Below, in pieces: positions 1 to 64,000 of a DNA stretch of 64,000 nt. Position numbers and translations under genes: made by a program. This DNA comes from an uncultured bacterium. GTDB lineage: Bacteria > Omnitrophota > Omnitrophia > Omnitrophales > Aquincolibacteriaceae. Numbering within the stretch: the first letter of the stretch is position 1; each line of letters starts with the position of its first letter. The notes under the pieces were generated by a model. That model was given only the letters and a program-made list of their open reading frames with translations. It was not told where the DNA came from and made no database searches. The stretch is from assembly GCA_964482725.1 (NCBI GenBank), contig CAYZYT010000002.1, positions 74,437 to 138,436 on the forward strand. Reading direction: 5' to 3'.

Positions 1-322
1 AAGGATAAATAACGGCTGTTCCGGGCTTGAGGGGCCGGAACTCGTAGCTAAAAGTCTGAGAAACCGTCTCGCCCGTTTCCTGAGATTGATTTTGATTCTC
101 GAGCGTTAGATTTTCAAGCTTCGGTTCCAGGGAATTTAATTCATACGGATCTTCCGCCTTAGGCCATTCGAGCTGGAGCTTCAAGATCACACTTTGATCG
201 GCAGCGATCTGTTTGGAAGGAGGTTCGACCTTGAGGCGTGGTGCCGCAAAGACCGAGGGCGAGAAGATCCCTATCAGGAAAATTCCAAAAAGGCAGATCG
301 TGTATCGGTGATTGGATGCCAT
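1..322 (-). CDS. Partial (C-terminally truncated by the window edge) secreted protein with an N-terminal signal peptide; possibly BatD-like
   Basis: Reverse complement of 1-322 translates without a stop from ATG (320-322): MASNHRYTICLFGIFLIGIFSPSVFAAPRLKVEPP... This has a hydrophobic signal-like N-terminus followed by AAP. It is absent from the ORF track because it runs off the window. The RBS is weak. Confidence 0.35.
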   Translation of the reverse strand, partial: MASNHRYTICLFGIFLIGIFSPSVFAAPRLKVEPPSKQIAADQSVILKLQLEWPKAEDPYELNSLEPKLENLTLENQNQSQETGETVSQTFSYEFRPLKPGTAVIYP

Positions 323-426
323 AATTCTTTTTGTTTCCGGATGGTGGATGGAGCCTAGAAAAACATGGAAGGAGGATAACGTTTTGGCTTTTTCGCCATC
401 CGCCATCCTCCCTCCATTTTTCGCGC

Positions 427-2355
427 TTACTCTTTTTTCTTCTTCTTTTCCTCGTCATCGACGACTTCATAATCCGCATCGACAACGCCCTCGTCTTTTT
501 TCCCTTCAGCTTCCGCTCCGGGAGTGGCGCCACCCTTGTTGCCGGCTTTTTTTGCGGCTTCTTCATACATTTTCTGTGCGATCGTATGCGAGGCCGTCCC
601 AAGCTTCTGGCTGGCTTTTTCCAGTTCTTCCTTGGATTCGCTGGTCAGAGAAGCCTTCGCTTCGACCATGGCTTCTTCGACCTTCTTTTTCTCATCTTCC
701 GAGATCTTGTCGCCGTGCTCCTTCAGCGTTTTCTCGGTCGCATAGATGAGATTATCCAATTGATTGCGCGCGGTAATAACTTCGTGCCTCTTTTTGTCCT
801 CTTCCGCGTTGGCCTGGCCTTCCTTGACAAGTTTATCGACCTCGTCCTTGGAAAGACCGGACGAAGACTCAATACGGATCTTCTGCTCCTTGCCAGTCCC
901 AAGATCTTTAGCGGACACATGCACGATACCATTCGCATCGATATCAAAAGTTACCTCGACTTGCGGGACACCGCGCGGCGCGGGCGGGATACCTTCCAAG
1001 TTGAAGTTCCCAAGCACGCGATTGTTCGCGGCCATTTCCCGCTCCCCTTGAAGCACCTTCACGGTCACTGCGGTTTGATTGTCCGCAGCCGTCGAGAAAA
1101 TCTCGGATTTTCGGGTCGGGATCGTGGTGTTGCGCTCGATCAGCTTCGTCATGACACCGCCCAAGGTTTCGATGCCCAGTGAAAGCGGAGTGACGTCGAG
1201 GAGCAAAATATCTTTGACGTCGCCTTTGAGAACACCCCCCTGGATCGCAGCGCCGATCGCCACCACCTCATCCGGGTTCACGCCTTGATGTGGGACCTTC
1301 TTAAAAAGGTCCTTCACTTTTTGAACGACGGCCGGCATGCGGGTCATACCGCCGACCATGATCACCTCATCGATATCCTCGGGTTTCACTCCGGCATCTT
1401 TCATGGCCTGCATACAGGGTGCGACCGTGCGTTCGATGAGATCGACCACCAACTGTTCGAGCTTTGCGCGCGTCAGAGTTAAAAGCAGATGCTTGGGACC
1501 CGAGGCATCCGCCGTAATGAACGGCAGATTAATGTCCGTACTCTGCGCGGTGGAAAGTTCGCACTTGGCTTTTTCCGCGGCTTCCTTCAGGCGCTGAATC
1601 GCCATTTTGTCTTTACTGAGGTCGATCCCCTCCGTTTTCTTAAACTCCAAGATGAGCCAATCGATGATCTTCTGGTCGAAATCATCGCCGCCCAGATGCG
1701 TGTCGCCATTCGTAGCTTTTACTTCAAAAACGCCTTCTCCGATATCGAGGATCGAAATATCGAACGTTCCGCCGCCGAGGTCGTAGACCGCGATGGTCTC
1801 GTCCTTTTTCTTATCCATCCCGTACGCAAGAGCAGCCGCGGTCGGCTCGTTGATAATTCGCAGAACCTCCAGCCCCGCAATCTGACCGGCGTCCTTGGTG
1901 GCCTGGCGTTGGGCATCATTAAAGTACGCCGGCACGGTAATGACGGCCTGCGTGATGGGCTCTCCCAGATACATCTCGGCGTCCGCCTTGAGTTTTTGAA
2001 GAACCTTGGCCGAGATCTCCGGCGGAGTGTAATCCCTTTTTTCCTGCGGGATGTTAAAGATCGCCTCACCGTGCTTGCCGGCCTTCACTTTAAACGGAAC
2101 CATCTGAACTTCATGGCCTGCTTCCTCAAAACGCCTCCCGATGAAACGCTTGGCGCTAAAGATCGTGTTCTCCGAATTCGTAACAGCCTGGCGCTTGGCC
2201 GTTTGCCCTACCAGTTCGCCGTTCTTTGTGAATGCGACGATGGAGGGCGTGGTGCGATTGCCTTCCTTGTTCTCGATCACCTTGGAATCCGTTCCGTCGA
2301 TGATCGCCATGCACGAGTTAGTCGTTCCTAAGTCAATTCCTAGAATTTTTCCCAT
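427..2355 (-). CDS. dnaK: Molecular chaperone DnaK (Hsp70)
   Basis: 642 aa; N-terminus [21 protein letters not shown], plus the motifs [12 protein letters not shown] and [18 protein letters not shown], and an acidic or lysine-rich C-terminal tail. Canonical Hsp70. Confidence 0.97.
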
Positions 2356-2510
2356 GTTCGCTTCTCCTTTTTATGTTCGTTAATTACGACATTCACACCA
2401 TCTATCATTCAACTATCATGCCAAATGTCTCAAAATGGTTCGACTACAAACCCTTGCAAATAAACGAGTTATAGCGATGCGTTTTATTATGCTAAAGCTC
2501 AAAGCTCTCA

Positions 2511-2529
2511 TTGCGTCATTTTGACGCAA
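2511..2529. promoter_or_regulatory. Perfect palindrome TTGCGTCA-ttt-TGACGCAA in the dnaK upstream region (also just downstream of the response-regulator stop); candidate operator or stem-loop
   Basis: Seen directly: 8-bp arms with a 3-nt spacer, about 155 bp upstream of the dnaK start codon. It is not a CIRCE (TTAGCACTC-N9-GAGTGCTAA) or HAIR consensus. Confidence 0.3.
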
Positions 2530-2591
2530 CCTTTTGTAACTAAACGACAAAATTCAAATCTTTCAAGATGGCTTTCCACGAGAATCTAATG

Positions 2592-3965
2592 TCAAACCAA
2601 TTTATATTCTTCCAACTTGCGGTAGAGCGTGCGGCGGGAGATTCCGAGCTTTTCGGCAGCTGTAGATTTATTCCCCCGGGTTTCCACAAGCGCGGTTCGA
2701 ATGAGCTCCTTTTCAACATCCGAGATCCTCGCGATGCCCTGGAGTGAAACATTTCCAATCGCTCCCGACGCTTCAGACCTTCCCTTCCGTATATCGTCAG
2801 GGATCTGTTCCAAGGTCAGAAAATCTCCGGAACTCAGGACGATCATACGCTCGACAATGTTTTTGAGTTCGCGGATATTTCCGGGCCAGTCGTATCTCAC
2901 AAGCGTTTCGAGAGCGTCTTTCTTGATTCCCCGGATTTTTTTTGAGTTCAGGGCGGCGTATTGGTGGATAAAGGCATCGACGAGCGGCGCGATATCTTCC
3001 TTCCGTTCCCGAAGGGGTGGCACCTTCAAATAAATAACATTAATGCGATAATAAAGATCCTCGCGGAATTTATGTTGCTGCACTTCATCCAGGAGCGTTT
3101 TGTTCGTGGCGGCAATAAGGCGGACATCTACTTTGATCGTCTTGGTGCCCCCCACGCGTTCAAACTCCCCCTCTTGAAGCACTCGAAGGAGTTTCACCTG
3201 AGTCTCTTTCGTGATTTCTCCGATCTCATCCAGAAAAAGACTGCCTTGATGCGCGCGTTCAAAACGTCCCTTCTTTCTATCCGTCGCTCCGGTAAAGGCG
3301 CCCTTCTCGTGGCCAAAAAGCTCGCTGGAGAGAAGCGTGTCCGTAAGTGCCGCGCAGTGCACCGCAATAAAAGGAAATTGTTTTCTTGGGCTAAGCTCAT
3401 GGATTCGACGCGCGATAAGCTCTTTGCCTGTGCCGCTTTCTCCTTCGATCAAGACGGACGCGTTGGAGACCGCGATCTTATCGACGGTCTTGAGGAGTTC
3501 CCTCATTTTTGGGGATTGTGCGATCAGCCGGCCCTGGTCATAGCGCTCCCGAAAGAGCTCCTGCTTGAGTTCCCGATTTTCTTCTTCCAGCTGATGGCTG
3601 CTGAATGCTTTTTTGATGAGAAATTCAAGTTCTTCAAGATTGACGGGCTTTGTTAAATAGTAGAAGGCGCCTTTTTTCATGGCCTTGACCGCGTCTTCGA
3701 CAGAACCGTAGGCCGTGAGCAAGAGGACTTTCGCGGACGGGGCTTCGGCCTTAATCGATTCCAGAAGCGTTATGCCATCCATTTCCGGCATACGAATGTC
3801 CGAAATAACGAGATCGGGATTCTCCTTTTTAAAAAGCTCCAGGGCCTCCTTGCCATTTGAGGCGGTCATAACATCATAGTCCAAGCCCTGAAGAAATTGG
3901 GTCAGCCCCTTTCGGGAATTCGCCTCATCTTCGGCAAGCAGAATCCTTTCAAACATAACGGTCAA
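2592..3965 (-). CDS. Sigma-54-dependent two-component response regulator (NtrC/AtoC family: REC + AAA+ sigma54-activation + HTH)
   Basis: 457 aa. The REC domain is LLAEDEANSRKGL...ISDIRMPEMDG. The AAA+ Walker A is GESGTGKELIARRIH. GAFTGA and the ESELFGHEKGAFTGA motif are typical of sigma54 activators. There is a C-terminal Fis-type HTH (KSTAAEKLGISRRTLYRKL). Confidence 0.9.
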   Translation of the reverse strand: MTVMFERILLAEDEANSRKGLTQFLQGLDYDVMTASNGKEALELFKKENPDLVISDIRMPEMDGITLLESIKAEAPSAKVLLLTAYGSVEDAVKAMKKGAFYYLTKPVNLEELEFLIKKAFSSHQLEEENRELKQELFRERYDQGRLIAQSPKMRELLKTVDKIAVSNASVLIEGESGTGKELIARRIHELSPRKQFPFIAVHCAALTDTLLSSELFGHEKGAFTGATDRKKGRFERAHQGSLFLDEIGEITKETQVKLLRVLQEGEFERVGGTKTIKVDVRLIAATNKTLLDEVQQHKFREDLYYRINVIYLKVPPLRERKEDIAPLVDAFIHQYAALNSKKIRGIKKDALETLVRYDWPGNIRELKNIVERMIVLSSGDFLTLEQIPDDIRKGRSEASGAIGNVSLQGIARISDVEKELIRTALVETRGNKSTAAEKLGISRRTLYRKLEEYKLV

Positions 3966-5137
3966 CCTCCCTCATTGGGGTCTTGGTAATTCGGCAGTTG
4001 AAGTTGAGGTTCGCGAATGGGCAAGAGAACCTTGAACGTGGTCCCCCGGCTCAACTTGCTTGCGACCTCGATCTTGCCACCATGCTCGGCAACGGCGTCG
4101 TAGACCATCATAAGCCCGAGGCCCGAGCCCTCCGGCTTGGTGGTGTAATAGATGTCGAAGATCCTGGAGAGTTCCTTCTCGGCAATACCGCAACCCGTGT
4201 CCGCAATCCCAACAGTCACACAATGCTGTTTATGCGTCACCGCGATCTTGAGAGAGCCTCCCGTGGGCATAGCCTCCAAGGCATTCTTGATCAGATTCAT
4301 AAAAGCATAATAAAGACGTTCCCGGTCCATCAGAAATTCCGGAAGGCCCTTATCTTTCGAGAATTTCACAAGGACTTTCGCAACATCCAGCTGCGGTCTT
4401 AGGAAAGCGATGGCATCGTCGATCACTTCGTTCAGGTCATCCAATCGAAATCGAAGCGGCGGCTTCCGTGTGGCTTTGAGAAAATTCCGGATAATTCGGT
4501 CAAGCCTCCGGGTCTCATCCTGAATGTCACTCAAAGAGTCGGCGATCTCTTTTCGCTTCTCGTCAGGAAGTCCGGCCAGGCGTTTTTTTAAAAGCTCTAG
4601 ATGGATCGTAATGGCGTTAAGCGGATTACCGATCTCATGAGCGATACCTCCGGCCAATCGGACCAGACTTTCCATGCGTGAGAGCATCGCCGCTTCGAAT
4701 TCCTGATCCGTGCGCGAAGTGATATCTGCGAGGAGAATCACAAAAGATGATTTTCCGTACTCCTCGCGAGGAAGGAGGGTGACGCGAAGTTGTATTTCCC
4801 GAGGAACGAGGATTCGGAGATCCTGGACCCTACGCGTTCGGGAGGTCGTGATATTTTCTTTAAGAAAAGCCGCACAAGAAGGGTCCTGAACCTGATGCCA
4901 TAGAGGCTGCTTCGCGGCGGTCCGTATGCCTCCCAGCCAGTCATCGGCCTTGGGGTTGACAAAAACGGGATACCCTTTTGAGTCCGTAATGACGACCCCT
5001 TCATCTAAACTCTGGAATACTTCTTCGAGCTGAAGCTTCTCTTGGGCAGTCTCAAGGAGCCTGAGATATAGAGAATCTTTTTCAATCTGCGGAAGACGCG
5101 GCTTCAGCCGTTTTATAAAATCAAGTTTTTCGCTCAT
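3962..5137 (-). CDS. Sensor histidine kinase (PAS-like N-terminus, HisKA, HATPase_c); partner of the adjacent sigma54 regulator
   Basis: 391 aa. The H-box is AGGIAHEIGNPLNAITIHLELL, the N-box LIKNALEAM, the G-boxes IADTGCGI and GSGLGLMMV. It overlaps the regulator by 4 bp (ATGA). Confidence 0.85.
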   Translation of the reverse strand: MSEKLDFIKRLKPRLPQIEKDSLYLRLLETAQEKLQLEEVFQSLDEGVVITDSKGYPVFVNPKADDWLGGIRTAAKQPLWHQVQDPSCAAFLKENITTSRTRRVQDLRILVPREIQLRVTLLPREEYGKSSFVILLADITSRTDQEFEAAMLSRMESLVRLAGGIAHEIGNPLNAITIHLELLKKRLAGLPDEKRKEIADSLSDIQDETRRLDRIIRNFLKATRKPPLRFRLDDLNEVIDDAIAFLRPQLDVAKVLVKFSKDKGLPEFLMDRERLYYAFMNLIKNALEAMPTGGSLKIAVTHKQHCVTVGIADTGCGIAEKELSRIFDIYYTTKPEGSGLGLMMVYDAVAEHGGKIEVASKLSRGTTFKVLLPIREPQLQLPNYQDPNEGG

Positions 5138-5768
5138 GCGTTTCTTTCACTCCCTTGACGTTCTCGATGAAACTCCGAAGCAGTCGGGGATCTTTGGTGC
5201 CGGGACTGGACTCAACCCCGCTTGCAACATCCACCGCGAACGGACGGACCTTTTCAATCGCTTGCGCGACATTCACCGGGTTGAGCCCTCCGGCGAGAAA
5301 AAGCTTATCGTGAACATAGGGCTTGTCTTCGATGATGCTCCAGTCAAAGGGGATGCCCGAGCCCCCTTTCTCAGAATGAGAATACGTATCAAAAAGAAAT
5401 GCGCTCACATTGTATTCGGCGATCCGCTTCAGGCTCATAGCGTCTTTTACGTGAAAAGTTTTGATGATCTCATAGCCTTTCCGAATGAACGAATCGCAAT
5501 AAAGCGCGGTTTCTTCGCCGTGGAACTGAAGAAATTTGAGTTGGAGCCGATCAGCGATTATCTCCACTTCTTTCTTGGGCTGATTGCAAAAGACGCCCAC
5601 CGTGTTTTTAAAGCCTGCAAGCTTCGCGAGAATTCCCATCGCGTTATCGACCGTGATCACGCGCTTGCTTGTGGGAGCAAAAATAAAACCAAGATAGTCC
5701 GCCCCGAGATCCGCGGCCAGCTGCGCCTGCTCGTAATTGGTATTGCCACAAATCTTGACGCGCGTCAC
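5121..5768 (-). CDS. trpF: Phosphoribosylanthranilate isomerase
   Basis: 215 aa; MTRVKICGNTNYEQAQLAADLGADYLGFIF is a typical TrpF N-terminus. It lies in trp-operon context and its 3' end overlaps the kinase start by 17 bp. Confidence 0.88.
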   Translation of the reverse strand: MTRVKICGNTNYEQAQLAADLGADYLGFIFAPTSKRVITVDNAMGILAKLAGFKNTVGVFCNQPKKEVEIIADRLQLKFLQFHGEETALYCDSFIRKGYEIIKTFHVKDAMSLKRIAEYNVSAFLFDTYSHSEKGGSGIPFDWSIIEDKPYVHDKLFLAGGLNPVNVAQAIEKVRPFAVDVASGVESSPGTKDPRLLRSFIENVKGVKETHERKT

Positions 5769-6577
5769 AGGGATTCCTCCGCGGCAGAAACCTCTTTTTT
5801 CCCAAGGAGCCTTTGAAGTGCGGAAGAGATATCAGGAGATTTCATCAGAGTGGAGCCGATAAGAAAAGCGTGGGCGCCGAGACTTTTGTACATCAGCAAT
5901 TCGTCATGGGAGCTCAGGCCGCTTTCCACCACAATGGCGATCCCCTTCGGAATATGAGGGATAAGCTGTTTGGCACGGTCAGGATCAACCTTGAGCGTCT
6001 TAAGATCGCGGTTATTGATCCCGATCGTCGTGGCTCCGGCTTCAACCGCCTTCTTGAGCTCTGCGTCCGAATGGACCTCGACTAAAGCGTCCATCTGGAG
6101 TTCCTTCCCCAAGGTGATCAAGTCTTTCAATTCCTCTTCGCTCAGGATCGAGGCGATCAAGAGAAACGCATCGGCCTCGAGGAGTGCGGTTTCATAAAGC
6201 TGAAAACGCTCAAAAATGAAATCTTTTCGGAGGAGCGGAAGCTTCGTGACTTGCCGTACGGTTTTCAAATAACTGGGACGACCTTTGAAGTAATGGGACT
6301 CTGTGAGCACCGAGATCGCGCAGGCGCCCGCATACTCGTACAGGCTTGCGATACGAAGCGGCTGAAAATTCTCGCGCAGGACACCCTCCGACGGAGACGC
6401 TTTCTTGAGTTCCGCGATAATATTGAGGTGACGCATGGACAAGATCGCGTTGCGGAAAGAGCGGGGTTTCGGCCGCTCTGTTTTTTCGATAATGCGCTGA
6501 AGCCGGGCCAATGGCATGCGCTGCTTCAGCTCATCGAGATCTTTCCGTTTCTGGAGAAGGATATCATTCAGGATCAT
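5765..6577 (-). CDS. trpC: Indole-3-glycerol phosphate synthase
   Basis: 270 aa; ILxxI...IAE(L/F)KKASPS and NNRDL motifs. Lies between trpD and trpF. Confidence 0.9.
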   Translation of the reverse strand: MILNDILLQKRKDLDELKQRMPLARLQRIIEKTERPKPRSFRNAILSMRHLNIIAELKKASPSEGVLRENFQPLRIASLYEYAGACAISVLTESHYFKGRPSYLKTVRQVTKLPLLRKDFIFERFQLYETALLEADAFLLIASILSEEELKDLITLGKELQMDALVEVHSDAELKKAVEAGATTIGINNRDLKTLKVDPDRAKQLIPHIPKGIAIVVESGLSSHDELLMYKSLGAHAFLIGSTLMKSPDISSALQRLLGKKEVSAAEESL

Positions 6578-6578
6578 A

Positions 6579-7673
6579 TCAGCACCTCTCCCTGCTACGC
6601 CCGTGCGGCGGGGACCGTTTCACCCCCCTGGGATTCGTTATGCGACGCAGTTGTGTCAGAACGCTCCGGGCATGTCCCGAATCAAGGGATTCTTCAGCGA
6701 AAACAATGCCCTCTTCAACAGAGCTCGCCTTCCCGCAGAGCAAAAGTCCGTAGGCAGCATTCAAGACGATCGTGTCGCGTGCCGGGCCTTTTTCTTTTCC
6801 TAAAAGAATGTCTTCGGAACGCCGTTTGCTTGTCCTGACGGAATGAACACGCAGATGCTTGAGGGATGCCTTTTTGAGGCCATAAATTTCGGGACGGATC
6901 ACCGACATCCGCATTTTATTCGGCGTCACCCAGGCAACCGCCGTGGGGACCGAAGTCGAGATCTCGTCCATGCCGTCAAAGCTGTGGCACACAAGTGCGG
7001 TCTTTCTGCCCAACTTTAAAAGGACCTTGGCGTAAAGCGGGATCAGGCGTTTTTCGGAAACGCCCACAAGCTGATGATCCAGCCGCATCGGATTCACCAA
7101 AGGTCCGAGCAGGTTAAGAATGGTCCGCTGTCTGAGCGTTTTGCGCAAAGGCTGCAACTTGGCGAAAACGGGATGATGGAACGGGGCGTGAAAATATCCA
7201 AAGCCGATGGTTGGGATCGCACCGATCATTTTTCGGGGGTCCGTATCGAGTTTGACGCCGAAAGCTTCCATAAGATCGGAACTTCCCGATTTTGAAGAGA
7301 TCGCACGATTGCCGTGCTTAGCGATCTTCCCGCCCGCGCCCGCGATGACGAGGGCAACCAAGGTAGAGATATTAAGGGTTCTCCGGCCATCCCCGCCGGT
7401 GCCGCAGGTATCCATGAGTCCGGCGATCTTGGGACCGATCGATTTTTCGAGAGCTTGGAGCGCCCGAAGACAACCGAGAAGCTCGTCAGCCGTCTCTCCC
7501 TTGTGAGCCAGCAGAAGCAAAAAACTTTTAGCCTGAGCCAAAGAGAGGCTCCCCGTAAAAAGGAGGTGAAAAAGTTTTTGGGCCTGCGTAAGTGACAAAG
7601 AACGACCCGTGACAATCCGGAGGAGAAGACTGTTCAGCCAGGATGGGCGTATGAACTCAGCCGTTCGGATCAT
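6579..7673 (-). CDS. trpD: Anthranilate phosphoribosyltransferase
   Basis: [49 protein letters not shown] is the canonical TrpD glycine-rich motif. The ORF track extends to 7754, but the likely start is the ATG at 7671-7673. That start overlaps the trpG TGA stop as ATGA, and alignment to the TrpD N-terminus begins there. Confidence 0.88.
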
Positions 7674-8239
7674 TTCGAAAGGTCCAAAAAGTTCTTGAGG
7701 AGCTGCATGCCCGAAGCGGTCATAATGGATTCGGGATGGAATTGAACGCCCCAAGTCGGATGGGTCTTATGCTTAAGCCCCATGATCTCCTGCTCTCGGG
7801 TCCAAGCCGTGATCTTAAGGGTATCCGGAAGAGATTTCTTTTCAACAAGAAGTGAATGATAGCGAGTGGCGACAAAGGGGTTCGGGATGCCTTTAAAGAG
7901 AGGATCTTTGTCATGATAAACCGGAGAAGTTTTGCCGTGCATAATGTTCGCCGCGCGGATGACTTTACCGCCGAATACGTGGCCGATCGATTGATGGCCC
8001 AGGCAAACTCCCAGGATGGGCACTTTGCCGCTGAAGGTCCGGATCACATCACAGGAGATCCCCGCCTCTTTGGGCGTTTTGGGCCCCGGAGAGATAACGA
8101 TGCGCTTGGGACGGAGGCGTTTGATCTTCGCGATCGTGATCTCATCGTTACGCCAGACGCGAGGGTCCGCACCGAGCTCGCCGAGATATTGCACCAGATT
8201 GTATGTGAAGGAATCGTAGTTATCGATAACCAGAAGCAT
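7670..8239 (-). CDS. trpG: Anthranilate synthase component II (class-I glutamine amidotransferase)
   Basis: 189 aa; N-terminus [23 protein letters not shown], catalytic GVCLGHQ, and a C-terminal GVQFHPES. Operon context favours trpG over pabA. Confidence 0.85.
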
Positions 8240-9711
8240 TAAAAAAGGAACCTCTCTTCGATAGCTTTGAGCATCGCTTTGGATTTATTGACCGTCTCAT
8301 CGTATTCACGTCCCGGGTCCGAGTCCTTGACGATCCCGGCACCAGCTTGAAGGAATATTCGATCTTTGTGAAGCATGAGCGTCCGGATCGTGATGCACAT
8401 GTCCATATCCCCATCAAAACCGAAATAACCCAGACAGCCGCCGTAGGGACCGCGCGCCTCAGGCTCAAGTTCGTCAATGATCTGCATGGCGCGGACTTTG
8501 GGAGCTCCGGAAAGGGTCCCGGCAGGAAATGTCGCGCGCAAAAGATCCATAGCCGACGTTCCCGCTTTAAGTTTGCTTTGAACCCGACTGACGAGATGCA
8601 TCACGTGGGAATAGCGCTCAACAAAAGCAAAGCGTTCAACCTTCACTGATTTAAAATCCGAAACGCGCCCGAGATCGTTACGGCCGAGATCGACGAGCAT
8701 CAGGTGCTCCGCCATTTCCTTAACCGACGACCTGAGCTGTTTTTCATACTGCTGATCCTGCGGCTCTGTGAGCCCGCGCGGCCGAGTGCCGGCGATAGGC
8801 CGCACCTCCGCCACACGGTTTGTTTTTTTGACGAGCATTTCGGGCGAGGAGCCGATCAACCGAAACGCGCCGCTCCGAAAATAAAACATATAAGGCGATG
8901 GGTTGATAGATCGGAGCGACCGGTAGATCTGAAAATCGTGCCCGTGATGCGCGAGCTGGAAACGTTGCGACAATACCACCTGAATGCAATCCCCCGCGCG
9001 GATGTATTCCTTAATACGCTTGACCTTGGATTCATAGTCTTTTCGCGACATATTGGCCTGGACATGCGGAAGCGACACGGCTTTTGACGGCGCGGGCATG
9101 CGCAGCGGCTTTTGGAGAAGGTTTTTGTATTTCGCCATTTGCCCGAGGGCATTCTTATAAGCCGCCTCCGGGTTTTTGAATTTTTTAAGATTGACGAGGA
9201 TAACGACGGAAAGCGTTTTCCGGAAATGATCAAATACGACAAAATCTTCGACGCGAAAAAAAATGCCGAGCGGGAAGCCCGGGCCTTTCTTCTTCGTTAT
9301 CAGGATCGTTTCAAAATCGCGGACATTCTCATACGAAAGATAGCCCACGAATCCGCCCCGGAATCCCGGGAAGGCTTCGGGATTGGCGAGTTTGCGCGTG
9401 GCAAGTTCCGCCTCGATCACATTCAAAAGCTTGGCGTCTTTCAGAACTCGCTTCTTCCCGTCCGCCGTGACCGTAACATTTTTTCCGGAGGATTCGTAAA
9501 CAGCAGCAGGCTCGATCCCGAGGAATGAAAAACGCCCGATCTTTTCTTCCTGCTCCGCGGATTCCAGAAGGAATGCGTGGCGCGTTTTTTTGCTGATCTT
9601 TAAGAAACTCGAAACAGGCGTCTCCAGATCCGCAGGAAATGTCTCTGAGAGAGCGACAATGTTCCCTTTTCGCGCCAATTTTTTGAAATCTGCGAGGTCA
9701 GGAGCGATCAT
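8239..9711 (-). CDS. trpE: Anthranilate synthase component I
   Basis: 490 aa chorismate-binding enzyme with LLESAEQ and PYMFYF-like motifs. The C-terminal [10 protein letters not shown] matches the usual GGGIVaDS ending of this family. It overlaps hisI by 4 bp and trpG by 1 bp. Confidence 0.9.
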
Positions 9712-10088
9712 TTCTTATAGATCTTTTCCGGGTCGAATACTTTCTCTTGAGTGATCTTCACAACATCGCCGCTCTCGTTCATTTCGTGGACAAAGCAGGT
9801 GCGATAACCCAAGTGACAGGCCCCGCCCTTATTTTGCGTGACACGGACAAGAAGCGTATCTTTGTCGCAATCTGTCAGGACTTGCACGACGCTCTGAGTG
9901 TGGCCTGATTCCTCGCCTTTGACCCAATATTTGTTCCGGGACCTGGAGTAGAAAACCGTGTGTTTTTCCTTCAAGGTCCGCTCCACGGCGACTTTATCCA
10001 TGTAAGCGAGCATAAGAACCTCACCGGAACCAGCGTCCTGAATGATGACGGGCAACAGCCCCTGATCGTTATATTTAAGATTTTCCAT
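9708..10088 (-). CDS. hisI: Phosphoribosyl-AMP cyclohydrolase
   Basis: 126 aa; LLPVIIQD...GEVLMLAYM...YSRSRNKYWVKGEESGHTQ...LTDCDKDTLL...GGACHLGYRTCF matches HisI throughout. Confidence 0.88.
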   Translation of the reverse strand: MENLKYNDQGLLPVIIQDAGSGEVLMLAYMDKVAVERTLKEKHTVFYSRSRNKYWVKGEESGHTQSVVQVLTDCDKDTLLVRVTQNKGGACHLGYRTCFVHEMNESGDVVKITQEKVFDPEKIYKK

Positions 10089-10236
10089 TAAAACGTATTC
10101 TCCTTTGAATAATCCTGATTTTTATTCATTTTTTAAATAGCATTCGAAACAGTTCCATGACCCTGCTTGAAATTCATAAGAGACTTTGGACAATGAAGTT
10201 ACATCAAAAAGCGTTCGTCTTCATTGAAGCGATGTC

Positions 10237-10265
10237 GAGTATGCCACAAAGGAACTGTGTGTCAA
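10237..10265 (-). promoter_or_regulatory. Weak candidate sigma70-type promoter for the hisI-trpEGDCF unit
   Basis: On the minus strand: TTGACA (10260-10265), 17-bp spacer, ATACTC (10237-10242) preceded by TGG. The -10 is weak. The following leader of about 150 nt has no Trp-codon leader peptide. Confidence 0.2.
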
Positions 10266-10394
10266 GGGGATACACTTATGGGGTCGAATAGGCTGCACGG
10301 AATTTCCAGAAATCGTGAAACTCTCTCAGACGGCCGATCGATCAAAACCGCGGCACTGACTCTCCAGCAAGATTGAGTGCAAACAAGCGCCTGT

Positions 10395-11426
10395 CTACGC
10401 GCCCGCTGAGGGCATCGGATCGCCGGAGAGCGAAACCAAGCCCCCATCGGCTTCAAAAGCTGCCTCGTGAAGATTCCCATCCTTAGAGAGAAGCCGAACG
10501 TGCGAGCGGAGATCTGCTTGCTGGTGCGTTCTGAGTGCTGACAAAACGAATGGGGCTCCGCCCCGAAATGGAAGCTGGGCGAGAGGTTGACTCGACTCTG
10601 TCATCCCATCGACAGCATTCAGGAGGGCTGGGGCTCGGGGGGCGCCATTGTAGCGCCAATGCCAAGGCTCGTAGGTGATCCCCACCCCGACATTCTTGGG
10701 GTAGGACAGGACAAATCCAAAGCGAGAGGCATTTTTAAGAAGCCACGAATATTCCGGAAGAGCTTCGAATTCAGCGATGTTCTCCTCGCCATTAATGCCT
10801 GCGGCATTGATGAAGTCGACAGCCAAATATTCCGGATTGCCATGCTCGCTGTAGCCGGGCAAAGCGACCCACTTCGCGGTTTCCCGGATGGAATAATCAT
10901 GATTGCTAAGGTAAAAAATAAAGAGATAAAGCTGATGGGCGCTTGAGCGATACCCGGATTCCACAAAAAGCCGCTTTTCGATATCGCGTTCCATGGCACG
11001 CATCATGAATTGGTAATATTGATAGACCTGGGGACTCAGGAATTGAGGAGGCAGCTCTTTAACTTTCGCTTTCACGAGAAGCTTCTGCCCACTCAATCGC
11101 ACAAGATCTTTTTCTCCCTGAGAAAAACCCTGGAACGGGATCCGAACGCCGACCTCTCCAGCTTTGAGCTCGCGGAATGATCGGAGGAATTGCTTTTCGC
11201 GGGAGCTTAACGGAGATTCCAATTCGCTAAAAGTGAGCGAAGGAAGTTCGCCCTTTTTGTCCCTCTCGTTGATGAAAGGTTCAAGCTTTTCGACAAGGGC
11301 TTTGACTTCGGCGATATGCTCCGGAGTTAACCTCTCGACATTCAGTCCCCCTGCGGAATTGGGGGTGAAAGAAACACATCCCCCGATAAAAAACATAGCC
11401 AGGGCCAGAAAGATGTTTATAAGCAT
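10395..11426 (-). CDS. Peptidase M15 family (VanY/D,D- or L,D-carboxypeptidase-like) lipoprotein
   Basis: The C-terminal half carries GYSEHGNPEYLAVDF...YEPWHWRY, the M15 zinc-binding SxHxxGxAxD plus EPWHW signature. The likely start is MLINIFLALAMFFIGGC (a lipobox) at 11426. The ORF-track start at 11558 would overlap hisF. Confidence 0.72.
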   Translation of the reverse strand: MLINIFLALAMFFIGGCVSFTPNSAGGLNVERLTPEHIAEVKALVEKLEPFINERDKKGELPSLTFSELESPLSSREKQFLRSFRELKAGEVGVRIPFQGFSQGEKDLVRLSGQKLLVKAKVKELPPQFLSPQVYQYYQFMMRAMERDIEKRLFVESGYRSSAHQLYLFIFYLSNHDYSIRETAKWVALPGYSEHGNPEYLAVDFINAAGINGEENIAEFEALPEYSWLLKNASRFGFVLSYPKNVGVGITYEPWHWRYNGAPRAPALLNAVDGMTESSQPLAQLPFRGGAPFVLSALRTHQQADLRSHVRLLSKDGNLHEAAFEADGGLVSLSGDPMPSAGA

Positions 11427-11433
11427 AGGGAGA

Positions 11434-12192
11434 TCAAAGCCGAACGGGAATACCTTTGGCCCGGAGAAAAGCCTTGGTCTCTGGGATGGTGTATTTTCCG
11501 AAGTGAAAGATAGAGGCCGCAAGGCAGGCATCGGCTTTGCCGGCATTAAAAGCATCATAGAGATGGTTCAAATTTCCGGCCCCCCCTGAAGCGATGACCG
11601 GGATACGGACTGATTCGGAAACTCGGCGAGTAAGTTCAAGATCATAGCCCTCCTTCGTACCATCGCAATCCATGCTGGTAAGAAGGATCTCCCCCGCTCC
11701 AAGTTTGGCGACTTTCTTTGCCCACTGAAGCGCATCCAGGCCTGTGCGGTTCCTGCCGCCGTGGGTATACACCCCCCAACGATCTTTAGCTTCACGCTTT
11801 GCATCGATCGCGACCACGATACATTGACTGCCGAATCGCTTGCTGGCTTCCAGAATAAACTTTGGATTTTTTATAGCGCTTGTGTTGATGGAAACCTTAT
11901 CACAACCGGTCGCAAGGAGCTCGCGGATATCCTGGACCTTATTGATGCCGCCGCCCACCGTGAACGGAATAAAGATCGTGGCGGCAACTTTTTCGGCCAC
12001 CTCGATCATGGTGCGTCGCTTTTCATGCGAGGCCGTGATATCGAGGAATACCAATTCATCGGCTTTTTGTTGGTCATAAGCCTGAGCACAGGAGACAGGA
12101 TCTCCCGCGTCTTTGAGTGAAACGAATTTGACGCCTTTGACGACCCTACCGCGGTCGATATCAAGACATGGGATGATACGTCGAGCGAACAT
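11434..12192 (-). CDS. hisF: Imidazole glycerol phosphate synthase cyclase subunit
   Basis: 252 aa; [34 protein letters not shown] and SIN motifs. Confidence 0.93.
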
Positions 12193-12195
12193 AGA

Positions 12196-12600
12196 CTAAA
12201 GGGTCATCTGGTTGTTTTCAAGCTGCTTAAGAACGAAGATCACGGAAGTTCCGAACGCGATCAAGTGAGAAATGATCGCAAAAAGAATGGCTAAGACGAT
12301 CAAGAAAACCATCCCAACCTCATAGAGCGACGCCTGTTTAAAGTTCGCAGTTTGCCAAAAAAAGATCAAGATCAGAAATGAGACGATGAAAAGAATCCAT
12401 CCCGAAAGACACTTTTTCATGTAGACCTTTTTGATTTCATGATACCACTTGGAGGTGAGCGATTGAGCACGCTTAATAAGGGGGTGAAGAAAAAAACTTC
12501 TCGCCAAAAGGAAAACGAGGAGATACCCGATGCCGATCACGGTCCAGGACCAGGCGCGCTGTGTAAGGACCATATTCCAGAGGGTCGTGAGGTTTTCCAT
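12196..12600 (-). CDS. Hypothetical small integral membrane protein inserted between hisA and hisF
   Basis: 134 aa with three or four hydrophobic helices (VIGIGYLLVFLLA; ILFIVSFLILIFF; MVFLIVLAILFAIISHLIAF). I recognise no family. It sits tightly between hisF (3-bp gap) and hisA. Confidence 0.5.
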   Translation of the reverse strand: MENLTTLWNMVLTQRAWSWTVIGIGYLLVFLLARSFFLHPLIKRAQSLTSKWYHEIKKVYMKKCLSGWILFIVSFLILIFFWQTANFKQASLYEVGMVFLIVLAILFAIISHLIAFGTSVIFVLKQLENNQMTL

Positions 12601-12618
12601 AAGATCTTTTTCTCCCTT

Positions 12619-13338
12619 TTATGCCGTGAGCCGCACGGCCGCGGACAACCGAAAGCGTTTGTCGTAAAGAGCCTTGCCAATGATCACGCCTTCAAAGTTG
12701 GGCGCTCGGATCGATCGACATTTTTCGATATCAGAAATTTGGCTAATACCGCCTGACAAAATGACCCGCGCCTGGGTATGCGCGAGAACCATGGAAAGTT
12801 TTTCCCAGTTGGGGCCTTGCAAAACGCCATCCTTTTCGATGTCCGTATAGATCAGGGTTGAGACGCTGAGTTGATCAAAAAGCTTTAAGGCCTCCGGGAG
12901 GGTAATATCCCCATCACGGAGCCAACCCGCCGTCTTGACCTGATCGTGGCGAACATCCAGCCCCACGGCAATCTTTTCTTTGAATTTTAAGAGGACTTTT
13001 TCCAGAAAGTCCCTGTCGAGCGCCTTGGTGCCGAGCACGACGCGCGAGACGCCCAAGGCGAGCACTTTTTCAATATCTTCGATCCGGCGCAACCCTCCGC
13101 CGAATTGGATCTTTGCATTAACATTGTGACATATCGCGGCGAGCGAAGCATCGTTGGTAAGCGTTCCGGTTTTGGCGCCTTCGAGGTCCACAACGTGGAT
13201 CCACCGAGCGCCTTCCTGTTCCCAACCTTTCGCGGTCGCAGCAGGATCCGTGGAATAAATGACGCAGGCATTATAATCCCCACGGGTGAGACGCACCACT
13301 TTACCTTCAAAAAGATCGATCGCCGGATAGAGGTTCAT
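12619..13338 (-). CDS. hisA: ProFAR isomerase (1-(5-phosphoribosyl)-5-[(5-phosphoribosylamino)methylideneamino]imidazole-4-carboxamide isomerase)
   Basis: MNLYPAIDLFEGKVVRLTRGDY...VVDLEGA matches HisA. The true start is probably the MNLYPAIDL methionine at 13338; the ORF track's 13422 start adds 28 non-homologous residues. Confidence 0.9.
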   Translation of the reverse strand: MNLYPAIDLFEGKVVRLTRGDYNACVIYSTDPAATAKGWEQEGARWIHVVDLEGAKTGTLTNDASLAAICHNVNAKIQFGGGLRRIEDIEKVLALGVSRVVLGTKALDRDFLEKVLLKFKEKIAVGLDVRHDQVKTAGWLRDGDITLPEALKLFDQLSVSTLIYTDIEKDGVLQGPNWEKLSMVLAHTQARVILSGGISQISDIEKCRSIRAPNFEGVIIGKALYDKRFRLSAAVRLTA

Positions 13339-13342
13339 AGAG

Positions 13343-13948
13343 TTACCATCGGATGAAATTTTTAAGAATACGCAGACCAGCATCCTGGCTTTTTTCAGGA
13401 TGGAATTGCGTCGCAAAAACATGTTCGTTGCCGATCACGGCGGAAAAATCTTCCCGCCCGTATTTGCAGGAAGCCAAAGTCAGGTTTTTAGCGGCAGGCT
13501 TTCCATAGAATGAATGCACAAAATAGAAATACTCCCCGCCCAAAACGCCTTCAAGAACAGGATGCTTTTTAAGAACGTTGAGATCATTCCATCCCATATG
13601 CGGGATCTTGACGCCTCGAGAGTGGAATTTTTGGACCGTTCCCTTAAAGACCCCGAGCCCTTTGGCGCGGGGGCTCTCTTCACTTTTTTCAAACAAAAGC
13701 TGCAAACCCAGGCAAACACCCATGAGCTTGGTTTTGCGCGCAACAAGCTCTCCGATCGGGCCTATAAAGCCACGAGACCTCAGCTCTTTCATGGCATCGC
13801 CAAACGCACCGACTCCGGGCAGGATCACTTTTGTGGCGCGAGCGAGGTCCGTTCCATTGGAGCAAAGTTTGTAGGAAGCTCCCAGATATTCCAGAGCTTT
13901 AGAGACACTGCGCAGATTGCCCATGCCGTAGTCGATAATGGCGATCAT
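13343..13948 (-). CDS. hisH: Imidazole glycerol phosphate synthase glutamine amidotransferase subunit
   Basis: 201 aa; MIAIIDYGMGNLRSV, GVCLGLQLLF and HVFATQFHPEKS motifs. Confidence 0.92.
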   Translation of the reverse strand: MIAIIDYGMGNLRSVSKALEYLGASYKLCSNGTDLARATKVILPGVGAFGDAMKELRSRGFIGPIGELVARKTKLMGVCLGLQLLFEKSEESPRAKGLGVFKGTVQKFHSRGVKIPHMGWNDLNVLKKHPVLEGVLGGEYFYFVHSFYGKPAAKNLTLASCKYGREDFSAVIGNEHVFATQFHPEKSQDAGLRILKNFIRW

Positions 13949-14035
13949 TTTAAAAATTCCGGGGAACGGTTAACGGAAAATGGTAAACAGAACCTGAGGC
14001 TTTTCTTTTCGAGGATCGCTCCCCGCTCCACGTCA

Positions 14036-14632
14036 TTACAACGTTCCCTTGGTTGACGGAATCCCGCGAACGCGGGAATCCACGCAGGTCGCCATGTCCA
14101 GAGTCTTCGCGATCCCCTTGAATATGCCTTCAATGATGTGGTGCGTGTCATCCCCGGCAAGTACGCCGATGTGCATATTGATGCCCGCGTGCTGGCAGAA
14201 GGAGCGTAGAAAATCAACGGCATCCTCGAACGAATACTTCGGCTGGCGGGATAGGCGGACGCCTTTGGCTTTTGTCACGTAAAGTGACGGCCGCCCAGAA
14301 ATATCCAATGTCACCCGGATGAGGGCCTCATCCATCGGTACGGCAAAAGAACCGTATCGGCGTATACCTTTTTTATCCCCAAGGGCTTTCGCAAGAGCTT
14401 GACCGAGAGCGATCCCGATGTCCTCATTCGTGTGATGGATATCGACTTCCAGATCCCCACGCGCTTTAAGTTTGAGGTCGAAAAGTCCGTGTTTTGCGAG
14501 AAGCGTCAGCATGTGATCGAGGAACGGAATCAGGGTATCAATATTTGACGATCCTTTTCCGTCGACTGCCAATTCGATTTTGATGTCAGTTTCGGAAGTC
14601 TTGCGCCTGATCGTGGCCGTTCGGGCTCTCAT
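14036..14632 (-). CDS. hisB: Imidazoleglycerol-phosphate dehydratase
   Basis: MRARTATIRRKTSETDIKIEL...DIHHTNEDIGIALG...GINMHI matches HisB. The real start is the ATG at 14632, overlapping the hisD stop; the ORF-track extension to 15004 lies inside hisD. Confidence 0.9.
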   Translation of the reverse strand: MRARTATIRRKTSETDIKIELAVDGKGSSNIDTLIPFLDHMLTLLAKHGLFDLKLKARGDLEVDIHHTNEDIGIALGQALAKALGDKKGIRRYGSFAVPMDEALIRVTLDISGRPSLYVTKAKGVRLSRQPKYSFEDAVDFLRSFCQHAGINMHIGVLAGDDTHHIIEGIFKGIAKTLDMATCVDSRVRGIPSTKGTL

Positions 14633-15891
14633 GATTTGGACTCCTTTTCCGGTTCTACGTTCTTCTTGATGAGGCGCGCTTCCAAAGAGATCCTGTGCAG
14701 GAAAAGGCCTTCCATGTCCGTCAATTTTTGGACATGCTCTTTTGCGGCCTCCAACGCCTCCGGCGTATAACGAATGATCTGAGAGCTCTTGATGAAAGTC
14801 GAGGCGCTCAAGGGCGAAAAATAGCGCGCAGTCCCCCCCGTCGGAAGCACATGACTGGGCCCCGCGATATAATCCCCGATCACGGTCGGAGAGTAGGGTC
14901 CGAGAAATATCGCCCCGGCGTGACGGATCGACTGAGCTACTTTTTCGGGATCTTCGGTCATGATCTCCAAGTGTTCCGCCGCGATCTCGTTGCAGACTTC
15001 GCAACCCTCGGCCACGGATTTGACCTGGATGATGATGCCGGAGTCCACGCGTTTTCGCATGACTTCGACTAGTTTTTTGGAATTTGTGACCAAATATCCC
15101 ATGCCGCCGTGATGCTCGGTCTGGGCAAGAAGATCGCAGGTAACAAAATCCGGATTGGCAGTCGCGTCGGCAAGAATGGCAACCTCGCTTGGGCCGGCCA
15201 CCATGTCTATATCCACAAAGCCATAAACCTGGCGCTTGGCTTCCGTGACATAAGCGTTACCGGGGCCGACGATCTTGTCGACTTTGGGAATCGTTTTGGT
15301 GCCGAACGCAAGCCCGCCGATAGCTTGAACACCCCCCACGCGATAAATTTCATTCACGCCTAAGAGATTGGCAACAGCCAGAATATGCGGATCAATATCG
15401 CCGGTGTCCCTGCGCGGTGGCGTAGCAATGGCGATGTGCTTTACGCCCGCGACCTTCGCGGGGATAACAGTCATGTAAACGGTCGAGACCAGGGGTGCTG
15501 TCCCCGCAGGGATATAGATGCCCACCCGATCAAGCGGTTCATAGCGTTTGCCAAGATGAACGCCATTCGGGCCCTTGATCTCAAAAGATTTCTTCAACTC
15601 TTTTTCGTAATATTCGCGGACATTCTCTGTGATCTGTTTGAGTAGCGGGACGAACTGAACCTGGATCTTCTCAAACGCACGGTTGATATCCCCTTGGGTA
15701 ACGGCAAGTCGCTTGAGCGGAAGGTCGATCCCGTCGAATTCCCGGGTATAGCGGCGAAGCGCCGTATCTCCGGACTGACGAACTTCGGAAAGAATGCGGC
15801 TGACCTTTTTAAAGATCGTCGCATCGAAGAACGTGGCGTAGTCACGCCTTATCTTTTTCTGTGTTTGTTTATCCCAGTTCAGTACTTGCAT
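14629..15891 (-). CDS. hisD: Histidinol dehydrogenase
   Basis: 420 aa; the N-terminus and GPSEVAI..., HHGG and QTEH-like zinc-site motifs fit HisD. Confidence 0.92.
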   Translation of the reverse strand: MQVLNWDKQTQKKIRRDYATFFDATIFKKVSRILSEVRQSGDTALRRYTREFDGIDLPLKRLAVTQGDINRAFEKIQVQFVPLLKQITENVREYYEKELKKSFEIKGPNGVHLGKRYEPLDRVGIYIPAGTAPLVSTVYMTVIPAKVAGVKHIAIATPPRRDTGDIDPHILAVANLLGVNEIYRVGGVQAIGGLAFGTKTIPKVDKIVGPGNAYVTEAKRQVYGFVDIDMVAGPSEVAILADATANPDFVTCDLLAQTEHHGGMGYLVTNSKKLVEVMRKRVDSGIIIQVKSVAEGCEVCNEIAAEHLEIMTEDPEKVAQSIRHAGAIFLGPYSPTVIGDYIAGPSHVLPTGGTARYFSPLSASTFIKSSQIIRYTPEALEAAKEHVQKLTDMEGLFLHRISLEARLIKKNVEPEKESKS

Positions 15892-15893
15892 GA

Positions 15894-18512
15894 TTATATT
15901 CCCTTTTCCACAACATAGGCGGAAACGACTTCCTGAACTTTGACCTTGGCAGTCGCGAATTGTCCCTCGTCGGGCCCGCCCGCCTGAACAAGATCCAAAC
16001 GCCCGCCACCACTCACATGAAGCAATGGGGATAGCCTACCAAAAAGGTCCTTCATGTCCAAGGGCGTTTTCTGGAGATCGGCACTGCGCCCCACGATCAC
16101 GTGAAGTTTCCCCTCCTGAGCGGTGGCGATCACAAAGACAAGTTTCTGTTCCTCTTCCCGAAGCCGGTTTGAAAGATCACGCAGCGCGGGGATCCCGGCA
16201 TGTTCCAACATCGCGACCAGGACCCTGCATGACCCGGCGTTCGTGGCGCTCCCCAGGATCGTCTTTATATCCAAGGAATTCGCGGAAGCTTGCGCCCCGA
16301 TCTTTTTCTGGGCCTTCAGATTTTCCATAAGTTTGGCGAGGCGAGCCGGAATATCCGCAGCTCCAACCTTAAGCGTTTTGGAGATCGAGGAAATCTGATC
16401 CTGCAAGTTGCGGACATAGTGCAGGGCATGCGTTCCGGTAACGGCTTCAATACGGCGGACGCCGCTCGCTACCGAAGATTCCAAGGTGATGATCAACATG
16501 CCGATCTGCCCCGTACGATCGCAGTGAGTTCCGCCACAGAGCTCTTTACTGAATTCCGAGATAGTGATCATACGAACCTTATCCCCGTATTTGTCGCCAA
16601 AAAAAGCCAAAGCGCCTTCTTTTTTGGCACTTTCCAAATTTTTAGATTCTTTCTGGACCGGACGATCGCTCAGGATCTGATCATTAGCCGCTTGCTCGAT
16701 CTCGCGAAGTTCCTCCGGGGTTAACCCGCGTCCAAAGGAAAAGTCAAAACGCAACCGATCGGGCGCTACGAGCGAACCGAGTTGGCGAACAGAACTCCCA
16801 AGCGTGGTCCGTAGCGCGGCATGCAAAAGATGAGTGGCTGTGTGATTGCGCATGATATTCATGCGAAGAGCACCCTCCACAACGGCGTTCACCTCGACGC
16901 CGTCATGAACGGATCCTTGAAGGACCTCCACGTGATGTAAAAAATATTTGTCGAGTTTCTTTGTGTCGACTACTTTGAGTTTGAGCCCGTCTCCGTCGAT
17001 GACGCCTTGATCGCCAACCTGTCCGCCGCTTTCCGCATAAAAAGGCGTTTGATCGAGGATGACCTTCGCTAACCGCCCTTCGCTCTGATGCCAAAGGATC
17101 TTGGCTTTTGTTTGCAGGGAGTCATACCCTAAGAATACTGTGGCCGGAATATGGGGCGGGATCTTGTCCAGGCCTGATGAGGCGAAGATCTCAGCGGAGA
17201 TTTTACTACCTTCCTTGGATCGTGCCCGTTGATCCTCCATGAGCTTTTCAAATCCTTTATGGTCGATCGCAAATCCTTCTGACTCTGCGATGCCGCGCGT
17301 CAATTCCTCCGGGAATCCAAAAGTATCATAAAGCTCGAATACGGTTTCAGCCGGGACCGTCTCCAATCTATCTTTTTTATAACTTGTAAGTTGCATTCTC
17401 AGAATGCGAAGCCCCTCTTCCAACGTTCGAAGAAAGCGTTCCTCTTCTTGCGAAAGAACCGTTCGGATATTTTCTTCCGCCTCTTGAAGCTCGGGGTAAG
17501 CCCCCCCCATAACTTTGACGACCGCTGAAACAGCCTTAAAGAGAAAGGGCTTGGCGAGTTTTTGTTCGGGCATCAATTGATGCGCCTGCCAGATCGCGCG
17601 GCGGATCAATTTCCGGATCACATACCCGCGGCCTTCGTTCGATGGGACAACACCATCGGCAATGGAGAAAACGGCTGCACGCAAATGATCCGAGATCGTG
17701 TAGAGCTGTTGGGTCTTCACTTTTTCGGGATCGAGCCCAAGCGAGTGAAGAATGGCCTCGTGGATCGGTAGAAAAATATCGATCTCAAAATTGGAGGCTT
17801 TTCCCTGAAGAACACACGCGAGACGTTCCAATCCCATCCCTGTATCAATGTTTTTATTCGCCAGAGGAACAAGCTTGCCGCCGTCTTGGCGGTCGTACTG
17901 CGTAAAAACAAGATTCCAGATCTCCGCGAACTTTCCGGAATCATCGATCGGTGTCCCCTGGATATGCGGGTTCTGATCGAAATAGATCTCAGAGCAGGGA
18001 CCGCAAGGACCGTTCGGGCCGTCTTTGGGCGCGTTCGCCGGCCAGAAGTTTGATTTATCGCCGCAAAGATAGATCCTGTCTTTGGGAAGACCGACCACTT
18101 TGTGCCATATCTCAAAGGCTTCCGTGTCACTCTCGTGGACCGTGATGCGCAGGCGTTCTTCGGGAATCGACAGTTCTTGGGTCAGGAATTCCCAGGCCCA
18201 GGCGATTGCTTCTTTTTTGAAGTAATCGCCGAATGAGAAATTGCCCAGCATTTCGAAAAACGAGTGGTGGAAAGGTGTCCGGCCCACCTCGTCAAGATCG
18301 CCCGTCCTAAGGCATTTTTGGCTCGTTGTGGCCCTTTTAAGGTCCTTCTTGACTCCCAGGAAGTATTCCTTGAATTGATTCATCCCCGCCCCTGTAAAGA
18401 GCAAGGAGGGGTCATTTTGGGGTACCAAGGAATCGCTTGCGACAATGGAGTGCCCTTTGGATTTAAAGAATTCAAGGTAGGCTTTTCGCAGATCGTTTGT
18501 GGCCGTCTTCAT
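15894..18512 (-). CDS. alaS: Alanine--tRNA ligase
   Basis: 872 aa; FTGAGMNQFK..., the editing domain HTATHLLHAAL...CGGTH, and the C-terminal DHHA1 region. Confidence 0.96.
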   Translation of the reverse strand: MKTATNDLRKAYLEFFKSKGHSIVASDSLVPQNDPSLLFTGAGMNQFKEYFLGVKKDLKRATTSQKCLRTGDLDEVGRTPFHHSFFEMLGNFSFGDYFKKEAIAWAWEFLTQELSIPEERLRITVHESDTEAFEIWHKVVGLPKDRIYLCGDKSNFWPANAPKDGPNGPCGPCSEIYFDQNPHIQGTPIDDSGKFAEIWNLVFTQYDRQDGGKLVPLANKNIDTGMGLERLACVLQGKASNFEIDIFLPIHEAILHSLGLDPEKVKTQQLYTISDHLRAAVFSIADGVVPSNEGRGYVIRKLIRRAIWQAHQLMPEQKLAKPFLFKAVSAVVKVMGGAYPELQEAEENIRTVLSQEEERFLRTLEEGLRILRMQLTSYKKDRLETVPAETVFELYDTFGFPEELTRGIAESEGFAIDHKGFEKLMEDQRARSKEGSKISAEIFASSGLDKIPPHIPATVFLGYDSLQTKAKILWHQSEGRLAKVILDQTPFYAESGGQVGDQGVIDGDGLKLKVVDTKKLDKYFLHHVEVLQGSVHDGVEVNAVVEGALRMNIMRNHTATHLLHAALRTTLGSSVRQLGSLVAPDRLRFDFSFGRGLTPEELREIEQAANDQILSDRPVQKESKNLESAKKEGALAFFGDKYGDKVRMITISEFSKELCGGTHCDRTGQIGMLIITLESSVASGVRRIEAVTGTHALHYVRNLQDQISSISKTLKVGAADIPARLAKLMENLKAQKKIGAQASANSLDIKTILGSATNAGSCRVLVAMLEHAGIPALRDLSNRLREEEQKLVFVIATAQEGKLHVIVGRSADLQKTPLDMKDLFGRLSPLLHVSGGGRLDLVQAGGPDEGQFATAKVKVQEVVSAYVVEKGI

Positions 18513-18518
18513 AAAGCG

Positions 18519-19043
18519 TCAGATCTCATCGTCCGAGGGTTCCTTCGAAAGTCTCTGAAGGATATCCTGGGCGATCTGAAAATCGTATCCTTTCCGTATT
18601 AGAAAATCATAAAGGCGTTTCTTGCGCTTTTGAGGATCCAAGGGAGACCAACCCGCCCACTTCATTCGGGCCAGTTCAAGAGCACGCTCCGTCTCATCCT
18701 CACTTGACAGCGTCTCCAGCAGCTCGTCGCTAATTTTTTTTGAGATGCCGTGGCGTTTCAATTCAAACGCGATTCTATGAGAGCCGACCCCTTTGCCAAG
18801 CGTGAGCCGGGACATCAAGTCTTTGGCAAACGCTGTGTCATCCAGGATGCCTTGCGTTCTAAGATCATGAATCGCTCGATCGATGATCTCGGCAGAAAAT
18901 CCTTTGGCCACCAGTTTTTTTCTCAACTCCTGACCACTTTTGGGACTGGCGGCAAGCAGCCTCAAGCAGGTGATAAGCGCTTGCTTGGTCTGTTCGTCTC
19001 CTAGAGTTTTATCCATAGCCCCAAGCCCGCTCAATCGGGACAA
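18519..19043 (-). CDS. recX: RecA regulator RecX
   Basis: 174 aa basic, helical three-repeat protein immediately downstream of recA; RLLAASPKSGQELRKKLVAKGF...IDRAI is typical. Confidence 0.78.
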   Translation of the reverse strand: MSRLSGLGAMDKTLGDEQTKQALITCLRLLAASPKSGQELRKKLVAKGFSAEIIDRAIHDLRTQGILDDTAFAKDLMSRLTLGKGVGSHRIAFELKRHGISKKISDELLETLSSEDETERALELARMKWAGWSPLDPQKRKKRLYDFLIRKGYDFQIAQDILQRLSKEPSDDEI

Positions 19044-19157
19044 AGCTGAGATTGACGCTTTCCTTGCCCCAACCTTTTTAAAATTAACGGCCGGTTGGGA
19101 TTACGCGAAACACCAATCATCTTTTTTGAGATCAGCCTTGTCAGCCGATCGAAAGGA

Positions 19158-20231
19158 TTATTCTGCGGCCGTAACGACGAGCGCGCTCTCCCCGGCGGCA
19201 ACTTTCTCCAGGATCTTCAGCTCGATCTCTTCAAGAAGCTTCAGGTTCTCTTTCTCCTTCAGAAAAAGGCGTGCCACATCCTTCCCTTGACCGAGTTTGT
19301 GATCGTTATAGGAAAGCCAGGTCCCGGACTTGTCGATCACCTGAAATTGAATGCCGAGCTCCAGGACGTTCGCCGAGCGTGAAATACCTTCGTCGAACAG
19401 GATGTCAAATTCTGCCTGGCGAAAAGGGGCCGCGACCTTATTCTTGACAACTTTTACGCGGACCCGATTTCCTACAACCGCATCGCCTTTTTTCAAGGAA
19501 GCGATCCTTCGGATATCCAGGCGCATGGAGGCGTAAAATTTGAGCGCTTTGCCGCCAGGCGTGGTCTCAGGATTTCCAAACATGACGCCAATCTTTTCGC
19601 GAAGCTGATTGATAAAAACGATGCAAGTCTTAGACTTGCTAATAATGGCAGTGAGCTTACGCATGGCCTGCGACATCAAGCGTGCTTGCAGGCCCATTTG
19701 CGCCTGTCCCATTTCACCTTCGATCTCCGCGCGCGGAACGAGTGCTGCCACCGAATCCACAATAATAAGATCCACGGCATTCGAGCGAACGAGCATCTCT
19801 GCGATCTGAAGCGCCTGCTCACCGGAATCAGGCTGCGAGATCAAAAGCTCATCCACCTTCACTCCGATCTTCTGAGCGTATTGCGGGTCCAAGGCATGCT
19901 CCGCATCAATAAAGGCCGCAACCCCGCCGGTTGATTGAAGGCGAGCGATGATATTTAAGGTGAGCGTGGTTTTGCCGCTCGATTCCGGGCCAAAGATCTC
20001 TACGATGCGACCGCGCGGGATGCCGCCAATCCCGGTTGCGATATCAAGTCCCAGGGCTCCCGTGGCGAGTGCGGCAACATTTTCATGATGCTGATCGCCG
20101 AGCTTCATAATGGAGCCTTTGCCGAACTGTTTTTCGATCTGCTGCAGCGTAAGTTCGAGGGCTTTTTGTTTGTCCGTGGATCTCTTGGCTTCCGGGGCAA
20201 CAACTTTTTCTGATTTTTTCCGTTCGCTCAT
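19158..20231 (-). CDS. recA: Recombinase RecA
   Basis: 357 aa; [10 protein letters not shown]..., Walker [13 protein letters not shown], and the loop 2 and C-terminal domains. Confidence 0.97.
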
Positions 20232-20376
20232 AATTTTTCTCCTTTAGAAAAACGTAGGTTTTAAAATTCTATCGGCCAACCCCCTGTCTGTAAAGACAAT
20301 TCAGGGAAAGACCCCCCTATAGGATATTACTATTACGGAAACAATATATGATTTTATTTAATTGTCAAGGACTTGC

Positions 20377-20988
20377 TCAAAAAAGCTTCTTTTCGGCTCC
20401 CTGACGAAGACGCTGGATGTTAGCGCGGTGGGTGTAAATAATAAAAGCCATGAGAAGAAGGCTGATAGGCAGGAGGAATTTGAACCCTGGGGTTCCTGCA
20501 TAACGCCAGGTGATCATGATCGGGAAGACCACCGCGGCCGCAAGTGAGGAGATTGAGATGATGTGGGTGATCCCAAAACAGAGGATCCAGAGACCGAATG
20601 TGATAAGGGTGGGCACCCAAGCAATCGCCAGAAACACCCCTAACGAAGTGGCCACACCTTTTCCGCCTTTAAACTTGAGCCAGACCGGAAAGCTATGCCC
20701 CAGGATCGCGCTCACACCCAGGAGCAGCTGGAACGGGAGACCCAGACTTTGGCCAAAAAACACCGGAAGAACACAGGCGACATAACCTTTGAGGGCATCC
20801 AGCAGAAGGATCGCAATCCCCCACTTTTTCCCCACCACCCGGAATACATTGGTCGCACCAATGTTCTTACTGCCATGCTCCCGGATATCAAGCCCCTTCA
20901 CCCTGAAGCCAGCCAAGAGACCGAAGGGAACCGAGCCCAAGAGGTAAGCTGCAAGGATAAAGAGAGCCGACAAAAGAAAGTGGCTCAT
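20377..20988 (-). CDS. plsY: Glycerol-3-phosphate acyltransferase PlsY
   Basis: MSHFLLSALFILAAYLLGSVPFGLL...GSKNIGATNVFR...KGGKGVAT is the PlsY signature. The start at 20988 overlaps the pgsA stop; the ORF-track extension to 21237 is non-homologous. Confidence 0.88.
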   Translation of the reverse strand: MSHFLLSALFILAAYLLGSVPFGLLAGFRVKGLDIREHGSKNIGATNVFRVVGKKWGIAILLLDALKGYVACVLPVFFGQSLGLPFQLLLGVSAILGHSFPVWLKFKGGKGVATSLGVFLAIAWVPTLITFGLWILCFGITHIISISSLAAAVVFPIMITWRYAGTPGFKFLLPISLLLMAFIIYTHRANIQRLRQGAEKKLF

Positions 20989-21521
20989 TGCAGGAACTTT
21001 AAACCGCGCGTGATGTAGATAATGCCTGAGACGATCGTAAAAGTTACCGTAAGAAAGGACAAAGGCACGGCGATCGGCCATTGGAGAAGAATAAAACACA
21101 GAAGAAGCATTTGAGAAACCGTCGTGAGTTTTCCCCAGAGATTGGGCTGGACTTCGATCTTCACAGCAGAAAAGTTCAGGGTTAAAAATCCAAAGAGAAG
21201 GATCATGTCGCGAAAGATGATCGTGATCGTGATCCAAAGCGGTGGTCGAAAAGGAAGCGAGGCAACACAGAGAAGACCAATGTATGCGCTCACAAGAAGT
21301 ATTTTGTCGGCAAGAGGATCCAGCATTTGCCCTAATGCCGTTCTTTGTTTCAGGAACCGGGCCAGAATTCCGTCAAGGGCGTCGGTCAGCGCGGCGACCA
21401 CAAAGATCGCCAGCGCCACGAGACGCAGGCTTTCCTTTTCGGGAGTGTAGGAAACAAGCGTGATAAAAAAAACAGGGGTAAGAAGAATTCTGAAGAGGGT
21501 CAGGTAATTCGGGATACTCAA
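20985..21521 (-). CDS. pgsA: CDP-diacylglycerol--glycerol-3-phosphate 3-phosphatidyltransferase
   Basis: 178 aa; NxLTLFRILLTP...DALDGILAR...DPLADK is the CDP-alcohol phosphatidyltransferase motif. Confidence 0.85.
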   Translation of the reverse strand: MSIPNYLTLFRILLTPVFFITLVSYTPEKESLRLVALAIFVVAALTDALDGILARFLKQRTALGQMLDPLADKILLVSAYIGLLCVASLPFRPPLWITITIIFRDMILLFGFLTLNFSAVKIEVQPNLWGKLTTVSQMLLLCFILLQWPIAVPLSFLTVTFTIVSGIIYITRGLKFLQ

Positions 21522-24500
21522 GCGCTGACGGTATCCGTAGATTCTGGGGTCGCGGCATCCGCCTCAACCTCGGCGGCGACCTTGGGATGAAGATTCTCGC
21601 CCGGAAGAGACTCTTCGCCGGAACGAACCTTCACCGAAACAATCTTTGAAATCCCGGGCTCTTCCATGGTCACGCCATAAAGTGAGTTTCCCATCGCGAT
21701 GGTCTTACGGTTGTGCGTGATGATGATAAACTGAGATTGATCAATGAACGTGTTGAGCACCGCCAGGAAGCGATCAATATTGGCTTCGTCGAGCGGAGCA
21801 TCGATCTCGTCCAAAAGACAGAAAGGCGACGGCTTGATCTTGAAAAGTGCAAAAAGGAGCGCGACCGCGGTCAGGGCTTTTTCACCGCCCGAAAGCAGCG
21901 ACATATTCTGCAGTTTTTTCCCGGGAGGACGCACAACGATATCGATTCCCGATTCGAGCGGATGGGCTTCATCGATTAGAAAGATCCGAGCTTCGCCGCC
22001 GCGAAAGAGGATCTGATAATATTGCTTGAAGGTTTCCTGAACTTGCTTGAAGGTATCCTCGAAAAGCTGCTTGGTGGTTTGATTGATCTTTCGGATGGCT
22101 TCCATGAGCGAGTTTCGTGCGTCATCGAGGTCTTTTTGTTGCGCCAGCAGGAAATCATAGCGCGTTTTTAATTCCTGATATTCCTCAATGGCAAGAAGAT
22201 TGACCGTGCCGAGAGAATCGACCTTGGTTTGTAGCGCCGCGATCGTTTCTTCGACCGAGGATAATTCTTCTTCCGAAAAAATATAATCCTGCGGGTTAAG
22301 CTCTGAAAGACTCAGCCGGTAACGCTGCAGGAGACGCTCCCCCACATTCTTAAGCTGATAGTCGAGATCCATTTGCTGAAGCGATATCTGGTGCTCTTCA
22401 TCCTGGAGGACTTTTTGGGAGTGCAGCATTTGATCCAGTGCATGGCGTTGCCCCGTCAAAAGCTCTTCCTGCTCCCGTTGATCCTTCCGCAACAGCTCAA
22501 GATCCACGTCCACAGCATGCAAACGTTGCTGGTGTTCCTCAGCAAGGCGAATCCCCGCAACCTCTTCTTGGCCAAGATCCTGCTCCTTGGATGCAATACG
22601 CTCTTTCCCAAGTTCGAGGAAAGACTGCCTCTCCTGGTCCTTTTGCGCGTGCTCTTCGACAAGTCGTCGAGATTCCTCAAGATGCCGTATCCCCTGCTGA
22701 AATTGTTCGACCTGCGTCTGACATTGCCGGACTGCGCTCAAAACTTCATCGCGGGCGCCGGTGCTCTGCTCAAGGTCTTTCTCCCTCTGGCGCTGAATCT
22801 CCCCAACTTTCAACTCTTCTTGTTCTTTTTGGGCCAGAGACGCCTGGATCTGCTCAAGAGTAACGCGGACCTGCTCGGCTTCCTGAGCCAGATCGCGCAC
22901 TTCCGAAGCGGCCAACTCACTCTCGGCCCTGAATCCCTGGAGGCGATCCTCAATGTTATTTTTCTCACTCTCGAGCGATTCCTTTTCAATGAGAGCGGAA
23001 GTCTTTTGTTCTTCCGATTCAGCGCCCTGGGCGCGTAAAGTCGTAAGTTCGTTCTCAAGATAGCCGATCTTCGCCTCTTTCTCCTGGGCTTGCGCGGTCA
23101 GGGCCCCGATCTCGGTACGGATCTTCGAAGTTTCAGAATCCCGCGAAAAATAGAACTGAGAGCGACTTTGATCGTTCCAGAAAAAAAGACGGCGGTCGGA
23201 GCTAAGGAACAGACCATCACGCGAAACAAGGTTTGCCGACGTCGGAATGGCCAAAAGCTCCTCAAGCTGATGCAACGGAAAATTTTCGCAGACAAAAACA
23301 TTCCCCAGAACACCTTCATACCCTGATTCGATCTGGACAAAATCGGCAAGCATCCGGAATCCAAAAGAAGCGTATTGCTGCGACACCTCCGGAGGGAAAG
23401 TGGTCTGCGTTTTAAGAAATATACCGGTGGCGAGTGAATGCCTCACATTCAACCGCTCCACAAGACTTCGGGCCGTGGTAACATCTCCAGCCACCAAGGA
23501 TCGGGCGAATTGTCCCAAAGCAACATCGATAGCCCACTCATAACCTTCCTGAACTTTCACGACCTCTTGAAGGCTCCGGACAAGTCCCGGGACTTGCTGG
23601 GTCGCTTCGTTCAGAAATTCCTGAAACGCGGTCAGGCTGGCACCTTCCATCTCCGTGAGAGTGTGAAGACGGGATTCTTTTTCGCGGAGCCCGAGGCGAG
23701 TCTCATGCGCTAACTTACGGAGCTCCGTAAGTTCATGCTCAAAAGCATGGGTGGTGGACCGAAGCCCTTGATGGCCACTCAAAGTACTCTGAAGTTCAGC
23801 ATTCGTGCTCTCAAGCGATTGGAGGCAAAGCCTCAGCTTTTCCTCCCAGGCAACGATCTGCTCGTTGAGCCGGCCCGCATTCGATTCTTCCCGGCGCCGC
23901 TGTGATTCCAGATTTTCCCCAAGAGCCTTGGTTCGATGAAATTCGTTGCGGGCCTGGGTCGTGACTTGAGCCGCGTCAAAGAATTCCTTACGGGCCATTT
24001 CAAGGGTGTTTTTGGCTTCCTGGATTCTGGACTCCCGGAGGTGAAGTTCCTGCGTGACCTCTGTAAGACGCGTTTGAACCTGAGAGTTTTCATTCTCCCG
24101 GACCTTGAGAAGCTCACTCAGCTCATTTTTCTTGATCCCGGCGCCTTCGATCGACTGGCGAAGCTGGTCCTGCTCCTGAAGCAGTTGGCCGCGTTGTTGT
24201 GCGAGTTCTACCCGTTTATCCCGGATAAATTGAAGCTTTTGATCATTCGTCTCGATCTGCGCGAGAGCTTGATAGCGTTCGCCCTCTTTAACGCGGCAAC
24301 GCTGCCCGATCCCCCGGACACGCGTTTCCTGATCTTCGATCGTTTGATGCTGACCTTGGAGCTTTGACTCAAGCGCTGTGAGCTCATCTTTTTTGGACTG
24401 GAAGTTTTGAATCAGATCGATCTTTTTTTGCTCGATCTTTCGCTGGTCATGAAACGCCCGCTTAATTTCAAGCATTTTGAGGCGTTCAAGCTCCAATTTG

Positions 24501-25144
24501 TAACGCTCGGCTCGCTTGGCCTGGCGCTCGGCATACTGGATATTCTTCTGGACTTCAAAGACGATATCCTGAAGGCGCTTCAGATTCTCTTCCGTGCGTT
24601 CGAGCTTGCGAATCGATTCGTCTTTTTTAACTTTGTACTTGGCGATCCCTGCGGCTTCTTCAATAAGGAAACGGCGTTCTTCCGGATCCGCTTTGAGAAT
24701 GTAATCGATCCTTCCCTGTTCGATCATGGAGTAAGAGGAGGAACCAATCCCGGTATCGAGGATTAGGTCTTGAATATCCTTGAGACGACACTGGGTTTTA
24801 TTGAGGAGATATTCGCTTTCCCCGGTGCGATAAAGGCGGCGAGTAAGGGTGACTTCATTATATTCGATCGGCATACCACGGTCCGCATTGTCGATCGTGA
24901 GGGAGACTTCGGCGAAGGCGAGGGGTTTACGGACTTCTGTTCCGTTAAAAATAACGTCTTCCATGGTCGAGCCGCGCAGAAGCTTCGCGCTACGCTCCCC
25001 TAAAACCCAACGGATAGCGTCTGAGACATTGCTCTTACCACAACCGTTAGGACCGACGATGCAAGTGACCCCTTGGTCAAAGGCAACCTCGGTTTTTTCG
25101 GCGAAGGACTTGAAACCTAGTAGCTCAAGTTTTTTAAGGCGCAT
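21518..25144 (-). CDS. smc: Chromosome partition protein Smc
   Basis: 1208 aa; N-terminal Walker A GPNGCGKSN, long coiled coils, a hinge, and C-terminal LSGGEKALTAVALLFALF...LDEIDAPLD. Confidence 0.93.
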   Translation of the reverse strand: MRLKKLELLGFKSFAEKTEVAFDQGVTCIVGPNGCGKSNVSDAIRWVLGERSAKLLRGSTMEDVIFNGTEVRKPLAFAEVSLTIDNADRGMPIEYNEVTLTRRLYRTGESEYLLNKTQCRLKDIQDLILDTGIGSSSYSMIEQGRIDYILKADPEERRFLIEEAAGIAKYKVKKDESIRKLERTEENLKRLQDIVFEVQKNIQYAERQAKRAERYKLELERLKMLEIKRAFHDQRKIEQKKIDLIQNFQSKKDELTALESKLQGQHQTIEDQETRVRGIGQRCRVKEGERYQALAQIETNDQKLQFIRDKRVELAQQRGQLLQEQDQLRQSIEGAGIKKNELSELLKVRENENSQVQTRLTEVTQELHLRESRIQEAKNTLEMARKEFFDAAQVTTQARNEFHRTKALGENLESQRRREESNAGRLNEQIVAWEEKLRLCLQSLESTNAELQSTLSGHQGLRSTTHAFEHELTELRKLAHETRLGLREKESRLHTLTEMEGASLTAFQEFLNEATQQVPGLVRSLQEVVKVQEGYEWAIDVALGQFARSLVAGDVTTARSLVERLNVRHSLATGIFLKTQTTFPPEVSQQYASFGFRMLADFVQIESGYEGVLGNVFVCENFPLHQLEELLAIPTSANLVSRDGLFLSSDRRLFFWNDQSRSQFYFSRDSETSKIRTEIGALTAQAQEKEAKIGYLENELTTLRAQGAESEEQKTSALIEKESLESEKNNIEDRLQGFRAESELAASEVRDLAQEAEQVRVTLEQIQASLAQKEQEELKVGEIQRQREKDLEQSTGARDEVLSAVRQCQTQVEQFQQGIRHLEESRRLVEEHAQKDQERQSFLELGKERIASKEQDLGQEEVAGIRLAEEHQQRLHAVDVDLELLRKDQREQEELLTGQRHALDQMLHSQKVLQDEEHQISLQQMDLDYQLKNVGERLLQRYRLSLSELNPQDYIFSEEELSSVEETIAALQTKVDSLGTVNLLAIEEYQELKTRYDFLLAQQKDLDDARNSLMEAIRKINQTTKQLFEDTFKQVQETFKQYYQILFRGGEARIFLIDEAHPLESGIDIVVRPPGKKLQNMSLLSGGEKALTAVALLFALFKIKPSPFCLLDEIDAPLDEANIDRFLAVLNTFIDQSQFIIITHNRKTIAMGNSLYGVTMEEPGISKIVSVKVRSGEESLPGENLHPKVAAEVEADAATPESTDTVSA

Positions 25145-25224
25145 ACATGCCCGCTCTGAGGATAGAGCTGGCCCCCTTTAGGGTTAACCCTTACATCTAA
25201 TATTACGGCGGCAAAGGGTACTGT

Positions 25225-25255
25225 CTGAAGAGAAAAAAAACAGGGCCTATTCCTG
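25225..25255 (-). terminator. Possible weak intrinsic terminator after fabF (short stem that includes the stop codon, followed by T8)
   Basis: Minus-strand reading: CAGGAATAGGCCCTG then TTTTTTTT. The stem is only about 4 bp, so this is marginal. Confidence 0.25.
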
Positions 25256-26488
25256 ATACGCCTTGAACGCGATACAGGCGTTGTGGCCCCCGAAACCCAA
25301 CGAATTCGACAAAGTGAACCGAACGCGACAGGCTTGAGCTTCGTTCGGAACGTAATTTAAATCACAATCCGGGTCGGGATGCTTGTAATTAATGGTCGGA
25401 GGAACGATCTGGTCACGTATCGCCAGAACGCACGCTGCGCCTTCGACGGCACCCGCCGCTCCGAGAAGGTGTCCCGTCATAGACTTAGTCGAGCTGATAC
25501 GCACCTTCCGCGCGACATCTTCTCCCAAAGCTTTCTTGATGGCCAAGGTCTCAACTTTGTCGTTCAAAGGCGTTGAGGTCCCGTGCGCATTGATATAGTC
25601 GACATCCTCGGGACGGATACCCGCATCTTTCATGGCAATGATCATGCAGCGAGCAGCGCCTTCTCCGCTCGGATCCGGAGCCGTGATATGACTCGCGTCG
25701 GACGTCATGCCATAGCCCGCCATTTCAGCATAGATTCTGGCCCCGCGTTTCTTAGCATGCTCCAACTCTTCCATGATCAGAACCGCGCAACCTTCCCCCA
25801 TCACGAATCCACTGCGGGTCTTATCAAACGGCCGGGATGCCGTCGCGGGATTTTCATTATGGGTACTTAATGCCTTCATGGCGTCAAACCCGCCAAAGCC
25901 AAGGTTGGTGATGCAGGATTCCGTGCCGCCAGCGAACATGACATCCGCTTCGTTACGTTGGATGATCTTAAATGCATCTCCGATGGCGTTGGAACCGGTT
26001 GCGCAAGCCGTCGCCACGCAAGTACTTGGCCCCTTGAGTCCCAAAGCGATCGATATCGCCCCAGGCGCCATATTGACAATAAGCATCGGAATCAGGAAGG
26101 GTGAAATACGGCCCGGTCCTTTTTCCATCATCTGGCGATGCTGTTCTTCGATCACACGCAGTCCCCCGATACCGGACCCCACCAAGATACCGACGCGGTG
26201 AGCGTCTTCCTTGGAGATGTCTAATTTGGCGTCTTCCATGGCCATCTTGGCGGTGGCGACTCCGAATTGAACAAAAATGTCCGTCTTCTTGATTTCCTTC
26301 AGGGACATGTATTTGGCAGGCTCGAAGTTCTTCACCTCGGCAGCGACTTTGGAATTAAAAGGGGTTGAGTCGATCTGGGTCAGAGGACCCGTACCGCTCA
26401 TGCCTTTCAAAAAGCCTTGCCAAGTCTCTTCGGCGGTATTGGCAACAGGAGTGATCATCCCAATGCCGGTAATAACTACACGACGCAT
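25247..26488 (-). CDS. fabF: 3-oxoacyl-ACP synthase II
   Basis: 413 aa; active-site ATACATGSNAIG (Cys), plus HGTSTP and GHLLGAAG motifs. Confidence 0.95.
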   Translation of the reverse strand: MRRVVITGIGMITPVANTAEETWQGFLKGMSGTGPLTQIDSTPFNSKVAAEVKNFEPAKYMSLKEIKKTDIFVQFGVATAKMAMEDAKLDISKEDAHRVGILVGSGIGGLRVIEEQHRQMMEKGPGRISPFLIPMLIVNMAPGAISIALGLKGPSTCVATACATGSNAIGDAFKIIQRNEADVMFAGGTESCITNLGFGGFDAMKALSTHNENPATASRPFDKTRSGFVMGEGCAVLIMEELEHAKKRGARIYAEMAGYGMTSDASHITAPDPSGEGAARCMIIAMKDAGIRPEDVDYINAHGTSTPLNDKVETLAIKKALGEDVARKVRISSTKSMTGHLLGAAGAVEGAACVLAIRDQIVPPTINYKHPDPDCDLNYVPNEAQACRVRFTLSNSLGFGGHNACIAFKAYQE

Positions 26489-26544
26489 GATAGTTGGGTT
26501 TCCTTGGGTGAAAAGGATTTTTCAGGAGAGAAAGGACGAGCCGC

Positions 26545-26784
26545 TTACTTCTGGCTCGTCTTTTCAGAAACGTACTTAATGGCATCCCCTACGGTCTGGA
26601 GCTTTTCCGCATCTTCATCCGGAATTTCTGCGCCAAACTCTTCCTCAAAAGCCATAACGAGCTCAACCGTATCCAGGGAATCCGCTCCGAGATCATCCAC
26701 GAAGGATGCTTCGGGAACGACTTCCTCGGGTTTCACACCAAGCTGCTCGACGATAATTTCTGTGATCTTTTCTTGAACGCCCAT
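26545..26784 (-). CDS. acpP: Acyl carrier protein
   Basis: 79 aa; [21 protein letters not shown], including the phosphopantetheine-attachment Ser. Confidence 0.93.
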
Positions 26785-26833
26785 CGATGTTTCCTCCTTT
26801 AGAGATTGATAACTTTACTGCTTGATAATCACA

Positions 26834-27577
26834 TCAGATTACGAGACCACCGTCCACAACGATCGTTTGTCCAGTGACGTACGCTGATGCTTCTGATGCC
26901 AGAAATACAGCAACATTCGCTACATCTTGAGGCTCGCCAAGACGCCTAAGCCCGATCCGCTCTTTCATTTTTTCGACCAGATCCGGCGGAAGCTTGTCGG
27001 TCATCTTGCTCTTGATAAAACCCGGCGCGATCGCGTTGGCCCGAATATTTCGCTTCGCCAACTCCTTCGCCGTGCTCTTTGTCAAAGCGATCATGCCCCC
27101 TTTTGAGGCCGCATAGTTCGCCTGACCGGCGTTCCCAGAGATCCCGATGATAGAAGCGATATTAATGATCGCTCCGGCACGTTGTTTCATCATGGGCCTT
27201 GCGCACTCTTTGGTGAAGAGGAATGCGCTCTTCAAATTGATCGAAAGAACATCGTCCCAGTCCTGTTCGGACATGGTCGCGAGCAATCCGTCCTTCGTAA
27301 TGCCCGCAACGTTGACGAGTATATCGATGCGATCAAAGGTGTCAAGAGCGATTTTGACAACTTGCTCAACTTCATCCCCATTCGCCACATTGGCTTGCGT
27401 CAAAAGGCATTTTGGAGATCCTGCCTGTTTTGCGAGCGCCTCCGTCTCCGTCAAAAACTCGGTTTTGAGGTCCGAAAGCACCAAAATAGCGCCTTCTTTT
27501 GCGAACGCAAGGGCGATCGCCTGACCAATCCCGCGCCCAGCGCCGGTTACAAGCGCCACTTTATCCTTAAGCATCAT
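26834..27577 (-). CDS. fabG: 3-oxoacyl-ACP reductase
   Basis: 247 aa short-chain dehydrogenase; VTGAGRGIGQAIA and NIASIIGISGNAGQANYAASKGG (YxxxK). Confidence 0.93.
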   Translation of the reverse strand: MMLKDKVALVTGAGRGIGQAIALAFAKEGAILVLSDLKTEFLTETEALAKQAGSPKCLLTQANVANGDEVEQVVKIALDTFDRIDILVNVAGITKDGLLATMSEQDWDDVLSINLKSAFLFTKECARPMMKQRAGAIINIASIIGISGNAGQANYAASKGGMIALTKSTAKELAKRNIRANAIAPGFIKSKMTDKLPPDLVEKMKERIGLRRLGEPQDVANVAVFLASEASAYVTGQTIVVDGGLVI

Positions 27578-27595
27578 GAGCCACTCTCCTTATCG

Positions 27596-28570
27596 TTATG
27601 ATTGTGCCAACAACATGAGTGCGTCGAGACCTTTAAAATCAGTCACAGCGCCAAATGAAATCACTTCCAGTTCCGGCTGGCACTTGCGCGCCAACCCCTT
27701 GAGAATCTTCCCAGGACCGATTTCCAGATAGGTGGTGATCCCACATTCCTTGGCCGTCGCCAAAGTCCTGACCCACTGAACCGAACTCGTCAGCTGCTTC
27801 GAAAGGAGCGCGCGGATCTCCTCGGGATTTGAAACCCTTTGCGCGGTGACATTGGGAATAAAAGCGCACTTGGGCTCATGGATGGGCGTGTTGGCAAGCG
27901 CGGTCTCGAGCCGGGCCTTCGCCTCGCCCATAAGAGAGGAATGAAAAGCCCCGCCGACTTTAAGCGGCATCGCACGCTTGGCCCCTTTGCTTTCGGCGAT
28001 CGAACACGCCTTTTCAATGGACGGGACTGTCCCTGAAAGAACCGTCTGATCGGGAGCATTTAGATTTGCAACCTCGCAACCCGCCTCATGGGCCACGTCG
28101 GTACATTGTTCCAGCGTAAGCCCCATGATGAAGGCCATCGTCCCGGGATTATTCTTAGCAGCCTCTTCCATGGCCTCGGCTCGAACTTGCACAAGCTTCA
28201 AGGCGTCATCAAAGGAGATCGCCTCAGAAGCGGTCAACGCCGTGAACTCCCCAAGACTTAAACCTGCGACGAGCGAAGGCTTGAGAGCGGGATTCTTTTC
28301 ACGGAGCACCGCCAACGCCGCGAGGCTTGTAACGAGTATGCCGGTCTGAGCATAAAGAGTTCGGGTCAATTCGGTTTCAGGGCCGGAGAAACAGATCTGA
28401 CTGAGGGAATAGCCCAAGATCTCGTCGGCTTTTTTATAAAGCTCTCGAGCGGCCGGGCTCTGATCGTAAAGATCCTTTCCCATGCCCACAAATTGAGCGC
28501 CCTGGCCTGGAAATAAAAAACCAATGGGTTGGATCATCGGGACTACCACTTGATGAGGCTTGCGCCCCAC
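27596..28570 (-). CDS. fabD: Malonyl CoA-ACP transacylase
   Basis: 324 aa; FLFPGQGAQFVGMG and GLSLGEFTAL (active-site Ser). Confidence 0.93.
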   Translation of the reverse strand: MGRKPHQVVVPMIQPIGFLFPGQGAQFVGMGKDLYDQSPAARELYKKADEILGYSLSQICFSGPETELTRTLYAQTGILVTSLAALAVLREKNPALKPSLVAGLSLGEFTALTASEAISFDDALKLVQVRAEAMEEAAKNNPGTMAFIMGLTLEQCTDVAHEAGCEVANLNAPDQTVLSGTVPSIEKACSIAESKGAKRAMPLKVGGAFHSSLMGEAKARLETALANTPIHEPKCAFIPNVTAQRVSNPEEIRALLSKQLTSSVQWVRTLATAKECGITTYLEIGPGKILKGLARKCQPELEVISFGAVTDFKGLDALMLLAQS

Positions 28571-29529
28571 GTGAGGCCACCGCCGAAAGCAACGAGGACC
28601 ACATAGTCCCCCTTTTTGACCGCCCCACTCTTCACGGCCTCATAAAGAGCGACCACCGTGGAAGCGCTTGACATATTGCCGTAGCGATCCACGTTGATAA
28701 AAACCTTTTCAGGCGCGATCTTAAGGCGTTCCGCTACAGCCTGGAGAATACGATTGTTAGCCTGATGCGGGATGAGACAGTGGATGTCGTTGATTTGAAG
28801 GTTTTCATGTTCCAGAACCTTGAGCACGGCCTGTTCCATTGTCTTAACCGCGATCTTGAAAAGTTCTGGGCCGGCCATACGGATGTAATGCTGTCCATTC
28901 GCAACGCTTTCAGCGCTCGGAGGGATCCTGGAGCCGCCCGCAGGGATCTGGAGGATCTCGCTTTGATTGCCATCGGCCCCCAAGTAGGAGGCAAGGATAC
29001 CGTGACCGTCCTTGGATCTGGAAACAACGGCCGCTCCGGCGCCGTCACCAAAAAGAACGCAGGTGCCGCGGTCTTTCCAATTAATGAATCTTGAGATTGT
29101 TTCGGCTCCAACGACCAGCACATGTTTATAAATGCCGGACTTTACAAATCCTTCCGCGACGGAAAGGGCGTAAGCAAAACCAGAACAGGCCGCCGCGAGG
29201 TCAAAAGCGCCGCAGGTCGCACCGAGCTTTGCCTGAAGATAACAAGAAGCCGAAGGAAAGATCATATCCGGCGAAGTGGTCGCGACGATGATGAGCTCGA
29301 GATCCTGTGGGGTCAGCCCGGCATCCTTCAGAGCTTCCTGGGCGGCGGGCAGAGCGAGATCGCTTGTGGCTTGTTCCTTCGCCGCGATACGGCGCTCACG
29401 GATGCCGGTACGCGTACGGATCCAATCGTCCGTGGTATCAACGATCTTTTCGATATCCGCGTTCGTTAATACTTTTTCGGGCAAATAAGCCCCAAGCCCT
29501 GTAATGGCAGCACGATACGGTGCGGTCAT
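28543..29529 (-). CDS. fabH: 3-oxoacyl-ACP synthase III
   Basis: 328 aa; AAACSGFAYAL (Cys), HQANNRI, and the GFGGGLTWGASL ending. Confidence 0.93.
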   Translation of the reverse strand: MTAPYRAAITGLGAYLPEKVLTNADIEKIVDTTDDWIRTRTGIRERRIAAKEQATSDLALPAAQEALKDAGLTPQDLELIIVATTSPDMIFPSASCYLQAKLGATCGAFDLAAACSGFAYALSVAEGFVKSGIYKHVLVVGAETISRFINWKDRGTCVLFGDGAGAAVVSRSKDGHGILASYLGADGNQSEILQIPAGGSRIPPSAESVANGQHYIRMAGPELFKIAVKTMEQAVLKVLEHENLQINDIHCLIPHQANNRILQAVAERLKIAPEKVFINVDRYGNMSSASTVVALYEAVKSGAVKKGDYVVLVAFGGGLTWGASLIKW

Positions 29530-29570
29530 GATTCCTTTTTGGTCCTTGCGGAATTAGTCCCAATCCCAAT

Positions 29571-29639
29571 CAATTTCAGAGAATCTGAAATTGGGGCAAT
29601 CCTGACTGCCCTTAATTAAAAGAAAATGAAAGTCAGGAT
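29571..29639. promoter_or_regulatory. Two inverted repeats in the plsX-fabH spacer (AATTTCAGA-gaa-TCTGAAATT; ATCCTGACT-N23-AGTCAGGAT); candidate operator or attenuator
   Basis: Seen directly. The first is a perfect 9-3-9 palindrome at 29573-29593. The second abuts the plsX stop. Confidence 0.25.
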
Positions 29640-29641
29640 AG

Positions 29642-30691
29642 TTACACATTGCTGGGTTTACGCTCCGTCGGAGGAACGGACGAAACGGAATGACTCAGAT
29701 ACGGGGTAATGGCTTCCACGATCTGCGCGTTAACGCGCGTAGTGACAAGTTCTCCCGCAACGCGGATCGCATTACGGATGGCGAGCGCGGAGGAAATGCC
29801 GTGACTGATGATCACGTTTCCGTCGACGCCCAAAAGCGGCGCCCCCCCGGCTTCTTCATAATCCGTCTCTTTGCGGATAGACGAAAGCGCGGGCTTTAAA
29901 AGCCACGCGGCGATCGAAGTGATCGGATTCTTGCGGAGCTCACGTCCGATGAGAGCGACCGAAGTTTCCAGAACGCTTTCGATCATCTTCAGGACCACAT
30001 TACCGACAAAACCGTCGCAGATGATGCAATCGGCCTTTCCGGTGAAGAAATCGCGACCTTCGATGTTTCCAATAAAGTTGAGCGTGGACTCCCGAAGAAG
30101 CTTGTACGTCTCCTTGATAACTTCAGTACCTTTGGATTCTTCTTCCCCGATATTAAGAAGTCCGATCGTCGGGCGCTTTTTCTTGAGAATACTTTTGGCG
30201 AAAACGTCTGCCATGATCGCGTACTGGAAAAGTTCATAAGCGGAGGGGTTCAAATTCGCACCCACATCGACCGTGACCGACATCCCGTGAAGCGTGGGGG
30301 TCGCAATAGCAATGCCAGGACGCTTGATCCCGGGCAACATGCCAAGATGGAGCGTCGAAGCAGCAACCATGGCGCCCGTGTTTCCTGCAGAAACAGCCGC
30401 GGCGCAATCTTTCTTCTTCAACAGATCAATGCAAACGCCGATCGAGGAATCTTTTTTCTTGCGGAGCGCGGCGACAGGCGACTCCCCCATACCAATAACA
30501 TCACTCGCTTCAAGGAGGACGATCTTGCCGCCAAGAACCTTATGCTTATTCAGTTCCCGCTTTAGAGCGGCGGTCTGACCGACCAGAACGATCTCCAGAT
30601 GTTCGAAATCGTTGGCGGCCATGACAGCCCCCTCGACCACGACCTGCGGAGCGTAATCCCCTCCCATCCCGTCCAGAGCGATCCGGATCAT
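29642..30691 (-). CDS. plsX: Phosphate acyltransferase PlsX
   Basis: 349 aa; MIRIALDGMGGDYAP... is the PlsX family N-terminus. Confidence 0.93.
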   Translation of the reverse strand: MIRIALDGMGGDYAPQVVVEGAVMAANDFEHLEIVLVGQTAALKRELNKHKVLGGKIVLLEASDVIGMGESPVAALRKKKDSSIGVCIDLLKKKDCAAAVSAGNTGAMVAASTLHLGMLPGIKRPGIAIATPTLHGMSVTVDVGANLNPSAYELFQYAIMADVFAKSILKKKRPTIGLLNIGEEESKGTEVIKETYKLLRESTLNFIGNIEGRDFFTGKADCIICDGFVGNVVLKMIESVLETSVALIGRELRKNPITSIAAWLLKPALSSIRKETDYEEAGGAPLLGVDGNVIISHGISSALAIRNAIRVAGELVTTRVNAQIVEAITPYLSHSVSSVPPTERKPSNV

Positions 30692-30696
30692 GGAGA

Positions 30697-30894
30697 TTAT
30701 TCCTTCTCCTGGGTCTTGACCTTGATGGCCTTCACCAGCTTACCTTTATAGAAGCCACAGGAAGCACAGACGCGGTGGGGCAGGATAAACGCGCCACATT
30801 GAGCGCATTGCGACCGGGACTTCAGAACCAAATGGTCGTTGGCCCGACGTAAGCGCGAGCGCGTATTTGAATGTTTTCTCTTAGGATGTGCCAT
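30697..30894 (-). CDS. rpmF: 50S ribosomal protein L32
   Basis: 65 aa; MAHPKRKHSNTRSRLRR...CxxC...CxxC. Confidence 0.9.
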   Translation of the reverse strand: MAHPKRKHSNTRSRLRRANDHLVLKSRSQCAQCGAFILPHRVCASCGFYKGKLVKAIKVKTQEKE

Positions 30895-31363
30895 GAGGTT
30901 GCTCCTTCTTGGATTTCTCTTTTTTTATGATGACTGGGGAAGCATGATAGCCATTTTCTTTACAATTGCAAGCGCCTTCATTGAGATCAATACCACAGTG
31001 AGGGCAAAGTCCCCGGCAGCTTTCTTTGCACAGATGCACGAGCGGATGTTCGACAATCAGAAGTTCCCGAACATTCTCCAAGGGCTCAACCGCGTCCTTC
31101 CCCGAAAGGTCAAAGATCCAGTCAACGTCAAAGGATAATTTCTCAGGCTTCTCTTTGAGGCATTTCCCGCAGACCCTTTTAACCTCGGTCGTCAGAGTTC
31201 CCTGCAAACGAAGCATGCCGCCGCTTTTTTCAGCTTCGCCTGAAAGAAGTATGGGCTCCGTATAAAGCATGTCCGGGAACTCCACCTCGATCGTCTTCGC
31301 GTCATAGGATCCCTCCACCGGGACCGAAAGACCCTCTTCAAATTCTGAAAGGATGAGTTTCAT
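30881..31363 (-). CDS. yceD: YceD/DUF177 family protein (23S rRNA accumulation protein) upstream of rpmF
   Basis: Conserved yceD-rpmF-plsX arrangement with a C-terminal Cys-rich CPHCGIDLNEGACNC. The likely start is MKLILSEFEE at 31363. Confidence 0.7.
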   Translation of the reverse strand: MKLILSEFEEGLSVPVEGSYDAKTIEVEFPDMLYTEPILLSGEAEKSGGMLRLQGTLTTEVKRVCGKCLKEKPEKLSFDVDWIFDLSGKDAVEPLENVRELLIVEHPLVHLCKESCRGLCPHCGIDLNEGACNCKENGYHASPVIIKKEKSKKEQPHGTS

Positions 31364-31364
31364 G

Positions 31365-31862
31365 CTAGCAAGCACCTCCAACTGAAAACTTGTTTTTGAT
31401 ACGGACGGCGACCGGCGCCGGGACATAACGCCGCACATCGCCCCCCAACTGAGCGATCTCTTTGATAAGACGCGAAGAAAGATAAAAAAATGACTCCGAC
31501 GGCATCAAGAACATCGTGTCGATCTTGGGTGCGAGCTTTCGATTCGTCAGGGCCATTTGAAACTCATAATCAAAATCTGAAGTTGCCCGAATGCCCCTAA
31601 TAAGCGTAAAGGCTTTCGCTTTTACGGCAAGATGAACGGTCAGCCCTTCCGAGCTTTCCACTTTGACCTGGGGACGGTGTTTGAGGGCGGCTTTTAAAAA
31701 ACCCACACGCTCCTCCACGGTAAAAAGGGTCTTCTTGGAAGGATTCGAGGCAACGACCACGATCAGTTCGTCAAAAAGGTTCAGCGCCCGTTCGATCAGA
31801 TCCAGATGACCGAACGTAACGGGATCAAAGCTCCCCGGATATATAGCTTTTCGTTTTTTCAT
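31365..31862 (-). CDS. coaD: Phosphopantetheine adenylyltransferase
   Basis: 165 aa; AIYPGSFDPVTFGHLDLIERA (the H/TxGH motif). Confidence 0.92.
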   Translation of the reverse strand: MKKRKAIYPGSFDPVTFGHLDLIERALNLFDELIVVVASNPSKKTLFTVEERVGFLKAALKHRPQVKVESSEGLTVHLAVKAKAFTLIRGIRATSDFDYEFQMALTNRKLAPKIDTMFLMPSESFFYLSSRLIKEIAQLGGDVRRYVPAPVAVRIKNKFSVGGAC

Positions 31863-32424
31863 GAGTTGATTCCAATCGGAAAAAGAATGAAAGGCAGGCT
31901 TGCCCGATCCGTTTTGTACGGACCCATTTGAGGTTCTTCAGCTCGGCATTCGGCAGCTCTTCCCGCCACATATGCCCCACCACCACTTGCGCGAAAGGCA
32001 GGACTATATCAGACGTATCCAGACGCATCAATGTCTTTTTGACGAGACCTTTCATGAAGGGAGGATCCACAAAGATCAGTGAAAATCCCTGCCCGCTTTT
32101 CTCGAGCTTCTTGATGGCCGGAAGCATCTCCATCATAAGGATCGTGCCTTGATTTCTTATGCCGAGACCTGTGAGGTTCTTTTCGATGATCGGTTTGGCC
32201 CACGGTGCCTGGTCGACAAAAGTCGCGCTGATCGCGCCGCGGCTTAAAGATTCCAACCCGAGGCTTCCCGATCCGGCATAAAGGTCCAGGACGTGTTTCC
32301 CGAAGACAAAAGAACCCACGATGTTAAAAAGGGTCTCTTTGGTCCGATCCGTCATGGGACGAGTCAGTTTATTTTTTGGGAAATCGATCTTCCGGGACTT
32401 GAATTTGCCGCTGATAATACGCAT
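31825..32424 (-). CDS. rsmD: 16S rRNA (guanine966-N2)-methyltransferase RsmD-like
   Basis: MRIISGKFKSRKIDFPKN...LDLYAGSGSLGLESLSRGA...FVDPPF. The start at 32424 avoids overlap with recG; the ORF-track start at 32616 lies inside recG. Confidence 0.8.
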   Translation of the reverse strand: MRIISGKFKSRKIDFPKNKLTRPMTDRTKETLFNIVGSFVFGKHVLDLYAGSGSLGLESLSRGAISATFVDQAPWAKPIIEKNLTGLGIRNQGTILMMEMLPAIKKLEKSGQGFSLIFVDPPFMKGLVKKTLMRLDTSDIVLPFAQVVVGHMWREELPNAELKNLKWVRTKRIGQACLSFFFRLESTHEKTKSYISGEL

Positions 32425-32432
32425 GCGATAGT

Positions 32433-34496
32433 TTAATCGGTTTTTGGCATTTGTTCGAGATATTTTTGGACCCACGCGGGAGTTTTTTGAACGGAAGCCC
32501 CCGGAATTCCGGAGATCAATTTTTGAGCTTCCCTCCTTGCCTGGAGCAGAATAGCCTCGTCGGTGATCGGATGCGCGACCCGGAAGAGAGGCTCGCCGGA
32601 TTGACGGCTTCCCCAAAGATCTCCCTGCCCGCGAAGCTTCAAATCCTCGTCCGCGATAAGAAATCCGTCACTCAGTTTCGTGAGAAGCCGGAGACGCATC
32701 TTTCCCTCGTCGGTCGTGGGTTCCCCGAAAAGAAAACACTCCGACTCGAGCGTGCCGCGGCCGATACGCCCCCGCAATTGGTGGAGTTGCGCAAGACCAA
32801 ACCGCTCGGCATTCTCAACGATCATCATCGTCGCATTGGGTTGGTCCACGCCGACCTCAATCACCGAAGTCGCAACGAGAATATCGATCTCATTCCTGGA
32901 AAAGGCGCGCATGATCGATTCCCGCTCCGGGCGATCCAGTTTTCCATGGACCAGTCCCATCCGGAATGACTTAAACGCCGTTTTCCGCAAACGTTCGAAC
33001 TCTTTCTTCGCAGCCAAAAGATCCTTTTTCTCAGTTTCTTCAATAAGCGGAAATACAATATAGGCCTGCTCGCCTTTTTGGATCCGCGTGGCCATGCGAT
33101 CAAAGACCTCGGACTGCTTTTTCCGTGTGATCCAATAAGTCTTGATCGGCTGGCGGCCTTTCGGGAGCTCCTTCATAACCGAAATATCCAGATCCGCGTA
33201 GACCGTTAGCGCCAACGTCCTCGGGATCGGCGTGGCGGTCATCACCAGTTGATGCGGTCGTGGCGTTTTCTGTAAAAGCTGGTTGCGCTGATGCACTCCG
33301 AATTTATGTTGTTCGTCGACCACAAGAAGTCCGAGCCCCTTGAACCGTACGTCCTCCTGTAAAAGCGCGTGTGTGCCGACCACCATGGGAACCTTTCCCT
33401 GCTTGAGCTCCGCGATGAGTCTTGCTCGCTTGTCGGTTTCGGTGCTTTTTGTCAGAAGCTCGGGACGAATGCCTAAGGGTTCCAGAAATTTCAAAAGTGT
33501 CCGGTAATGCTGCTCCGCAAGGATCTCCGTCGGGATGAGAAAAGCTGATTGAAGTCCTGAGCGATGCGCCGCGAGGAACGCGAATGCCGCAACCACCGTC
33601 TTTCCGGACCCCACGTCCCCTTGCAGAAGACGGTTCATCGGGATCGATTGGCCTAGATCCTTGACGAGATCCAGGATCGCTTTTTCCTGACTTTTTGTAA
33701 GCTCAAAGGGCAAGGATCGTTTGAACTCCGTCATGAGCTCGGAGCTTATTTTAAAAACGGAGGCTTGATGCTGGGCTCGGAGGGCTTTAACCTTCAAAAA
33801 AAGCTGCAGTTCAAACGAGAAAAACTCGTCAAACACAATGCGATGTCTCGCTTTTCCGAGCTCCTCGAAAGAACTGGGAAGATGCATCTCCCGAAGGGCC
33901 CGATCGAGCGGCATGAGATTCAATTCACTTCGTAGCTCGGAGGGTAAAACCTCGGTAAGGGCCCCCTCAAGATGATGTTCGAGGGTTTCTTTGAGGGTCG
34001 TCCGGAGGGAACGCTGAAACAGTCCTTCGGTGAGCGGGTAGATGGGCGTAATGCGTCCGGTATGGATGGATTCGGACTCGGCGCTTTCCACGATCTCGAA
34101 TTCCGGATTTGACATCTGGATGTTCTTTTTATAGAGCTCGACCTTGCCGTACAGAATGATTTGTTGGCCGCACTGAAAAAGTTTTTTCAAGTAAGGTTGA
34201 TTGAACCAGACCGCGCGCAAGGTCCCGGCATCATCCCCGATCAAGATCTCGACGAGCGGCATGCCACGAATGGGCTTGAATTTCACATCCATAACTTCGC
34301 CCCGGCAGGTGATGGGCTCATTTAGGGGCAAGTTGTTTAGCGGAGCAAAATGGGATCGGTCTTCGTAGCGACGCGGAAAAAGATAGAGCAGGTCACGAAC
34401 CGAATGGATACCGATCTTCTGGAAAGCAAGGGAACGCGCGGGCCCGACACCCTTGATATAACGCAAAGCTCCGTTTTCCGGCTCGGAGACTTTCAC
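32433..34496 (-). CDS. recG: ATP-dependent DNA helicase RecG
   Basis: 687 aa; N-terminal wedge domain, then helicase motifs GDVGSGKT, DEQHKFG and QLRGRIGRG. Confidence 0.93.
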   Translation of the reverse strand: MKVSEPENGALRYIKGVGPARSLAFQKIGIHSVRDLLYLFPRRYEDRSHFAPLNNLPLNEPITCRGEVMDVKFKPIRGMPLVEILIGDDAGTLRAVWFNQPYLKKLFQCGQQIILYGKVELYKKNIQMSNPEFEIVESAESESIHTGRITPIYPLTEGLFQRSLRTTLKETLEHHLEGALTEVLPSELRSELNLMPLDRALREMHLPSSFEELGKARHRIVFDEFFSFELQLFLKVKALRAQHQASVFKISSELMTEFKRSLPFELTKSQEKAILDLVKDLGQSIPMNRLLQGDVGSGKTVVAAFAFLAAHRSGLQSAFLIPTEILAEQHYRTLLKFLEPLGIRPELLTKSTETDKRARLIAELKQGKVPMVVGTHALLQEDVRFKGLGLLVVDEQHKFGVHQRNQLLQKTPRPHQLVMTATPIPRTLALTVYADLDISVMKELPKGRQPIKTYWITRKKQSEVFDRMATRIQKGEQAYIVFPLIEETEKKDLLAAKKEFERLRKTAFKSFRMGLVHGKLDRPERESIMRAFSRNEIDILVATSVIEVGVDQPNATMMIVENAERFGLAQLHQLRGRIGRGTLESECFLFGEPTTDEGKMRLRLLTKLSDGFLIADEDLKLRGQGDLWGSRQSGEPLFRVAHPITDEAILLQARREAQKLISGIPGASVQKTPAWVQKYLEQMPKTD

Positions 34497-34646
34497 CCCG
34501 TTAGATCTCCACTAAGGTGCAAATTTTTTCAGGGATATTGACGAGAGAGGGTTCCTTGCAACCCGAAAACGTCTCAGATCCTGCTGGGTTCAGAGATCTA
34601 ACGGGGTTCATAAGGTCCGCATCGGGCGGAAGGACCGGAAGTCCGG

Positions 34647-35069
34647 CTAAGGTTTCTTAGCCGCTGCCGCCGCGGAGGCGACGACTTCTTTGTTAAGGGT
34701 TTCCGCAGACTTCACGGCATCCGTTTTTAAGGTCGCCGCATTGGCGGTCTTGTCGGTCTTATTGATCTTAGCAAGCGCTTTCTTGATCTGCTCCACATCC
34801 AGCGACGCCTGCGCGTTCGGGGATTTGAAAAGTGACCGGCTCTTCTGAATCTCGAGGATATTCAGCCCGATGCAGGTAAAAAGAAACAAGATCGCGCAAA
34901 CACTCGTGGCCTTCGTCAGGAACGACGACGCCTTGGTCCCAAAAAGCGACTGGACATTCCCCCCGAAGCTTGCGCCCGTGAGGCCCTGACCTCGACCGGC
35001 CTGGAGCAAAATAACGATGATCAGAACGAGACAAACGATGACGTGAATGCAGACGACAAAAATATTCAT
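34647..35069 (-). CDS. secG: Preprotein translocase subunit SecG (with a low-complexity C-terminal extension)
   Basis: The N-terminus MNIFVVCIHVIVCLVLIIVILLQAGRGQGLTGASFGG matches the SecG LLQ..G.G motif. The Ala/Lys-rich tail is atypical. Confidence 0.78.
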   Translation of the reverse strand: MNIFVVCIHVIVCLVLIIVILLQAGRGQGLTGASFGGNVQSLFGTKASSFLTKATSVCAILFLFTCIGLNILEIQKSRSLFKSPNAQASLDVEQIKKALAKINKTDKTANAATLKTDAVKSAETLNKEVVASAAAAAKKP

Positions 35070-35851
35070 GACTGGTTCCCCGATTCGTATGTTTGTTGAG
35101 CTTCTTGGATGATCTGGGCGAACGATTCTGCCTTGAGGGAAGCCCCGCCGACCAGCGCGCCATCAATATTGGGCTTTTCCATCAGGGATTTTGTATTGTC
35201 CGGTTTGACGCTCCCCCCGTAGAGAATGGGAATGCGGTTCCCCACCTCTTGGCTGTAACGCTCGTTGAGGAGCCGGCGAATGTACGAATGCATCTGCTCG
35301 GCCTGGTCCGGGGTCGCGGTCTTCCCCGTGCCGATCGCCCACACGGGCTCATAGGCGATCACGACTTTGGCGATATCCTCTTTTTCAAGATGCCCGAGCG
35401 ATTCGTCGAATTGCGTTTTGACCACGTCAAAATGTTTTTTCGAATCTCTTTCCACAAGCGTTTCGCCGACACACACGATCGGGATAATGCTGTATTTAAG
35501 TGCGGTTTTCACTTTCTCATGGATCAGGATATCGTCCTCTTTAAAGTATTGACGGCGTTCGGAATGCCCGAGGATCACATACCGGCAACCGCTATCCTTG
35601 AGCATCGTCGGCGAGATCTCGCCCGTGAACGCGCCCTCCGGAGCGCAATACATGTTCTGGGCACCCAGATCGATCGAGGTATCCTTCAGGACCTTGGAAA
35701 CTTCGCTCAGGGCGGTAAAGGGCGGACAGATCACGATCGTGACATTCGAAACGGTATGTGCCGCCGCTTTGAGTGTCTGAACAAGGGTCACAGCTTCGGA
35801 GGCCGTCTTGTACATTTTCCAGTTTCCGGCAATCAAGGGTCTTTTTTTCAT
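35066..35851 (-). CDS. tpiA: Triosephosphate isomerase
   Basis: 261 aa; AGNWKM...ILGHSERR...AYEPVWAIGTG. Confidence 0.95.
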   Translation of the reverse strand: MKKRPLIAGNWKMYKTASEAVTLVQTLKAAAHTVSNVTIVICPPFTALSEVSKVLKDTSIDLGAQNMYCAPEGAFTGEISPTMLKDSGCRYVILGHSERRQYFKEDDILIHEKVKTALKYSIIPIVCVGETLVERDSKKHFDVVKTQFDESLGHLEKEDIAKVVIAYEPVWAIGTGKTATPDQAEQMHSYIRRLLNERYSQEVGNRIPILYGGSVKPDNTKSLMEKPNIDGALVGGASLKAESFAQIIQEAQQTYESGNQS

Positions 35852-35908
35852 AAGGTCCGCTCTTTCCGTTAGTTTTCTTGTACTGTTAACCTTAAAATTG
35901 AATTAGGA

Positions 35909-37174
35909 TCAGGGCTTGTCAAGAAGTGCGGCCACACCCGGCAACACTTTACCTTCCACAAGCTCAAGCGATGCCCCGCCGCCTGTGGAAATATGAGAGA
36001 TCTTCGGCCCCACACCGGATTTATTCACCGCAGCGACCGAGTCCCCGCCTCCGATAACGGTCACGCAATCCGGAAGTTCCGAGATCGCTTTCGCGATGGC
36101 CATGGTGCCGTTGGCGAATCTTGGGAATTCGAATACGCCGACCGGGCCGTTCCAGAAAACTGTCTTGGCGCCCTTGAGAGCACCCTTGAATTTGTCGACC
36201 GTGAGCGGACCGATATCCATCCCCATTTGATCGGAATCAATATTCCCGCGGGCGACATGTTCTGAGGGTGCGTCTGCCGAGAACTCCTTCGTGACAATAT
36301 GATCGATCGGAAGGTAAATATAAATATGGGTTTCATAGGCTTTTTGGAGGATTTGCCGGGCCGTATCGAGCATATCATCTTCCACAAGCGAGGCTCCGAC
36401 CGAAAGCCCCTTCGCCTTGAGGAACGTGTAGGCCATACCGCCGCCCACAATGAGACGGTCGACTCTCCCGAGCAGGCTTTCCAGTACCGCGATCTTGGAC
36501 GAAACTTTAGCGCCGCCAATAATCGCGACAAAAGGACGCGCGGGATTATTGACGATTTTATCGACAAGATAGTCCAGTTCTTTTTCCATCAGGAATCCTG
36601 CGACCGCCGGCAAATATTTCGCGACCGTTTCAGTCGAAGCATGAGCGCGATGCGCGGAGCCAAAGGCGTCGTTGACAAAGATATCGCCATACTGCGCCAG
36701 CGCTTTGGCCAACACGTCACGTTCTGCCACGTCCTTGGAAGTTTCTTCTTTATGAAAACGGGTATTCTCGAGCATCAAAATGCCGCCCGGAGGGATCGCC
36801 TTGACCATCGCTTCGGTTTCGGGCCCCATGCAGGCGGGAGCGAGCTTTACTTCTTTCCCGAGAAGCTGGGCCAGTTTCGCGGCGACCGGCGCCATCTTGA
36901 ATTTACCCTCCATGAATTTTTTCTCATCGAACGGCTTACCGTCCTTGTCCGCTTTTTCCTTGGCTTTTTGCGTGTCCTTCTTGGGATCCCCGAGATGGGA
37001 CATCAAGACCAGGCTCTTCGCGCCCTGATCAAGCACATACTTGATCGTGGGTAAGGCAGCCTTAATACGGGTATCATCCTGCACAACCCCGTCTTTCATC
37101 GGCACGTTAAAATCCACGCGCATGAGGATTCGCTTTCCGCGGACATCAATATCTCTGACTGTTTTCTTCTTCAT
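35909..37174 (-). CDS. pgk: Phosphoglycerate kinase
   Basis: 421 aa; RVDFNVP...; [12 protein letters not shown] at the C-terminus. Confidence 0.96.
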
Positions 37175-37195
37175 GATTTTCCTTTATGCTTCGCC

Positions 37196-37240
37196 GTCAT
37201 TCTGAGCCCCGAAGAGGGCGAAGAATCCCGCGCGAGATCC
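37196..37240. repeat. Monomer copy of the R2 repeat family (GTCATTCTGAGCCCCGAAGAGGGCGAAGAATC...) in the pgk-gap spacer
   Basis: It matches the inverted-dimer copies at 63200-63269 and 61657-61723 (GTCATCCTGAGCC...GGCTCAGAATGAC). Confidence 0.5.
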
Positions 37241-37243
37241 TTC

Positions 37244-38405
<1,162 letters not shown>

Positions 38406-38517
38406 TTACGGTGGGAAACATGTCAAATTCCTGCTAAGACTGCCTTACGATTGACTTTATGGGATTGATTGGTATTGCGACCGTGAACCCGTAAAATCAC
38501 AAATGAGAAACGGCGCT

Positions 38518-38545
38518 AATTATAAGCGCGCGACGTCGAGTGTCA
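38518..38545 (-). promoter_or_regulatory. Near-consensus sigma70 promoter for the gap-pgk-tpiA-secG operon
   Basis: Minus-strand TTGACA (38540-38545), 16-bp spacer, TATAAT (38518-38523). It lies about 155 nt upstream of the gap ATG, which has an AGGAGG RBS. Confidence 0.4.
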
Positions 38546-38598
38546 AGGAATTCTACTGAGGAAAACCCTCCGGAGGCTACCGCTCGCCCCCGGATTTA

Positions 38599-40545
38599 TT
38601 AGGTCGGCACAGTAAAATAGAAACGCGAACCTTTTCCAAGTTCGCTTTCGACCCAGACGCGTCCGCCATGCAGCTCCACGATGGCTTTCGAGATCGAAAG
38701 TCCGAGCCCCGTTCCCTTCTGCTTCAGCTCTTGAGCCTTGCTGAACTGTTGGAATTTCCCGAAGACCTTGGACAGGTTCTCGGGGGCGATGCCCACGCCG
38801 GTGTCCTCGACGCAACATTCGAATTCCGATCCTTTTTGATCGACACGCACCAGAATACGGCCGCTCTCTGTGAATTTCAGGGCATTCCCGATCAGGTTGG
38901 TCAACACTTGGATGAGACGATCGCCATCCGCCTCGACCGTCGTGGCTTGACAAATAATCTCATCTTGAAGCTCGATCTTCCTGTTTTCCGCCTGACTCTT
39001 GTACAATTCTAAAACCTTCCGGGTGAGCTCCCGCAGGTCGACCGTTTGTTTATGGAGCTCCATTTTTCCGGCCTCGATCTTGGAAACATCCTGCAGATCC
39101 TTGATGATATGGATGAGCCGATCGATCGCCTCTTTCCCGATACGAAGGAATTGGCGTTGCTTCTCGGTCACGGGCCCCAAAATCTCATCCTGCATCATCT
39201 GGATCGATTCTCCGGTGACCAGAAGAGGATTCCTGAGTTCATGCGAGACCATGGACACAAATTCACTTTTGATCTCATTCATACGATGAAGGACTTCATT
39301 GCGTTCTTGAAGCGCTTCTTCAGCCCTTCGCAAAAGAACGAGCTCTTTTTTCTCGGAGATGTCGTAGAGCATACCTTGGTAGCCGTCCACTTCTCCGTGG
39401 GCGTCCTTGGTGAACGTAGAAAAAAGCGTGACGAAGATCTCGTTCGCACGCGCCGTCCTGAGAGACATTTCTTTAATCTCCACGCCCCCGCGGCTTTTCA
39501 ATTCATCAAAGAATTTCTTTCGATCGTCCTCACGGGTCCAGAATGCGTCCGGAAGAAAAGGATGATTGATGATCTTCCAAGGGTCCTCCACCTCCAGGAG
39601 TTTCAGAAACGCCGGATTCGCGTAGTTCACCACGCCTGCCAGGTCCAACGTAAAAACCCCGTGCGTTGCGCTTTCAAGCCAGTGCTTATTCAGGCCTTCT
39701 TCATCTTCCAGCTTTCGGCGGACTGCGCGAAAAATGTCGGTTTGGGTCACGATCCCCAGAAGTTGTTTTCCGTCCATCACCACAAGATGACGAATGTGCT
39801 TTTCATCAATGAGGCGGGTCGCGTTGTAGATACTGCAATCCGGCGGCACACTGATCACCGTCCCCGACATGATCTCATCCACAGCGATGAGCGATGGATC
39901 CTTTCCCCGCGCCACGATTTTCTTAAAAAGATCCCGCTCCGTAAAGATCCCCACGGCATCCGAGCCTTCCATGACGAGCATGCAGGAGATGTTTCGATCC
40001 GCCATGATCTGTGCGGCATCGACCACTCGGGCCCCTCGAGCGATGCCGGCCACATCGCAGATCATGATCTCCCCGACACTGCGCCACATCCCGTAAGAGG
40101 CCAGCGCTTGCGTCAGGTCGGTCAAGGTCACGATGCCGATCAATCGACCCTCTTGAAGAACCGGCAAACGTTTGATCTGTTTGGAATCCATCATGCGGCT
40201 AGCATCAAGAATGGAAAGGTTGGGTGCGGCAAAAACGACCGGGGTGGTCATCACGTCCGCAACCGTCGGCACGCTTGAATGACTCTGGGCGACGACTTTT
40301 TTCAGCATGTCGCGTTCGCTCAGGATCCCTAGAACCTGTCCCGTAGGATCCGTCACTAAAATACAGGAAACATTTTTCTCGGTCATCCGCTGTGCCGCAT
40401 CCACGACAGTCGCTCCGGGTGAAATGGTCAGAACGTCCCGGATCATAACATCCTGCAATTGAAGCCATGGCCGGGAGGATTTCAAAGAATGTTTAGGCAG
40501 CGTAGCACCTTCGCTCATCTCGGGTGGAGTGATCTCTTCAGTCAT
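38599..40545 (-). CDS. Multi-sensor histidine kinase: 4 CBS domains + PAS + HisKA + HATPase_c
   Basis: Two CBS pairs (RDVLTISPGATVVDAAQRM..., CDVAGIARGARVVDAAQIM...). The H-box is VSMVSHELRNPL; N, G1 and G2 boxes are present (LIGNALKFT, DTGVGI, GTGLGLSISK). The likely start is MTEEITPP at 40545, one nt after the fmt TGA; the ORF-track start at 40581 overlaps fmt. Confidence 0.8.
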   Translation of the reverse strand: MTEEITPPEMSEGATLPKHSLKSSRPWLQLQDVMIRDVLTISPGATVVDAAQRMTEKNVSCILVTDPTGQVLGILSERDMLKKVVAQSHSSVPTVADVMTTPVVFAAPNLSILDASRMMDSKQIKRLPVLQEGRLIGIVTLTDLTQALASYGMWRSVGEIMICDVAGIARGARVVDAAQIMADRNISCMLVMEGSDAVGIFTERDLFKKIVARGKDPSLIAVDEIMSGTVISVPPDCSIYNATRLIDEKHIRHLVVMDGKQLLGIVTQTDIFRAVRRKLEDEEGLNKHWLESATHGVFTLDLAGVVNYANPAFLKLLEVEDPWKIINHPFLPDAFWTREDDRKKFFDELKSRGGVEIKEMSLRTARANEIFVTLFSTFTKDAHGEVDGYQGMLYDISEKKELVLLRRAEEALQERNEVLHRMNEIKSEFVSMVSHELRNPLLVTGESIQMMQDEILGPVTEKQRQFLRIGKEAIDRLIHIIKDLQDVSKIEAGKMELHKQTVDLRELTRKVLELYKSQAENRKIELQDEIICQATTVEADGDRLIQVLTNLIGNALKFTESGRILVRVDQKGSEFECCVEDTGVGIAPENLSKVFGKFQQFSKAQELKQKGTGLGLSISKAIVELHGGRVWVESELGKGSRFYFTVPT

Positions 40546-40546
40546 A

Positions 40547-41563
40547 TCAGGAATCCCTTTCTTGGAGTATCGCGCCCACAACGAAGCGCCTTCCCCGGGA
40601 AAAATCGGCAGCGGTCATGGCATTTTTTCCTTCGGGTTTAACTTTAAGGATCTTGAGGATGCCTTTTTGAGTTGCGACCTGGATGCCACCGTCTTTTTCT
40701 ATCGCAAGAAGTGTTCCGGGTTTTTCTCCTTCGTCCTCCTGAACCGCTTGGAGGGGAAGGATCTCCCCTTGCGGCCTCTCCGATTCTTCGCCTTGCTCAG
40801 AATGACGAAGCGAAGGAAGATCCGTTTCAAGGATCGCGATCCGTTCATTTTTTATGAAACAATAAGCCCCCGGCCAGGGTTGAAGTCCGCGGACTTTTCG
40901 GTCCATGGCTTCGGCGGTCATGGTGGTCAACGAAAGTTCCCCGTCCTGCTTGGAAAGCTGGGGGGCGAGCGTAGCTTCCGATTCATTTTGCGGGATGCCC
41001 CGAAGCTTTCCCTCCTGGACTTCTGTGAGGACTTTTTTGAGGAGCCCATAAGAAAAACGAGCCAGCTCCGAGGTGAGCTGGACGGCATCGGTTCGAGGAT
41101 CGATCGAGATCCTCTCCTGGCAATAAATGTCACCGCTATCAAGCTTCTCGGCAACATCGATGATGCTCACGCCGGTCTCCCTGTCCCCGTTCAGGATCGG
41201 CCAGTGGATCGGCGCCGCGCCGCGATATTTCGGTAAAAGCGACGGGTGAACATTCAGACGATATTTTGGGATCTCAAGTAAATGGCCCGGAATGAGTTTT
41301 CCGTACGAAGCCACGACAAAAATGTCAGGCCGTAAGGCGAGCAAATCGATGGACACCTTAGCGTCGCGGAGCTTCGGATATTCGATGACGGGAAGCTTTT
41401 TTGTTTGGCAATAATCAAAGATCTCGCTCGACTCCAGCTTGAGGCCGCGCCCTTTCTTTTGGGGAGGCGTGGTGATAACAAGCGCGAGCTCCATGCCGGA
41501 ATGCAGACAGGCTTCAAGCGCTTTGACCGAGAACGCGTCGGATCCGAAAAAGACGATCTTCAC
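40547..41563 (-). CDS. fmt: Methionyl-tRNA formyltransferase
   Basis: KIVFFGSDAFSVKALEACLHSG...VITTPPQKKGRG...; the HPSLLPKYRGAAPI motif. A probable GTG start at 41563 is followed directly by the conserved (M)KIVFFG N-terminus. The preceding roughly 45 aa of the ORF track is low-complexity and probably not translated. Confidence 0.83.
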   Translation of the reverse strand: MKIVFFGSDAFSVKALEACLHSGMELALVITTPPQKKGRGLKLESSEIFDYCQTKKLPVIEYPKLRDAKVSIDLLALRPDIFVVASYGKLIPGHLLEIPKYRLNVHPSLLPKYRGAAPIHWPILNGDRETGVSIIDVAEKLDSGDIYCQERISIDPRTDAVQLTSELARFSYGLLKKVLTEVQEGKLRGIPQNESEATLAPQLSKQDGELSLTTMTAEAMDRKVRGLQPWPGAYCFIKNERIAILETDLPSLRHSEQGEESERPQGEILPLQAVQEDEGEKPGTLLAIEKDGGIQVATQKGILKILKVKPEGKNAMTAADFSRGRRFVVGAILQERDS

Positions 41564-41657
41564 GATAAGGCCATGCGTAAATTCGAAATAAATTTCAACG
41601 TTTGAAACATTCGCATTGGAGTCATTGGAATTTCGTTCCGGGTTTCGAGATTCGGAT

Positions 41658-42173
41658 TTAGAGTTTCGATGTGCCCCTGGCAGTGATGGCCGATTCATAT
41701 TGCGCGAGAAGCTTTTCGCGCTTGGCGCCTTTAAAGTGATCGATCAGAAGGATCCCGTTCAGATGGTCCATTTCGTGCTGGATAACGCGGGCAAAAAAAT
41801 CCTCGACCTCGACCGTGTATTTTTTTCCGTAACGGTCCTGAAAAGTTAGCCGGAGCTGGGTCGCGCGGACGATCTCGCCCGAGATACCGGGAAAGCTCAA
41901 GCAACCTTCGGCCGCGACCGAGGTCCCTGACTTTTTTTCGATCACGGCATTCACCATGATATGTTCTTCGCCGTGGCGCAAGGTCGGGCAGGCGATGAAT
42001 ATTTGCTGGGAGATCCCGATCTGGGGCGCGGCGAGGCCCACACCGTCGGACGCATGCATGGTCGTGATCATGTCGTCAAATAGCTTCTGCATCGCAGGCC
42101 CGAAATCGGTCGCCGGAGCCGCTTTTTTCTTAAGGACAGGATCGGGATAAGTTCGTATCTTAAGCTTCGCCAT
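41658..42173 (-). CDS. def: Peptide deformylase
   Basis: 171 aa; GVGLAAPQIG, EGCLSFPG and QHEMDHLNG motifs. Confidence 0.93.
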   Translation of the reverse strand: MAKLKIRTYPDPVLKKKAAPATDFGPAMQKLFDDMITTMHASDGVGLAAPQIGISQQIFIACPTLRHGEEHIMVNAVIEKKSGTSVAAEGCLSFPGISGEIVRATQLRLTFQDRYGKKYTVEVEDFFARVIQHEMDHLNGILLIDHFKGAKREKLLAQYESAITARGTSKL

Positions 42174-42320
42174 AATTCACCTTGGTTGAAAAAAAAGCCT
42201 GGGTGCCAGACGAGAAAAATTATAACATACTTACAGCGATAAGGGGAAAGGGGTAAGTGTTAAGTTCGAAAGATCGTCTTATTTAGAACCGTTCGAAGAA
42301 TTCTCACCGAAAGGATCGTT

Positions 42321-42557
42321 ATGAACAAAAGCGAAATGTTGCGTTTTGTGAATCTGCCCCTGGCGTTCTCGTTTCTCATCCAGACCGGGACAGCCCTGCT
42401 CATTCTCTCGGAGATCAAGCTTCCGAACAAAGACCTGCTTTTCGGGATCCACGAATATAACGGCCTCGCGTTGATCGCGCTCATCGCGGCGCATATCTTC
42501 CTGAACTGGAGCTGGATCCGCGTGACGTTCTTCCCCGCCAGGAAAAAGCCCGCTTAA
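42321..42557 (+). CDS. Hypothetical small two-helix membrane protein (the only plausible plus-strand gene in the window)
   Basis: 78 aa, AAAGGA RBS 6 nt upstream of the ATG, two hydrophobic segments. Its 3' end (CGCGTGACGTTCTTCCCCGCCAG) is duplicated about 150 bp downstream. Confidence 0.35.
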   Translation: MNKSEMLRFVNLPLAFSFLIQTGTALLILSEIKLPNKDLLFGIHEYNGLALIALIAAHIFLNWSWIRVTFFPARKKPA

Positions 42558-42596
42558 GCTACCTGAGCCCTGCAAATGAGAATTCGTATTCTTACC

Positions 42597-42622
42597 GTAG
42601 GGCAGGTTTAAACCTGCCCTAC
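42597..42622. other. Strong hairpin GTAGGGCAGG-TTTAAA-CCTGCCCTAC between the two copies of the duplicated ORF 3' end
   Basis: Seen directly: a 10-bp perfect stem. Confidence 0.3.
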
Positions 42623-42705
42623 AGGGCGAAATAACACTCGACTTAATGAAATGACGTACCGGCTCCGCGTCACGTTCTTCCCCGCCAGAAAAAAACGCTG
42701 CGAAA

Positions 42706-43017
42706 CTATTTCACAAACGAACAACAATAGTCCGCGAGTTCCCTGACCTTGAGCTTGAACTTGGACTGGGCGGGAACTTCGAAGGATTCGCCCCCCTGAA
42801 CCTTTTGCCATCCCAGAGCGCCCGGGAGCTGGATCTCCATCTTTCCGGCGAGGATCTCCATGATCTCTTTTTCCGCCGTGCCAAATTCATATTCCCCCGG
42901 CATCATCACCCCGAGAGTTTTCTTGGTCCCGTCGGGGAACAGCACCGTGCGGCTCGTGACCTTTCCGTCAAAATAGATGTTCGCCTTTTTTACCACGGTA
43001 ACATTTTTGAATTCCAT
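42706..43017 (-). CDS. DUF1255 cupin (PpnP/YaiE-like pyrimidine/purine nucleoside phosphorylase)
   Basis: [25 protein letters not shown]...[31 protein letters not shown]...WQKV matches E. coli PpnP along its length. Confidence 0.65.
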
Positions 43018-43065
43018 CATAATTTCCCCTCTCATGGCTCGGGTGCCCATGTCATTTTGTACGCC

Positions 43066-43749
43066 TTAGGCCGTACGCTTTTCCGCGGTCAGCGCCGTAA
43101 GCATTTTAGAAATTGTTTTCGCCCATCCGGAAAAAACGGCCTGCGTGTTCGTGAATTTCTGGTACTTGCCGACCGTCAGCGTCTTCAGACTCTTCTTATC
43201 GCCGGAGCCGGACCTCACTTCGGCAAACTCCATCAGAAGCTGCCCGGTCGCGCCATCGGTGATCTTCCCTTCGACCGCTGTCTGGCCGTCTTTATCAAAA
43301 GGAAGCGGCACAGGCGACAGCACCGAGGCGGCAGTCATTCCGACATTAAACAACCGGTCCGGGGTTTCAATGTTCGTAAGCGCCAGACTGATCACCAGCG
43401 TGTGGCCCGAGGGATCGGAAGAGACCGTAAAGCCGCCAGTTTTCAGCTGAGCCTCGACATCTTCGCGGAATTCCTTGGCCAGATTTTCAAGCTCTCCAGT
43501 ATCGCAGGAGCTCGCATTGTCGAGATGGCTCAGATTGACAGGCGCCACCTTGACGGCCTTATAGCCCGAAAGAGTGGTTCCTTTCGGGACATACTCCTGT
43601 TTGAAATAGGTCCCATCTTGAAGCCCGGCATAATCCTGCAGAAACCCGGAAGGAGTCCCCACGCTCGCCGTCGAGCATCCCGACAAAGACAGGGCGAGTA
43701 ATAACAAGACCCAACAAGAAAAGCCTGCGCGCGCTTCTATTTTCATGAT
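43066..43749 (-). CDS. Hypothetical lipoprotein (signal peptide with lipobox LSGC)
   Basis: MIMKIEARAGFSCWVLLLLALSLSGCSTAS... I recognise no conserved catalytic motif. Confidence 0.55.
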   Translation of the reverse strand: MMKIEARAGFSCWVLLLLALSLSGCSTASVGTPSGFLQDYAGLQDGTYFKQEYVPKGTTLSGYKAVKVAPVNLSHLDNASSCDTGELENLAKEFREDVEAQLKTGGFTVSSDPSGHTLVISLALTNIETPDRLFNVGMTAASVLSPVPLPFDKDGQTAVEGKITDGATGQLLMEFAEVRSGSGDKKSLKTLTVGKYQKFTNTQAVFSGWAKTISKMLTALTAEKRTA

Positions 43750-43885
43750 CATCCCCTTATCAAGTTGAGATGGCAAAATACGGAACGGGCGTCATTATCT
43801 CCCGTCCGGAAAATTTGGCAAATCAAAAAATACGGCACAGCGCATACCGGAAAGGCAAAAGCGCATTTGGTAGGAGTTAAAACTC

Positions 43886-43964
43886 TGGACCAGAGACTGG
43901 AGACCAGAGACAGGGCTGGCGTTTTCGGCTTCGACTGTAGTCTCTAGGCTGTGGTCTGTGGTCC
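43886..43964. repeat. Long imperfect hairpin built from CAGAGAC/GTCTCTG-type heptamer repeats (same simple-repeat family as inside the giant ORF)
   Basis: GGACCAGAGACTGGAGACCAGAGACAG ... CTGTAGTCTCTAGGCTGTGGTCTGTGGTCC. Confidence 0.5.
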
Positions 43965-43992
43965 GCTCTTAAGATTTTTCGCAATGGGTGGG

Positions 43993-44037
43993 GAGAAAAA
44001 AAGGGACAGGCTGAATTTCCTTAAATCAGCCTGCCCC
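43993..44037 (-). terminator. Rho-independent terminator downstream of the giant ORF
   Basis: Minus strand: GGGGCAGGCTGA-tttaaggaaat-TCAGCCTGTCCC followed by TTTTTTT. Confidence 0.55.
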
Positions 44038-44090
44038 CTTTTTCCGATCTCCCTTCCGGGGTGAGATCGATCGAATTTAAAGATGATCCG

Positions 44091-47000
44091 CTACGCTGAA
44101 GCCTTCACCCTTACCTGAGCCGCTATATAGCTCGTCAGCTCGGCCATTAAGGCTTCTAATCCGCCCAATTTCTCGACAGACACAAAGTGATACCCCATGG
44201 ACCATATCGCCTCATTGAGAAGCTTATCCGCGGCAAGAAGCGCAGAAGCGGTCTGCTTGAGAGGATCCCGAGCCCCGACTACGCTCAAGAGCTGCTTGCG
44301 TGAACCGATCTTCCGGGTCACGACCGAATCCTGACGATCCGTGATAAGCGCCACGGGTTTTCCAACCGGCGCCGCAGCGTTATAAAATTCAGCAAACGCT
44401 CCGACAAACTCGTTCTCGCTTGCGAAAGCCTGCACCTTAAAATTTTGCGGCAGCACGCCTTTCAGGTTCAGGGCCGAAAGTTCTTTTTCAAAAAGAGCGA
44501 CCTCGGAAGCCTCCGCGATCAAAGCCAGCACGACGCCGTCTTTCGGGTTATAAAGCGCGAATGTTACCAGAGGCAGCACGCTCGCAGCATCCGGAACCCC
44601 TTGCCGCTGGTCAATGACCATACGCCCGGTAGAAGCGGTCGCAAAATGGCTGATGATCTCGTTAAACACAGGCCATCTTGTCGCAAAAGCCGGAGGAACC
44701 ACCGGGGCGGCCTGATAATGAACCGTTCCGGCAAAAACCAGCGGCGCGATCTCCGAAGCATACGCCGTCGAACTCGACAGTAGCGGCGAAACCGTATTCG
44801 CCGCCACCCGGATCGCCGTCCCGACCTTCGCTGTCAAACTGGTCGTATCAACTCCGGGGACCAGAGGAATGACGGGCGTCTCATAAGTACGGACTTCAGA
44901 ACGGGCGGTTATTTCGCCTTGCAATAGATCAAGCATCGCGATTTCATCCGCCACTCGCCTCGATTCCTGGTCGATTTTTCTAAGTCGCTCGTCTTGCGAC
45001 GGCATCTCATCGATCCCCAAGGCATTACCGTCCAAACCATTCAAACGGTCGTGCAACTCTGCCAAACGGCTCGCGATCTCAGTTCTTATCTCGTCTAATT
45101 GCAAACGAAGTTTGGCATCCAGCGCCTGCCCAGAAAGGAATTTACCGATAACCTGGCCTGACAACGACTCCCAACGCGATCTCAATCCGTCCGCACGCTT
45201 GGAACGTTCCTTTTCAAGGTTCTCAAGCGCTTGAAAACGGTCAGCGTAAAGTCTCCTGACTGGCGACGTAGCACTGGATCGTACACCAAAAAAACTGTCC
45301 TTGGGTAAGCCTGGCAGGAACCCTTTCAGACGAAACCATGCGGCATTGACTTCTTCCGGGATTGTAAATGCTTTCAGTTCCTCCGGCGCTATTTCCCCGA
45401 TGCGTTCGATATAAAGTACCGTTACTGGATAGGAAAGAGCACTCCCCCCTAAAATTTTTCTCACACGTTCTAGTGAGGCAAGGACTTCTTCCGTGGTCGT
45501 AAACGACTTTAGTCTCTCAGTCTCCTGAATCCGGCTGGCGTAAAGCGCCTCAACCGGTTCAGAGAGAGCGATGCCAGTTGAAACTCCTGCCACGCGGACC
45601 CATGAGGCATAAACTTTTTCGGTGGTAGTGAGTGACTTTAATTCTTTCGGCGCAATCTTTACGATGCGGTCAGCGTAAAGTTTTTCGACCGAACTAAAAA
45701 CATAGGACGCTTCCAAACCCCAATCTTCTCTAAAAATTCCGTGTACGCGGGCCCCGGAAGCAAGAATTTCTTCCAAGGTCGTGAGCTGAGGGAGAACTTT
45801 CTTGATCAATCCCGAGACATCGGTTGCCACGGTTTCCCAACCCCTCTCAACTGTCCAATGCTGCCCATCCATCGAATGCCACTTTAAACGAGCAGCCTTC
45901 ATCACTTCCTGCACTGCCTGATAAGGCTCAGACAATTCAGCGCGTATTGCCAATACCGCATCCACTTGAGCAGTACCGGGTACTCCAGCGGCAGATCGAT
46001 CCAGACGAACTTCGGAGCGGTTGCCAGGACCTATCCCCTCCCAATAGCCTCTATCTTTGTCATCATCTGAACTGCTCGGGCTGGCCTCCGCAGCTTGGCG
46101 TTCTCTTTCGAGCCGCTCAGCCGCTTCACGCGCAAGCTGTTCCTTATAACTAGTTAACGCTTCGCTTGAGCGCGGATCACCGATCTTCACTAGCGCCGCC
46201 GCAACGGCATCGCTAATGGAACGGTCTTTTAATGATTCCACCAACGCAGGGACAGCATTGACATCTTTGGTGTCACCAAGCGCTGTGACTGCAGCGCGAC
46301 GAACATCTGGATACTCATTATTAAGCTGCTTACCAAGCTCCGACAAGGCGTTGATCGCTCGAAGCGCTGAAATAGCAACCGCACGGCTCTCCTTGTCCTC
46401 GAGAGTTAAGGCCTTAACAATTTCGGGAATAGCTTTGCCAAGTTCCTCTTGAGCATTGAGATCAACAAGCGCAGCGATAGCGGCTAAACGCACATCCACT
46501 TCCGCATCATTGAATGCAGTCACAATCCCCGGAATCGATTTATGACCGCGGAGTGCGCTAACAGCCGCCAAGCGGACAACCTTGGCGGTATCATGCAAAG
46601 CAATGTTCAAAGCCGGAACGATACGCGGATCGTTGAGCTCGCCGAGAGCTCTAACAGCAACCACTCGACGGTCCGCACCGCCCTGATTATTAACGATAGG
46701 AACCCCGAGGAACGTACCATCCCACCACTTGGGCTGGAGATTCGACAGCGCCTTCTGGAATTGCTTTTCATCAGCACGCGTCTCATTAATAACAAGAGGA
46801 TAAGAAATATCCGAAGACGAACGAGAATCCCTAGCCTCTTGTTCTTCTGATGCTCTCATATATTCGGCTCTGTCATATTGGGCCCCCTCACCACCTAATA
46901 AACCGAGGAATAGACCCGAACCTGAAATCAGAGAAGGTTCTTGAGTGAACGGGACCCCTTCCCAATTCAACCCAAAATAAACCGCCACTGCAGCAACGCC

Positions 47001-50000
47001 AAGCAGCGCTACGGAAGGGAGAAAAGGATAGATTGTTCCTAGCATTAAATTTCTCTTCTGATCTCCCAGTAATTCCGCACGTACGGTGCCGGCCAAAAAG
47101 GCAGTAGACAAGAGACGAGAGACTGGAGACTGGAGGCTAGAAGCTTTGACTGGAGTCTGTAGTCTGTAGTCTGTGGTCTGAGTTCCCCTCACCTCCGCGC
47201 GCTTGGCGATGCCGGTTTTAAGAACAGAAGCTCCTACTGCCGCGGTTCCGCTGGGAGACACGACGCGAATGAGCTGGCCATAAGTAACCAGTTTCGCTAA
47301 ATTTGCATCCGAGAATTCCCTGGTAAATTCACCGTAAGACCGGTTTCCGTTCGCCGGACCCGAGTACCAGGGAGCAACGCCTTCGGACCAACCTTCCCGT
47401 CCTTCCGCATAACCTCTCGCGGCGATATAACTAAGAATGAACGAATTCATCGCCGAAGCGCTGGATCGGGCCGCAAGAAAAGAGGCTTCCTCAGCAGACG
47501 GAACCGCTGGCTCGGAAGAACCGGAACCATTGCCGTCGGACGTTACTGCCGGAGAATCCGTCGGCTGGGATTCCTCCGCATCATTATCACTGCTCCCACC
47601 CTGCTCACAACCGGCGAGACCCATCACGGCTGCGGCGCCGAAAAGCATTAAAGCGCGCCTTACGCCGCGGTTAACGGTTAACGATGAACGGTTAACGCCG
47701 AGTTTCTCGTTCCCCGTTCCCCGTTCCACGGAACTGTCTGTTGTCTGTAGTCTGTAGTCTGTAGTCTGTTTTGAACGCAGTTCGGCCCTTGACGCCCTAT
47801 GCGACGCAGCGCGCGGAGGCTCATAATTGACCGTCAGCACATTCTGGACCACGCTCTTGTTAAGAGTGATGCCGTCCTTCGCAAGGCCAAGCATCCTGGA
47901 AAAAGCTCGGAAGGGGTCCTTGTTTTTTGAAAGCTGCTTGATCGCCTTGATATTGTGATCCGCCAATCCCTGCAAAATTCTGTTATAAACACCCGCATAC
48001 TTCGTGTCCGGCTCCACGCGATCCGCCGCCACAAAAAAGTTGATAATGTTCACATCGTGCCCTGCCAGGTACAGCATATAAAGAAGCCGGACCACGCTCC
48101 GGGGATCAGTAGCCTTCAGCTTCCGAAAATTGAAGATGGCATTCCGGAAATTCACGGTTTCCATAAAATGCGTGAAGCCGTCGAGATCTCCCTGCCGCTT
48201 AATATCGTTCAATTCACTAAGGACCTGCGCCACTTCGTGAGCTTTTTTCGGATCGGTCGTCGCGAGGTGCTTGATCTTTTCTTCCGTCGCGCGAAGGAGG
48301 TTCGGATCGGAATATTCTTCCCAGGCATGTTCCACAGAGATAGCTTCTTTTCCATTCCCCATAAAGGCGTCCACGAGGCGCACCACGGGCCAATACTTTT
48401 CAATATTAACAAAATAGGAGGATTTGGAAAGTTCCTGCATGAACGCGAAATTCTTGATATGGATGTCAGTGGCAACCCGCACGTTGCGGGAAAGCACATA
48501 GGTCGCTGACTGCAACGCCGCGATCTTGAAATACCGGTACCGGTTGCTAAGACGACCATTGTCGAATACAAACGCCTGCTGGCCGTTGCTTGTCGTCCGT
48601 TCGATCTTGAGCCCCAAAGTCTTCATTTCCTTCACGATGTCCGCAAAAGGCTTTTTAGTGAGTTGAGAAATCGACCGGTAAGAACCCAGCTGTTTGCTGG
48701 AGAACATGACCTCGACGGCCTCCTTACTCAGAGGTGCCGCGCCTGAAGCCGCCGTAAAATTGATCCGGTGAATGTCTTTAAACTCGTCAGCTTTTCGGGC
48801 TTGCTCAACCGCCTGGCTCAGGAAGAAAAGCAGGCGCACAAGGGCTCCCGGCTCCAGAGACTGGAGAAAGAAGATCGCGTAATCCAGGGTCCGCGCTTCC
48901 TCAGCTTTACTGTAAAAATCCCGGAAGTTTTTGTACTCCTTAGGCGATTGATCTTCCAGTTTTTTGAGCTCGGCCTGAACCTCGTCATAGACAGCCTTAA
49001 AATAGGAGGACTGACGGTTGGAGGAAAACTTCCTCATCCGCCATTCGAAGAAGCCTTTCTCGAAATTGGCGATAAAGTTGTCGTCCGTGAGAACGTTGAT
49101 AAAAAAATGCAGTTTATCCACGGACATGGGCTCGCCTTTTTGGGTCGCGAGCACATCCAGCGAATTTAAAAAAGCAAGCGTCCGCAGATAACGGGTCTGG
49201 CCGGCATCCGGAAGACCGGCAAGCTGTTCTTTAAGAGAGGTCAGCAGGTTGTAGGTCGTCCTCTCCCCATATTCAACCGTGCCAAGCTCCACATGGAATT
49301 TGACCAGCCAGAAGACTTCTTTCGCATCTTCCGCAGGATACCCCATGGTTTCAAAAATCTGCTGTTCGCGGATCGCGGCAGCACCGATATCTTCGTGAAA
49401 GTTGGCTTTTTTGCCGATCCCGATATCGTGAAAAAGCACCGCCAGATAAAAGAGCACCCTTCGTTGGGCTTCTTTCGCTTTGTCGCCGCCGGTCCCATAC
49501 CGGATGATCTCCTGGAAAGCGTTGCGATAAAGCTCAAACTGCTCCCGGGTGAACTTGATCCCCTGTTTCTTTTTATTAAATTCATCAAACTGCCCTTTCT
49601 CGATCATTTCCAGATACCCGACCAACTCGAGCGTATGCTCCGAGACGCTGGTGTCCTCGTATTTGGTGAATACATTCTTGAGAATCCGGTTGCCGCTGAC
49701 GTCTTTCTTGGGAATCCCGCGCCCGAAGCGAGGGAACCAGGCGGCCATAGTGCCGTTATCAAAAAGACGTTCCAGGCGGTTGACGAGAGTCCCCGGCCCT
49801 TCGAAATCGAGCGCTTCCCGGAGTTTTTCCGGCACTTCCTTGCGCGCAAAATCCGGATGACTGCGATCAATATAGATCTTCTCCATCTCGCTTTCCTTCT
49901 GCTCCACAGGGTCGATCCCCTGCTCTTTTTGGGCGGAAGGCCCCTCATTTTGCTGCTCTTCCACGCTCTTCCGCTGTTTAAACATGTTATCAACGGACTC

Positions 50001-53000
50001 CCGGAGCGATGTCGGGGAACCCTCCCCGAAATGCAGGGTCGAAAAATTCCGTTGTAGGGTCACAAGGCTGTAAACAAGATCCTTCTCCTCGTCATTGAAC
50101 AGATTCGAGAACACCTTGAGGAATTGAGGGAGGATCTTCCACGAATCGGTCGCCTCATCGTTCTGAAAGAGCCGGGCATAATGCTGGAGAAACGCGGTCA
50201 ACCAGAGGATCTTCTTAAGAGGCTGCGATTTCTTATCGGTGTAGTCATTGGTCTCGACAACGCCATAGGCATCGATCAACTTCCGGACAGACTCCGTGTG
50301 CAGCTTCCCGGGCTGGATATCCATCGCCCGCCTTCCGTCGAAGAACTCCTGGATCTTCCGGCTGTCCTCTCGACGCGAGCTGTAAGCTTCCAGATGGCTC
50401 AGGATGTCGTACGTCGTTTTCAGCTGATCGTACCGGGAGGATGTCGTCACAGTCGCTTCGGGAACAAAGGCCAGCTCACTGAGGAGCGTGACATCGTTCA
50501 GCGCTCTCCAGAATCCGTCCAGATTCTCCTTCGCGCTGAGCCATTGAGCGACAAAAGTGCCCCGTTTGTCGGCCGGCAAATTCTTGTGAAAAAGATTCAC
50601 GGCATTTTCAAGTTTGAGGGTCAATTCCTTCCGCCTCGTACTATCGGAATCCATGGCATCGTCATACGCAAGCGCTTTCACAAAAGCATGCGTTGCATTC
50701 TTATAGTCACCGATGCTCAGGTAATGATCCCCCATCGCTCCAAAAAGCTCGATCAGAGCTTCCATGTCCACCACCGGCGCCTGGACTTTCCCGTAAAGAG
50801 TTCCGACATATTCCCGAAGCGCCTTGAGGGATTCTTTGGGATCCAGATGATCCTTACTGTATTTTTCGATCAATATCCTGACCGACGGATGGAAAACGGC
50901 GTTCTTCTCCATCAGAGGAAGATAGTCTTTTCTCATGGTTTCGAAGGTACCGTTCTGCCCCACCATGTAATCCAGCACGTTCATCAACACAAAAACCTGC
51001 TCCGTCAGGAAGAGCTCTTCGGACACACCCTTCCCTTTAGTCGGCCGTAAAGAAAGAAATGCCTGGAGAGCTCCCTGATAGAGCAATCCCCGGGTAAACA
51101 ACCCGGCTCCGGCAACCGCTCCATCACTGGCCAGCTTTCCGGCCCCCAACACTGATTCCGCGAGAACCATCGCTTCGCCCGCCGGATCATATCCGCCCGC
51201 AACCCACAAAGGATCGGCTTTTGCGGCAACATTGTTGGTCATATTGATATTGCGGCCAAACCGGATGGCTTTGATCTTCCCCGGCCCCTGGCCCTGGGAG
51301 AAATACATATCCCGTACGAGAAGGTTCTCCGAGCTGATCCGGGAGAAAGCAGTTTGAAAGATCTTTGTTTTTTGTTCTTTTTCTTCAATGCTTCCGGAAA
51401 ATCTAGCCCCCTCAAGATCCGCGACCGTCTTCGCCGAACGGATCTCGCCTAAAAGCTCCGTATGAAAATCCGGCGTCTTGCCGGGCAACAGGACACCATT
51501 CAAAACCCACGGCAAGCTCACAAGGTTGCCGAAAGTATCCGCCCCGGCCTTCTTCTCCTCCGCGCGAACCTCCGCACGCTTGGCGATGCCTGTTTTAAGG
51601 ACAGAAGCTCCTACCGCTGCGGTTCCGCTGGGAGACACGACGCGAATGAGCTGGCCATAAGTAACCAGTTTCGCTAAATTTGCATCCGAGAATTCCCTGG
51701 TAAATTCACCGTAAGACCGGTTTCCGTTCGCCGGACCCGAGTACCAGGGAGCAACGCCTTCGGACCAACCTTCCCGTCCTTCCGCATAACCTCTCGCGGC
51801 GATATAACTAAGAATGAACGAATTCATCGCCGAAGCGCTGGATCGGGCCGCAAGAAAAGAGGCTTCCTCAGCAGACGGAACCGCTGGCTCGGAAGAACCG
51901 GAACCATTGCCGTCGGACGTTACTGCCGGAGAATCCGTCGGCTGGGATTCCTCCGCATCATTATCACTGCTCCCACCCTGCTCACAACCGGCGAGACCCA
52001 TCACGGCTGCGGCGCCGAAAAGCATTAAAGCGCGCCTTACGCCGCGGTTAACGGTTAACGATGAACGGTTAACGCCGAGTTTCTCGTTCCCCGTTCCCCG
52101 TTCCACGGAACTGTCTGTTGTCTGTAGTCTGTAGTCTGTAGTCTGAGTTCCCTGCACTTCGGAACGTTTTGCGATGCTTGTTTGCAGAAGCTCTTGCTTG
52201 AATGATTTCCACCAGGCGCCTTGGAAATCGTTGTCGATGGACTGAAGCTTTTTGATGGATTCGACCGCGATCCCATACCGGTCGTCAGACGTATTGAGCG
52301 TATCGCCGAACGAGACAAACAAACGGGCGAGGTCCCAAAGAAAGGCTCCCGGGCCCAGAAGAGAGGGAATTGCATCAAGCTCTTCTGCCGTGAGTTTTTG
52401 AGCGATCTCCTGCTGGTATCCGCTCAGAAGGGCTTTGAGATTCTCCCGGTCATAAGCTCTTACCCTCAACCGGCTGAATCCTGCCGCCGAGGAAAAAACA
52501 TTTTTAAAATCTTCGATGCGGGCCTGCCCCTCACGGCTGCGTTCCCAATCCAGCAACGCTTTGACATCGCTACCGCTCTCATTCCACAGGACATTCCCCA
52601 TCTTGACATCCCCGTGAACGGCCACGGAGGGCAAGCTGTGATATTGCTCTAAAGACAATTTTGTTTTCAGGACTTCGATCTCGGCCAGAATAAAATCGGC
52701 ATGCTCGCGGAACAGTTTTTCGCCCCTCGAATTTCGCCCGGGGTTCTGCTCCAAGGTGTTTTTCAGCGCCCGGAGATCCCCTTCCGCCGTCGTGATATCG
52801 ATCGCCAAGCGCTCGTGTTTTTCGCCCTCCGGGGTGAATCCCGAAAGCGCATTGTGCAGCTGCGCTATGACTTTCCCGAGCTGCTCAAAATGACGGGGCT
52901 GAGCATCCTCATAGGCGATCGTTCTTCCCCCTGGGATGAACTGCTCCACGTAGTAATACAGACCTCCGGCCTCCACAAGGTATTCACCCTTCCGGTTTTT

Positions 53001-56000
53001 CAGGATTCCGGGCACGCGAACGCCTTGTTCGTGCGCTCTGACGGCTATGGAAATCACGAATTTGGCTTTTTTCTCATTATCCGAACCGTATTTCAAAACA
53101 AATTGCCCTGTGGGCGATGTGATCAGCAGGGGCTCCCGCATCAGTGTGCCACCGGGAAGCTTTTTGATTTCTAACTGCTGGGGCGCTGTGACACCCAGGT
53201 CATAGTTTTGAAGCATCGTATCGATCAGCGAATCCGTAGTGACAGGAGCGCTCTGACCTTGCCACCGCTGATAATTTTTGATCACCGATGACGGCTGACG
53301 CCAAAGAGGAACGGTGGGACTCGTGGTAACATTCGCAGCCGTCTCCCGCACTTCGGAGCGGATCGTAATCGCATCGCCGATCTCATGGCTCAACACCCCT
53401 TTATCTGCCAGGATCTTTAACCCGGCTTGAACCAATTTCTCAAAAACCAGAATATCGACAGCAGACTTTACCTCAGCAAACAAGGGGACATCCTCGGTCC
53501 CACCCGTCCGAGAAAGAATGGAGAACTCCCTCAAGCTGAGGTCGGCATTCGCATAACTCAGCGGCTCTTTTCTCTCGACCCCCTCACGCTCAAATCGCTG
53601 GCGAATACGTTTCTCCACGACGCCATGCCACATCCCGCTGATCTGCTCCCATTGAATCAATGGCTGTCCCGATTCTTTCTTTTCAACATACTCGTATGGA
53701 AGCAGCTTTGAAAAACTCAGCATCAGTTGCTCTTCCTGTTCCAGAGTCAGCTTCTCCAACCGCTGCTTCAACTGCGCCAAAGCCGTCGCATCCATATCGG
53801 AGATCTTCTGGACTTCAGGCCATGTGATCAAAGAGCGGCCTTCCACCTCAACACCCTCCGATACGGCATACAGCAAGGCGGCTTGATTGATGACATTAAT
53901 AAAAGTCGAGAATAAAGTGATGTCTTTATCCGCCAGAAAACCGTTCTTATTCTTTTCCTTGGAGATCGGAGTATCCACAATATCGGGTTGGCCGTTGACG
54001 GTCACATAGCCACCTCCGGCTTGCCCCAAGTTACGCCAATTTCCAATACCTACATGGGCAAGACTGTGCTTTGCCATGAAACCAAGCACCCGGTCAAATT
54101 GTTTTTGTCCCAATTGCGCGGTCGGACCGTCCGCTGAACGAAGGATCGAGTAAACTTCGCCCCGCATCAATCCTTGAATGAAGGCGAACATAAAACCCAT
54201 GCCATCCCCATGCCCCAGCACGCTCTCGGGTCTTTCCACGATTTGACCCTCTTTGACGACCCAGACGCGGCTAGTATTGAAGGCGATAGCATCCACGGGC
54301 ACTCGGGCAAGGTTCCCGTTGCGGGCGTTGCGCTCGAGGATCTCATAGGTCGCACCAAGGAAAGGCTTCCAGGTCCAGGGGCTAAGCGTATAGCCAAGAC
54401 GGACAGGGCTTCCATTCCCTGCTAATTTGATAAGATTATCCATGGCGAGTTTGACCCCCGTCCCGCCATCCGTATTCTGATTCCCGTACCAGAAAGCAGC
54501 GAGAGCCCGCGGAAGGTCCGTGGGGACATCGTCTGCATTCATCACGCCAGCATCGATCAACGGCTCCAAGGATGAAAACCAGCGAGTTGCCTTCCCCGCC
54601 GCCAGCAGAACTTCCCTGACTCCTCCACGCCCCGCGATATTCCTGCCGGTTTTCTCAAATTCAGCGAGATCGTTCATTTTGCCGTCCGCCACCCGCTGGA
54701 TCACATCTTCCGGGATATTCAGCGAAACAAGCCGCAAAGCGATCTCGTTCAGTTTAAGCGAAGCGGAAAGACCCAGTTGTTTTTGAATGTCCTCCAGAAA
54801 TGCCGAGCGGCTCAAAAGAAGCGCCTTCTTAAATTCCCAATTCAGCGCTGTCTTCAAAAGCAGTGTCACCGAAAGCAAAGCTTCCGCGAAATCGGAAACG
54901 ACCGCATGACTCACGGGCGTGCCGGCGGGAACAATGCCAAGCTCCTTAATGACATTGAGGACCAAAACAGGATCTTTTCTGAAATCATTCTCGAATTTAA
55001 CCAACGCGTTAAACCGAACCACGGGATCTTTTAACGCCTGCTTCGAATATTTTTCGATCAATCCCTCCAACTCATGGACATTGACCCCCCCGACCTTTTC
55101 AGGCAGGACCATTTGATCGGAAGCATCGAGAGTGAGCGGCAAACCCTCGATCAGTCTCTTTAATATCTGACGCGTCAAATATGTCGAGACGATCCTTTCG
55201 GGTGGATAAAGACTCCATACATCCGCGCGAAGGTCCTGCACCTCCAGTGCTCCAGCATCGTTATAACCGATCTGGGCAGTCTTCATCCGCTTCCCAAGAT
55301 TTTCAAAATTCACGGGATTACCGAATTCATTTTCCGTCACCTGACGGATCTCATCCATGCTCGGCTTCTCCAGTTCGTCCCCAATCTTGAACCAAAGCGA
55401 AGTGGTCCGGTCCGCCAGCGGATTCTCCTTAAGTTTCAGATCCGATAAGAACGGGATCGCGATCGCGGTCTGGATCCCTTTAAATATCTGCAAAAGCGCC
55501 AACTGCCGGTCGTGGACCGGCACATTCCGGCTCGTACGCTCCAACGCCTCGGCCGCGTCCAAAAATTTTGAAATATGTTCCAAAACCTCGCTCTTGACCG
55601 TGGGCCACTCCAAAACATTCATCTCCTGCAGCCTCTTCAGATCCGTGTCGAGCAAGGAAGCTCCTGCTTGCGCTGCAATCCGCACTTCCGAGCGGGATTC
55701 TTTGGCGGCCGAAGCCCCTGGTGCTAGCCACAGATCACCTTCACCCGCGCGCTGTCCTTCGCCCTTTGACCGCTGCCCGTTCTTCTGTTCCCCTCTCGCA
55801 TTACGGGCTTCCACCTGCCCGGCCAAAAGAATGATCCTCTCAAAAACCTTCCGGGCGGCAATATTTCGTTCATCTTCGTTACGGGACAAATCCAGTTCTT
55901 TTGCATATCGCGAAAGAATATCCACAAGATCCAGGTCGCCAGCGACATGGTACAGCGCCGATGACTCTTCGCCTTGCGTGCCCACTGTGGTTTGCATGAC

Positions 56001-59000
56001 CGAACCGAATCGGTCCATGATTCTCAGCCGTTCGGCAGGATCTGAAATCTTCCCAAAAGCTTCCCCGCCGAGGAATGCGCCCAACATCTGGAATAAATTG
56101 CCTCTCAGCGAAAAAGTGACCGGACCGGATACACTCTCCTGGGAATCCTCGTACTCACCGTGGTCAATAATATCCACCGCGATCTCAAAGAATTTATCGA
56201 GCACTTGTTTTCGCTCCGCAGAGCTCTTGATCTGACCGTATCCTTTACCGCTCAATAGCGAGTCGAGTGCGTCAAAAACGCGATAGCTGTATTTAGAGCC
56301 ATACCGATGCATGTCGAAGCGCAGTGAAGCGTCATAGCATTTCGCCAGGATCTGTTTTCGTTCTTCGAGCGCGCTTATCCGGCCAAACCCGCTCCCGGCA
56401 AACAATTGACTGAGTGAACCAAGCGCTTGCTGCGCCTCGTATTCCTCGGAAGACGATACGGCGAATCTACTAACAATATTTTCCACCTGCCGCCGCACCT
56501 CGGCTTGCTGGGCCGCATCCGCGATCGCCAGGAACCAGCCGTAATTTTCCAACACCATGCGAACCTCGGAGCGGGCGGCATCAGGAGCCAATTCACCATC
56601 GATCTTCAGAACATGGGTTTTTTGATCTTGATAAGTCCCGGCGAGAACATAACCGTTCCCGAGATCAAGAAGAGAACCGACCTCTCCTCCAAGCCGTTCC
56701 GCGAGGTCGGCGATCCACTCGATCCCCCCCGTAATAGCCCCCGAGCCGTCCTTCACGGTTTTCACAACATAGGTTTTGCCATTCAACCCGACGAGAACAT
56801 AACCATTTCCGAGATCAAGAAGAGAATCGACATCTCCTCCAAGCGGTCCCGCGAAAGTGTAAATCTTCTTAATCCCCGTAATAGCCCCCGAGCCGTCCTT
56901 TTCGGCTTTCAGAATATGGATTCTTGAATCATCCTCAGTTCCGGCGAGAACATAACCGTTCCCGAGATCAAGAAGAGACCAGACATATCCTCCAAGCGGT
57001 TCCTCGCGGGAGGAGAACCTCTCTATCCCCGTAATAGCCCCCGAGCCGTCCTTCACGGTTTTCAAAACATGGGTTTTACTATCCAGAGTCCCGGCGAGAA
57101 CATAACCGTTCCCGAGATCAAGAAGAGACGTGACACGTCCTCCAAGCGGTTCCGCGAGGGAGGAGATCTTTTCGATCCTCGTAATTGACCCCGAGCCGTC
57201 CTTCACGACTTTCAGAACATGGGTTTTTTGATCATCAAAAGTCCCGGCGAGAACATAACCGTTCCCGAGATCAAGAAGAGACCTGACATTTCCTCCAAGC
57301 GGTTCCGCGAGGGAGGAGATCTTTTCGATCCCCGTAATTGCCCCCGAGCCGTCCTTCACGGCTTTCAGAACATGGGTTTTTTGATCATCAAAAGTCCCGG
57401 CGAGAACATAACCGTTCCCGAGATCAAGAAGAGACCTGACATTTCCTCCAAGCGGTTCCGCGAGGGAGGAGATCTTTTCGATCCCCGTAATTGCCCCCGA
57501 GCCGTCCTTCACGGCTTTCAGAACATGGGTTTTTTGATCTTGATAAGTCCCGGCGAGAACATAACCGTTCCCGAGATCAAGAAGAGACAGGACCCCTCCT
57601 CCAAGCGGTTCCGCGAGGGAGGAGATGGACCTGACGCCGTCCACTTTTTGAAAACGCGATTTCGGAATCACGGCCCCGGGCTTTTTTGCGGCTTCCGCCG
57701 CATCCGAAGAGATCATATCCCCAGTGACCATGGCTTCGTTGCGGATCTCGGAGCGGGAGCCAAGCTGACTGGCGGCGAGCACGTGAGATAACAACGAATG
57801 CGCAAAAACCGAAGAGAGCGCCTGGCTGTTAACTTTCTCGGAACGGATCATGTCAAGTATGAGAGCACGGACATTGCGAGCCCAATCCTGGGTCGCAGCG
57901 GCACCGGTCACAGCAACGCGCTCAGCACGGCCGACGAGACCGAGAAGGGCGGGCATTTGGGAGGTTTCAATATCACGGCTTCCGAGGATCGAGCGGAGAT
58001 ACACTTCTCGATCGTTCTTGGAGACTTCATTAATACGGGGAGTGATCTGGACATAAGAGCAATGCTTGGATGCGGCGAGAGCCTTAAGGCCGTCGGCATG
58101 GAATCCGCCGGTCACGATCACGGCGCGTTGCTGCTTTTGCTCGCTCATTTTCGAGAGAGCATTACGAAACATGGCGTTTTCACGGACAATCGCGGTCTCG
58201 TAAAACTCGACCGCATTCGCGAAAACAGACTGGAGACTAGTGACTGGAGACTGAAGCACCTTGTTTTTAGTCTGTGGTCTCTGGTCTGTGGTCTGTAGTC
58301 CCGCCGCAAGCTCGTCGGGAGAAATACGGAAACTCTGAAGCTCAGCATATTCTTTCCTAGTCAATTCAAGACTAAATAGGCGCCTGAGCAAGTAGAGCTT
58401 GCGAGCGGCGGAAAGATACGCTTTCTCATCCGCCGTCTTGGCGAGTGCGGTCTCGATATTGTCTTTCAGCTTGATCGTTTCTTCCTGCAACCCCTTGCCC
58501 TGGAGTTCCTGCATTAGGATCGTCTGCTGGGCATAGAGCGTCCAGTTGGGCCATTGTTTCATTGAGAAATTCTTGGGAAGCTTCGCGAAGGCCATGTCAA
58601 AGGCCCGACGCACGACGGAATATCCGTCTGCGTCGCGGTTAACGGTTAACGATGAACGGTTAACGTTACGTTCAGCGCTGTTTCGTTCCCCGTTTCCCAA
58701 TGATTGTTCGTTCCCCGTTCCCCGTTCCCCGTTCCCCGATGCCGCCTCGAAGGCATGTATAATTTCCTTCGACATTCCAAGCTTCTTAAGCTCAGCAAGA
58801 AAAGAGGCCTGCTCCGCCGCCGCTTTATCCCGGTCAATTTTCGATCCGATCGCCACCAGGCGGTAGTACCGGATAAGGGACGGATACTGGTCCTGATAAA
58901 AGGCGTCCGAGAGGTCGAGCTTGAGGTGCTTCTTACTCCCCTCACCGAGGGCCTTGAGCCAGCCTTCGAAGGAAACGGTTCCCGAACCAAACGCCTCTTC

Positions 59001-59741
59001 CTGGCGGACGAGGTTCAGGAGATCTTTATTCAGCTTCGATGCGTAACGTTTGTCGATCGTGGCCCGCAAAGAGCCCAGGAACTTCTCCGCGGTTTTTTCC
59101 TTCTTCACGACGCTGATAAATGCTTCACGGTCTTTTTTGTACGAATCGAGGTCTTCCACGCCGAACGCCGCCATGCCGGCGGCGCGTTTCGCGGGGAACG
59201 TGGAACGTGGAACGTTTGCGTTAACCGTTTCCCGTTTCCCGTTTCCCGGTAATTGTTCGTTCCCCGTTTCCCGTTCCCCGATTTTTTGATTTATCAAAAA
59301 ATTCTCCGGCCCCGTCAAATACCCTTCCTGCATCAGCTTATCCGTGACCTTCTGATTGAATGCGGGATTCTCGGGAAAAAGTCGGAAGAGTTCCGGCTGG
59401 AGCTTCGCAGCAGCGCCTTCAAGAAGCATTAATTTGACGGATGAATTCTTCTCGATATAACCGAGGAGTTTCTCAATGTTTTTTTCAGCCTGATAATTCC
59501 CGTGCGCAGATTGAATATGAATGAAGGCCGGAGCTTTCGGATCACCCTTAAGGGTATCTGTCACCTGGCCGAGTTCGGCCGGGATCGAGAGCATTCCGGC
59601 GGGCAATGAAGACACCTCCGGATTGAGCGTGGGCACACCCGTGGCAGCGAATGCATTCGGGCTGATCTGGAGGCTGGTAATAAAGAAGGTAAAAACGACG
59701 GTGGAGGCGATTAACTTCATGCTGGGATGGCGTTGGCTCAT
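44091..59741 (-). CDS. Giant open reading frame (5216 codons, single frame, no stop). It is a mosaic: signal peptide; 8 x 51-aa tandem repeats; UDPGP-like nucleotidyltransferase motif; APH/choline-kinase-like kinase; HD domain; TM + HEAT repeats; duplicated lipoprotein-like module. It may be a true giant gene, or several genes bridged by stop-free simple repeats.
   Basis: Uninterrupted frame from ATG 59741 (AAGGA RBS, MKLIASTVVFTFFITSLQISPNAFAA signal) to TAA 44091, followed by a terminator. Recognisable motifs all lie in this one frame: HGDVKMGNVLWNE...LLDWE (APH Brenner motif), VLGHGDGMGF (UDPGP), VLFHDIGIGKK...HEDIGAAA (HD), HEAT/PBS-lyase repeats VRALGELNDPRIVPAL. See the findings for caveats. 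Confidence 0.5.
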   Translation of the reverse strand: MSQRHPSMKLIASTVVFTFFITSLQISPNAFAATGVPTLNPEVSSLPAGMLSIPAELGQVTDTLKGDPKAPAFIHIQSAHGNYQAEKNIEKLLGYIEKNSSVKLMLLEGAAAKLQPELFRLFPENPAFNQKVTDKLMQEGYLTGPENFLINQKIGERETGNEQLPGNGKRETVNANVPRSTFPAKRAAGMAAFGVEDLDSYKKDREAFISVVKKEKTAEKFLGSLRATIDKRYASKLNKDLLNLVRQEEAFGSGTVSFEGWLKALGEGSKKHLKLDLSDAFYQDQYPSLIRYYRLVAIGSKIDRDKAAAEQASFLAELKKLGMSKEIIHAFEAASGNGERGTGNEQSLGNGERNSAERNVNRSSLTVNRDADGYSVVRRAFDMAFAKLPKNFSMKQWPNWTLYAQQTILMQELQGKGLQEETIKLKDNIETALAKTADEKAYLSAARKLYLLRRLFSLELTRKEYAELQSFRISPDELAAGLQTTDQRPQTKNKVLQSPVTSLQSVFANAVEFYETAIVRENAMFRNALSKMSEQKQQRAVIVTGGFHADGLKALAASKHCSYVQITPRINEVSKNDREVYLRSILGSRDIETSQMPALLGLVGRAERVAVTGAAATQDWARNVRALILDMIRSEKVNSQALSSVFAHSLLSHVLAASQLGSRSEIRNEAMVTGDMISSDAAEAAKKPGAVIPKSRFQKVDGVRSISSLAEPLGGGVLSLLDLGNGYVLAGTYQDQKTHVLKAVKDGSGAITGIEKISSLAEPLGGNVRSLLDLGNGYVLAGTFDDQKTHVLKAVKDGSGAITGIEKISSLAEPLGGNVRSLLDLGNGYVLAGTFDDQKTHVLKVVKDGSGSITRIEKISSLAEPLGGRVTSLLDLGNGYVLAGTLDSKTHVLKTVKDGSGAITGIERFSSREEPLGGYVWSLLDLGNGYVLAGTEDDSRIHILKAEKDGSGAITGIKKIYTFAGPLGGDVDSLLDLGNGYVLVGLNGKTYVVKTVKDGSGAITGGIEWIADLAERLGGEVGSLLDLGNGYVLAGTYQDQKTHVLKIDGELAPDAARSEVRMVLENYGWFLAIADAAQQAEVRRQVENIVSRFAVSSSEEYEAQQALGSLSQLFAGSGFGRISALEERKQILAKCYDASLRFDMHRYGSKYSYRVFDALDSLLSGKGYGQIKSSAERKQVLDKFFEIAVDIIDHGEYEDSQESVSGPVTFSLRGNLFQMLGAFLGGEAFGKISDPAERLRIMDRFGSVMQTTVGTQGEESSALYHVAGDLDLVDILSRYAKELDLSRNEDERNIAARKVFERIILLAGQVEARNARGEQKNGQRSKGEGQRAGEGDLWLAPGASAAKESRSEVRIAAQAGASLLDTDLKRLQEMNVLEWPTVKSEVLEHISKFLDAAEALERTSRNVPVHDRQLALLQIFKGIQTAIAIPFLSDLKLKENPLADRTTSLWFKIGDELEKPSMDEIRQVTENEFGNPVNFENLGKRMKTAQIGYNDAGALEVQDLRADVWSLYPPERIVSTYLTRQILKRLIEGLPLTLDASDQMVLPEKVGGVNVHELEGLIEKYSKQALKDPVVRFNALVKFENDFRKDPVLVLNVIKELGIVPAGTPVSHAVVSDFAEALLSVTLLLKTALNWEFKKALLLSRSAFLEDIQKQLGLSASLKLNEIALRLVSLNIPEDVIQRVADGKMNDLAEFEKTGRNIAGRGGVREVLLAAGKATRWFSSLEPLIDAGVMNADDVPTDLPRALAAFWYGNQNTDGGTGVKLAMDNLIKLAGNGSPVRLGYTLSPWTWKPFLGATYEILERNARNGNLARVPVDAIAFNTSRVWVVKEGQIVERPESVLGHGDGMGFMFAFIQGLMRGEVYSILRSADGPTAQLGQKQFDRVLGFMAKHSLAHVGIGNWRNLGQAGGGYVTVNGQPDIVDTPISKEKNKNGFLADKDITLFSTFINVINQAALLYAVSEGVEVEGRSLITWPEVQKISDMDATALAQLKQRLEKLTLEQEEQLMLSFSKLLPYEYVEKKESGQPLIQWEQISGMWHGVVEKRIRQRFEREGVERKEPLSYANADLSLREFSILSRTGGTEDVPLFAEVKSAVDILVFEKLVQAGLKILADKGVLSHEIGDAITIRSEVRETAANVTTSPTVPLWRQPSSVIKNYQRWQGQSAPVTTDSLIDTMLQNYDLGVTAPQQLEIKKLPGGTLMREPLLITSPTGQFVLKYGSDNEKKAKFVISIAVRAHEQGVRVPGILKNRKGEYLVEAGGLYYYVEQFIPGGRTIAYEDAQPRHFEQLGKVIAQLHNALSGFTPEGEKHERLAIDITTAEGDLRALKNTLEQNPGRNSRGEKLFREHADFILAEIEVLKTKLSLEQYHSLPSVAVHGDVKMGNVLWNESGSDVKALLDWERSREGQARIEDFKNVFSSAAGFSRLRVRAYDRENLKALLSGYQQEIAQKLTAEELDAIPSLLGPGAFLWDLARLFVSFGDTLNTSDDRYGIAVESIKKLQSIDNDFQGAWWKSFKQELLQTSIAKRSEVQGTQTTDYRLQTTDSSVERGTGNEKLGVNRSSLTVNRGVRRALMLFGAAAVMGLAGCEQGGSSDNDAEESQPTDSPAVTSDGNGSGSSEPAVPSAEEASFLAARSSASAMNSFILSYIAARGYAEGREGWSEGVAPWYSGPANGNRSYGEFTREFSDANLAKLVTYGQLIRVVSPSGTAAVGASVLKTGIAKRAEVRAEEKKAGADTFGNLVSLPWVLNGVLLPGKTPDFHTELLGEIRSAKTVADLEGARFSGSIEEKEQKTKIFQTAFSRISSENLLVRDMYFSQGQGPGKIKAIRFGRNINMTNNVAAKADPLWVAGGYDPAGEAMVLAESVLGAGKLASDGAVAGAGLFTRGLLYQGALQAFLSLRPTKGKGVSEELFLTEQVFVLMNVLDYMVGQNGTFETMRKDYLPLMEKNAVFHPSVRILIEKYSKDHLDPKESLKALREYVGTLYGKVQAPVVDMEALIELFGAMGDHYLSIGDYKNATHAFVKALAYDDAMDSDSTRRKELTLKLENAVNLFHKNLPADKRGTFVAQWLSAKENLDGFWRALNDVTLLSELAFVPEATVTTSSRYDQLKTTYDILSHLEAYSSRREDSRKIQEFFDGRRAMDIQPGKLHTESVRKLIDAYGVVETNDYTDKKSQPLKKILWLTAFLQHYARLFQNDEATDSWKILPQFLKVFSNLFNDEEKDLVYSLVTLQRNFSTLHFGEGSPTSLRESVDNMFKQRKSVEEQQNEGPSAQKEQGIDPVEQKESEMEKIYIDRSHPDFARKEVPEKLREALDFEGPGTLVNRLERLFDNGTMAAWFPRFGRGIPKKDVSGNRILKNVFTKYEDTSVSEHTLELVGYLEMIEKGQFDEFNKKKQGIKFTREQFELYRNAFQEIIRYGTGGDKAKEAQRRVLFYLAVLFHDIGIGKKANFHEDIGAAAIREQQIFETMGYPAEDAKEVFWLVKFHVELGTVEYGERTTYNLLTSLKEQLAGLPDAGQTRYLRTLAFLNSLDVLATQKGEPMSVDKLHFFINVLTDDNFIANFEKGFFEWRMRKFSSNRQSSYFKAVYDEVQAELKKLEDQSPKEYKNFRDFYSKAEEARTLDYAIFFLQSLEPGALVRLLFFLSQAVEQARKADEFKDIHRINFTAASGAAPLSKEAVEVMFSSKQLGSYRSISQLTKKPFADIVKEMKTLGLKIERTTSNGQQAFVFDNGRLSNRYRYFKIAALQSATYVLSRNVRVATDIHIKNFAFMQELSKSSYFVNIEKYWPVVRLVDAFMGNGKEAISVEHAWEEYSDPNLLRATEEKIKHLATTDPKKAHEVAQVLSELNDIKRQGDLDGFTHFMETVNFRNAIFNFRKLKATDPRSVVRLLYMLYLAGHDVNIINFFVAADRVEPDTKYAGVYNRILQGLADHNIKAIKQLSKNKDPFRAFSRMLGLAKDGITLNKSVVQNVLTVNYEPPRAASHRASRAELRSKQTTDYRLQTTDSSVERGTGNEKLGVNRSSLTVNRGVRRALMLFGAAAVMGLAGCEQGGSSDNDAEESQPTDSPAVTSDGNGSGSSEPAVPSAEEASFLAARSSASAMNSFILSYIAARGYAEGREGWSEGVAPWYSGPANGNRSYGEFTREFSDANLAKLVTYGQLIRVVSPSGTAAVGASVLKTGIAKRAEVRGTQTTDYRLQTPVKASSLQSPVSRLLSTAFLAGTVRAELLGDQKRNLMLGTIYPFLPSVALLGVAAVAVYFGLNWEGVPFTQEPSLISGSGLFLGLLGGEGAQYDRAEYMRASEEQEARDSRSSSDISYPLVINETRADEKQFQKALSNLQPKWWDGTFLGVPIVNNQGGADRRVVAVRALGELNDPRIVPALNIALHDTAKVVRLAAVSALRGHKSIPGIVTAFNDAEVDVRLAAIAALVDLNAQEELGKAIPEIVKALTLEDKESRAVAISALRAINALSELGKQLNNEYPDVRRAAVTALGDTKDVNAVPALVESLKDRSISDAVAAALVKIGDPRSSEALTSYKEQLAREAAERLERERQAAEASPSSSDDDKDRGYWEGIGPGNRSEVRLDRSAAGVPGTAQVDAVLAIRAELSEPYQAVQEVMKAARLKWHSMDGQHWTVERGWETVATDVSGLIKKVLPQLTTLEEILASGARVHGIFREDWGLEASYVFSSVEKLYADRIVKIAPKELKSLTTTEKVYASWVRVAGVSTGIALSEPVEALYASRIQETERLKSFTTTEEVLASLERVRKILGGSALSYPVTVLYIERIGEIAPEELKAFTIPEEVNAAWFRLKGFLPGLPKDSFFGVRSSATSPVRRLYADRFQALENLEKERSKRADGLRSRWESLSGQVIGKFLSGQALDAKLRLQLDEIRTEIASRLAELHDRLNGLDGNALGIDEMPSQDERLRKIDQESRRVADEIAMLDLLQGEITARSEVRTYETPVIPLVPGVDTTSLTAKVGTAIRVAANTVSPLLSSSTAYASEIAPLVFAGTVHYQAAPVVPPAFATRWPVFNEIISHFATASTGRMVIDQRQGVPDAASVLPLVTFALYNPKDGVVLALIAEASEVALFEKELSALNLKGVLPQNFKVQAFASENEFVGAFAEFYNAAAPVGKPVALITDRQDSVVTRKIGSRKQLLSVVGARDPLKQTASALLAADKLLNEAIWSMGYHFVSVEKLGGLEALMAELTSYIAAQVRVKASA
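47190..47768. repeat. Copy B of the 578-bp segmental duplication, ending in [GGTTAAC]n [CGTTCCC]n [TCTGTAG]n heptamer tracts
   Basis: See copy A; the heptamer blocks lie at 47643-47768. Confidence 0.85.
51569..52145. repeat. Copy A of a near-exact 578-bp segmental duplication inside the giant ORF (copy B at 47190-47768)
   Basis: The plus-strand shadow ORFs 47437-47757 and 51814-52134 are identical over 106 aa. Flanks diverge after a few mismatches at the 5' edge. Offset about 4378 bp. Confidence 0.85.
56570..57650. repeat. Tandem array of eight 153-bp (51-aa) repeats inside the giant ORF (SSLAEPLGGxVxSLLDLGNGYVLAGTxxDxKTHVLKxVKDGSGAITGIEKI)
   Basis: The unit ...GCGAGAACATAACCGTTCCCGAGATCAAGAAGAGA... 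recurs every 153 bp (for example at 57400 and 57553) with high nucleotide identity. Confidence 0.75.
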
Positions 59742-59946
59742 TGAAGTGTCCGTCCTTTTCTTTTTCTGATTTTTAAAACCATATATTCAACTCCAAATAG
59801 ACTTTATTAACTTCTTTAGAATAGCGTCTAATGCCAAAAAGGTAACATGCGTTTTCTCTCTTGGCAAGCTTGTTGGAAGAAATACTTTCCCCACCAGACT
59901 AGGGATTAATCCCCCACCCTTAATGCCGGGGGCGGCGGTAGGAGAG

Positions 59947-62598
59947 CTATAGAATATTGAGGGGATCGACGTCGAGCTGGAAGGCAACGCCGGAGGGTTT
60001 TTTGAGGCCCATCAGAAGCGCATAGATCTTGGGCGTCATCAGAAGGTCTTTGGGGATCTTAAGCATGACATGCCAGCGGAAGTGACCGCGCAATTTGTAG
60101 AACGGAAGCGGCGCGGGGCCGATAATTTCAAAACCTTCGGGAGCTGGATGTCGGATGGCGGAGGGCGTAAAGCCTTCGGTTTGAGATCCGGCTAACAATC
60201 TATCTTTGTCATTCCCGCATGCTTTTAGCGGGAATCCATTTTTTGTTACTGGATCCCCGATTGAGACATTCGGGGATGACAAGGAGATAGCCAGACCCCT
60301 GAGCGCATCGCGGATCTCGCGCGCAAAGAGATACGCCTTCTTCTCATCGTGCGAGCGGATAATGATATTCACAAGCGAGCGGAACGGCGGATAATGAAAT
60401 TCCTCCCGGCACTGTTTTTCATGCGCGTAAAAGGCGAGGAAATCATGCTCGCGCGCGAACCGGATACTGGGATGCTCCGGCATCCAGGTCTGAATGATGA
60501 CACGGCCGGGCTTCGTCCCCCGCCCCGCGCGCCCCGCAAATTGCGTGAGCAGCTGGAATGTCCGCTCGCTAGAACGAAAATCCGGAAGCCGGAGCCCCAC
60601 ATCGGCGAGCACCACGCCCACCAAAGTCACATGCGGGAAGTCAAATCCCTTGGCGATCATCTGCGTTCCAATCAGGATGTCGATCTTTTGCTCCCGGAAC
60701 TCCTCCAGGATCTTTTCGTGGGAATTTTTTTTCTGAGTGGTATCCGCATCAAGGCGCGCGATCCGGGCCGTCGGAAAAAACCGGGCGACCTCGCTTTCGA
60801 CCTTTTCGGTCCCGAAGCCCGCAAACTTCAGGAGCGGGGACTTGCACGAAGAGCAGGTGTTCGACACTTTTTTTTGATAGTTACAGTAATGACAAAGGAG
60901 CAGGTTCTTTTCTTGATGAAAGGTGAGCGCCACCTGGCACATCTTGCAGGTTTCGACCTCACTGCAGGTCGGACAGCGGATCGAAGTAGAAAATCCTCGG
61001 CGATTCAGGAGAAGCATCGTCCCTTCCCGGCTCTTTAGATTGGTCTCGATCTCGCGCATGAGGGGCGGCGAAAAAAGGAGACTTGCGCGCTTGTCCCCCT
61101 GATAGCGTTTGAGGTCGATCACCTGGACCTTGGGCATCGCCTTCGAATCGATCCTCTCGGTGAGATCCACGCGTTCGATCCTCCCCCTCTCCGCGAGCGC
61201 CATGCTTTCCAGAGAGGGCGTCGCCGTCCCCATCAAAAAAAGCGCTCCCTCATGTTCCGCGCGCCAGGCAGCCACTTCGCGAGCGTGGTAGCGAGGCGTG
61301 GTCTCCTGTTTATACGAACCCTCATGTTCCTCGTCCATGATAATGAGCCCGAGGTTCGGGACCGGAGCGAACACCGCGGAGCGCGGGCCCAACACCACAT
61401 TGCAGGTTCCCAGCTCGATGCGTTTCCAGGTAAGAAACCGTTCCCCATCGGTCATTTTGCTGTGAAGGATCTCGAGGTTCTCGCCGAAATGCCCGGCAAA
61501 GAAGCGCTGAAGCTGTTCGGTCAGCGCGATCTCGGGGACAAGGCAGATCGCGGCACGGCCCTGCTTCAGGGTCTGGCGGATCGCGCGGATATAAAGTTCG
61601 CTCTTGCCGCTCCCGGTGACACCGTAGATTAAAATCGGTTTTACGGATTTTTTTTCGTCATCCTGAGGCTTAGCCGAAGGATCTCGCTTGAGATTCTTCG
61701 CCCCCGAGGGGCTCAGCACTGACCTTGCTAAAATCTCAGGGGGGTCGGTGCAGTCCCGCCTACCGTCTTTTATTAATTCAAGGCGGGGCAGAATGACTGA
61801 ATTCGCCAACACTTTCTGGATAATCTCAAACGCCTTCTCCTGCTCAGGAGAAAGCGTGTATTCCTGAGGAGAGTGCGCCGACGCATCGCTTTTCCGACTT
61901 GCTTTCTCGATGTACTTCTCAACTTTTTTCCCGTACTTCACCCATCGCGGGAGCGCGTTCTCGATCGCCTCTCCCCAGCTCGAACCGTAATATTCGCCCA
62001 CCCATTTTGTAAGCGCAAGCATATCCGCCGAGAGAACGGGCTGGTCATCGAGGACCGCGAGAAGGGGTTTGAGATCGCCAAGCCGCTTGTCATTCCCGCG
62101 GACTTTTAGCGGGAATCCAGTTTTTGCGTCTGGACCCCCGATTAAAACATTCGGGGGTGACAAAATTTTCCTTTTCGGGAGTCCTCCTTTTTCAAAGGGG
62201 GAAGAAAACTCATCCTGTTTCGCTTCCACCCCAACGATATAGCCCGTGATCTCGGTGTTGCGGAACGGGACGATCACACGAACGCCGGGGATGGCTTTCG
62301 CAAGAAGAGACTCGGGGATCCTATAACTGAAGACGGTGGGGATCGGAAGAGGAACCGCTACCTGCGCCACAAAAGACTTTATGTCATTCCCGCATGTTTT
62401 AAGCGGGAATCCAGTCTTGTTTTCTGGATCCCCGACACAAACATTCGGGGATGACAGGGACAACGCGAGCGGCTGTCCCCTTTTGGACGATTTCACTCCT
62501 TCGTCCCTTCGAGGAGCTTCATGACTTTTTTCATATCCTCCCAGACCTTGCGCTTCTCCCCCGGGCTGCGCAAAAGATACGCCGGATGGTAGGTGCAC
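59947..62598 (-). CDS. priA: Primosomal protein N' (PriA helicase) carrying in-frame R1/R2 repeat insertions; start codon uncertain
   Basis: N-terminal VAVPLPIPTVFSYRIP...VIVPFRNTEITGYIVGV, Walker A GVTGSGKSELY, DEEHE, and the Cys-rich zinc-finger region CPTCSEVETCKMC...CHYCNYQ...CSSC. Three R1 copies (60207-60281, 62088-62162, 62383-62456) and one R2 copy (61657-61723) are in frame. The 5' 100 bp would overlap UDG, so the true start is probably downstream, near 62370. Confidence 0.85.
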   Translation of the reverse strand: MHLPSGVSFAQPGGEAQGLGGYEKSHEAPRRDEGVKSSKRGQPLALSLSSPNVCVGDPENKTGFPLKTCGNDIKSFVAQVAVPLPIPTVFSYRIPESLLAKAIPGVRVIVPFRNTEITGYIVGVEAKQDEFSSPFEKGGLPKRKILSPPNVLIGGPDAKTGFPLKVRGNDKRLGDLKPLLAVLDDQPVLSADMLALTKWVGEYYGSSWGEAIENALPRWVKYGKKVEKYIEKASRKSDASAHSPQEYTLSPEQEKAFEIIQKVLANSVILPRLELIKDGRRDCTDPPEILARSVLSPSGAKNLKRDPSAKPQDDEKKSVKPILIYGVTGSGKSELYIRAIRQTLKQGRAAICLVPEIALTEQLQRFFAGHFGENLEILHSKMTDGERFLTWKRIELGTCNVVLGPRSAVFAPVPNLGLIIMDEEHEGSYKQETTPRYHAREVAAWRAEHEGALFLMGTATPSLESMALAERGRIERVDLTERIDSKAMPKVQVIDLKRYQGDKRASLLFSPPLMREIETNLKSREGTMLLLNRRGFSTSIRCPTCSEVETCKMCQVALTFHQEKNLLLCHYCNYQKKVSNTCSSCKSPLLKFAGFGTEKVESEVARFFPTARIARLDADTTQKKNSHEKILEEFREQKIDILIGTQMIAKGFDFPHVTLVGVVLADVGLRLPDFRSSERTFQLLTQFAGRAGRGTKPGRVIIQTWMPEHPSIRFAREHDFLAFYAHEKQCREEFHYPPFRSLVNIIIRSHDEKKAYLFAREIRDALRGLAISLSSPNVSIGDPVTKNGFPLKACGNDKDRLLAGSQTEGFTPSAIRHPAPEGFEIIGPAPLPFYKLRGHFRWHVMLKIPKDLLMTPKIYALLMGLKKPSGVAFQLDVDPLNIL
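60207..60281. repeat. R1 palindromic element, copy 1 (inside the priA C-terminal region, in frame)
   Basis: TGTCATTCCCGCATGCTTTTAGCGGGAATCCATTTTTTGTTACTGGATCCCCGATTGAGACATTCGGGGATGACA. It has two internal hairpins (TTCCCGC/GCGGGAA; CCCCGA/TCGGGG) and outer TGTCAT/ATGACA ends. Confidence 0.8.
61657..61723. repeat. R2 element (inverted dimer) inside priA, in frame, between the LSPEQ region and Walker A
   Basis: GTCATCCTGAGGCTTAGCCGAAGGATCTCGCTTGAGATTCTTCGCCCCCGAGGGGCTCAGCACTGAC. It encodes ...SVLSPSGAKNLKRDPSAKPQDD... Confidence 0.7.
62088..62162. repeat. R1 palindromic element, copy 2 (inside priA, between the N-terminal DNA-binding domain and the helicase core, in frame)
   Basis: TGTCATTCCCGCGGACTTTTAGCGGGAATCCAGTTTTTGCGTCTGGACCCCCGATTAAAACATTCGGGGGTGACA. 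Confidence 0.8.
62383..62456. repeat. R1 palindromic element, copy 3 (priA 5' region, either in the N-terminus or the leader)
   Basis: TGTCATTCCCGCATGTTTTAAGCGGGAATCCAGTCTTGTTTTCTGGATCCCCGACACAAACATTCGGGGATGACA. Confidence 0.8.
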
Positions 62599-63359
62599 AT
62601 GACCGGGATGCCCTCATAAGACTGGAACGTCCCCCGAAGTCCCGAGATGCCCTCCTCGGTTTGGAGAAGCGCTTTGACCGCATGATTGCCGAGCGCCACG
62701 ATCACCTTGGGTTGAATGATCTTGAGCTGCTCTTTGAGGTAAGGCCGGCAGTGAGCGACTTCTCCCGGCGCAGGCGGACGATTATTCGGCGGCCGGCATT
62801 TGAGGACGTTGCAAATAAAGACCTGATCACGGGTCCAGCCCATGGCTTCAATGATCTTCGTGAGGAGCTGACCGGCGCGGCCGACAAAAGGAAGTCCCTG
62901 CTCGTCTTCATCGGCGCCCGGGGCTTCCCCCACAAAAACAAGCTCGGCCTGGAGATTGCCGTCGCCAAAGACGACCTTGTTGCGGGTCTTCGCGAGTTCG
63001 GCGCAGAGTTTGCATTTCAGGACTTTGGCTCGAAGTGATTCGATCCCAGGATTGCTTTCCGCCGAAGCCTTGTCATTCCCGCATGCTTTACGCGGGAATC
63101 CACTTTTTGTTGCTGGACCCCCGACTAAAACATTCGGGGGTGACACAATTTGTCGACTTGAGGATTGCATCACGGAACTCGAAGACTTGAATGTTGCTTT
63201 GTCATCCTGAGCCGATTTTCGGCGAAGGATCTCGCTTTGAGATTCTTCGCCCTTCGGGCTCAGAATGACGGGAGCGAAAGATTTCTTCGGCACATACACT
63301 TCTTCAATGCCGTCTTCTTTCAAGGCTTTCAGGAATAAAAGAGACTCGCGCTTCGGCAT
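62493..63359 (-). CDS. Uracil-DNA glycosylase, family 4; about 105 N-terminal codons are repeat-derived (R2 + R1), so the true start may be internal
   Basis: Core motifs C(K/R)LC...VFGEGN-like ([21 protein letters not shown]) and [23 protein letters not shown], then HPAYLLR. The N-terminal 105 aa has no UDG homology and spans two repeat elements. Confidence 0.75.
63071..63145. repeat. R1 palindromic element, copy 4 (within the 5' part of the UDG ORF)
   Basis: TGTCATTCCCGCATGCTTTACGCGGGAATCCACTTTTTGTTGCTGGACCCCCGACTAAAACATTCGGGGGTGACA. Confidence 0.8.
63200..63269. repeat. R2 element (inverted dimer) in the 5' part of the UDG ORF
   Basis: TGTCATCCTGAGCCGATTTTCGGCGAAGGATCTCGCTTTGAGATTCTTCGCCCTTCGGGCTCAGAATGAC. 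The arms are reverse complements of each other. Confidence 0.7.
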
Positions 63360-63364
63360 AAATA

Positions 63365-64000
63365 CTATTTTCCGGCAAGGATCAGTTTAACGAGATCTTC
63401 GGAGGCGTCCGGTTTCGCCAAGCGCGCGAGGGCGTCACGTTTTTTTTGCAAAGAAGACGGATCGTCCAGAATGCCTTTGACGATAGCGTGGATCTCGTGA
63501 GGATCGTTCAGAAAATACGCGGCATCGCGGATCTTCAGGAGCTTCACATTCCGGGTCTCTTGACCGGGGATCGGCGCCATGACGACCATGACCACCCCTT
63601 TGGTCAGGGCCTCGGAAGTCGTGGAGCCTCCGGATTTTGCGACCATGAGATCGCTTGCTTCCATCAGGTCCGGCATAAAGTCGATGAAGCCGAAGATCTT
63701 GACGGGAAATGGATAGACTTTGCTTTCAAGGATCGCTTTGAGTTCCGCGTTGTTGGCGCAGACGACAAAGCACTGAACCTTGTCTTGGAACGCCTTGAGT
63801 TCTTCCAGAATAGCTTCCTGGGGACCCAAGCCGAAGCTGCCGCTCGTAAGGAGGATCGTGAACCGGTGGGCCTCGAGGCCGTGTTTTTTGAGGATCTCCT
63901 GTTTTCTGCCTGTGGGCTTGAAGGTCGGAAGGATCGGAATGCCGCCGGCGGTGATCTTTCCTTCCGGTACGCCGCGACGAGCGAGATCCTGCTTGGTTTC
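63365..64000 (-). CDS. Glycosyltransferase family 28 C-terminal domain protein (MurG / MGDG-synthase / UgtP-like), 5'-truncated by the window edge
   Basis: The frame continues beyond 63829 to the window end: ...GIPILPTFKP...FTILLTSGSFGLGP...VVCANN...SGGSTTSEAL is the GT28 C-terminal signature. Confidence 0.6.
   Translation of the reverse strand, partial: ETKQDLARRGVPEGKITAGGIPILPTFKPTGRKQEILKKHGLEAHRFTILLTSGSFGLGPQEAILEELKAFQDKVQCFVVCANNAELKAILESKVYPFPVKIFGFIDFMPDLMEASDLMVAKSGGSTTSEALTKGVVMVVMAPIPGQETRNVKLLKIRDAAYFLNDPHEIHAIVKGILDDPSSLQKKRDALARLAKPDASEDLVKLILAGK

Follow-up and report, generated by a model that had tools for sequence, protein, structure and literature searches.

A giant Omnitrophota gene of eleven modules punctuated by a junction pentapeptide, and its possible processing as a polyprotein

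Within the 64-kb stretch of DNA analysed here (the window), a 15.6-kb reading frame (44091-59741, minus strand) is one real gene of Omnitrophota, and its product of 5,216 aa is built of eleven unrelated modules. The RSEVR motif at all ten module junctions is the most informative feature of this giant ORF and was absent from the preliminary description of the locus. From the sequence we infer, with a probability of roughly 55%, that the product is a head-to-tail polyprotein which would be cut at or next to this motif.

A single gene and its modules

The frame opens with an ATG at 59741 and runs to 44091 on the minus strand, as do all features below, and its 5,216 codons plus stop contain zero internal stops, in agreement with the preliminary description. 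When codon usage was modelled on the housekeeping genes nearby, the giant-ORF frame was the best-scoring one in 68 of 68 sliding 150-codon windows, most of which reached a housekeeping-level coding score; therefore, the frame is coding through every junction and every simple-sequence block. The gene is cellular and chromosomal, priA, fmt and def adjoin it, and the neighbouring priA is 74-81% identical to loci of Omnitrophota MAGs. Coding throughout, together with a large family that keeps its head and C-terminal end and varies in the middle, upholds the earlier reading of one real giant gene. The ribosome-binding site proposed with it is AAAGGA, about 11 nt upstream of the ATG, and is only modest.

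A Sec-type signal peptide, as claimed before, occupies aa 1-33 (59643-59741; ...SPNAFA/ATG, cut site AFA/A) on the basis of sequence and alignments; P28 and A32 are invariant among the aligned close homologues, and AF2 gives a helix at residues 6-23 followed by a disordered stretch. The head, M1 (aa 1-667, 57741-59741), contains a predicted TIKI/erythromycin-esterase-fold domain, interrupted by a large helical insertion, and is closed by motif 1, RSEIR (aa 663-667, 57741-57755), around which residues 660-667 are predicted by AF2 to be disordered (pLDDT below 50). M2 (aa 668-1061, 56559-57740) consists of about seven tandem 51-aa repeats (LLDLGNGYVLAG...; TRF period 153 x 6.7) and ends in RSEVR at 56559-56573; the propeller-like array described earlier exists as a 153-nt tandem array, with a copy number of 6.7-7 rather than 8. 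M3 (aa 1062-1354, 55680-56558, closing RSEVR at 55680-55694) is without known domain or homologue, and M4 (aa 1355-2132, 53346-55679, closing RSEVR at 53346-53360) is an orphan module. A GHGD motif had led to a UDPGP-like label for M4, which finds no support: neither Pfam nor NCBIfam gave any match for M4 at E<=0.1, UDPGP and NTP-transferase models included, a homology search of M3 and M4 against 5.8 billion proteins returned zero matches, M4 matched none of the head family members, and PDB sequences gave no match for M4, M10 or M11.

M5 (aa 2133-2530, 52152-53345, closing RSEVQ at 52152-52166) is the APH-family kinase recognised earlier (PF01636, E=4.6e-16; 59.7 bits, cut-off 23.2); it carries HGDVKMGN and LLDWE, the HGD..N and DWE catalytic motifs of APH/choline-kinase-like phosphotransferases, and also matches homoserine-kinase/CotS-like models. 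M6 (aa 2531-2726, 51564-52151, closing RAEVR at 51564-51578) joins a heptamer hairpin block to a lipoprotein-signal-like segment (RRALMLFGAAAVMGLAGC), and M8 (aa 3990-4185, 47187-47774, closing RAEVR at 47187-47201) is its second copy, so that the two lipoprotein-like copies reported before are present, about 530 nt of them being 100% identical. Between these lies the large module M7 (aa 2727-3989, 47775-51563, closing RAELR at 47775-47789), whose GlnD-like HD region was also recovered, weakly (NCBIfam 9e-9, Pfam HD 0.047); M7 recurs as a unit in another giant of the family, P0140 (residues 2700-3990 against 4579-5961, 44% identity by blastp). M9 (aa 4186-4579, 46005-47186, closing RSEVR at 46005-46019) holds a hairpin block, a TM helix at aa 4240-4258 and then, as described, HEAT/PBS-lyase repeats (HEAT_2 2.5e-21, HEAT_PBS 1.5e-14). 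M10 (aa 4580-4951, 44889-46004, closing RSEVR at 44889-44903) has no known domain, and the tail, M11 (aa 4952-5216, 44094-44888), is a conserved C-terminal module ending in ...AAQVRVKASA and the stop; in relatives it is always C-terminal and always preceded by the motif. The homologies of M7 and M11 end at the motifs of the window. Overall, the protein is tiled by the APH kinase, HD, HEAT, the 51-aa array, the TIKI-fold head and several orphans, none of them dominating.

The junction motif in the window and in the family

The pentapeptide R-[S/A]-E-x-R occurs in 10 copies in the giant ORF against 0.095 expected, one per module junction, and is missing from the other real ORFs in the 64-kb window. 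Its codons vary synonymously across the ten junctions, indicating that it is kept as peptide and not as DNA. A DNA-level junction signal, such as a recombination site, an RNA motif or an internal Shine-Dalgarno sequence, was ruled out by this wobble and by variation of the Arg codon family, and a plausible Shine-Dalgarno-ATG pair was seen at one junction only. Internal initiation at the lipoprotein-like signals was ruled out for two cases, the closest relative, L013, and GVRR of the window: in L013 these internal signals begin with GTT (Val) and have no start codon, and the Val of GVRR in the window is GTA. In the literature, the string RSEVR yielded irrelevant matches only, and no paper was found that joins Omnitrophota with the term polyprotein.

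Homologues of the head comprise 1,231 cluster representatives (E<=1e-30), and nearly all head-bearing members listed are 1,000-7,800 aa long. The named members all belong to Candidatus Omnitrophota, and the head family is apparently specific to this phylum. Most members finish in a helix ending in -[S/A]A. L013 shares the head, the position after priA and the motif, and its modules are entirely different; across the family, modules are homology units reshuffled at the motif marks and include DapA, GDH, glycogen phosphorylase and adenylate, guanylate and cytidylate kinases, with HEAT modules common.

In 148 head-family proteins the motif was counted 868 times against 12.7 expected, with a density of ~2.2 per 1,000 aa in the family bodies, compared with 0.02 in ordinary Omnitrophota ORFs and 0.05 within the heads. 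In an unbiased 5-mer count, all but one of the ten most widespread peptides were R[SA]ExR variants, and near-variants are rare (RSD.R 8, KSE.R 25 and RSE.K 14, against 709 for RSE.R); in about a quarter of the copies Ala replaces Ser. Information is confined to the five motif positions, and the motif lies in short linkers poor in hydrophobic residues, which make up 0.26 of the flanks against 0.32. In 84 of 113 proteins the first motif falls between residues 550 and 700, and the median spacing is 218 aa. Since Pfam gave almost no domains on motif-rich relatives, module borders were assessed by homology endpoints: 33% against 6% of these lie within 10 aa of a motif, and 120 HSPs cross a motif where 323 were expected. 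TM or signal-like segments are enriched ~3-fold within 15-30 aa downstream of motifs, and in several members lipoprotein signals begin immediately past the motif; 74% of motifs have no hydrophobic segment in the next 30 aa.

In a subgroup of the family, [AG][AS]SLG takes the place of RSExR with near mutual exclusion (90, 20, 2 and 9 proteins), and 9 of 121 long members do not carry at least two copies of either motif. The order of listing in an NJ tree hinted at a clade and thereby at the head as determinant of motif specificity; this idea was dropped, as the mean-distance permutation gave p=0.28 and no column of the head alignment separates RSExR from xxSLG proteins. Hence, the association of motif type with head may reflect organism lineage only.

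Two observations concern chain ends. The motif sits 3-5 residues ahead of some genuine C-termini (RSEIRKAA and stop, followed by thrS), and proteins ending just past a motif number 3 of 113, which is not clearly above chance. In the assemblies L081-L084, one in-frame TAG, two residues past the motif, splits the head from the body. This is the one informative case of homologues with separate modules, which the preliminary description had named as evidence for several genes. Separation is thus tolerated exactly there, an outcome that fits processing and leaves the single-gene reading intact.

The head domain and the hairpin blocks

In the AF2 model, built on 44 sequences after an earlier 9-sequence model (pLDDT 47) was discarded, the head is a TIKI/erythromycin-esterase-fold domain with a predicted alpha/beta fold and a parallel beta-sheet core, and about 330 residues of inserted helices split this core. 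A fold of this kind is common to Ere, ChaN, HopBA1, TraB and RRSP. H80 (59502-59504), E108 (59418-59420) and, within an invariant G545-G546-x-H548, H548 itself (58098-58100) are invariant in the 44 head sequences, and the 28-residue His-Glu spacing equals that of Bcr135 H85/E113 and RRSP H3902/E3930 (PMC6254334). The first Glu (E-x-H) of the 2His/2Glu set of RRSP is unmatched, the head having S78 there. Among curated models, PF04187, PF01963 and PF05139 gave no significant match to the heads; three of the 11 heads had PF04187 hits short of the threshold (E 0.0046-0.079; 13-17 bits, cut-off 27.7). A Foldseek search of the head model against the PDB returned nothing significant, and a search of the PDB with the head sequence profile returned nothing. 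The TIKI superfamily also holds esterases and the haem-binding ChaN, which weakens a protease reading of the head.

Heptamer simple-sequence blocks, noted before, are present and read in frame. The first insert in the head forms a hairpin (59154-59294, -59 kcal/mol, z=-6.5), is disordered in the AF2 model and varies among homologues; similar heptamer blocks lie at 58620-58745, 58224-58310, 52026-52151, 47649-47774 and 47088-47186. Hairpin elements occur at three of the ten junctions of the window, are absent from seven, and some lie inside the head. The region past the stop codon (43833-43963) holds a heptamer hairpin as well as two stem-loops that are followed by T tracts and resemble terminators; the terminator-like hairpins of the intrinsic terminator reported earlier are there, at about 130-260 nt from the stop and not at 50-100 nt. 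These blocks recall the Rickettsia palindromic elements, reportedly described by Ogata et al. in 2000 as selfish hairpins that insert in frame into genes for proteins. In both, repeat hairpins lie in frame in coding DNA, here also in the housekeeping gene priA, and the protein accommodates them as surface loops; unlike those elements, the blocks found here are heptamer tandem repeats with imperfect arms.

Processing, its alternatives and known systems

Under the polyprotein reading, the giant chain would be synthesised as a single precursor, to be cleaved into separate proteins at or beside the motif in the manner of viral polyproteins or MARTX toxins, and modules whose first element is a signal, a lipobox or a TM segment could then be targeted individually. 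The cis-encoded TIKI-fold head may be the protease, being the most obvious candidate. The full form of this proposal, in which a substantial set of the enzymes, lipoproteins and membrane proteins of Omnitrophota would be made as Sec-led polyproteins and cut at R-[S/A]-E-x-R or [AG][AS]SLG by a TIKI-fold protease placed as first module in every precursor, is put forward only tentatively. The earlier description of one multifunctional protein, right as to the single gene, is probably incomplete: the punctuation between modules speaks for a precursor that is processed into several products. Cutting near a true C-terminus would free almost nothing, so the motif may be a recognition or docking element at module ends and not purely scissile. 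Counting against processing, the head bears an export signal, whereas many modules are ATP-using enzymes of cytoplasmic type.

A serious but rather unlikely alternative is that the chain stays uncut as a multi-enzyme scaffold of ~570 kDa, a membrane-tethered 'metabolon' or surface machine, with the motif serving as a linker, a hinge or a docking site that the head or the HEAT modules, for instance, might bind without catalysis in order to organise the chain. Both termini are kept family-wide, as expected of a product that acts as a unit, HEAT scaffolding modules are common, published views are of membrane-anchored multi-domain giants, and cleavage would be pointless just ahead of true C-termini. 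However, a strict five-residue motif with unconserved flanks in exposed linkers, swapped wholesale in a subgroup, is what one expects of a site recognised by an enzyme and not of a passive hinge; a signal, lipobox or TM segment often opens a module immediately past the motif, a stop codon just past the head motif is tolerated in four assemblies, and the embedded DapA, GDH and glycogen phosphorylase normally act as free oligomers. It is distinctly improbable that the motif serves a non-proteolytic process repeated per module, such as co-translational pausing or arrest, a modification, or a targeting or insertion cue in which its arginines would be the positive n-region for the next hydrophobic segment. 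The enrichment of hydrophobic segments immediately past the motif and the RNA hairpins at three junctions of the window would suit such a role, but most motifs (74%) are followed by no such segment within 30 aa, seven of the ten junctions have no hairpin while hairpins also lie inside the head, and roughly one copy in four has Ala instead of Ser, which argues against phosphorylation. To our knowledge, no arrest peptide resembles RSExR.

The preliminary description had left room for an operon, a recent pseudo-fusion or an artefact of read-through or assembly, with internal initiation or stops lost in assembly, and this we regard as very improbable. Some modules do have apparent signal peptides of their own, AAGG-N9-ATG precedes MLFGAAAV in M6 and M8, head and body are separate ORFs in one relative, and the perfect 530-nt repeat of M6 and M8 could confuse an assembler. 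Against this stand ten in-frame, stop-free junctions that bear the same peptide motif in different codons, an uninterrupted coding signal, and the same architecture, with first and last modules kept, in more than 1,000 cluster representatives from many independent assemblies. Moreover, the internal signals of L013 lack a start codon, Met is absent from the listed residues enriched past the motif, and the 'separate' head of L081 is in frame with its body, with one TAG between them.

Among known systems, the polyprotein reading has partial counterparts. In MARTX toxins, the multifunctional autoprocessing RTX toxins of Vibrio and relatives, conserved ends flank central modules that vary by strain and are separated by processing sites; of this layout the family shows conserved ends, modules that vary and a motif at the junctions, the last being a putative processing site. 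MARTX toxins carry a type I secretion signal at the C-terminus, unlike the N-terminal Sec signal found here, and the giant differs further in its defined pentapeptide at junctions and in its largely housekeeping-type enzymes, with no known toxins; RTX or glycine-rich repeats are absent, with no RTX/HemolysinCabind match in any module at E<=0.1, and the Peptidase C80 domain, the inositol-phosphate-activated cysteine protease of MARTX toxins, is absent by Pfam and NCBIfam. With the polyproteins of picornaviruses and flaviviruses it shares one ORF, unrelated products, a short linker motif and a candidate cis protease. Internal signal sequences of flaviviruses are cut by host signal peptidase, and the internal lipobox or signal segments past motifs are a likeness to them; unlike viral polyproteins, this is a chromosomal cellular gene, its modules are hypervariable in close relatives, and its cleavage is putative.

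Giant genes of Omnitrophota, including a 'multi-enzyme metabolic cluster' class, have been published (10.1101/2023.11.21.568195; 10.64898/2026.06.07.730766), and the present gene shares with that class the phylum, long ORFs tiling unrelated enzyme, HEAT, kinase and HD domains, and often a signal peptide and TM segments. Both studies dealt mostly with proteins of at least 10,000 aa, and clustering gave mostly sequence-unique proteins (10.1101/2023.11.21.568195; 10.64898/2026.06.07.730766). The giant ORF, at 5,216 aa, misses the cut-off of at least 10,000 aa used by Nielsen & Lui, and the lengths of its listed members place the head family largely below it. Neither West-Roberts et al. 2023 nor Nielsen & Lui 2026 mentions a TIKI-fold head, an -[S/A]A end or a junction motif, and in the former, missing cleavage points blocked structure-based dissection of the giants (10.1101/2023.11.21.568195). 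Giant genes of Omnitrophota are thus known, and the grammar of motif, head and tail is new; because such genes were already published, the term 'novel system' in the preliminary description was overstated for the giant gene itself, and it is justified for the punctuation grammar.

Omnitrophota giant genes rank among the largest known, and whether they act as one chain or are cut, and at which points, is a stated open question. The motif and the conserved end modules lead to testable predictions, namely sites in the proteome, a candidate protease with three residues and a rule by which the proteins can be split for structure prediction and annotation. If processing were refuted, the motif would remain an unexplained, strongly selected element of giant-protein architecture. 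If processing is true, this would be a rare large and diversified polyprotein family in cells, a cellular counterpart of the viral strategy in which modules are gained, lost and swapped as motif-bounded cassettes. The motif would then provide a computational rule for dissecting the giant proteins of the phylum, and would bear on proteome organisation and delivery in ultra-small, possibly predatory bacteria.

Reading frame, neighbourhood and in-frame repeats

The giant gene lies at 44091-59741 on the minus strand as an ATG-initiated ORF of 5,216 codons, without internal stop in the ORF listing and translation. With a codon-usage model trained on 13 neighbouring housekeeping genes, its coding frame was preferred by log-likelihood in 68/68 sliding windows, mostly at housekeeping-level scores; codon score and GC3 were lower at residues ∼4000-4900. 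This stretch corresponds to modules M8-M10 (window 44900-47800), where GC3 is 0.43-0.54 versus ∼0.6 and the host-codon fit is weaker than in the rest, a pattern compatible with later acquisition of these modules. The neighbours are ordinary chromosomal genes on the same strand, i.e. UDG and priA upstream, and a DUF3313 lipoprotein, Ppnp, def, fmt, a histidine kinase, gap, pgk, recG, smc and alaS downstream. No annotatable gene of the 64-kb window (1-64000) lies on the plus strand, which is an unusually strong bias.

The preliminary description had favoured a single giant gene, and this view holds: one frame is coding throughout, and head and tail are conserved around a variable middle. Its APH kinase, HEAT/PBS repeats and a weak GlnD-like HD domain were recovered with Pfam and NCBIfam, and the signal peptide, the duplicated lipoprotein-like module and the in-frame heptamer blocks are present as well. 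The 51-aa array was found with ∼7 rather than 8 copies, and the terminator-like hairpins do lie 3′ of the stop codon, but at ∼130-260 nt instead of 50 to 100 nt. The module called ‘UDPGP-like’ found no support in Pfam, NCBIfam, PDB sequences or 5.8 billion proteins.

Imperfect heptamer-repeat hairpins of the types GGGGAAC/GTTCCCC and CAGACTA/TAGTCTG lie in frame within the giant ORF, on the minus strand, at 59154-59294, 58620-58745, 58224-58310, 52026-52151, 47649-47774 and 47088-47186, the strongest reaching -59 kcal/mol (z = -6.5). They come after 3 of the 10 junction motifs described below; those in the head fall in loops disordered in the AF2 model, and their sequences vary from one head homologue to the next. 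They are reminiscent of in-frame selfish palindromic elements. The N-terminal ∼180 codons of priA (window 59947-62598) form an extension that holds a G[DG]P[ED]xKTGFPLKxxGND repeat twice in frame, and priA of the closest relative, L013 (RIFOXYB12_FULL_50_7), has a heptamer-type block too (L013 1377-1493). In this lineage, repeat elements thus insert in frame into housekeeping genes.

The adjacent priA also served as synteny anchor in 185,579 species-representative genomes. Its best matches are Candidatus Omnitrophota MAGs (74-81% identical), and among these only L013 has a giant ORF after priA; a priA-linked giant gene is absent at this position in more distant relatives. The L013 ORF starts with a clear homologue of the head (66% and 50% identity), and its sole apparent frame break falls on a run of N. 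Its body modules are entirely different from those of the window, yet RSEVR/RAEVR separate them too.

A junction motif between modules

The pentapeptide R-[S/A]-E-[V/I/L]-[R/Q], mostly RSEVR, occurs ten times in the giant protein (starts at residues 663, 1057, 1350, 2128, 2526, 2722, 3985, 4181, 4575 and 4947), against 0.095 copies expected from shuffling, and it was found in none of the other real ORFs of the 64-kb window. Every copy marks a boundary between two kinds of sequence, and the protein is thereby split into 11 modules, from the head M1 (aa 1-667) to the tail M11. The ten copies use different codons, varying at wobble positions and among the codons for Arg, thus it is the peptide that is under selection, not a signal in DNA or RNA. 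Module boundaries are also homology boundaries: another giant, P0140, contains M7 as a unit (44% identity over residues 2700-3990, near the motifs at 2722 and 3985), and all alignments of M11 to relatives begin at 4943-4947, by the motif at 4947.

The same punctuation runs through the family. In an unbiased 5-mer count over 148 relatives with heads excluded, the six most widespread words were RSELR, RSEVR, RSEAR, RSEMR, RSETR and RSEIR, and R[SA]ExR variants made up nine of the top ten; these relatives are the proteins that match the head best, and they derive from automatic gene prediction on metagenome contigs, some of them being truncated. R-[SA]-E-[LVAMITS]-R has 868 copies there, compared with 12.7 expected from simple shuffles, and RSE.R has 709, compared with 7-25 for each of RSD.R, RSQ.R, KSE.R, RSE.K, RES.R and SRE.R. 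Per 1,000 aa, motif density is 2.17 in bodies, 0.05 in heads and 0.02 in ordinary Omnitrophota ORFs (∼150,000 residues). The first copy falls at the head end, residues 550-700, in 84/113 proteins, and the median spacing is 218 aa (interquartile range 106-424).

Information is confined to the five positions, and the motif lies in exposed linkers. The 10 residues on each side are poor in hydrophobics (0.26-0.27 versus 0.32) and rich in Ser, Pro, Thr and acidic residues, a bias that has faded to background by 15-20 residues, and in the AF2 head model pLDDT is <50 at residues 660-667, which hold RSEIR. In an all-against-all comparison, 33% of homology starts (6% at random) and 17% of homology ends (5% at random) lie within 10 aa of a motif, and 120 of 587 alignments cross one, compared with 323 under random placement. 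Signal- or anchor-like hydrophobic segments are ∼3-fold enriched within the 15-30 residues that follow the motif, and in several members a canonical lipoprotein signal begins directly after it.

In L081-L084 (GCA_040767405.1 and three further assemblies), a gene of its own encodes the head; this 649-aa product ends in SRAELRQD and is followed after one TAG by a multi-enzyme ORF of 2,291 or 3,707 aa in the same frame and with no further stop. Nature thus tolerates a split between head and body precisely at the motif. L081/L082 (JAXGOQ010000001.1, 1478217-1500166) holds giant genes in tandem, an 8,710-aa gene with the tail-like end AAQAIATSA preceding the head gene, the in-frame TAG and the multi-enzyme body. 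In two assemblies with identical heads, the bodies differ by a 1,370-aa indel. Some true C-termini consist of the motif and 3-5 residues, i.e. RSEIRKAA (then thrS) and RAELRIAIAA, so the motif marks module ends and is not only an inter-module spacer.

A second motif, [AG][ASQ]SLG, occurs in 20 long members without RSExR (P0079, P0091, P0101, P0104, P0118, P0121, P0122, P0126, P0127, P0133, P0142, P0143, P0161, P0163 and others). It is alike in character: the core is five residues long, the flanks are polar and the median spacing is 484 aa. The two classes are nearly exclusive (RSExR only, 90 proteins; xxSLG only, 20; both, 2; neither, 9). Nearest-neighbour heads mostly agree in motif type (15/20 and 91/92). 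Since a mean-distance permutation test on heads was not significant (p = 0.28) and no head alignment column discriminating the classes was found, we read this pattern as lineage structure and not as a sign of specificity set by the head.

Conserved head and tail

A word-indexed search returned only eight homologues of M1, and when 1.84 billion cluster representatives were searched exhaustively with an HMM, 7,549 matched at E ≤ 1e-3 and 1,231 at E ≤ 1e-30. M1 occupies residues 1 to ∼600 in nearly all of the best 150 matches, in proteins of 1,000-7,800 aa, and all members carrying organism names are Omnitrophota. Pipeline labels reflect one embedded enzyme, such as adenylate kinase (7,019 aa), DapA family (7,123), GDH (7,823) and UGPase (6,292); a further member embeds a glycogen phosphorylase.

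At the other end, M11 forms the exact C-terminus in the closest relatives, always preceded by the motif, while upstream modules differ. The C-terminal residue is Ala in 104/134 family proteins >1,000 aa (AA 52, SA 44); before it runs an amphipathic pattern marked by Leu at -15, Ala at -9 and I/V/L at -5. This -[S/A]-A-COOH amphipathic-helix ending (P0020-P0167; window aa 5203-5216), 96/134 versus a 9% Ala background, is found in both motif classes; it could act as a degron or as a signal for secretion or docking. That both ends are conserved around a middle that varies is a strong argument for every giant ORF being one unit from head to tail.

Based on a predicted model, we assign the head to the TIKI fold as a divergent domain; support from sequence is weak, with PF04187 matches below threshold and no significant match from Foldseek or from a profile search of the PDB. 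Among the residues invariant across 44 heads are H80, E108, R520 and G545-G546-x-H548. The 28-residue H80-E108 spacing is like that of His-85/Glu-113 in Bcr135 and His-3902/Glu-3930 in RRSP (PMC6254334), and candidate hydrolytic residues are probably kept. At L085 (12118-13212), an IS element, whose DDE_Tnp_1 transposase is encoded on the opposite strand, truncates a head gene (P0002) immediately behind the head, and a module string is absent there.

Known giant proteins and proposed processing of the chain

Giant genes of Omnitrophota are already published (West-Roberts et al. 2023, bioRxiv 10.1101/2023.11.21.568195; Nielsen & Lui 2026, bioRxiv 10.64898/2026.06.07.730766). The former proposed autoproteolysis via C39 or S8 domains as possible and could not split the proteins for want of cleavage-point information; the latter defined a ‘multi-enzyme metabolic cluster’ class among proteins of at least 10,000 aa, mostly sequence-unique. 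In term searches, the main texts of both gave no mention of a TIKI/ChaN/TraB-like head, MARTX or polyproteins; that of Nielsen & Lui has no word beginning ‘motif’ or ‘cleav’, and the single displayed ‘motif’ in West-Roberts et al. is in the reference list. The gene encodes an Omnitrophota giant modular protein, whose head-motif-tail grammar is previously undescribed as far as these open-access texts extend. The nearest functional analogue is the MARTX toxin, with conserved ends, swappable effector modules and linker cleavage, but a Pfam search of the giant ORF found neither the RTX repeats nor the C80 protease that define this toxin.

An operon or assembly artefact is highly improbable given one frame that is coding throughout; in its favour, M6 (51564-52151) and M8 (47187-47774) are a direct duplication 4.4 kb apart, ∼530 nt of which are 100% identical, the 12 mismatches in 588 nt being confined to the ends. 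Either M7 is flanked by a very recent duplication, or short-read assembly could misjudge copy number at this site, and the perfect repeat is a possible weak point for copy number with the reading frame unaffected. That the motif is a pause, targeting or modification signal is improbable too; in favour of it, hydrophobic segments are enriched after the motif. An uncut scaffold, with the motif as a docking or hinge element, is a less probable but serious alternative: the motif next to some true C-termini speaks for it, and the stop tolerated right after the motif of the head speaks against it.

We favour, at a probability of about 0.55, that the giant chain is made as a precursor, which would be cleaved at the motif or beside it to yield separate proteins. 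As to where cutting would occur, the signs are mixed: the head has a Sec signal, whereas many modules are ATP-/NTP-using enzymes, and no convincing TM segment was found between residue 33 and ∼2568 of the window's giant protein. It is more speculative, and rather doubtful, that the TIKI-fold head is the processing enzyme. After cutting, modules opening with signal, lipobox or TM segments would be targeted individually.

Follow-up and report, generated by a model that had tools for sequence, protein, structure and literature searches.

Within a 64,000-nt stretch of an uncultured bacterium (the window; GenBank assembly GCA_964482725.1, contig CAYZYT010000002.1, positions 74,437 to 138,436), a single giant open reading frame (ORF) holds two nearly identical segments, which raises the questions of what unit is present twice, how the two copies acquired their present sequences and what kind of protein the gene encodes.

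The Giant ORF and Its Repeated Module

The source of the giant ORF is Candidatus Omnitrophota, all of its closest loci are from metagenome-assembled genomes of this phylum, and it belongs to the giant multi-module genes of the Omnitrophota. Its 11 modules (table 1) are separated by the motif R-[SA]-E-x-[RQ] (hereafter RSExR), and matches to Pfam and NCBIfam comprise an APH-type kinase in M5, an HD (GlnD-like) region in M7 and HEAT repeats in M9. M1 is a conserved N-terminal “bookend” among orthologous giant genes and M11 its C-terminal counterpart, 60–78% identical in six other Omnitrophota contigs. Module content differs as cassettes among the orthologous genes and is highly variable between genomes; no relatives of M7 were found in metagenome contigs.

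An ungapped comparison at an offset of 4377 pairs 47191-47768 with 51568-52145 at 99.1% identity over 578 bp, similarity dropping off sharply at both ends, and a repeat search of the window returned the same pair. In 64 kb, chance cannot produce a match of 578 bp at 99%. The five mismatches all lie at the low-coordinate end (47199, 47214, 47223, 47238 and 47241), and both copies keep the frame of the minus-strand ORF. Taken as 196-codon modules (51564-52151 and 47187-47774), they encode proteins identical from codon 3 on. The repeat is exactly one complete module, junction to junction, occurring twice (M6 and M8) around the unique 3.8-kb M7. A preliminary description had reported a near-identical duplication of a lipoprotein-like module in the giant ORF, with edges at RAEVR/heptamer junctions. 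The duplication is real and had been placed correctly to within 1–2 bases, the base-by-base alignment (five mismatches in 578 bp, at one edge, ungapped) agrees with that account, the edges coincide with the junctions, and the peptide quoted for both copies, including RGVRRALMLFGAAAVMGLAGC, is encoded. The two copies had also been said to share their flanks, which is correct for the RAEVR at the end and the (ACAGACT)n array at the start, but the upstream junctions are unlike (RSEVQ-GTQ for copy A and RAELR-SKQ for copy B) and a further heptamer array directly follows copy B only.

The cassette runs from in-frame heptamer arrays through an LAGC lipoprotein signal and a Ser/Gly/Asp-rich linker to a WYSG domain and the RAEVR tail. 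Slippage of a heptamer array by one unit would change the reading frame, and phase variation is a possibility only. The lipoprotein signal has the expected parts, namely a positive n-region (RGVRR), a hydrophobic core of ∼14 residues and a consensus L-A-G-C ahead of the linker, as the preliminary description had recognized, and a 55% identical homologue with the lipobox kept is found in another giant protein (P0010); the full lipobox is kept in three separate modules. The two signals are internal, lying 2,570 and 4,030 residues into the ORF. The WYSG domain occurs in 1–6 copies per homologue and was modeled by AlphaFold with a pLDDT of 90.3; it has no significant match in the PDB.

Table 1. 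Features of the giant ORF and its repeated module (positions in the window)
Feature	Position	Strand	Basis
Giant ORF, 5,216 aa, 11 dissimilar modules M1–M11 split by R-[SA]-E-x-[RQ]	44091..59741	-	
M1, Sec-type N-terminal signal peptide and conserved ∼630-aa domain, ends RSEIR	57741..59741	-	
Junction motif RSEVQ, end of M5, upstream of copy A	52152..52166	-	
Repeat copy A, module M6 (51564-52151)	51568..52145	-	Ungapped comparison, codon alignment
Heptamer arrays starting copy A, (ACAGACT)∼4.7, (GGGAACG)∼2.9, (TTAACCG)∼4.3 (minus-strand reading), in frame	52045..52145	-	
Lipoprotein-type signal of copy A, RGVRRALMLFGAAAVMGLAGC, lipobox L-A-G-C; candidate internal ATG (Met of MLFG) inside	51984..52046	-	
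WYSG domain of copy A, helical, ∼85 aa	51621..51878	-	Homologues, AlphaFold model
Diverged tail of copy A, ...AAVGASVLKTGIAK-RAEVR	51564..51620	-	Codon alignment
M7, 1,263 aa, unique in-frame segment between the copies, weak HD match, ends RAELR	47775..51563	-	
Junction motif RAELR, end of M7, upstream of copy B	47775..47789	-	
Repeat copy B, module M8 (47187-47774)	47191..47768	-	Ungapped comparison, codon alignment
Heptamer arrays starting copy B, set identical to that of copy A	47668-47769	-	
Lipoprotein-type signal of copy B, identical to that of copy A	47607..47669	-	
WYSG domain of copy B, equivalent	47244-47501	-	
Diverged tail of copy B, RAEVR at 47187-47201	47187..47243	-	Codon alignment
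Heptamer arrays starting M9, straight after RAEVR of copy B	47106..47180	-	
M11, conserved C-terminal bookend	44094..44888	-	
Hairpin and T-run 56 nt past the stop codon, probable intrinsic terminator of the giant transcription unit	43996..44035	-	z -2.56; 0/200 shuffles fold as well

Mosaic History of the Two Copies

The two modules, 588 nt each, have 8 differences, which are all synonymous and all within the final 57 nt (19 codons), and share an identical tract of 527 bp. Such confinement has P ∼8e-9 if differences are evenly spread. Only ∼29% of the tail sites are synonymous, yet 8/8 changes are, a divergence of ∼0.45 per synonymous site with zero amino-acid changes over these 19 codons. 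Because all 8 differences fall in these codons and all are synonymous, copies A and B are paralogues with a mosaic history. We consider it fairly probable that an older pair (or older homologous junction tails) was lately homogenized by gene conversion, or that one copy was partly replaced via recombination initiated in the heptamer array, the tail including RAEVR being under purifying selection at the protein level. Gene conversion among cassettes within a gene or between paralogues is a general mechanism, and the present case resembles it in having a long identical tract that ends sharply beside a diverged segment of a paralogue pair, although it differs from the usual cases in comprising two copies only and no outgroup; no close relatives showing a one- or two-copy ancestral state were found.

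An unlikely alternative is that the cassette was duplicated once, very recently, perhaps by unequal crossing-over between heptamer arrays, and underwent no later conversion; the tails would then lie outside the duplicated tract and be pre-existing similar junction segments. It draws on the observation that an IAKR[SA]EV[RQ] tail with GTQ and a heptamer array also ends M5 (at the DNA level, the M8 tail and M9 arrays match the M5 tail with its junction and array, 52112-52189, at 79% identity) and that a similar AIAKRSEVR is present in a related locus (L004), so that junction tails also occur without the lipoprotein module; in addition, the identity has its 5′ edge exactly at a heptamer array. 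However, the tail continues the module sequence (SPSGTAAVGASVLKTGIAK) and keeps the same amino acids over 19 codons, exceeding the IAKR motif of M5, and an explanation that presupposes homologous tails at both sites is hard to tell from conversion of an older pair.

An assembly artefact, with the repeat collapsed, duplicated or mis-joined or with two strain variants placed in series, is very unlikely because the copies and their flanks differ and the frame is kept at all three new junctions. The 527 bp are fully identical (an identity that consensus polishing of the repeat could overstate), a repeat-unique-repeat layout is open to assembler error, and no close relatives were found to confirm the layout; yet the 8 differences between the copies are all synonymous, both frame and a proper motif are kept at M5/M6, M6/M7, M7/M8 and M8/M9, and the 4377-bp spacing is divisible by 3, whereas a mis-join would seldom spare a 15.6-kb ORF. 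The mosaic pattern points to a homogenized older duplication; a new duplication in one step and an error of assembly both fit it less well. Among the origins first proposed (very recent duplication, gene conversion or assembly duplication), conversion is therefore favored and recent duplication is too simple for the 8 synonymous tail differences. The accompanying suggestion that the giant ORF grows by modular duplication at its junctions agrees with the cassette-like variation between orthologues and with the repeat edges being junctions.

Junction Motif and Processing of the Giant Protein

The RAEVR that ends both copies, treated in the preliminary description as a feature of the repeat, exemplifies a peptide motif that is shared across the family and was missed there. 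The giant ORF has 10 sites with varying codons, and giant ORFs together have 49 matches in 32 kaa against 2.6 expected from shuffles (∼19-fold enrichment); other frames of the window have at most one match each, and the one that was examined, at 43208, is not in the frame of its gene. Homology of M1 and M11 stops near the motif in most relatives examined, with unrelated modules beyond. Across all giant ORFs, 16 of 74 hydrophobic segments fall within 60 aa downstream of a motif (6.1 expected; 0/2000 permutations reach 16), and in P0010 two lipobox signals start 0–5 residues past the motif, RIVSIIAVAAVMGLAGC after RRSEIR and GASIKRAIMLTVVAAVFGLAGC after RRSELR.

We tentatively suggest that the giant gene is polyprotein-like and that its product may be cut at RSExR. 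Translation is predicted to pass all junctions as one chain, since the frame is unbroken for 15.6 kb over 10 junctions here and in relatives from several genomes. RSExR would then be the cut site, each module gaining its own N-terminus, and the freed signal of M6 or M8 could lead to export, lipidation of the Cys and cleavage by signal peptidase II as in an ordinary lipoprotein. Several observations count against cleavage. A specific protease would be expected to recognize more than five residues, and conservation does not extend to the residues flanking the motif. In another locus (L003) RSEVR is also found inside the conserved M11 domain, a few substitutions from PKAEVV, and can therefore arise at places where a cut would do damage. 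No RSExR was seen on reading the sequences of distant relatives that share the bookends (P0013 and P0018), and in the ORF studied here 35 heptamer-encoded residues separate the motif from the lipoprotein signal.

A somewhat unlikely alternative to the polyprotein-like gene is one uncut multidomain membrane protein, in which the lipobox segments would be mere transmembrane helices and RSExR a linker, structural or inherited, or else a binding motif, without a part in cleavage. This is how published analyses read giant Omnitrophota proteins, treating them as single membrane-anchored proteins; 94% of long Omnitrophota proteins have a predicted signal peptide and/or transmembrane helices, at a helix density like that of ordinary proteins. 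The motif-free distant relatives are consistent with it, as is the outcome for proteases: none was identified for RSExR, M1 having a weak, sub-threshold similarity to Pfam PF04187 (ChaN/Tiki; E 0.016-0.0023), a poor and unusable structural model (pLDDT 47) and no match in a profile search of the PDB. A full lipobox in three separate modules is, however, needless for a plain transmembrane helix, and hydrophobic segments cluster directly past the motif. Moreover, an uncut chain would place two identical signals in opposite orientations and would export kinase-type and HD-type modules, the former ATP dependent, to the outside of the cell. In a further relative (L007), the M1 homologue ends naturally as a module, at a TAG two codons past RAELR.

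It is quite unlikely that the modules are instead translated separately from internal starts, as an operon lacking stops, with M6 and M8 beginning at the ATG of MLFG, the start raised in the preliminary description. That ATG, with its weak AAGG, lies 10-11 nt upstream of the hydrophobic core of the signal and has a +1-frame TAA 13 nt ahead, as in an operon stop-start, and M3 opens with Met straight after RSEVR. Ribosomes from upstream would nevertheless read through, there being no in-frame stop, and internal starts give no reason for a stop-free frame over 10 junctions in several genomes or for conserving a peptide motif where modules end. Most module starts have no Met, including that of the first lipoprotein-like module of P0010, which lies straight after the motif and has none before its hydrophobic core, the second module having one. 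Judged from these sequences, an internal ATG/AAGG start is not favored as a general rule.

Action of the junction motif at the DNA or RNA level (cassette recombination, RNA processing or a Shine-Dalgarno-like site, with translation incidental) is scarcely credible: some instances contain GGAGGT or GAGGT and cassette content varies between orthologues, but this explanation is largely refuted by codon degeneracy, given that third codon positions are free, 63 sites in related giant ORFs use both CGN and AGR for Arg, TCN and AGC for Ser, and GAA and GAG for Glu, and 3/5 RAEVR codons differ between copies A and B that share the peptide, while the RNA at the heptamer arrays and junction has no significant structure (z -0.61) or Rfam family match and no integrase was noted among neighboring ORFs on general inspection. 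Because all codon families are in use, the motif is selected as a peptide.

Comparison with Known Systems

A polyprotein-like giant gene resembles the viral polyproteins of picornaviruses and flaviviruses in having one ORF, protein-sized units, a short conserved boundary peptide and internal signals at boundaries. Flavivirus polyproteins are cut by the signal peptidase of the host, behind their internal signals. The present gene differs in being cellular and chromosomal, in having no identified protease domain and in that its cleavage is inferred only, and RSExR resembles no viral site known to us. Bacterial lipoproteins are processed by Lgt, LspA and Lnt, and the cassette is like them in its n-region, core, lipobox and linker, with the lipobox kept in a homologue; unlike theirs, its signal is internal and would be canonical only after cleavage or internal initiation, or might serve as an internal signal-anchor. 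The tandem arrays of 3-5 heptamers, often paired and partly complementary and subject to a frame shift on one-unit slippage, recall the STRR heptanucleotide sequences of heterocystous cyanobacteria and simple-sequence contingency loci, but the phylum differs from that of the STRR sequences and the arrays here lie within the coding frame and are translated.

A close precedent is the giant “multi-enzyme” proteins of Candidatus Omnitrophota (West-Roberts et al. 2023, bioRxiv 10.1101/2023.11.21.568195; Nielsen and Lui 2026, bioRxiv 10.64898/2026.06.07.730766), which likewise combine unrelated enzyme-type and scaffold domains (kinase, HD, HEAT and repeats) in one ORF with an N-terminal signal peptide, scattered hydrophobic helices and a content that varies between genomes. 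The protein, at 5,216 aa, is too short for the published catalogue, which has a 10-kAA threshold, and it differs from the published giants in that RSExR delimits its modules and lipoprotein signals stand behind the motif. Giant Omnitrophota genes were thus already known, whereas a junction or cleavage motif is absent from the text of both studies, one of which states the cleavage points to be unknown, and from the literature searched. As an overall explanation we favor, with reasonable though limited confidence, a cassette present twice in a giant gene with RSExR-delimited modules, its copies being of mosaic history and its product perhaps polyprotein-like.

A Duplicated Cassette in a Giant Modular Gene

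Set against each other without gaps, 4377 bp apart, the two copies bear out the near-identical repeat claimed in the preliminary description: they agree over 578 bp apart from five mismatches, similarity stops sharply at either edge, and chance is excluded. The peptide quoted for the repeat is encoded by both copies, each of them inside one giant minus-strand ORF (see table). The observation was confirmed, and the interpretation attached to it (a very recent duplication, gene conversion or assembly duplication, and growth of the ORF by modular duplication) was supported in part only. The repeat constitutes a single module of the giant ORF, present as M6 and M8 with the unique module M7 between them, and its identity runs from where the first heptamer array begins at the 5′ edge into the RAEVR codons at the 3′ edge. 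These structural statements, that one cassette has undergone a real duplication within a modular giant gene, are in our view very probably correct. By itself such a duplication is an ordinary event in a giant gene and of modest interest.

The giant ORF is one uninterrupted frame with a signal-peptide-like segment at its start and a hairpin and T-run 56 nt past its stop codon. The motif R-[SA]-E-[VIL]-[RQ], present ten times, divides it into 11 mutually unrelated, protein-sized modules (M1-M11) of 196-1,263 aa. No matching family was found for modules other than M2, M5, M7, and M9, and M2, which may form a propeller-like module, had no family match above threshold. Hydrophobic segments, identified by hydropathy scan only, are present in M6, M8, and M9 in addition to the N-terminal signal-like one. 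Within the ORF, scanning for promoters and terminators gave no more than background. No Rfam family matched in the window, whose remaining genes are of the usual bacterial housekeeping type and have normal stop codons.

Features of the giant gene, its duplicated cassette and related Omnitrophota loci (window coordinates unless a locus, L004-L010, is named)
Feature	Position	Description
Giant ORF	44091-59741 (-)	5,216 codons
M1 heptamer arrays	58227-58300, 58630-58738, 59179-59280	Paired, in frame
M1 array segment	58631-58665	97% identical to the array of the duplicated cassette
M2 tandem repeats	56600-57686	Seven 153-nt (51-aa) repeats, 63-88% identical, encoding ISSLAEPLGG.V.SLLDLGNGYVLAGT...KTHVLK.VKDGSGAITGIEK
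M5		APH-type kinase
M6 (copy A)	51564-52151
M7	47775-51563	Weak HD (GlnD-like) match
M8 (copy B)	47187-47774
578-bp repeat, in M6	51568-52145
578-bp repeat, in M8	47191-47768	Mismatches at 47199, 47214, 47223, 47238, 47241
Cassette part 1		Heptamer arrays read in frame, ∼100 nt in all: (ACAGACT)n, (GGGAACG)n, (TTAACCG)n
Cassette part 2		RGVRR-ALMLFGAAAVMG-LAGC, consensus lipoprotein signal, both copies
Cassette part 3		Ser/Gly/Asp-rich linker
Cassette part 4		WYSG domain, about 85 aa
Cassette part 5		Tail ending in RAEVR
M9		HEAT repeats behind a membrane segment
M10 repeats	45339-45647	Three diverged ~132-nt repeats (45-nt cores, 64-73% identical) in a module without known family
Junction heptamer arrays	52045-52145, 47668-47769, 47106-47180	Slip of one unit (7 bp) would give a frameshift and a stop within 2-71 codons
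88-nt repeat	60207-60294, 62088-62175, 62382-62469, 63071-63158	Four copies, 75-82% identical; internal hairpins TCCCGC...GCGGGA and CCCCGA...TCGGGG; ends TGTCAT...ATGACA
Downstream RSEVR	43208-43222	Out of frame with the lipoprotein gene there
L004, partial M11	3639-3734	First ~32 residues of M11
L004, complete M11	6666-7427
L006, M1 homologue	4240-4298	In-frame heptamer arrays and low-complexity inserts
L010, M1 homologue	10435-11719	In-frame heptamer arrays and low-complexity inserts
L007, TAG	11948-11950	Two codons past RAELR

History of the Two Copies

In a codon-by-codon comparison M6 and M8 show no difference over codons 3-177, and 7 of their last 19 codons differ, via eight nucleotide changes that are all synonymous. 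Three of the five RAEVR codons have changed (CGT/CGC, GTT/GTG, CGC/AGG) while the peptide is the same. Synonymous sites make up ∼29% of the tail. The eight differences all lie within 57 of 588 nt, for which the probability under an even spread is about 8e-9, and divergence is correspondingly uneven, with ∼0.45 differences per synonymous site in the tail versus 0 in the 527-bp tract. A diverged tail beside a 527-bp tract without differences makes the pair a mosaic. We read M6 and M8 as older paralogous cassettes, or at least cassettes with older homologous tails, in which recent gene conversion probably homogenized most of the sequence, or recombination replaced it; in the latter case the exchange would have begun in the heptamer array. 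The codon comparison indicates purifying selection on the reading frame, RAEVR included, in both copies, and the duplicated cassette serves as a within-genome control in which the RAEVR codons changed and the peptide was kept.

Alternatively, a simple recent duplication may have ended at similar tails that already existed, as would fit the 79% identity of the tail, junction and array of M8 to those after M5, a likeness implying that junction segments partly have a history of their own. An assembly artefact is unlikely, given that the copies differ and so do their flanks, that the distance between the copies is divisible by three, and that the junctions are proper and the frame is preserved throughout.

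The Junction Motif

The broader form of the junction motif, R-[SA]-E-x-[RQ] (hereafter RSExR), is present at 10 of 10 module boundaries of the giant ORF, and the window's other five frames contain only three matches. Across 11 giant ORFs (32 kaa) it was observed 49 times against 2.6 in shuffled sequences, a 19-fold enrichment. The 63 strict instances use both CGN and AGR for arginine, TCN and AGC for serine, and GAA and GAG for glutamate; V, I, M, L, A, or T fills position 4, a small residue usually precedes the motif and the residue behind it is not conserved. As judged from these codons, the motif is selected as a peptide and not as DNA or RNA, and a role as a recombination or Shine-Dalgarno site was rejected on the same degeneracy. 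The giant ORFs have 74 hydrophobic segments, 16 of which lie within 60 aa behind a motif, compared with 6.1 expected, and none of 2000 permutations reached 16.

An integron-like cassette array, which would call for an integrase gene and attC-type sites at the cassette ends, is not supported: no integrase was noted by inspection among the neighboring ORFs and the junction lacks a conserved nucleotide sequence or structure. One of the three matches in other frames, the RSEVR downstream of the giant ORF, was considered as the end of a stand-alone protein and dismissed as chance because of its frame. Another RSEVR, inside the M11 domain of the related locus L003, had been considered an insertion scar and proved to be only a few point changes from PKAEVV.

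The Lipoprotein-Like Module

In both copies a positive n-region and a hydrophobic core lead up to a lipobox ([LVI][ASTVI][GAS]C). These signals are internal, not N-terminal (ORF residues ∼2,566-2,586 and 4,025-4,045), and to stand at an N-terminus they would need processing or internal initiation. With the mature part of the lipoprotein module as query, a word-indexed search for homologues gave no match, and metagenome scans returned no relatives of the module or of M7. A full HMMER search recovered a 55% identical homologue inside P0010, a giant protein of 4,097 aa (GCA_037139435.1) in which the signal is conserved and which carries 16 RSExR motifs. Two lipobox signals in P0010 stand directly behind a motif (RRSEIR followed by RIVSIIAVAAVMGLAGC, RRSELR followed by GASIKRAIMLTVVAAVFGLAGC), and the module with the second of them terminates in NRSEVR. 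Since the P0010 signals directly follow the motif, the 35 heptamer-encoded residues that intervene in the window look like a later insertion. The domain at the C-terminal end of the cassette, named WYSG after its best-conserved stretch, occurs in 1-6 copies in each of eight other proteins; its structural model is confident and helical (pLDDT 90.3), with no significant match among solved structures.

Heptamer Arrays and Other Repeats

Heptamer arrays are found in M1 as well as at the junctions, and in other genomes the M1 homologues carry, at comparable positions, low-complexity inserts as well as in-frame arrays built from other heptamer units. The junction arrays, in which no length variation was seen, could constitute a phase-variation switch. 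RNA structure at the heptamer junction was no better than in shuffles (z -0.61). A TAA in the +1 frame precedes the lipoprotein signal's ATG by 13 nt, resembling the stop-start arrangement of operons. Outside the giant ORF, an 88-nt repeat lies in frame within PriA-like and uracil-DNA-glycosylase-like ORFs, where it is read as ...SPNV.IGDP..K.GFPLK.CGND..., and looks like a small hairpin element tolerated in coding sequence.

Related Giant Genes

The closest five genomic loci and the named protein matches all belong to Omnitrophota/Omnitrophica MAGs. The C-terminal module M11 has five homologues in Candidatus Omnitrophota MAGs, each terminating a long ORF (four above 2,300 aa, three with several RSExR motifs), and one metagenomic homologue that is likewise preceded by RSEVR. 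Two orthologues of ∼2,300 aa (L002 and L006) have the same M1 and M11 ends and different middle modules, with no counterpart of window modules M2-M8 and M10. M1-like domains also head further giant ORFs next door.

In the window, L002, L006, L007, and the homologous protein P0002, homology to M1 gives way to a short variable tail ending in the motif, beyond which the sequences are unrelated. The M1 homologue of L007 (GCA_040767405.1; likewise L008 and L009) stops at a TAG just past the motif, and beyond it a giant ORF goes on in the same frame without a further stop. This downstream ORF spans 3,333 aa within the locus and 3,707 aa according to the gene caller, and its length differs between assemblies (3,707 vs 2,291 aa). 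L004 has a partial M11 ∼3 kb upstream of the complete one; RSEMR stands before this fragment, and behind it come RSEVR and ∼950 aa of other modules, a layout suggestive of cassettes inserted into the M11 head. Two distant GC-rich giants, P0013 and P0018, share the M1-like N-terminal domain, the WYSG domain and an M11-like C-terminal end (...AQ...A.A); on reading their sequences no RSExR was found, so the architecture with M1 and M11 as bookends is wider than the motif.

A Possible Polyprotein

Giant genes of the Omnitrophota, including a “multi-enzyme” class, have already been described (West-Roberts et al. 2023, bioRxiv 10.1101/2023.11.21.568195; Nielsen and Lui 2026). The window gene resembles the multi-enzyme proteins in belonging to a Candidatus Omnitrophota genome, in tiling an APH kinase, HEAT repeats, an HD-like module, seven 51-aa repeats and modules without a family, and in combining a signal-like segment with hydrophobic segments detected by hydropathy scan. 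At 5,216 aa it falls below the 10,000-aa threshold of the catalogue (Nielsen and Lui 2026) and is a smaller member of this known kind. According to the 2023 preprint (10.1101/2023.11.21.568195), it is unknown whether these proteins act as single chains or as cut products, and no cleavage points are known. The 2026 survey (bioRxiv 10.64898/2026.06.07.730766) treats them as single membrane-anchored chains and has to put metabolic enzymes on the membrane's outer side. Terms for cleavage, junctions, motifs, or lipoboxes gave no hit in a text search of that survey, and literature searches for the RSEVR motif and for Omnitrophota polyproteins gave nothing relevant; as far as the searched literature shows, a junction motif with signals behind it is a new feature of these genes.

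We tentatively suggest that the giant ORF may behave as a polyprotein in which RSExR marks the cut. Features of the polyprotein type seen here include one uninterrupted frame, unrelated protein-sized units, a boundary motif selected as peptide, homology breaks at that motif, targeting signals just behind it and, in one relative, a stop after it. With a cut at RSExR, M6 and M8 would have free N-termini, and their signals could pass through export, lipidation, and removal in the manner of ordinary lipoproteins. A topology problem would disappear as well: an uncut chain would place identical signals in opposite orientations and export kinase- and HD-type modules. Against cleavage, searches yielded no protease, the motif is short and can arise within a domain (L003), and distant relatives with the same bookends read as lacking it. 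A Tiki/ChaN-type protease in M1 is a lead and not a result: Pfam matches to the ChaN/Tiki superfamily are sub-threshold only, sequence and profile searches of M1 against the PDB gave no match, and its AlphaFold model (pLDDT 47) was too poor to search with.

It is conceivable, though rather unlikely, that in one lineage of the Omnitrophota the multi-enzyme genes encode polyproteins of a bacterial kind, in which operon-like sets of ordinary proteins are made in one chain and cut at R-S-E-x-R, each product going to its own compartment. Complete lipoprotein or secretion signals directly behind the motif would then reflect the dispatch of products to their own compartments, motif-bounded cassettes would be gained, lost, duplicated, and homogenized as units, and the in-frame heptamer arrays at some junctions could be slippage switches that cut the chain short. 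If the motif is merely a linker, what is left is an intragenic duplication of an ordinary sort, with gene conversion, in a gene class already known. The giant Omnitrophota genes are a recognized puzzle, and a junction motif selected as peptide would make the cleavage question testable: as the motif lies between protein-sized modules and at breakpoints of homology, often with signals right behind it, it specifies precisely where cuts and new N-termini are predicted to fall.

Follow-up and report, generated by a model that had tools for sequence, protein, structure and literature searches.

Rickettsia palindromic elements are palindromes of about 100 nt that are inserted in frame, add extra peptides at permissive positions of proteins and vary in presence between orthologues. 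They have a defined consensus, show no heptamer periodicity and occur in many unrelated genes. Heptanucleotide simple sequence repeats (SSRs) are found more often than expected, for the most part between genes and especially at most 50 bp from stop codons, and different heptamers are often mixed or inverted (PMC4692102; PMC4679880). Known heptamer repeats include the cyanobacterial STRR, GGGAATC in Xanthomonas, GGGGA(T/C)T in Nostoc and TAACTGA in Beggiatoaceae; they vary from one close relative to another in both length and sequence, and their function is unresolved (PMC4692102; PMC4679880). For Omnitrophota, giant proteins called "multi-enzyme metabolic clusters" have been reported (bioRxiv 10.64898/2026.06.07.730766; 10.1101/2023.11.21.568195). 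These reports give no junction motif, cleavage points or period-7 repeats, and the literature on the giant genes states that the cleavage points are unknown.

We analyzed a 64,000-nt stretch of DNA (the window) from Candidatus Omnitrophota. It contains seven full heptamer elements, six inside a giant ORF and the seventh (E7) directly downstream. We consider it reasonably probable that these are heptanucleotide hairpin repeats of the known bacterial class, tolerated in frame where a polyprotein-like ORF has dispensable spacers. The ORF is split into 11 modules (M1 to M11) by a short motif, R[SA]E[VIL][RQ], written R-S-E-V-R below. Its features are as follows.

44091-59741, minus strand: multi-module ORF of 5,216 aa, host of six of the seven heptamer elements
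57741-57755, minus strand: junction motif RSEIR, end of M1
56559-56573, minus strand: junction motif RSEVR, end of M2
55680-55694, minus strand: junction motif RSEVR, end of M3
53346-53360, minus strand: junction motif RSEVR, end of M4
52152-52166, minus strand: junction motif RSEVQ, end of M5, followed by element E4
51564-51578, minus strand: junction motif RAEVR, end of M6
47775-47789, minus strand: junction motif RAELR, end of M7, followed by element E5
47187-47201, minus strand: junction motif RAEVR, end of M8, followed by element E6
46005-46019, minus strand: junction motif RSEVR, end of M9
44889-44903, minus strand: junction motif RSEVR, end of M10
51984-52025, minus strand: internal lipoprotein-type signal peptide MLFGAAAVMGLAGC of M6, with an identical M8 copy at 47607-47648
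47188-47773, minus strand: 586-nt cassette of heptamer element, lipoprotein module and RAEVR, with a second copy at 51565-52150 (98.3% identity)

Like the giant proteins reported for the phylum, the ORF is tiled by unrelated enzyme domains, and its relatives have Cmk, Gmk, GDH and PGM modules. At 5,216 aa, however, it is short by their standards. Most of its modules have no annotation in Pfam and NCBIfam. M1 begins with an N-terminal signal peptide, and its weak matches to Tiki/ChaN provide a lead to a possible protease. A profile search with M1 against PDB sequences gave no meaningful match, and an AlphaFold2 model of M1 (9 sequences) has a mean pLDDT of 47, which is too poor to place the loops on the surface. 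A 642-aa ORF at 427-2355 was considered as a second M1 paralogue and rejected, as it is DnaK.

The junction motif occurs 10 times in the reading frame of the ORF, versus at most once in each other frame. Its density is about 100-fold higher than the background, for which we used 240 heptamer-bearing loci of other organisms in unrelated contexts. No ORF with multiple motifs was found among these 240 loci. The codons of the motif vary synonymously. The same motif occurs in the relatives L002, P0020 and P0033, between the Cmk, Gmk, GDH and PGM modules. In P0020, a homologue of the M6 signal peptide follows directly behind it (RSELR-GASIKRAIMLTVVAAVFGLAGC). A stand-alone protein, P0003, has its stop codon 2 codons past the motif. 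In a close relative, one junction carries a stop codon, and this stop is strain-polymorphic. Literature searches for "RSEVR" and for polyprotein with Omnitrophica returned nothing relevant.

The heptamer elements form two small families of hairpin repeats, with 3-5 heptamer units in each of two roughly complementary arms. Each is an inverted pair of complementary heptamer arrays that makes an imperfect hairpin of 80-115 nt. In type A, GGGAACG lies opposite CGTTCCN/CGTTAAC; in type B, CAGACNA lies opposite AGTCTCN. The elements, and one shorter fragment, are as follows.

59190-59292, minus strand: E1, type-A hairpin (GGGGAAC/GGGAAAC)n ... (CGTTCCA)n in M1 loop 1; RNA fold of -40.6 kcal/mol, z -4.4
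58628-58740, minus strand: E2, type-A hairpin (GGGGAAC)x4 ... (CGTTAAC)n with a GTTCATC variant, in M1 loop 2; z -3.8
58224-58304, minus strand: E3, type-B hairpin (CAGACCA/GAGACCA)n ... (AGTCTCC)n in M1 loop 3; z -1.4
52038-52151, minus strand: E4, composite of a type-B array and then a type-A hairpin, 38 codons, between RSEVQ (M5 end) and the M6 lipoprotein signal peptide
47661-47774, minus strand: E5, duplicate of E4, between RAELR (M7 end) and the M8 signal peptide
47082-47186, minus strand: E6, type-B junction hairpin, 35 codons, flanked by RAEVR (47187-47201) and a degenerate RAELL (47067-47081)
43884-43966, no strand assigned: E7, type-B hairpin, intergenic between the giant ORF and a DUF3313 gene; z -2.6 on the minus strand and -3.0 on the plus strand
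13961-13976, plus strand: two-unit type-A fragment GGGGAACGGTTAACGG in the hisB-hisH spacer; 0.01 expected by chance

The periodicity is not random. TRF detected period-7 arrays at 47119-47180, 47668-47769, 52045-52145, 58227-58300, 58636-58738, 59195-59280 and 43888-43963, with 2.1-4.9 copies and 76-100% match. An autocorrelation scan of the window (tolerance of at least 18/21 matches) gave 9 blocks at period 7 and none at periods 4-6 or 8-12, and no period-7 block appeared in 50 codon-block shuffles. Two-unit words of type A were found 12 times (0.01 expected) and those of type B 16 times (0.19 expected).

These results bear on an original prediction that was made from the DNA letters and their open reading frames. 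The six coding and two non-coding sites that it named all exist, within about 20 nt of the places given. Its primary interval corresponds to E5. The odd peptides that it read from the repeats (ERGTGNE, NVNRSSLTVNR and QTTDYRLQTTD) are all present in the translation of the 5,216-aa ORF, the spacer at 13961 does lie between hisH (GATase) and hisB (IGPD), and CAGACTA repeats are indeed open in all three frames. The abutting tandem arrays that it described are present, but they are actually inverted complementary pairs, i.e., hairpins. Their proposed location at module junctions is correct for E4, E5 and E6, but E1 to E3 lie in loops inside M1. The high density of HpaI sites is trivial, because the repeat unit contains GTTAAC.

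The coding elements occupy two kinds of position. Three (E1 to E3) are in hypervariable loops of M1, and three (E4 to E6) are at module junctions, where they begin 2 codons past the motif. The same offset is seen in the locus L246. The motif repeats that flank E6 and the L246 element were considered as a transposition footprint, but we rejected this idea: they are 15 nt long and coincide with the functional peptide motif. Neither target-site duplications nor transposition machinery was identified.

E2 and E4/E5 lie in unrelated protein contexts, and have an identical 35-nt arm that includes the same variant unit. This common arm implies that sequence was copied between the sites. A perfect GTTAACC array would give an in-frame TAA, and the variant copy in E2 removes this stop codon.

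The elements differ between relatives. The M1 loops that hold E1 to E3 are hypervariable across eight homologues. In four of the five orthologues with DNA, the period-7 arrays in these loops belong to other families, which are specific to each genome and are reused at several loops within it (GTACGGN in L003; CAACGCG in L245; AGCGACC, TCGGGAC and CAGACCA in L244). The L001 orthologue has no heptamer array in its M1 loops, and the P0003 orthologue lacks all of the elements. An M1 homologue with 26% identity has a type-B hairpin in loop 2, while its loop 1 is missing. In L235, there is a clean gap of 35 residues at the position of E1. We also examined how strongly M1 codons 217-277 are conserved at the nucleotide level; with five orthologues only a modest excess was left, and this candidate signal was dropped.

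Junctions vary in the same way. Elements are present at 3 of the 10 junctions here, at none of the 16 in P0020 and at none in the L001 and L002 ORFs. The homologous junction in P0020 lacks E4, with the signal peptide directly behind the motif. This homologue was obtained by an index-free search with the M6 core as the query; a word-indexed homology search with M5-E4-M6 gave no match, probably because the low-complexity heptamer peptide swamped the prefilter. The absence of E4 in P0020, the gap in L235, the loops with other families or none, and the stop-removing variant all agree with the original prediction of tolerated in-frame insertion.

Might these segments be ordinary low-complexity linkers that are selected as peptides, with the periodicity of the DNA merely incidental? 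They are hydrophilic, they sit in variable loops and between modules, and a low-confidence model predicts coil. However, the encoded peptides are not conserved between orthologues, whereas the 7-nt periodicity and the inverted arrangement are, which already contradicts this explanation. Also, arrays of 3-4 units encode barely one 7-residue period of peptide, one DNA arm is common to unrelated sites, and copies exist in non-coding DNA here and in intergenic arrays of other phyla. We judge selection as a linker to be very unlikely. The original proposal that the primary signal lies in the DNA rather than in the peptide is supported. It was made on the understanding that motifs confined to this ORF, with conserved homologues at the protein level, would point to an ordinary linker; the homologous segments are not conserved as peptides.

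A 7-nt unit is not divisible by three, and the arrays are inside an ORF. If one unit were gained or lost, the reading frame would shift and the multi-module protein would be cut short at one point or another. The arrays could in this way act as contingency loci for phase variation, and the N-terminal signal peptide of M1 means that the products may be surface-exposed, as would suit such a role. The arrays are, however, short (3-5 units) and imperfect, while contingency loci typically have long perfect arrays of at least 5-6 units. E4 and E5 have equal copy number, although the duplicated block carries other substitutions. In the P0002 orthologue, neither the cluster members nor the strain variants on 26 contigs, which come from several samples, differ in their heptamer segments. 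Slippage of this kind, which had been suggested for the locus, is thus not supported, and we regard phase variation as highly improbable.

A more serious alternative is that the hairpins serve a function as RNA or DNA structures, at the module boundaries and loops of a very long mRNA. They could pause ribosomes for folding or cleavage of the preceding module, or be sites of RNase processing or stabilization that set the stoichiometry of the modules, and the heptamer sequence would be free to drift as long as the hairpin persists. Predicted folding energies differ between elements, with z-scores from -4.4 to -1.3. The folds of E1, E2 and E7 beat all or nearly all of 200 shuffles, and significant folding of the coding elements E1 and E2 is in line with a functional structure. 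By contrast, the coding type-B copies have z-scores of only -1.3 to -1.4, and many shuffles fold as well. Between lineages, both arms change together and the hairpin is always retained, but complementarity is intrinsic to inverted repeats whatever their function. The same loops are occupied across orthologues with 26-65% identity, the junction elements keep their fixed offset of 2 codons, and third-codon-position identity of E3 to L244 is high (0.75-0.90). Yet the structures are optional: they are missing at 7 of the 10 junctions here, at 16 of 16 in P0020, at all of those in L001 and L002, and in the P0003 orthologue. No Rfam family was detected in the window at the gathering threshold. Overall, we consider a functional structure rather unlikely. 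Still, selection on the structure of the RNA or DNA, and not tolerance alone, could explain why hairpins recur in these three loops in homologues with as little as 26% identity, and why the third-position identity of E3 is raised.

The distribution of the elements is narrow in the window. The other ~48 kb of the window, which comprise ordinary genes and spacers, contain just one 16-nt fragment, and within the window no elements were found in DnaK, SMC, AlaRS, RecG, trp/his and other genes in these 48 kb. Among the loci compared, strict arrays are confined to M1-family genes and the giant ORF, and they are absent from ~78 kb of ordinary genes and spacers. A neutral dispersed element would not be expected to be so confined, which hints at a cause or function that is specific to the locus. 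The idea of a dispersed element, part of the original prediction, gains a little from the non-coding copies, but six of the seven elements are in one ORF.

Elsewhere, the same heptamers are widespread. They form intergenic hairpins behind stop codons in Longimicrobium, Rhodanobacter and others, across many phyla, and each 19-20-mer heptamer query had at least 120 matches. Identical (GGGAACG)n arrays are intergenic hairpins in many phyla. Like the heptanucleotide SSRs and STRR, the elements are short 7-nt arrays that are commoner than chance, in which different heptamers adjoin (types A and B in E4/E5) and inverted pairs form stem-loops. Unlike these mostly intergenic repeats, which are under-represented in coding sequence, six of the seven elements here are translated in frame, at defined positions and with stop codons avoided.

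E7 is the exception. It has stop codons inside, its arms are more complementary than those of the coding copies, and TTTT comes next on the minus strand. In the out-group loci L019 and L012, a hairpin likewise lies immediately behind a gene, and a T-run follows the one in L019. E7, L019 and L012 thereby resemble REP/BIME-type and terminator-like 3′ hairpins. The coding copies differ in that no T-run stands behind the hairpin, and the ribosome must read through it.

The elements also resemble the Rickettsia palindromic elements in layout, as 80-115-nt hairpins whose presence or absence keeps the frame. They differ from them in having heptamer-array arms and genome-specific families, and in that the copies observed are concentrated in one type of locus. 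No sequence homology to the Rickettsia elements is expected, because the arms are heptamer arrays.

In-frame translation presupposes that the giant ORF is real. An annotation or assembly artefact, or a chain of decaying genes, would make the junction elements simply intergenic. These elements do take the place of an expected stop codon and spacer, one junction has a stop codon in the close relative, and the internal signal peptides suggest separate proteins. However, the ORF runs for 15.6 kb without any stop codon in a genome of 52% G+C, and a stop-avoiding variant occurs inside the arrays. Moreover, most modules have no start codon right behind the junction, comparable unbroken multi-module ORFs are found in several independent assemblies, and multi-enzyme giant proteins have been reported for the phylum. 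We therefore consider an artefact to be extremely improbable.

The ORF has a recurrent short motif that bounds independent proteins, as a polyprotein does, and R-S-E-V-R is a candidate cleavage signal, for which the signal peptides right behind it and the polymorphic stop codon are indirect evidence. Viral polyproteins contain short spacer peptides between processing sites, and these are discarded. The L246 layout, RSEAR-[hairpin peptide]-RSEMR, is similar by functional analogy only, with cleavage putative here. It is possible, and we suggest it tentatively, that the ORF encodes a true bacterial polyprotein cleaved at R-S-E-V-R. The strung proteins would include lipoproteins with their own signal peptides in this organism and, in relatives, housekeeping enzymes such as cytidylate kinase, guanylate kinase, glutamate dehydrogenase and phosphoglucomutase. 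The hairpins would be former intergenic 3′ hairpins of these genes that are now read through, their peptides would be discarded spacers, and the arrays would be portable in-frame recombination sites. With arrays at a fixed frame 2 codons behind the motif, whole junction-to-junction cassettes could be duplicated and shuffled. The 586-nt cassette of M6 and M8 may be an example; it is bounded on one side by the first CAGAC of the type-B array and on the other by the junction motif.

For the elements themselves, we favor in-frame tolerance of known heptamer repeats. The reading frame would carry the repeats where the protein accepts almost any sequence. One such permissive site would be right behind the R-S-E-V-R that ends a module, where the stand-alone orthologue stops, and the other would be the three hypervariable loops of M1. 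Presumably it is as DNA that the repeats originate and spread, through slippage of units and copying between sites, and they would turn over fast between lineages. The ORF would then keep only those versions whose length is a multiple of three and that have no in-frame stop codon. The hydrophilic peptides that they encode may be neutral filler. Those at junctions, which are enclosed by two motifs or precede a lipoprotein signal-peptidase site, are probably removed by proteolysis and discarded.

Tandem heptanucleotide repeats have long been noted and remained unexplained, and they were thought to be intergenic. Their occurrence in frame, at precisely defined positions, provides a natural experiment in which the needs of the element (the hairpin and the 7-nt periodicity) meet coding constraint (stop avoidance and weakened complementarity). 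Following the repeats also exposed R-S-E-V-R, a conserved junction signal in the multi-enzyme giant ORFs of Omnitrophota. With signal peptides behind it and a strain-polymorphic stop codon, this by-product is more novel than the repeats. The motif is a concrete candidate for the cleavage point, and offers a rule for splitting giant proteins for structure prediction.

Tandem Repeats Finder recovered period-7 arrays in the window (G+C content about 52%) at all six coding sites named in the original prediction, as well as at 43888-43963, and the peptides quoted there are present in the translation of the giant open reading frame (ORF). The arrays are therefore real. A tolerant autocorrelation scan, requiring at least 18 of 21 positions to be identical to the base 7 nt away, detected nine period-7 blocks in the window and none with periods of 4-6 or 8-12. 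The same scan found no period-7 block in 50 codon-block shuffles. Words of two heptamer units were seen 12 times for one family and 16 times for the other, versus 0.01 and 0.19 expected.

The giant ORF is a single minus-strand frame of 5,216 codons, in which the motif R[SA]E[VIL][RQ] delimits 11 modules (M1-M11). Most modules other than those listed below have no family match, and the neighbourhood is ordinary.

Features of the giant ORF and its surroundings
44091..59741, minus strand: giant ORF
57741-59741, minus strand: M1, conserved first module
56605-57626, minus strand: M2, seven 51-aa (153-nt) repeats
Minus strand: M5, APH-type kinase
Minus strand: M6 and M8, identical lipoprotein-like modules with an internal MLFGAAAVMGLAGC signal peptide
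47775-51563, minus strand: M7, 1,263 aa, otherwise unannotated
Minus strand: M9, HEAT repeats
57755, 56573, 55694, 53360, 52166, 51578, 47789, 47201, 46019 and 44903, minus strand: junction motifs
59190..59292, 58628..58740 and 58224..58304: heptamer elements E1, E2 and E3, within M1
52038..52151: element E4, junction RSEVQ-GT-QTTD...
47661..47774: element E5, junction RAELR-SK-QTTD...
47082..47186: element E6, junction RAEVR-GT-QTTD...
43884..43966: element E7, intergenic
Upstream neighbours: GT28, UDG and PriA
Downstream neighbours: DUF3313, def and fmt
Elsewhere in the window: DnaK, trp and his genes, AlaRS, SMC and RecG

The seven tandem M2 units (...SLLDLGNGYVLAGT...DGSGAITGIEKISSLAEPLGG...) share 63-88% DNA identity, and the unit has no convincing family match. 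Residues ~697-763 of M7 match GlnD-type uridylyltransferase models in NCBIfam (best E 9e-09, far under the full-length cut-offs), and are probably an HD or nucleotidyltransferase sub-domain.

The junction motif occurs 10 times in the giant-ORF frame, whereas each of the remaining five frames, counted over the whole window, has it once or not at all. Its density, ~1.7 per 1,000 aa, is ~100-fold above the background of 0.017 per 1,000 aa, measured on long open segments (537,717 aa in total) of 240 unrelated bacterial loci. Given that the motif codons vary synonymously, constraint acts on the peptide. It is unlikely that the ORF is an artefact.

Two heptamer families make up the elements. On the coding strand, GGGAACG or GGAAACG arrays are opposed by CGTTCCN or CGTTAAC arrays (type A), and CAGACTA, CAGACCA or GAGACCA arrays by AGTCTCC or AGTCTCT arrays (type B). 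Since heptamer arrays face complementary arrays in both families, every element forms an imperfect hairpin, 80-115 nt long, whose arms repeat with period 7. The predicted RNA folds of E1 (-40.6 kcal/mol, z -4.4) and E2 (-37.8 kcal/mol, z -3.8) were each matched in stability by 0 of 200 shuffles. Folds are weaker for E3 and E6, the coding type-B elements, and for the composite E4 (z -1.3 to -1.9). The intergenic E7, which is outside coding constraint, pairs better and contains TAG; z is -2.6 and -3.0 on its two strands.

A 35-nt 3′ arm, including the odd unit GTTCATC, is identical in E2 and E4/E5. Because the contexts are unrelated (an M1 loop in E2, junctions in E4/E5), sequence has been copied from site to site. 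If a perfect GTTAACC array stood in place of the variant, it would encode NVNR*PL, with an in-frame stop, so the GTTCATC unit keeps the frame open.

The elements are restricted in position. E4, E5 and E6 begin two codons past a junction motif, and a degenerate second motif, RAELL, follows E6. By our own arithmetic, the chance of two elements each starting within 3 residues after a motif is ~4e-5, taking 10 motifs in ~4,550 aa and counting the two as independent. Module bodies other than M1 (~4,500 aa) contain no arrays anywhere. E7 lies between the giant-ORF stop and the next gene; behind it come first TTTT and then a promoter-like site for the DUF3313 gene. Across 48 kb of ordinary genes and spacers there is just one other trace, a fragment of two units (16 nt) in the hisB-hisH spacer. 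Between the giant ORF and E7, 48 nt past the stop, a 21-nt inverted repeat between A- and T-runs (43997-44043; AAAAAAGGGACAGGCTGA...TCAGCCTGCCCCCTTTTT) looks like a bidirectional intrinsic terminator.

Every M1 homologue is from a Candidatus Omnitrophica MAG, at 55-65% identity; most are stand-alone proteins of ~650 aa. In their alignment, E1-E3 map to three hypervariable, length-variable loops amid strongly conserved blocks. At the DNA level, four of five orthologues have period-7 arrays at these loops; none of the four has arrays of another period. The heptamer families are genome-specific and often reused at several loops.

Heptamer arrays in M1 orthologues
L003: GTACGGN opposite CCGTACN, loops 1-3 and a fourth site
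L245: CAACGCG opposite GCGTTGC, loops 2-3
L244: AGCGACC and TCGGGAC; loop 3 has type B, as in the window
L001: no arrays in the M1 orthologue

That the arrays serve as peptide-level linkers is unlikely. Third-position identity between the window and L244 is 0.75-0.90 at E3, versus 0.3-0.5 in most flanking windows. L235, a homologue of 26% identity, carries a type-B hairpin at loop 2 and has no loop 1 at all, so E1 is a clean 35-residue insertion or deletion. At a strict threshold, all arrays in the compared loci fall within an M1-family gene or the giant ORF, with none in ~78 kb of other sequence.

This locus specificity, and the occupation of the same loops across deep divergence, would fit a hairpin that is itself useful at these positions, for translation pausing or mRNA processing. 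However, many junctions and genomes are without elements, and we consider this main rival explanation rather improbable.

Separately, ~75 nt of DNA is nearly identical among the window (~58910-59090, M1 codons 217-277), L003 (10655-10730) and L244, whose proteins are 61-65% identical. Across the five orthologues, third-position identity in these codons is only moderately raised (0.67-0.69 versus a mean of 0.45).

Relatives clarify the junctions. M6 has a single good homologue, residues 311-444 of P0020, a 4,097-aa ORF with 16 junction motifs and without any heptamer array. In it, a complete lipoprotein signal peptide stands right behind a motif (RSELR-GASIKRAIMLTVVAAVFGLAGC), and a second such case is RSEIR-RIVSIIAVAAVMGLAGC. 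Compared with P0020, the window has E4 as an insertion of 38 codons precisely between motif and M6 signal peptide; together with the clean gap at E1, this bears out the original suggestion of tolerated in-frame insertion. In L246, a type-B hairpin flanked by two junction motifs, RSEAR-GK-[(CAGACNN)x5 - loop - (AGTCTNA)x5]-RSEMR, precedes an M11 homologue. In L001/L002 (11927-12010) the M1 orthologue ends in ...SRAELRQD-TAG; the ORF behind it stays in the M1 frame, without any further stop between. In P0033, P0034 and P0035 (at least 90% identical) a Gln codon replaces TAG, fusing M1 to the ~2,150-aa downstream ORF. Strains thus differ in whether this junction has a stop codon. The modules lying between M1 and M11, the conserved ends, vary among relatives (Cmk, CofD/NTP-transferase, Gmk, DUF218, HEAT, GDH, PGM).

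Within the window, a 586-nt cassette is duplicated at 47188-47773 and 51565-52150 (98.3% identity). It comprises a heptamer element, a lipoprotein module and RAEVR, exactly one junction-to-junction unit. One edge coincides exactly with the first CAGAC of the type-B array and the other with the junction motif, which suggests that recombination at junctions shuffles cassettes.

Were the modules separate genes, junction elements would sit where a stop codon and 3′ hairpin would be. The element peptide lies between two junction motifs or ahead of a signal-peptidase II site, and would therefore be discarded if the junctions are processed.

The original prediction also raised slippage or contingency-locus behaviour. 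E4 and E5 have the same unit numbers, and the eight arrays of the M1 homologue P0002 are identical across all cluster members, on 16 + 8 + 2 contigs. There is thus no sign of hypermutable copy number in these comparisons, and contingency switching is unlikely.

The same heptamers occur outside the phylum. Scans for exact arrays of the two families (a 20-mer and a 19-mer) gave at least 120 matches each, versus ~1 expected by chance in 596 Gb (our own arithmetic). Among the matches listed are Gemmatimonadota, Xanthomonadales, Cyanobacteria, Verrucomicrobiota, Kiritimatiellia, Chloroflexota, Streptomyces and many metagenomes; in these, period 7 predominates, ~40% of loci have at least two heptamer types, and ~10-15% of arrays lie no more than 200 nt from a complementary one. 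In Longimicrobium a hairpin is immediately 3′ of TAA and followed by a T-run, and Rhodanobacter has an intergenic heptamer hairpin. Across L004-L243, the exact arrays (GGGAACG)n and (CAGACTA)n far exceed chance, some forming hairpins right after stops.

Example loci outside the phylum
L012: 3620-3705
L019: 1963-2040
L016: 6674-6740

In published work, heptanucleotide simple sequence repeats (SSRs) are described as the most over-represented long SSR class; they are mostly intergenic, clustered within 50 bp of stop codons, at times inverted, and differ among close relatives, with function unknown (PMC4692102, PMC4679880).

We therefore favour, with some confidence, the reading that the blocks are DNA-level repeats of this bacterial heptanucleotide-hairpin class, carried in this lineage in frame where any sequence is tolerated. 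They may undergo neutral or selfish turnover, filtered for stop-free, multiple-of-three versions; such turnover fits because the elements are optional, the families genome-specific and arms common to several sites.

Multi-enzyme giant ORFs of Omnitrophota were described in recent preprints, which make no mention of period-7 elements, junction motif or cleavage points (bioRxiv 10.64898/2026.06.07.730766; 10.1101/2023.11.21.568195). We found no description of R-S-E-V-R in the literature. In relatives' ORFs it also stands between stand-alone-type enzymes (Cmk, Gmk, GDH, PGM, DUF218). With the signal peptides right behind it, the strain-polymorphic stop and the junction-to-junction duplication, it is a candidate polyprotein processing signal. 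M1, which has a signal peptide, is the conserved first gene of the locus type PriA - M1 - multi-module ORF. Seven of nine M1-family members have weak, sub-threshold matches to PF04187 (ChaN, Tiki superfamily; best E 0.0023), behind which are the blocks FIHIQSAHGNY and AVIVTGGFHADGL, conserved in M1 and its homologues P0001-P0008. As a lead only, M1 could be a TIKI-fold-like enzyme and perhaps the protease that acts at the junctions.

Both heptanucleotide SSRs and palindromic insertions in frame, such as the Rickettsia RPEs, are kinds already known, and the elements in the window are a variant of them. R-S-E-V-R, a by-product of this analysis, is more novel than the heptamer elements, and its candidate role in processing is directly testable.
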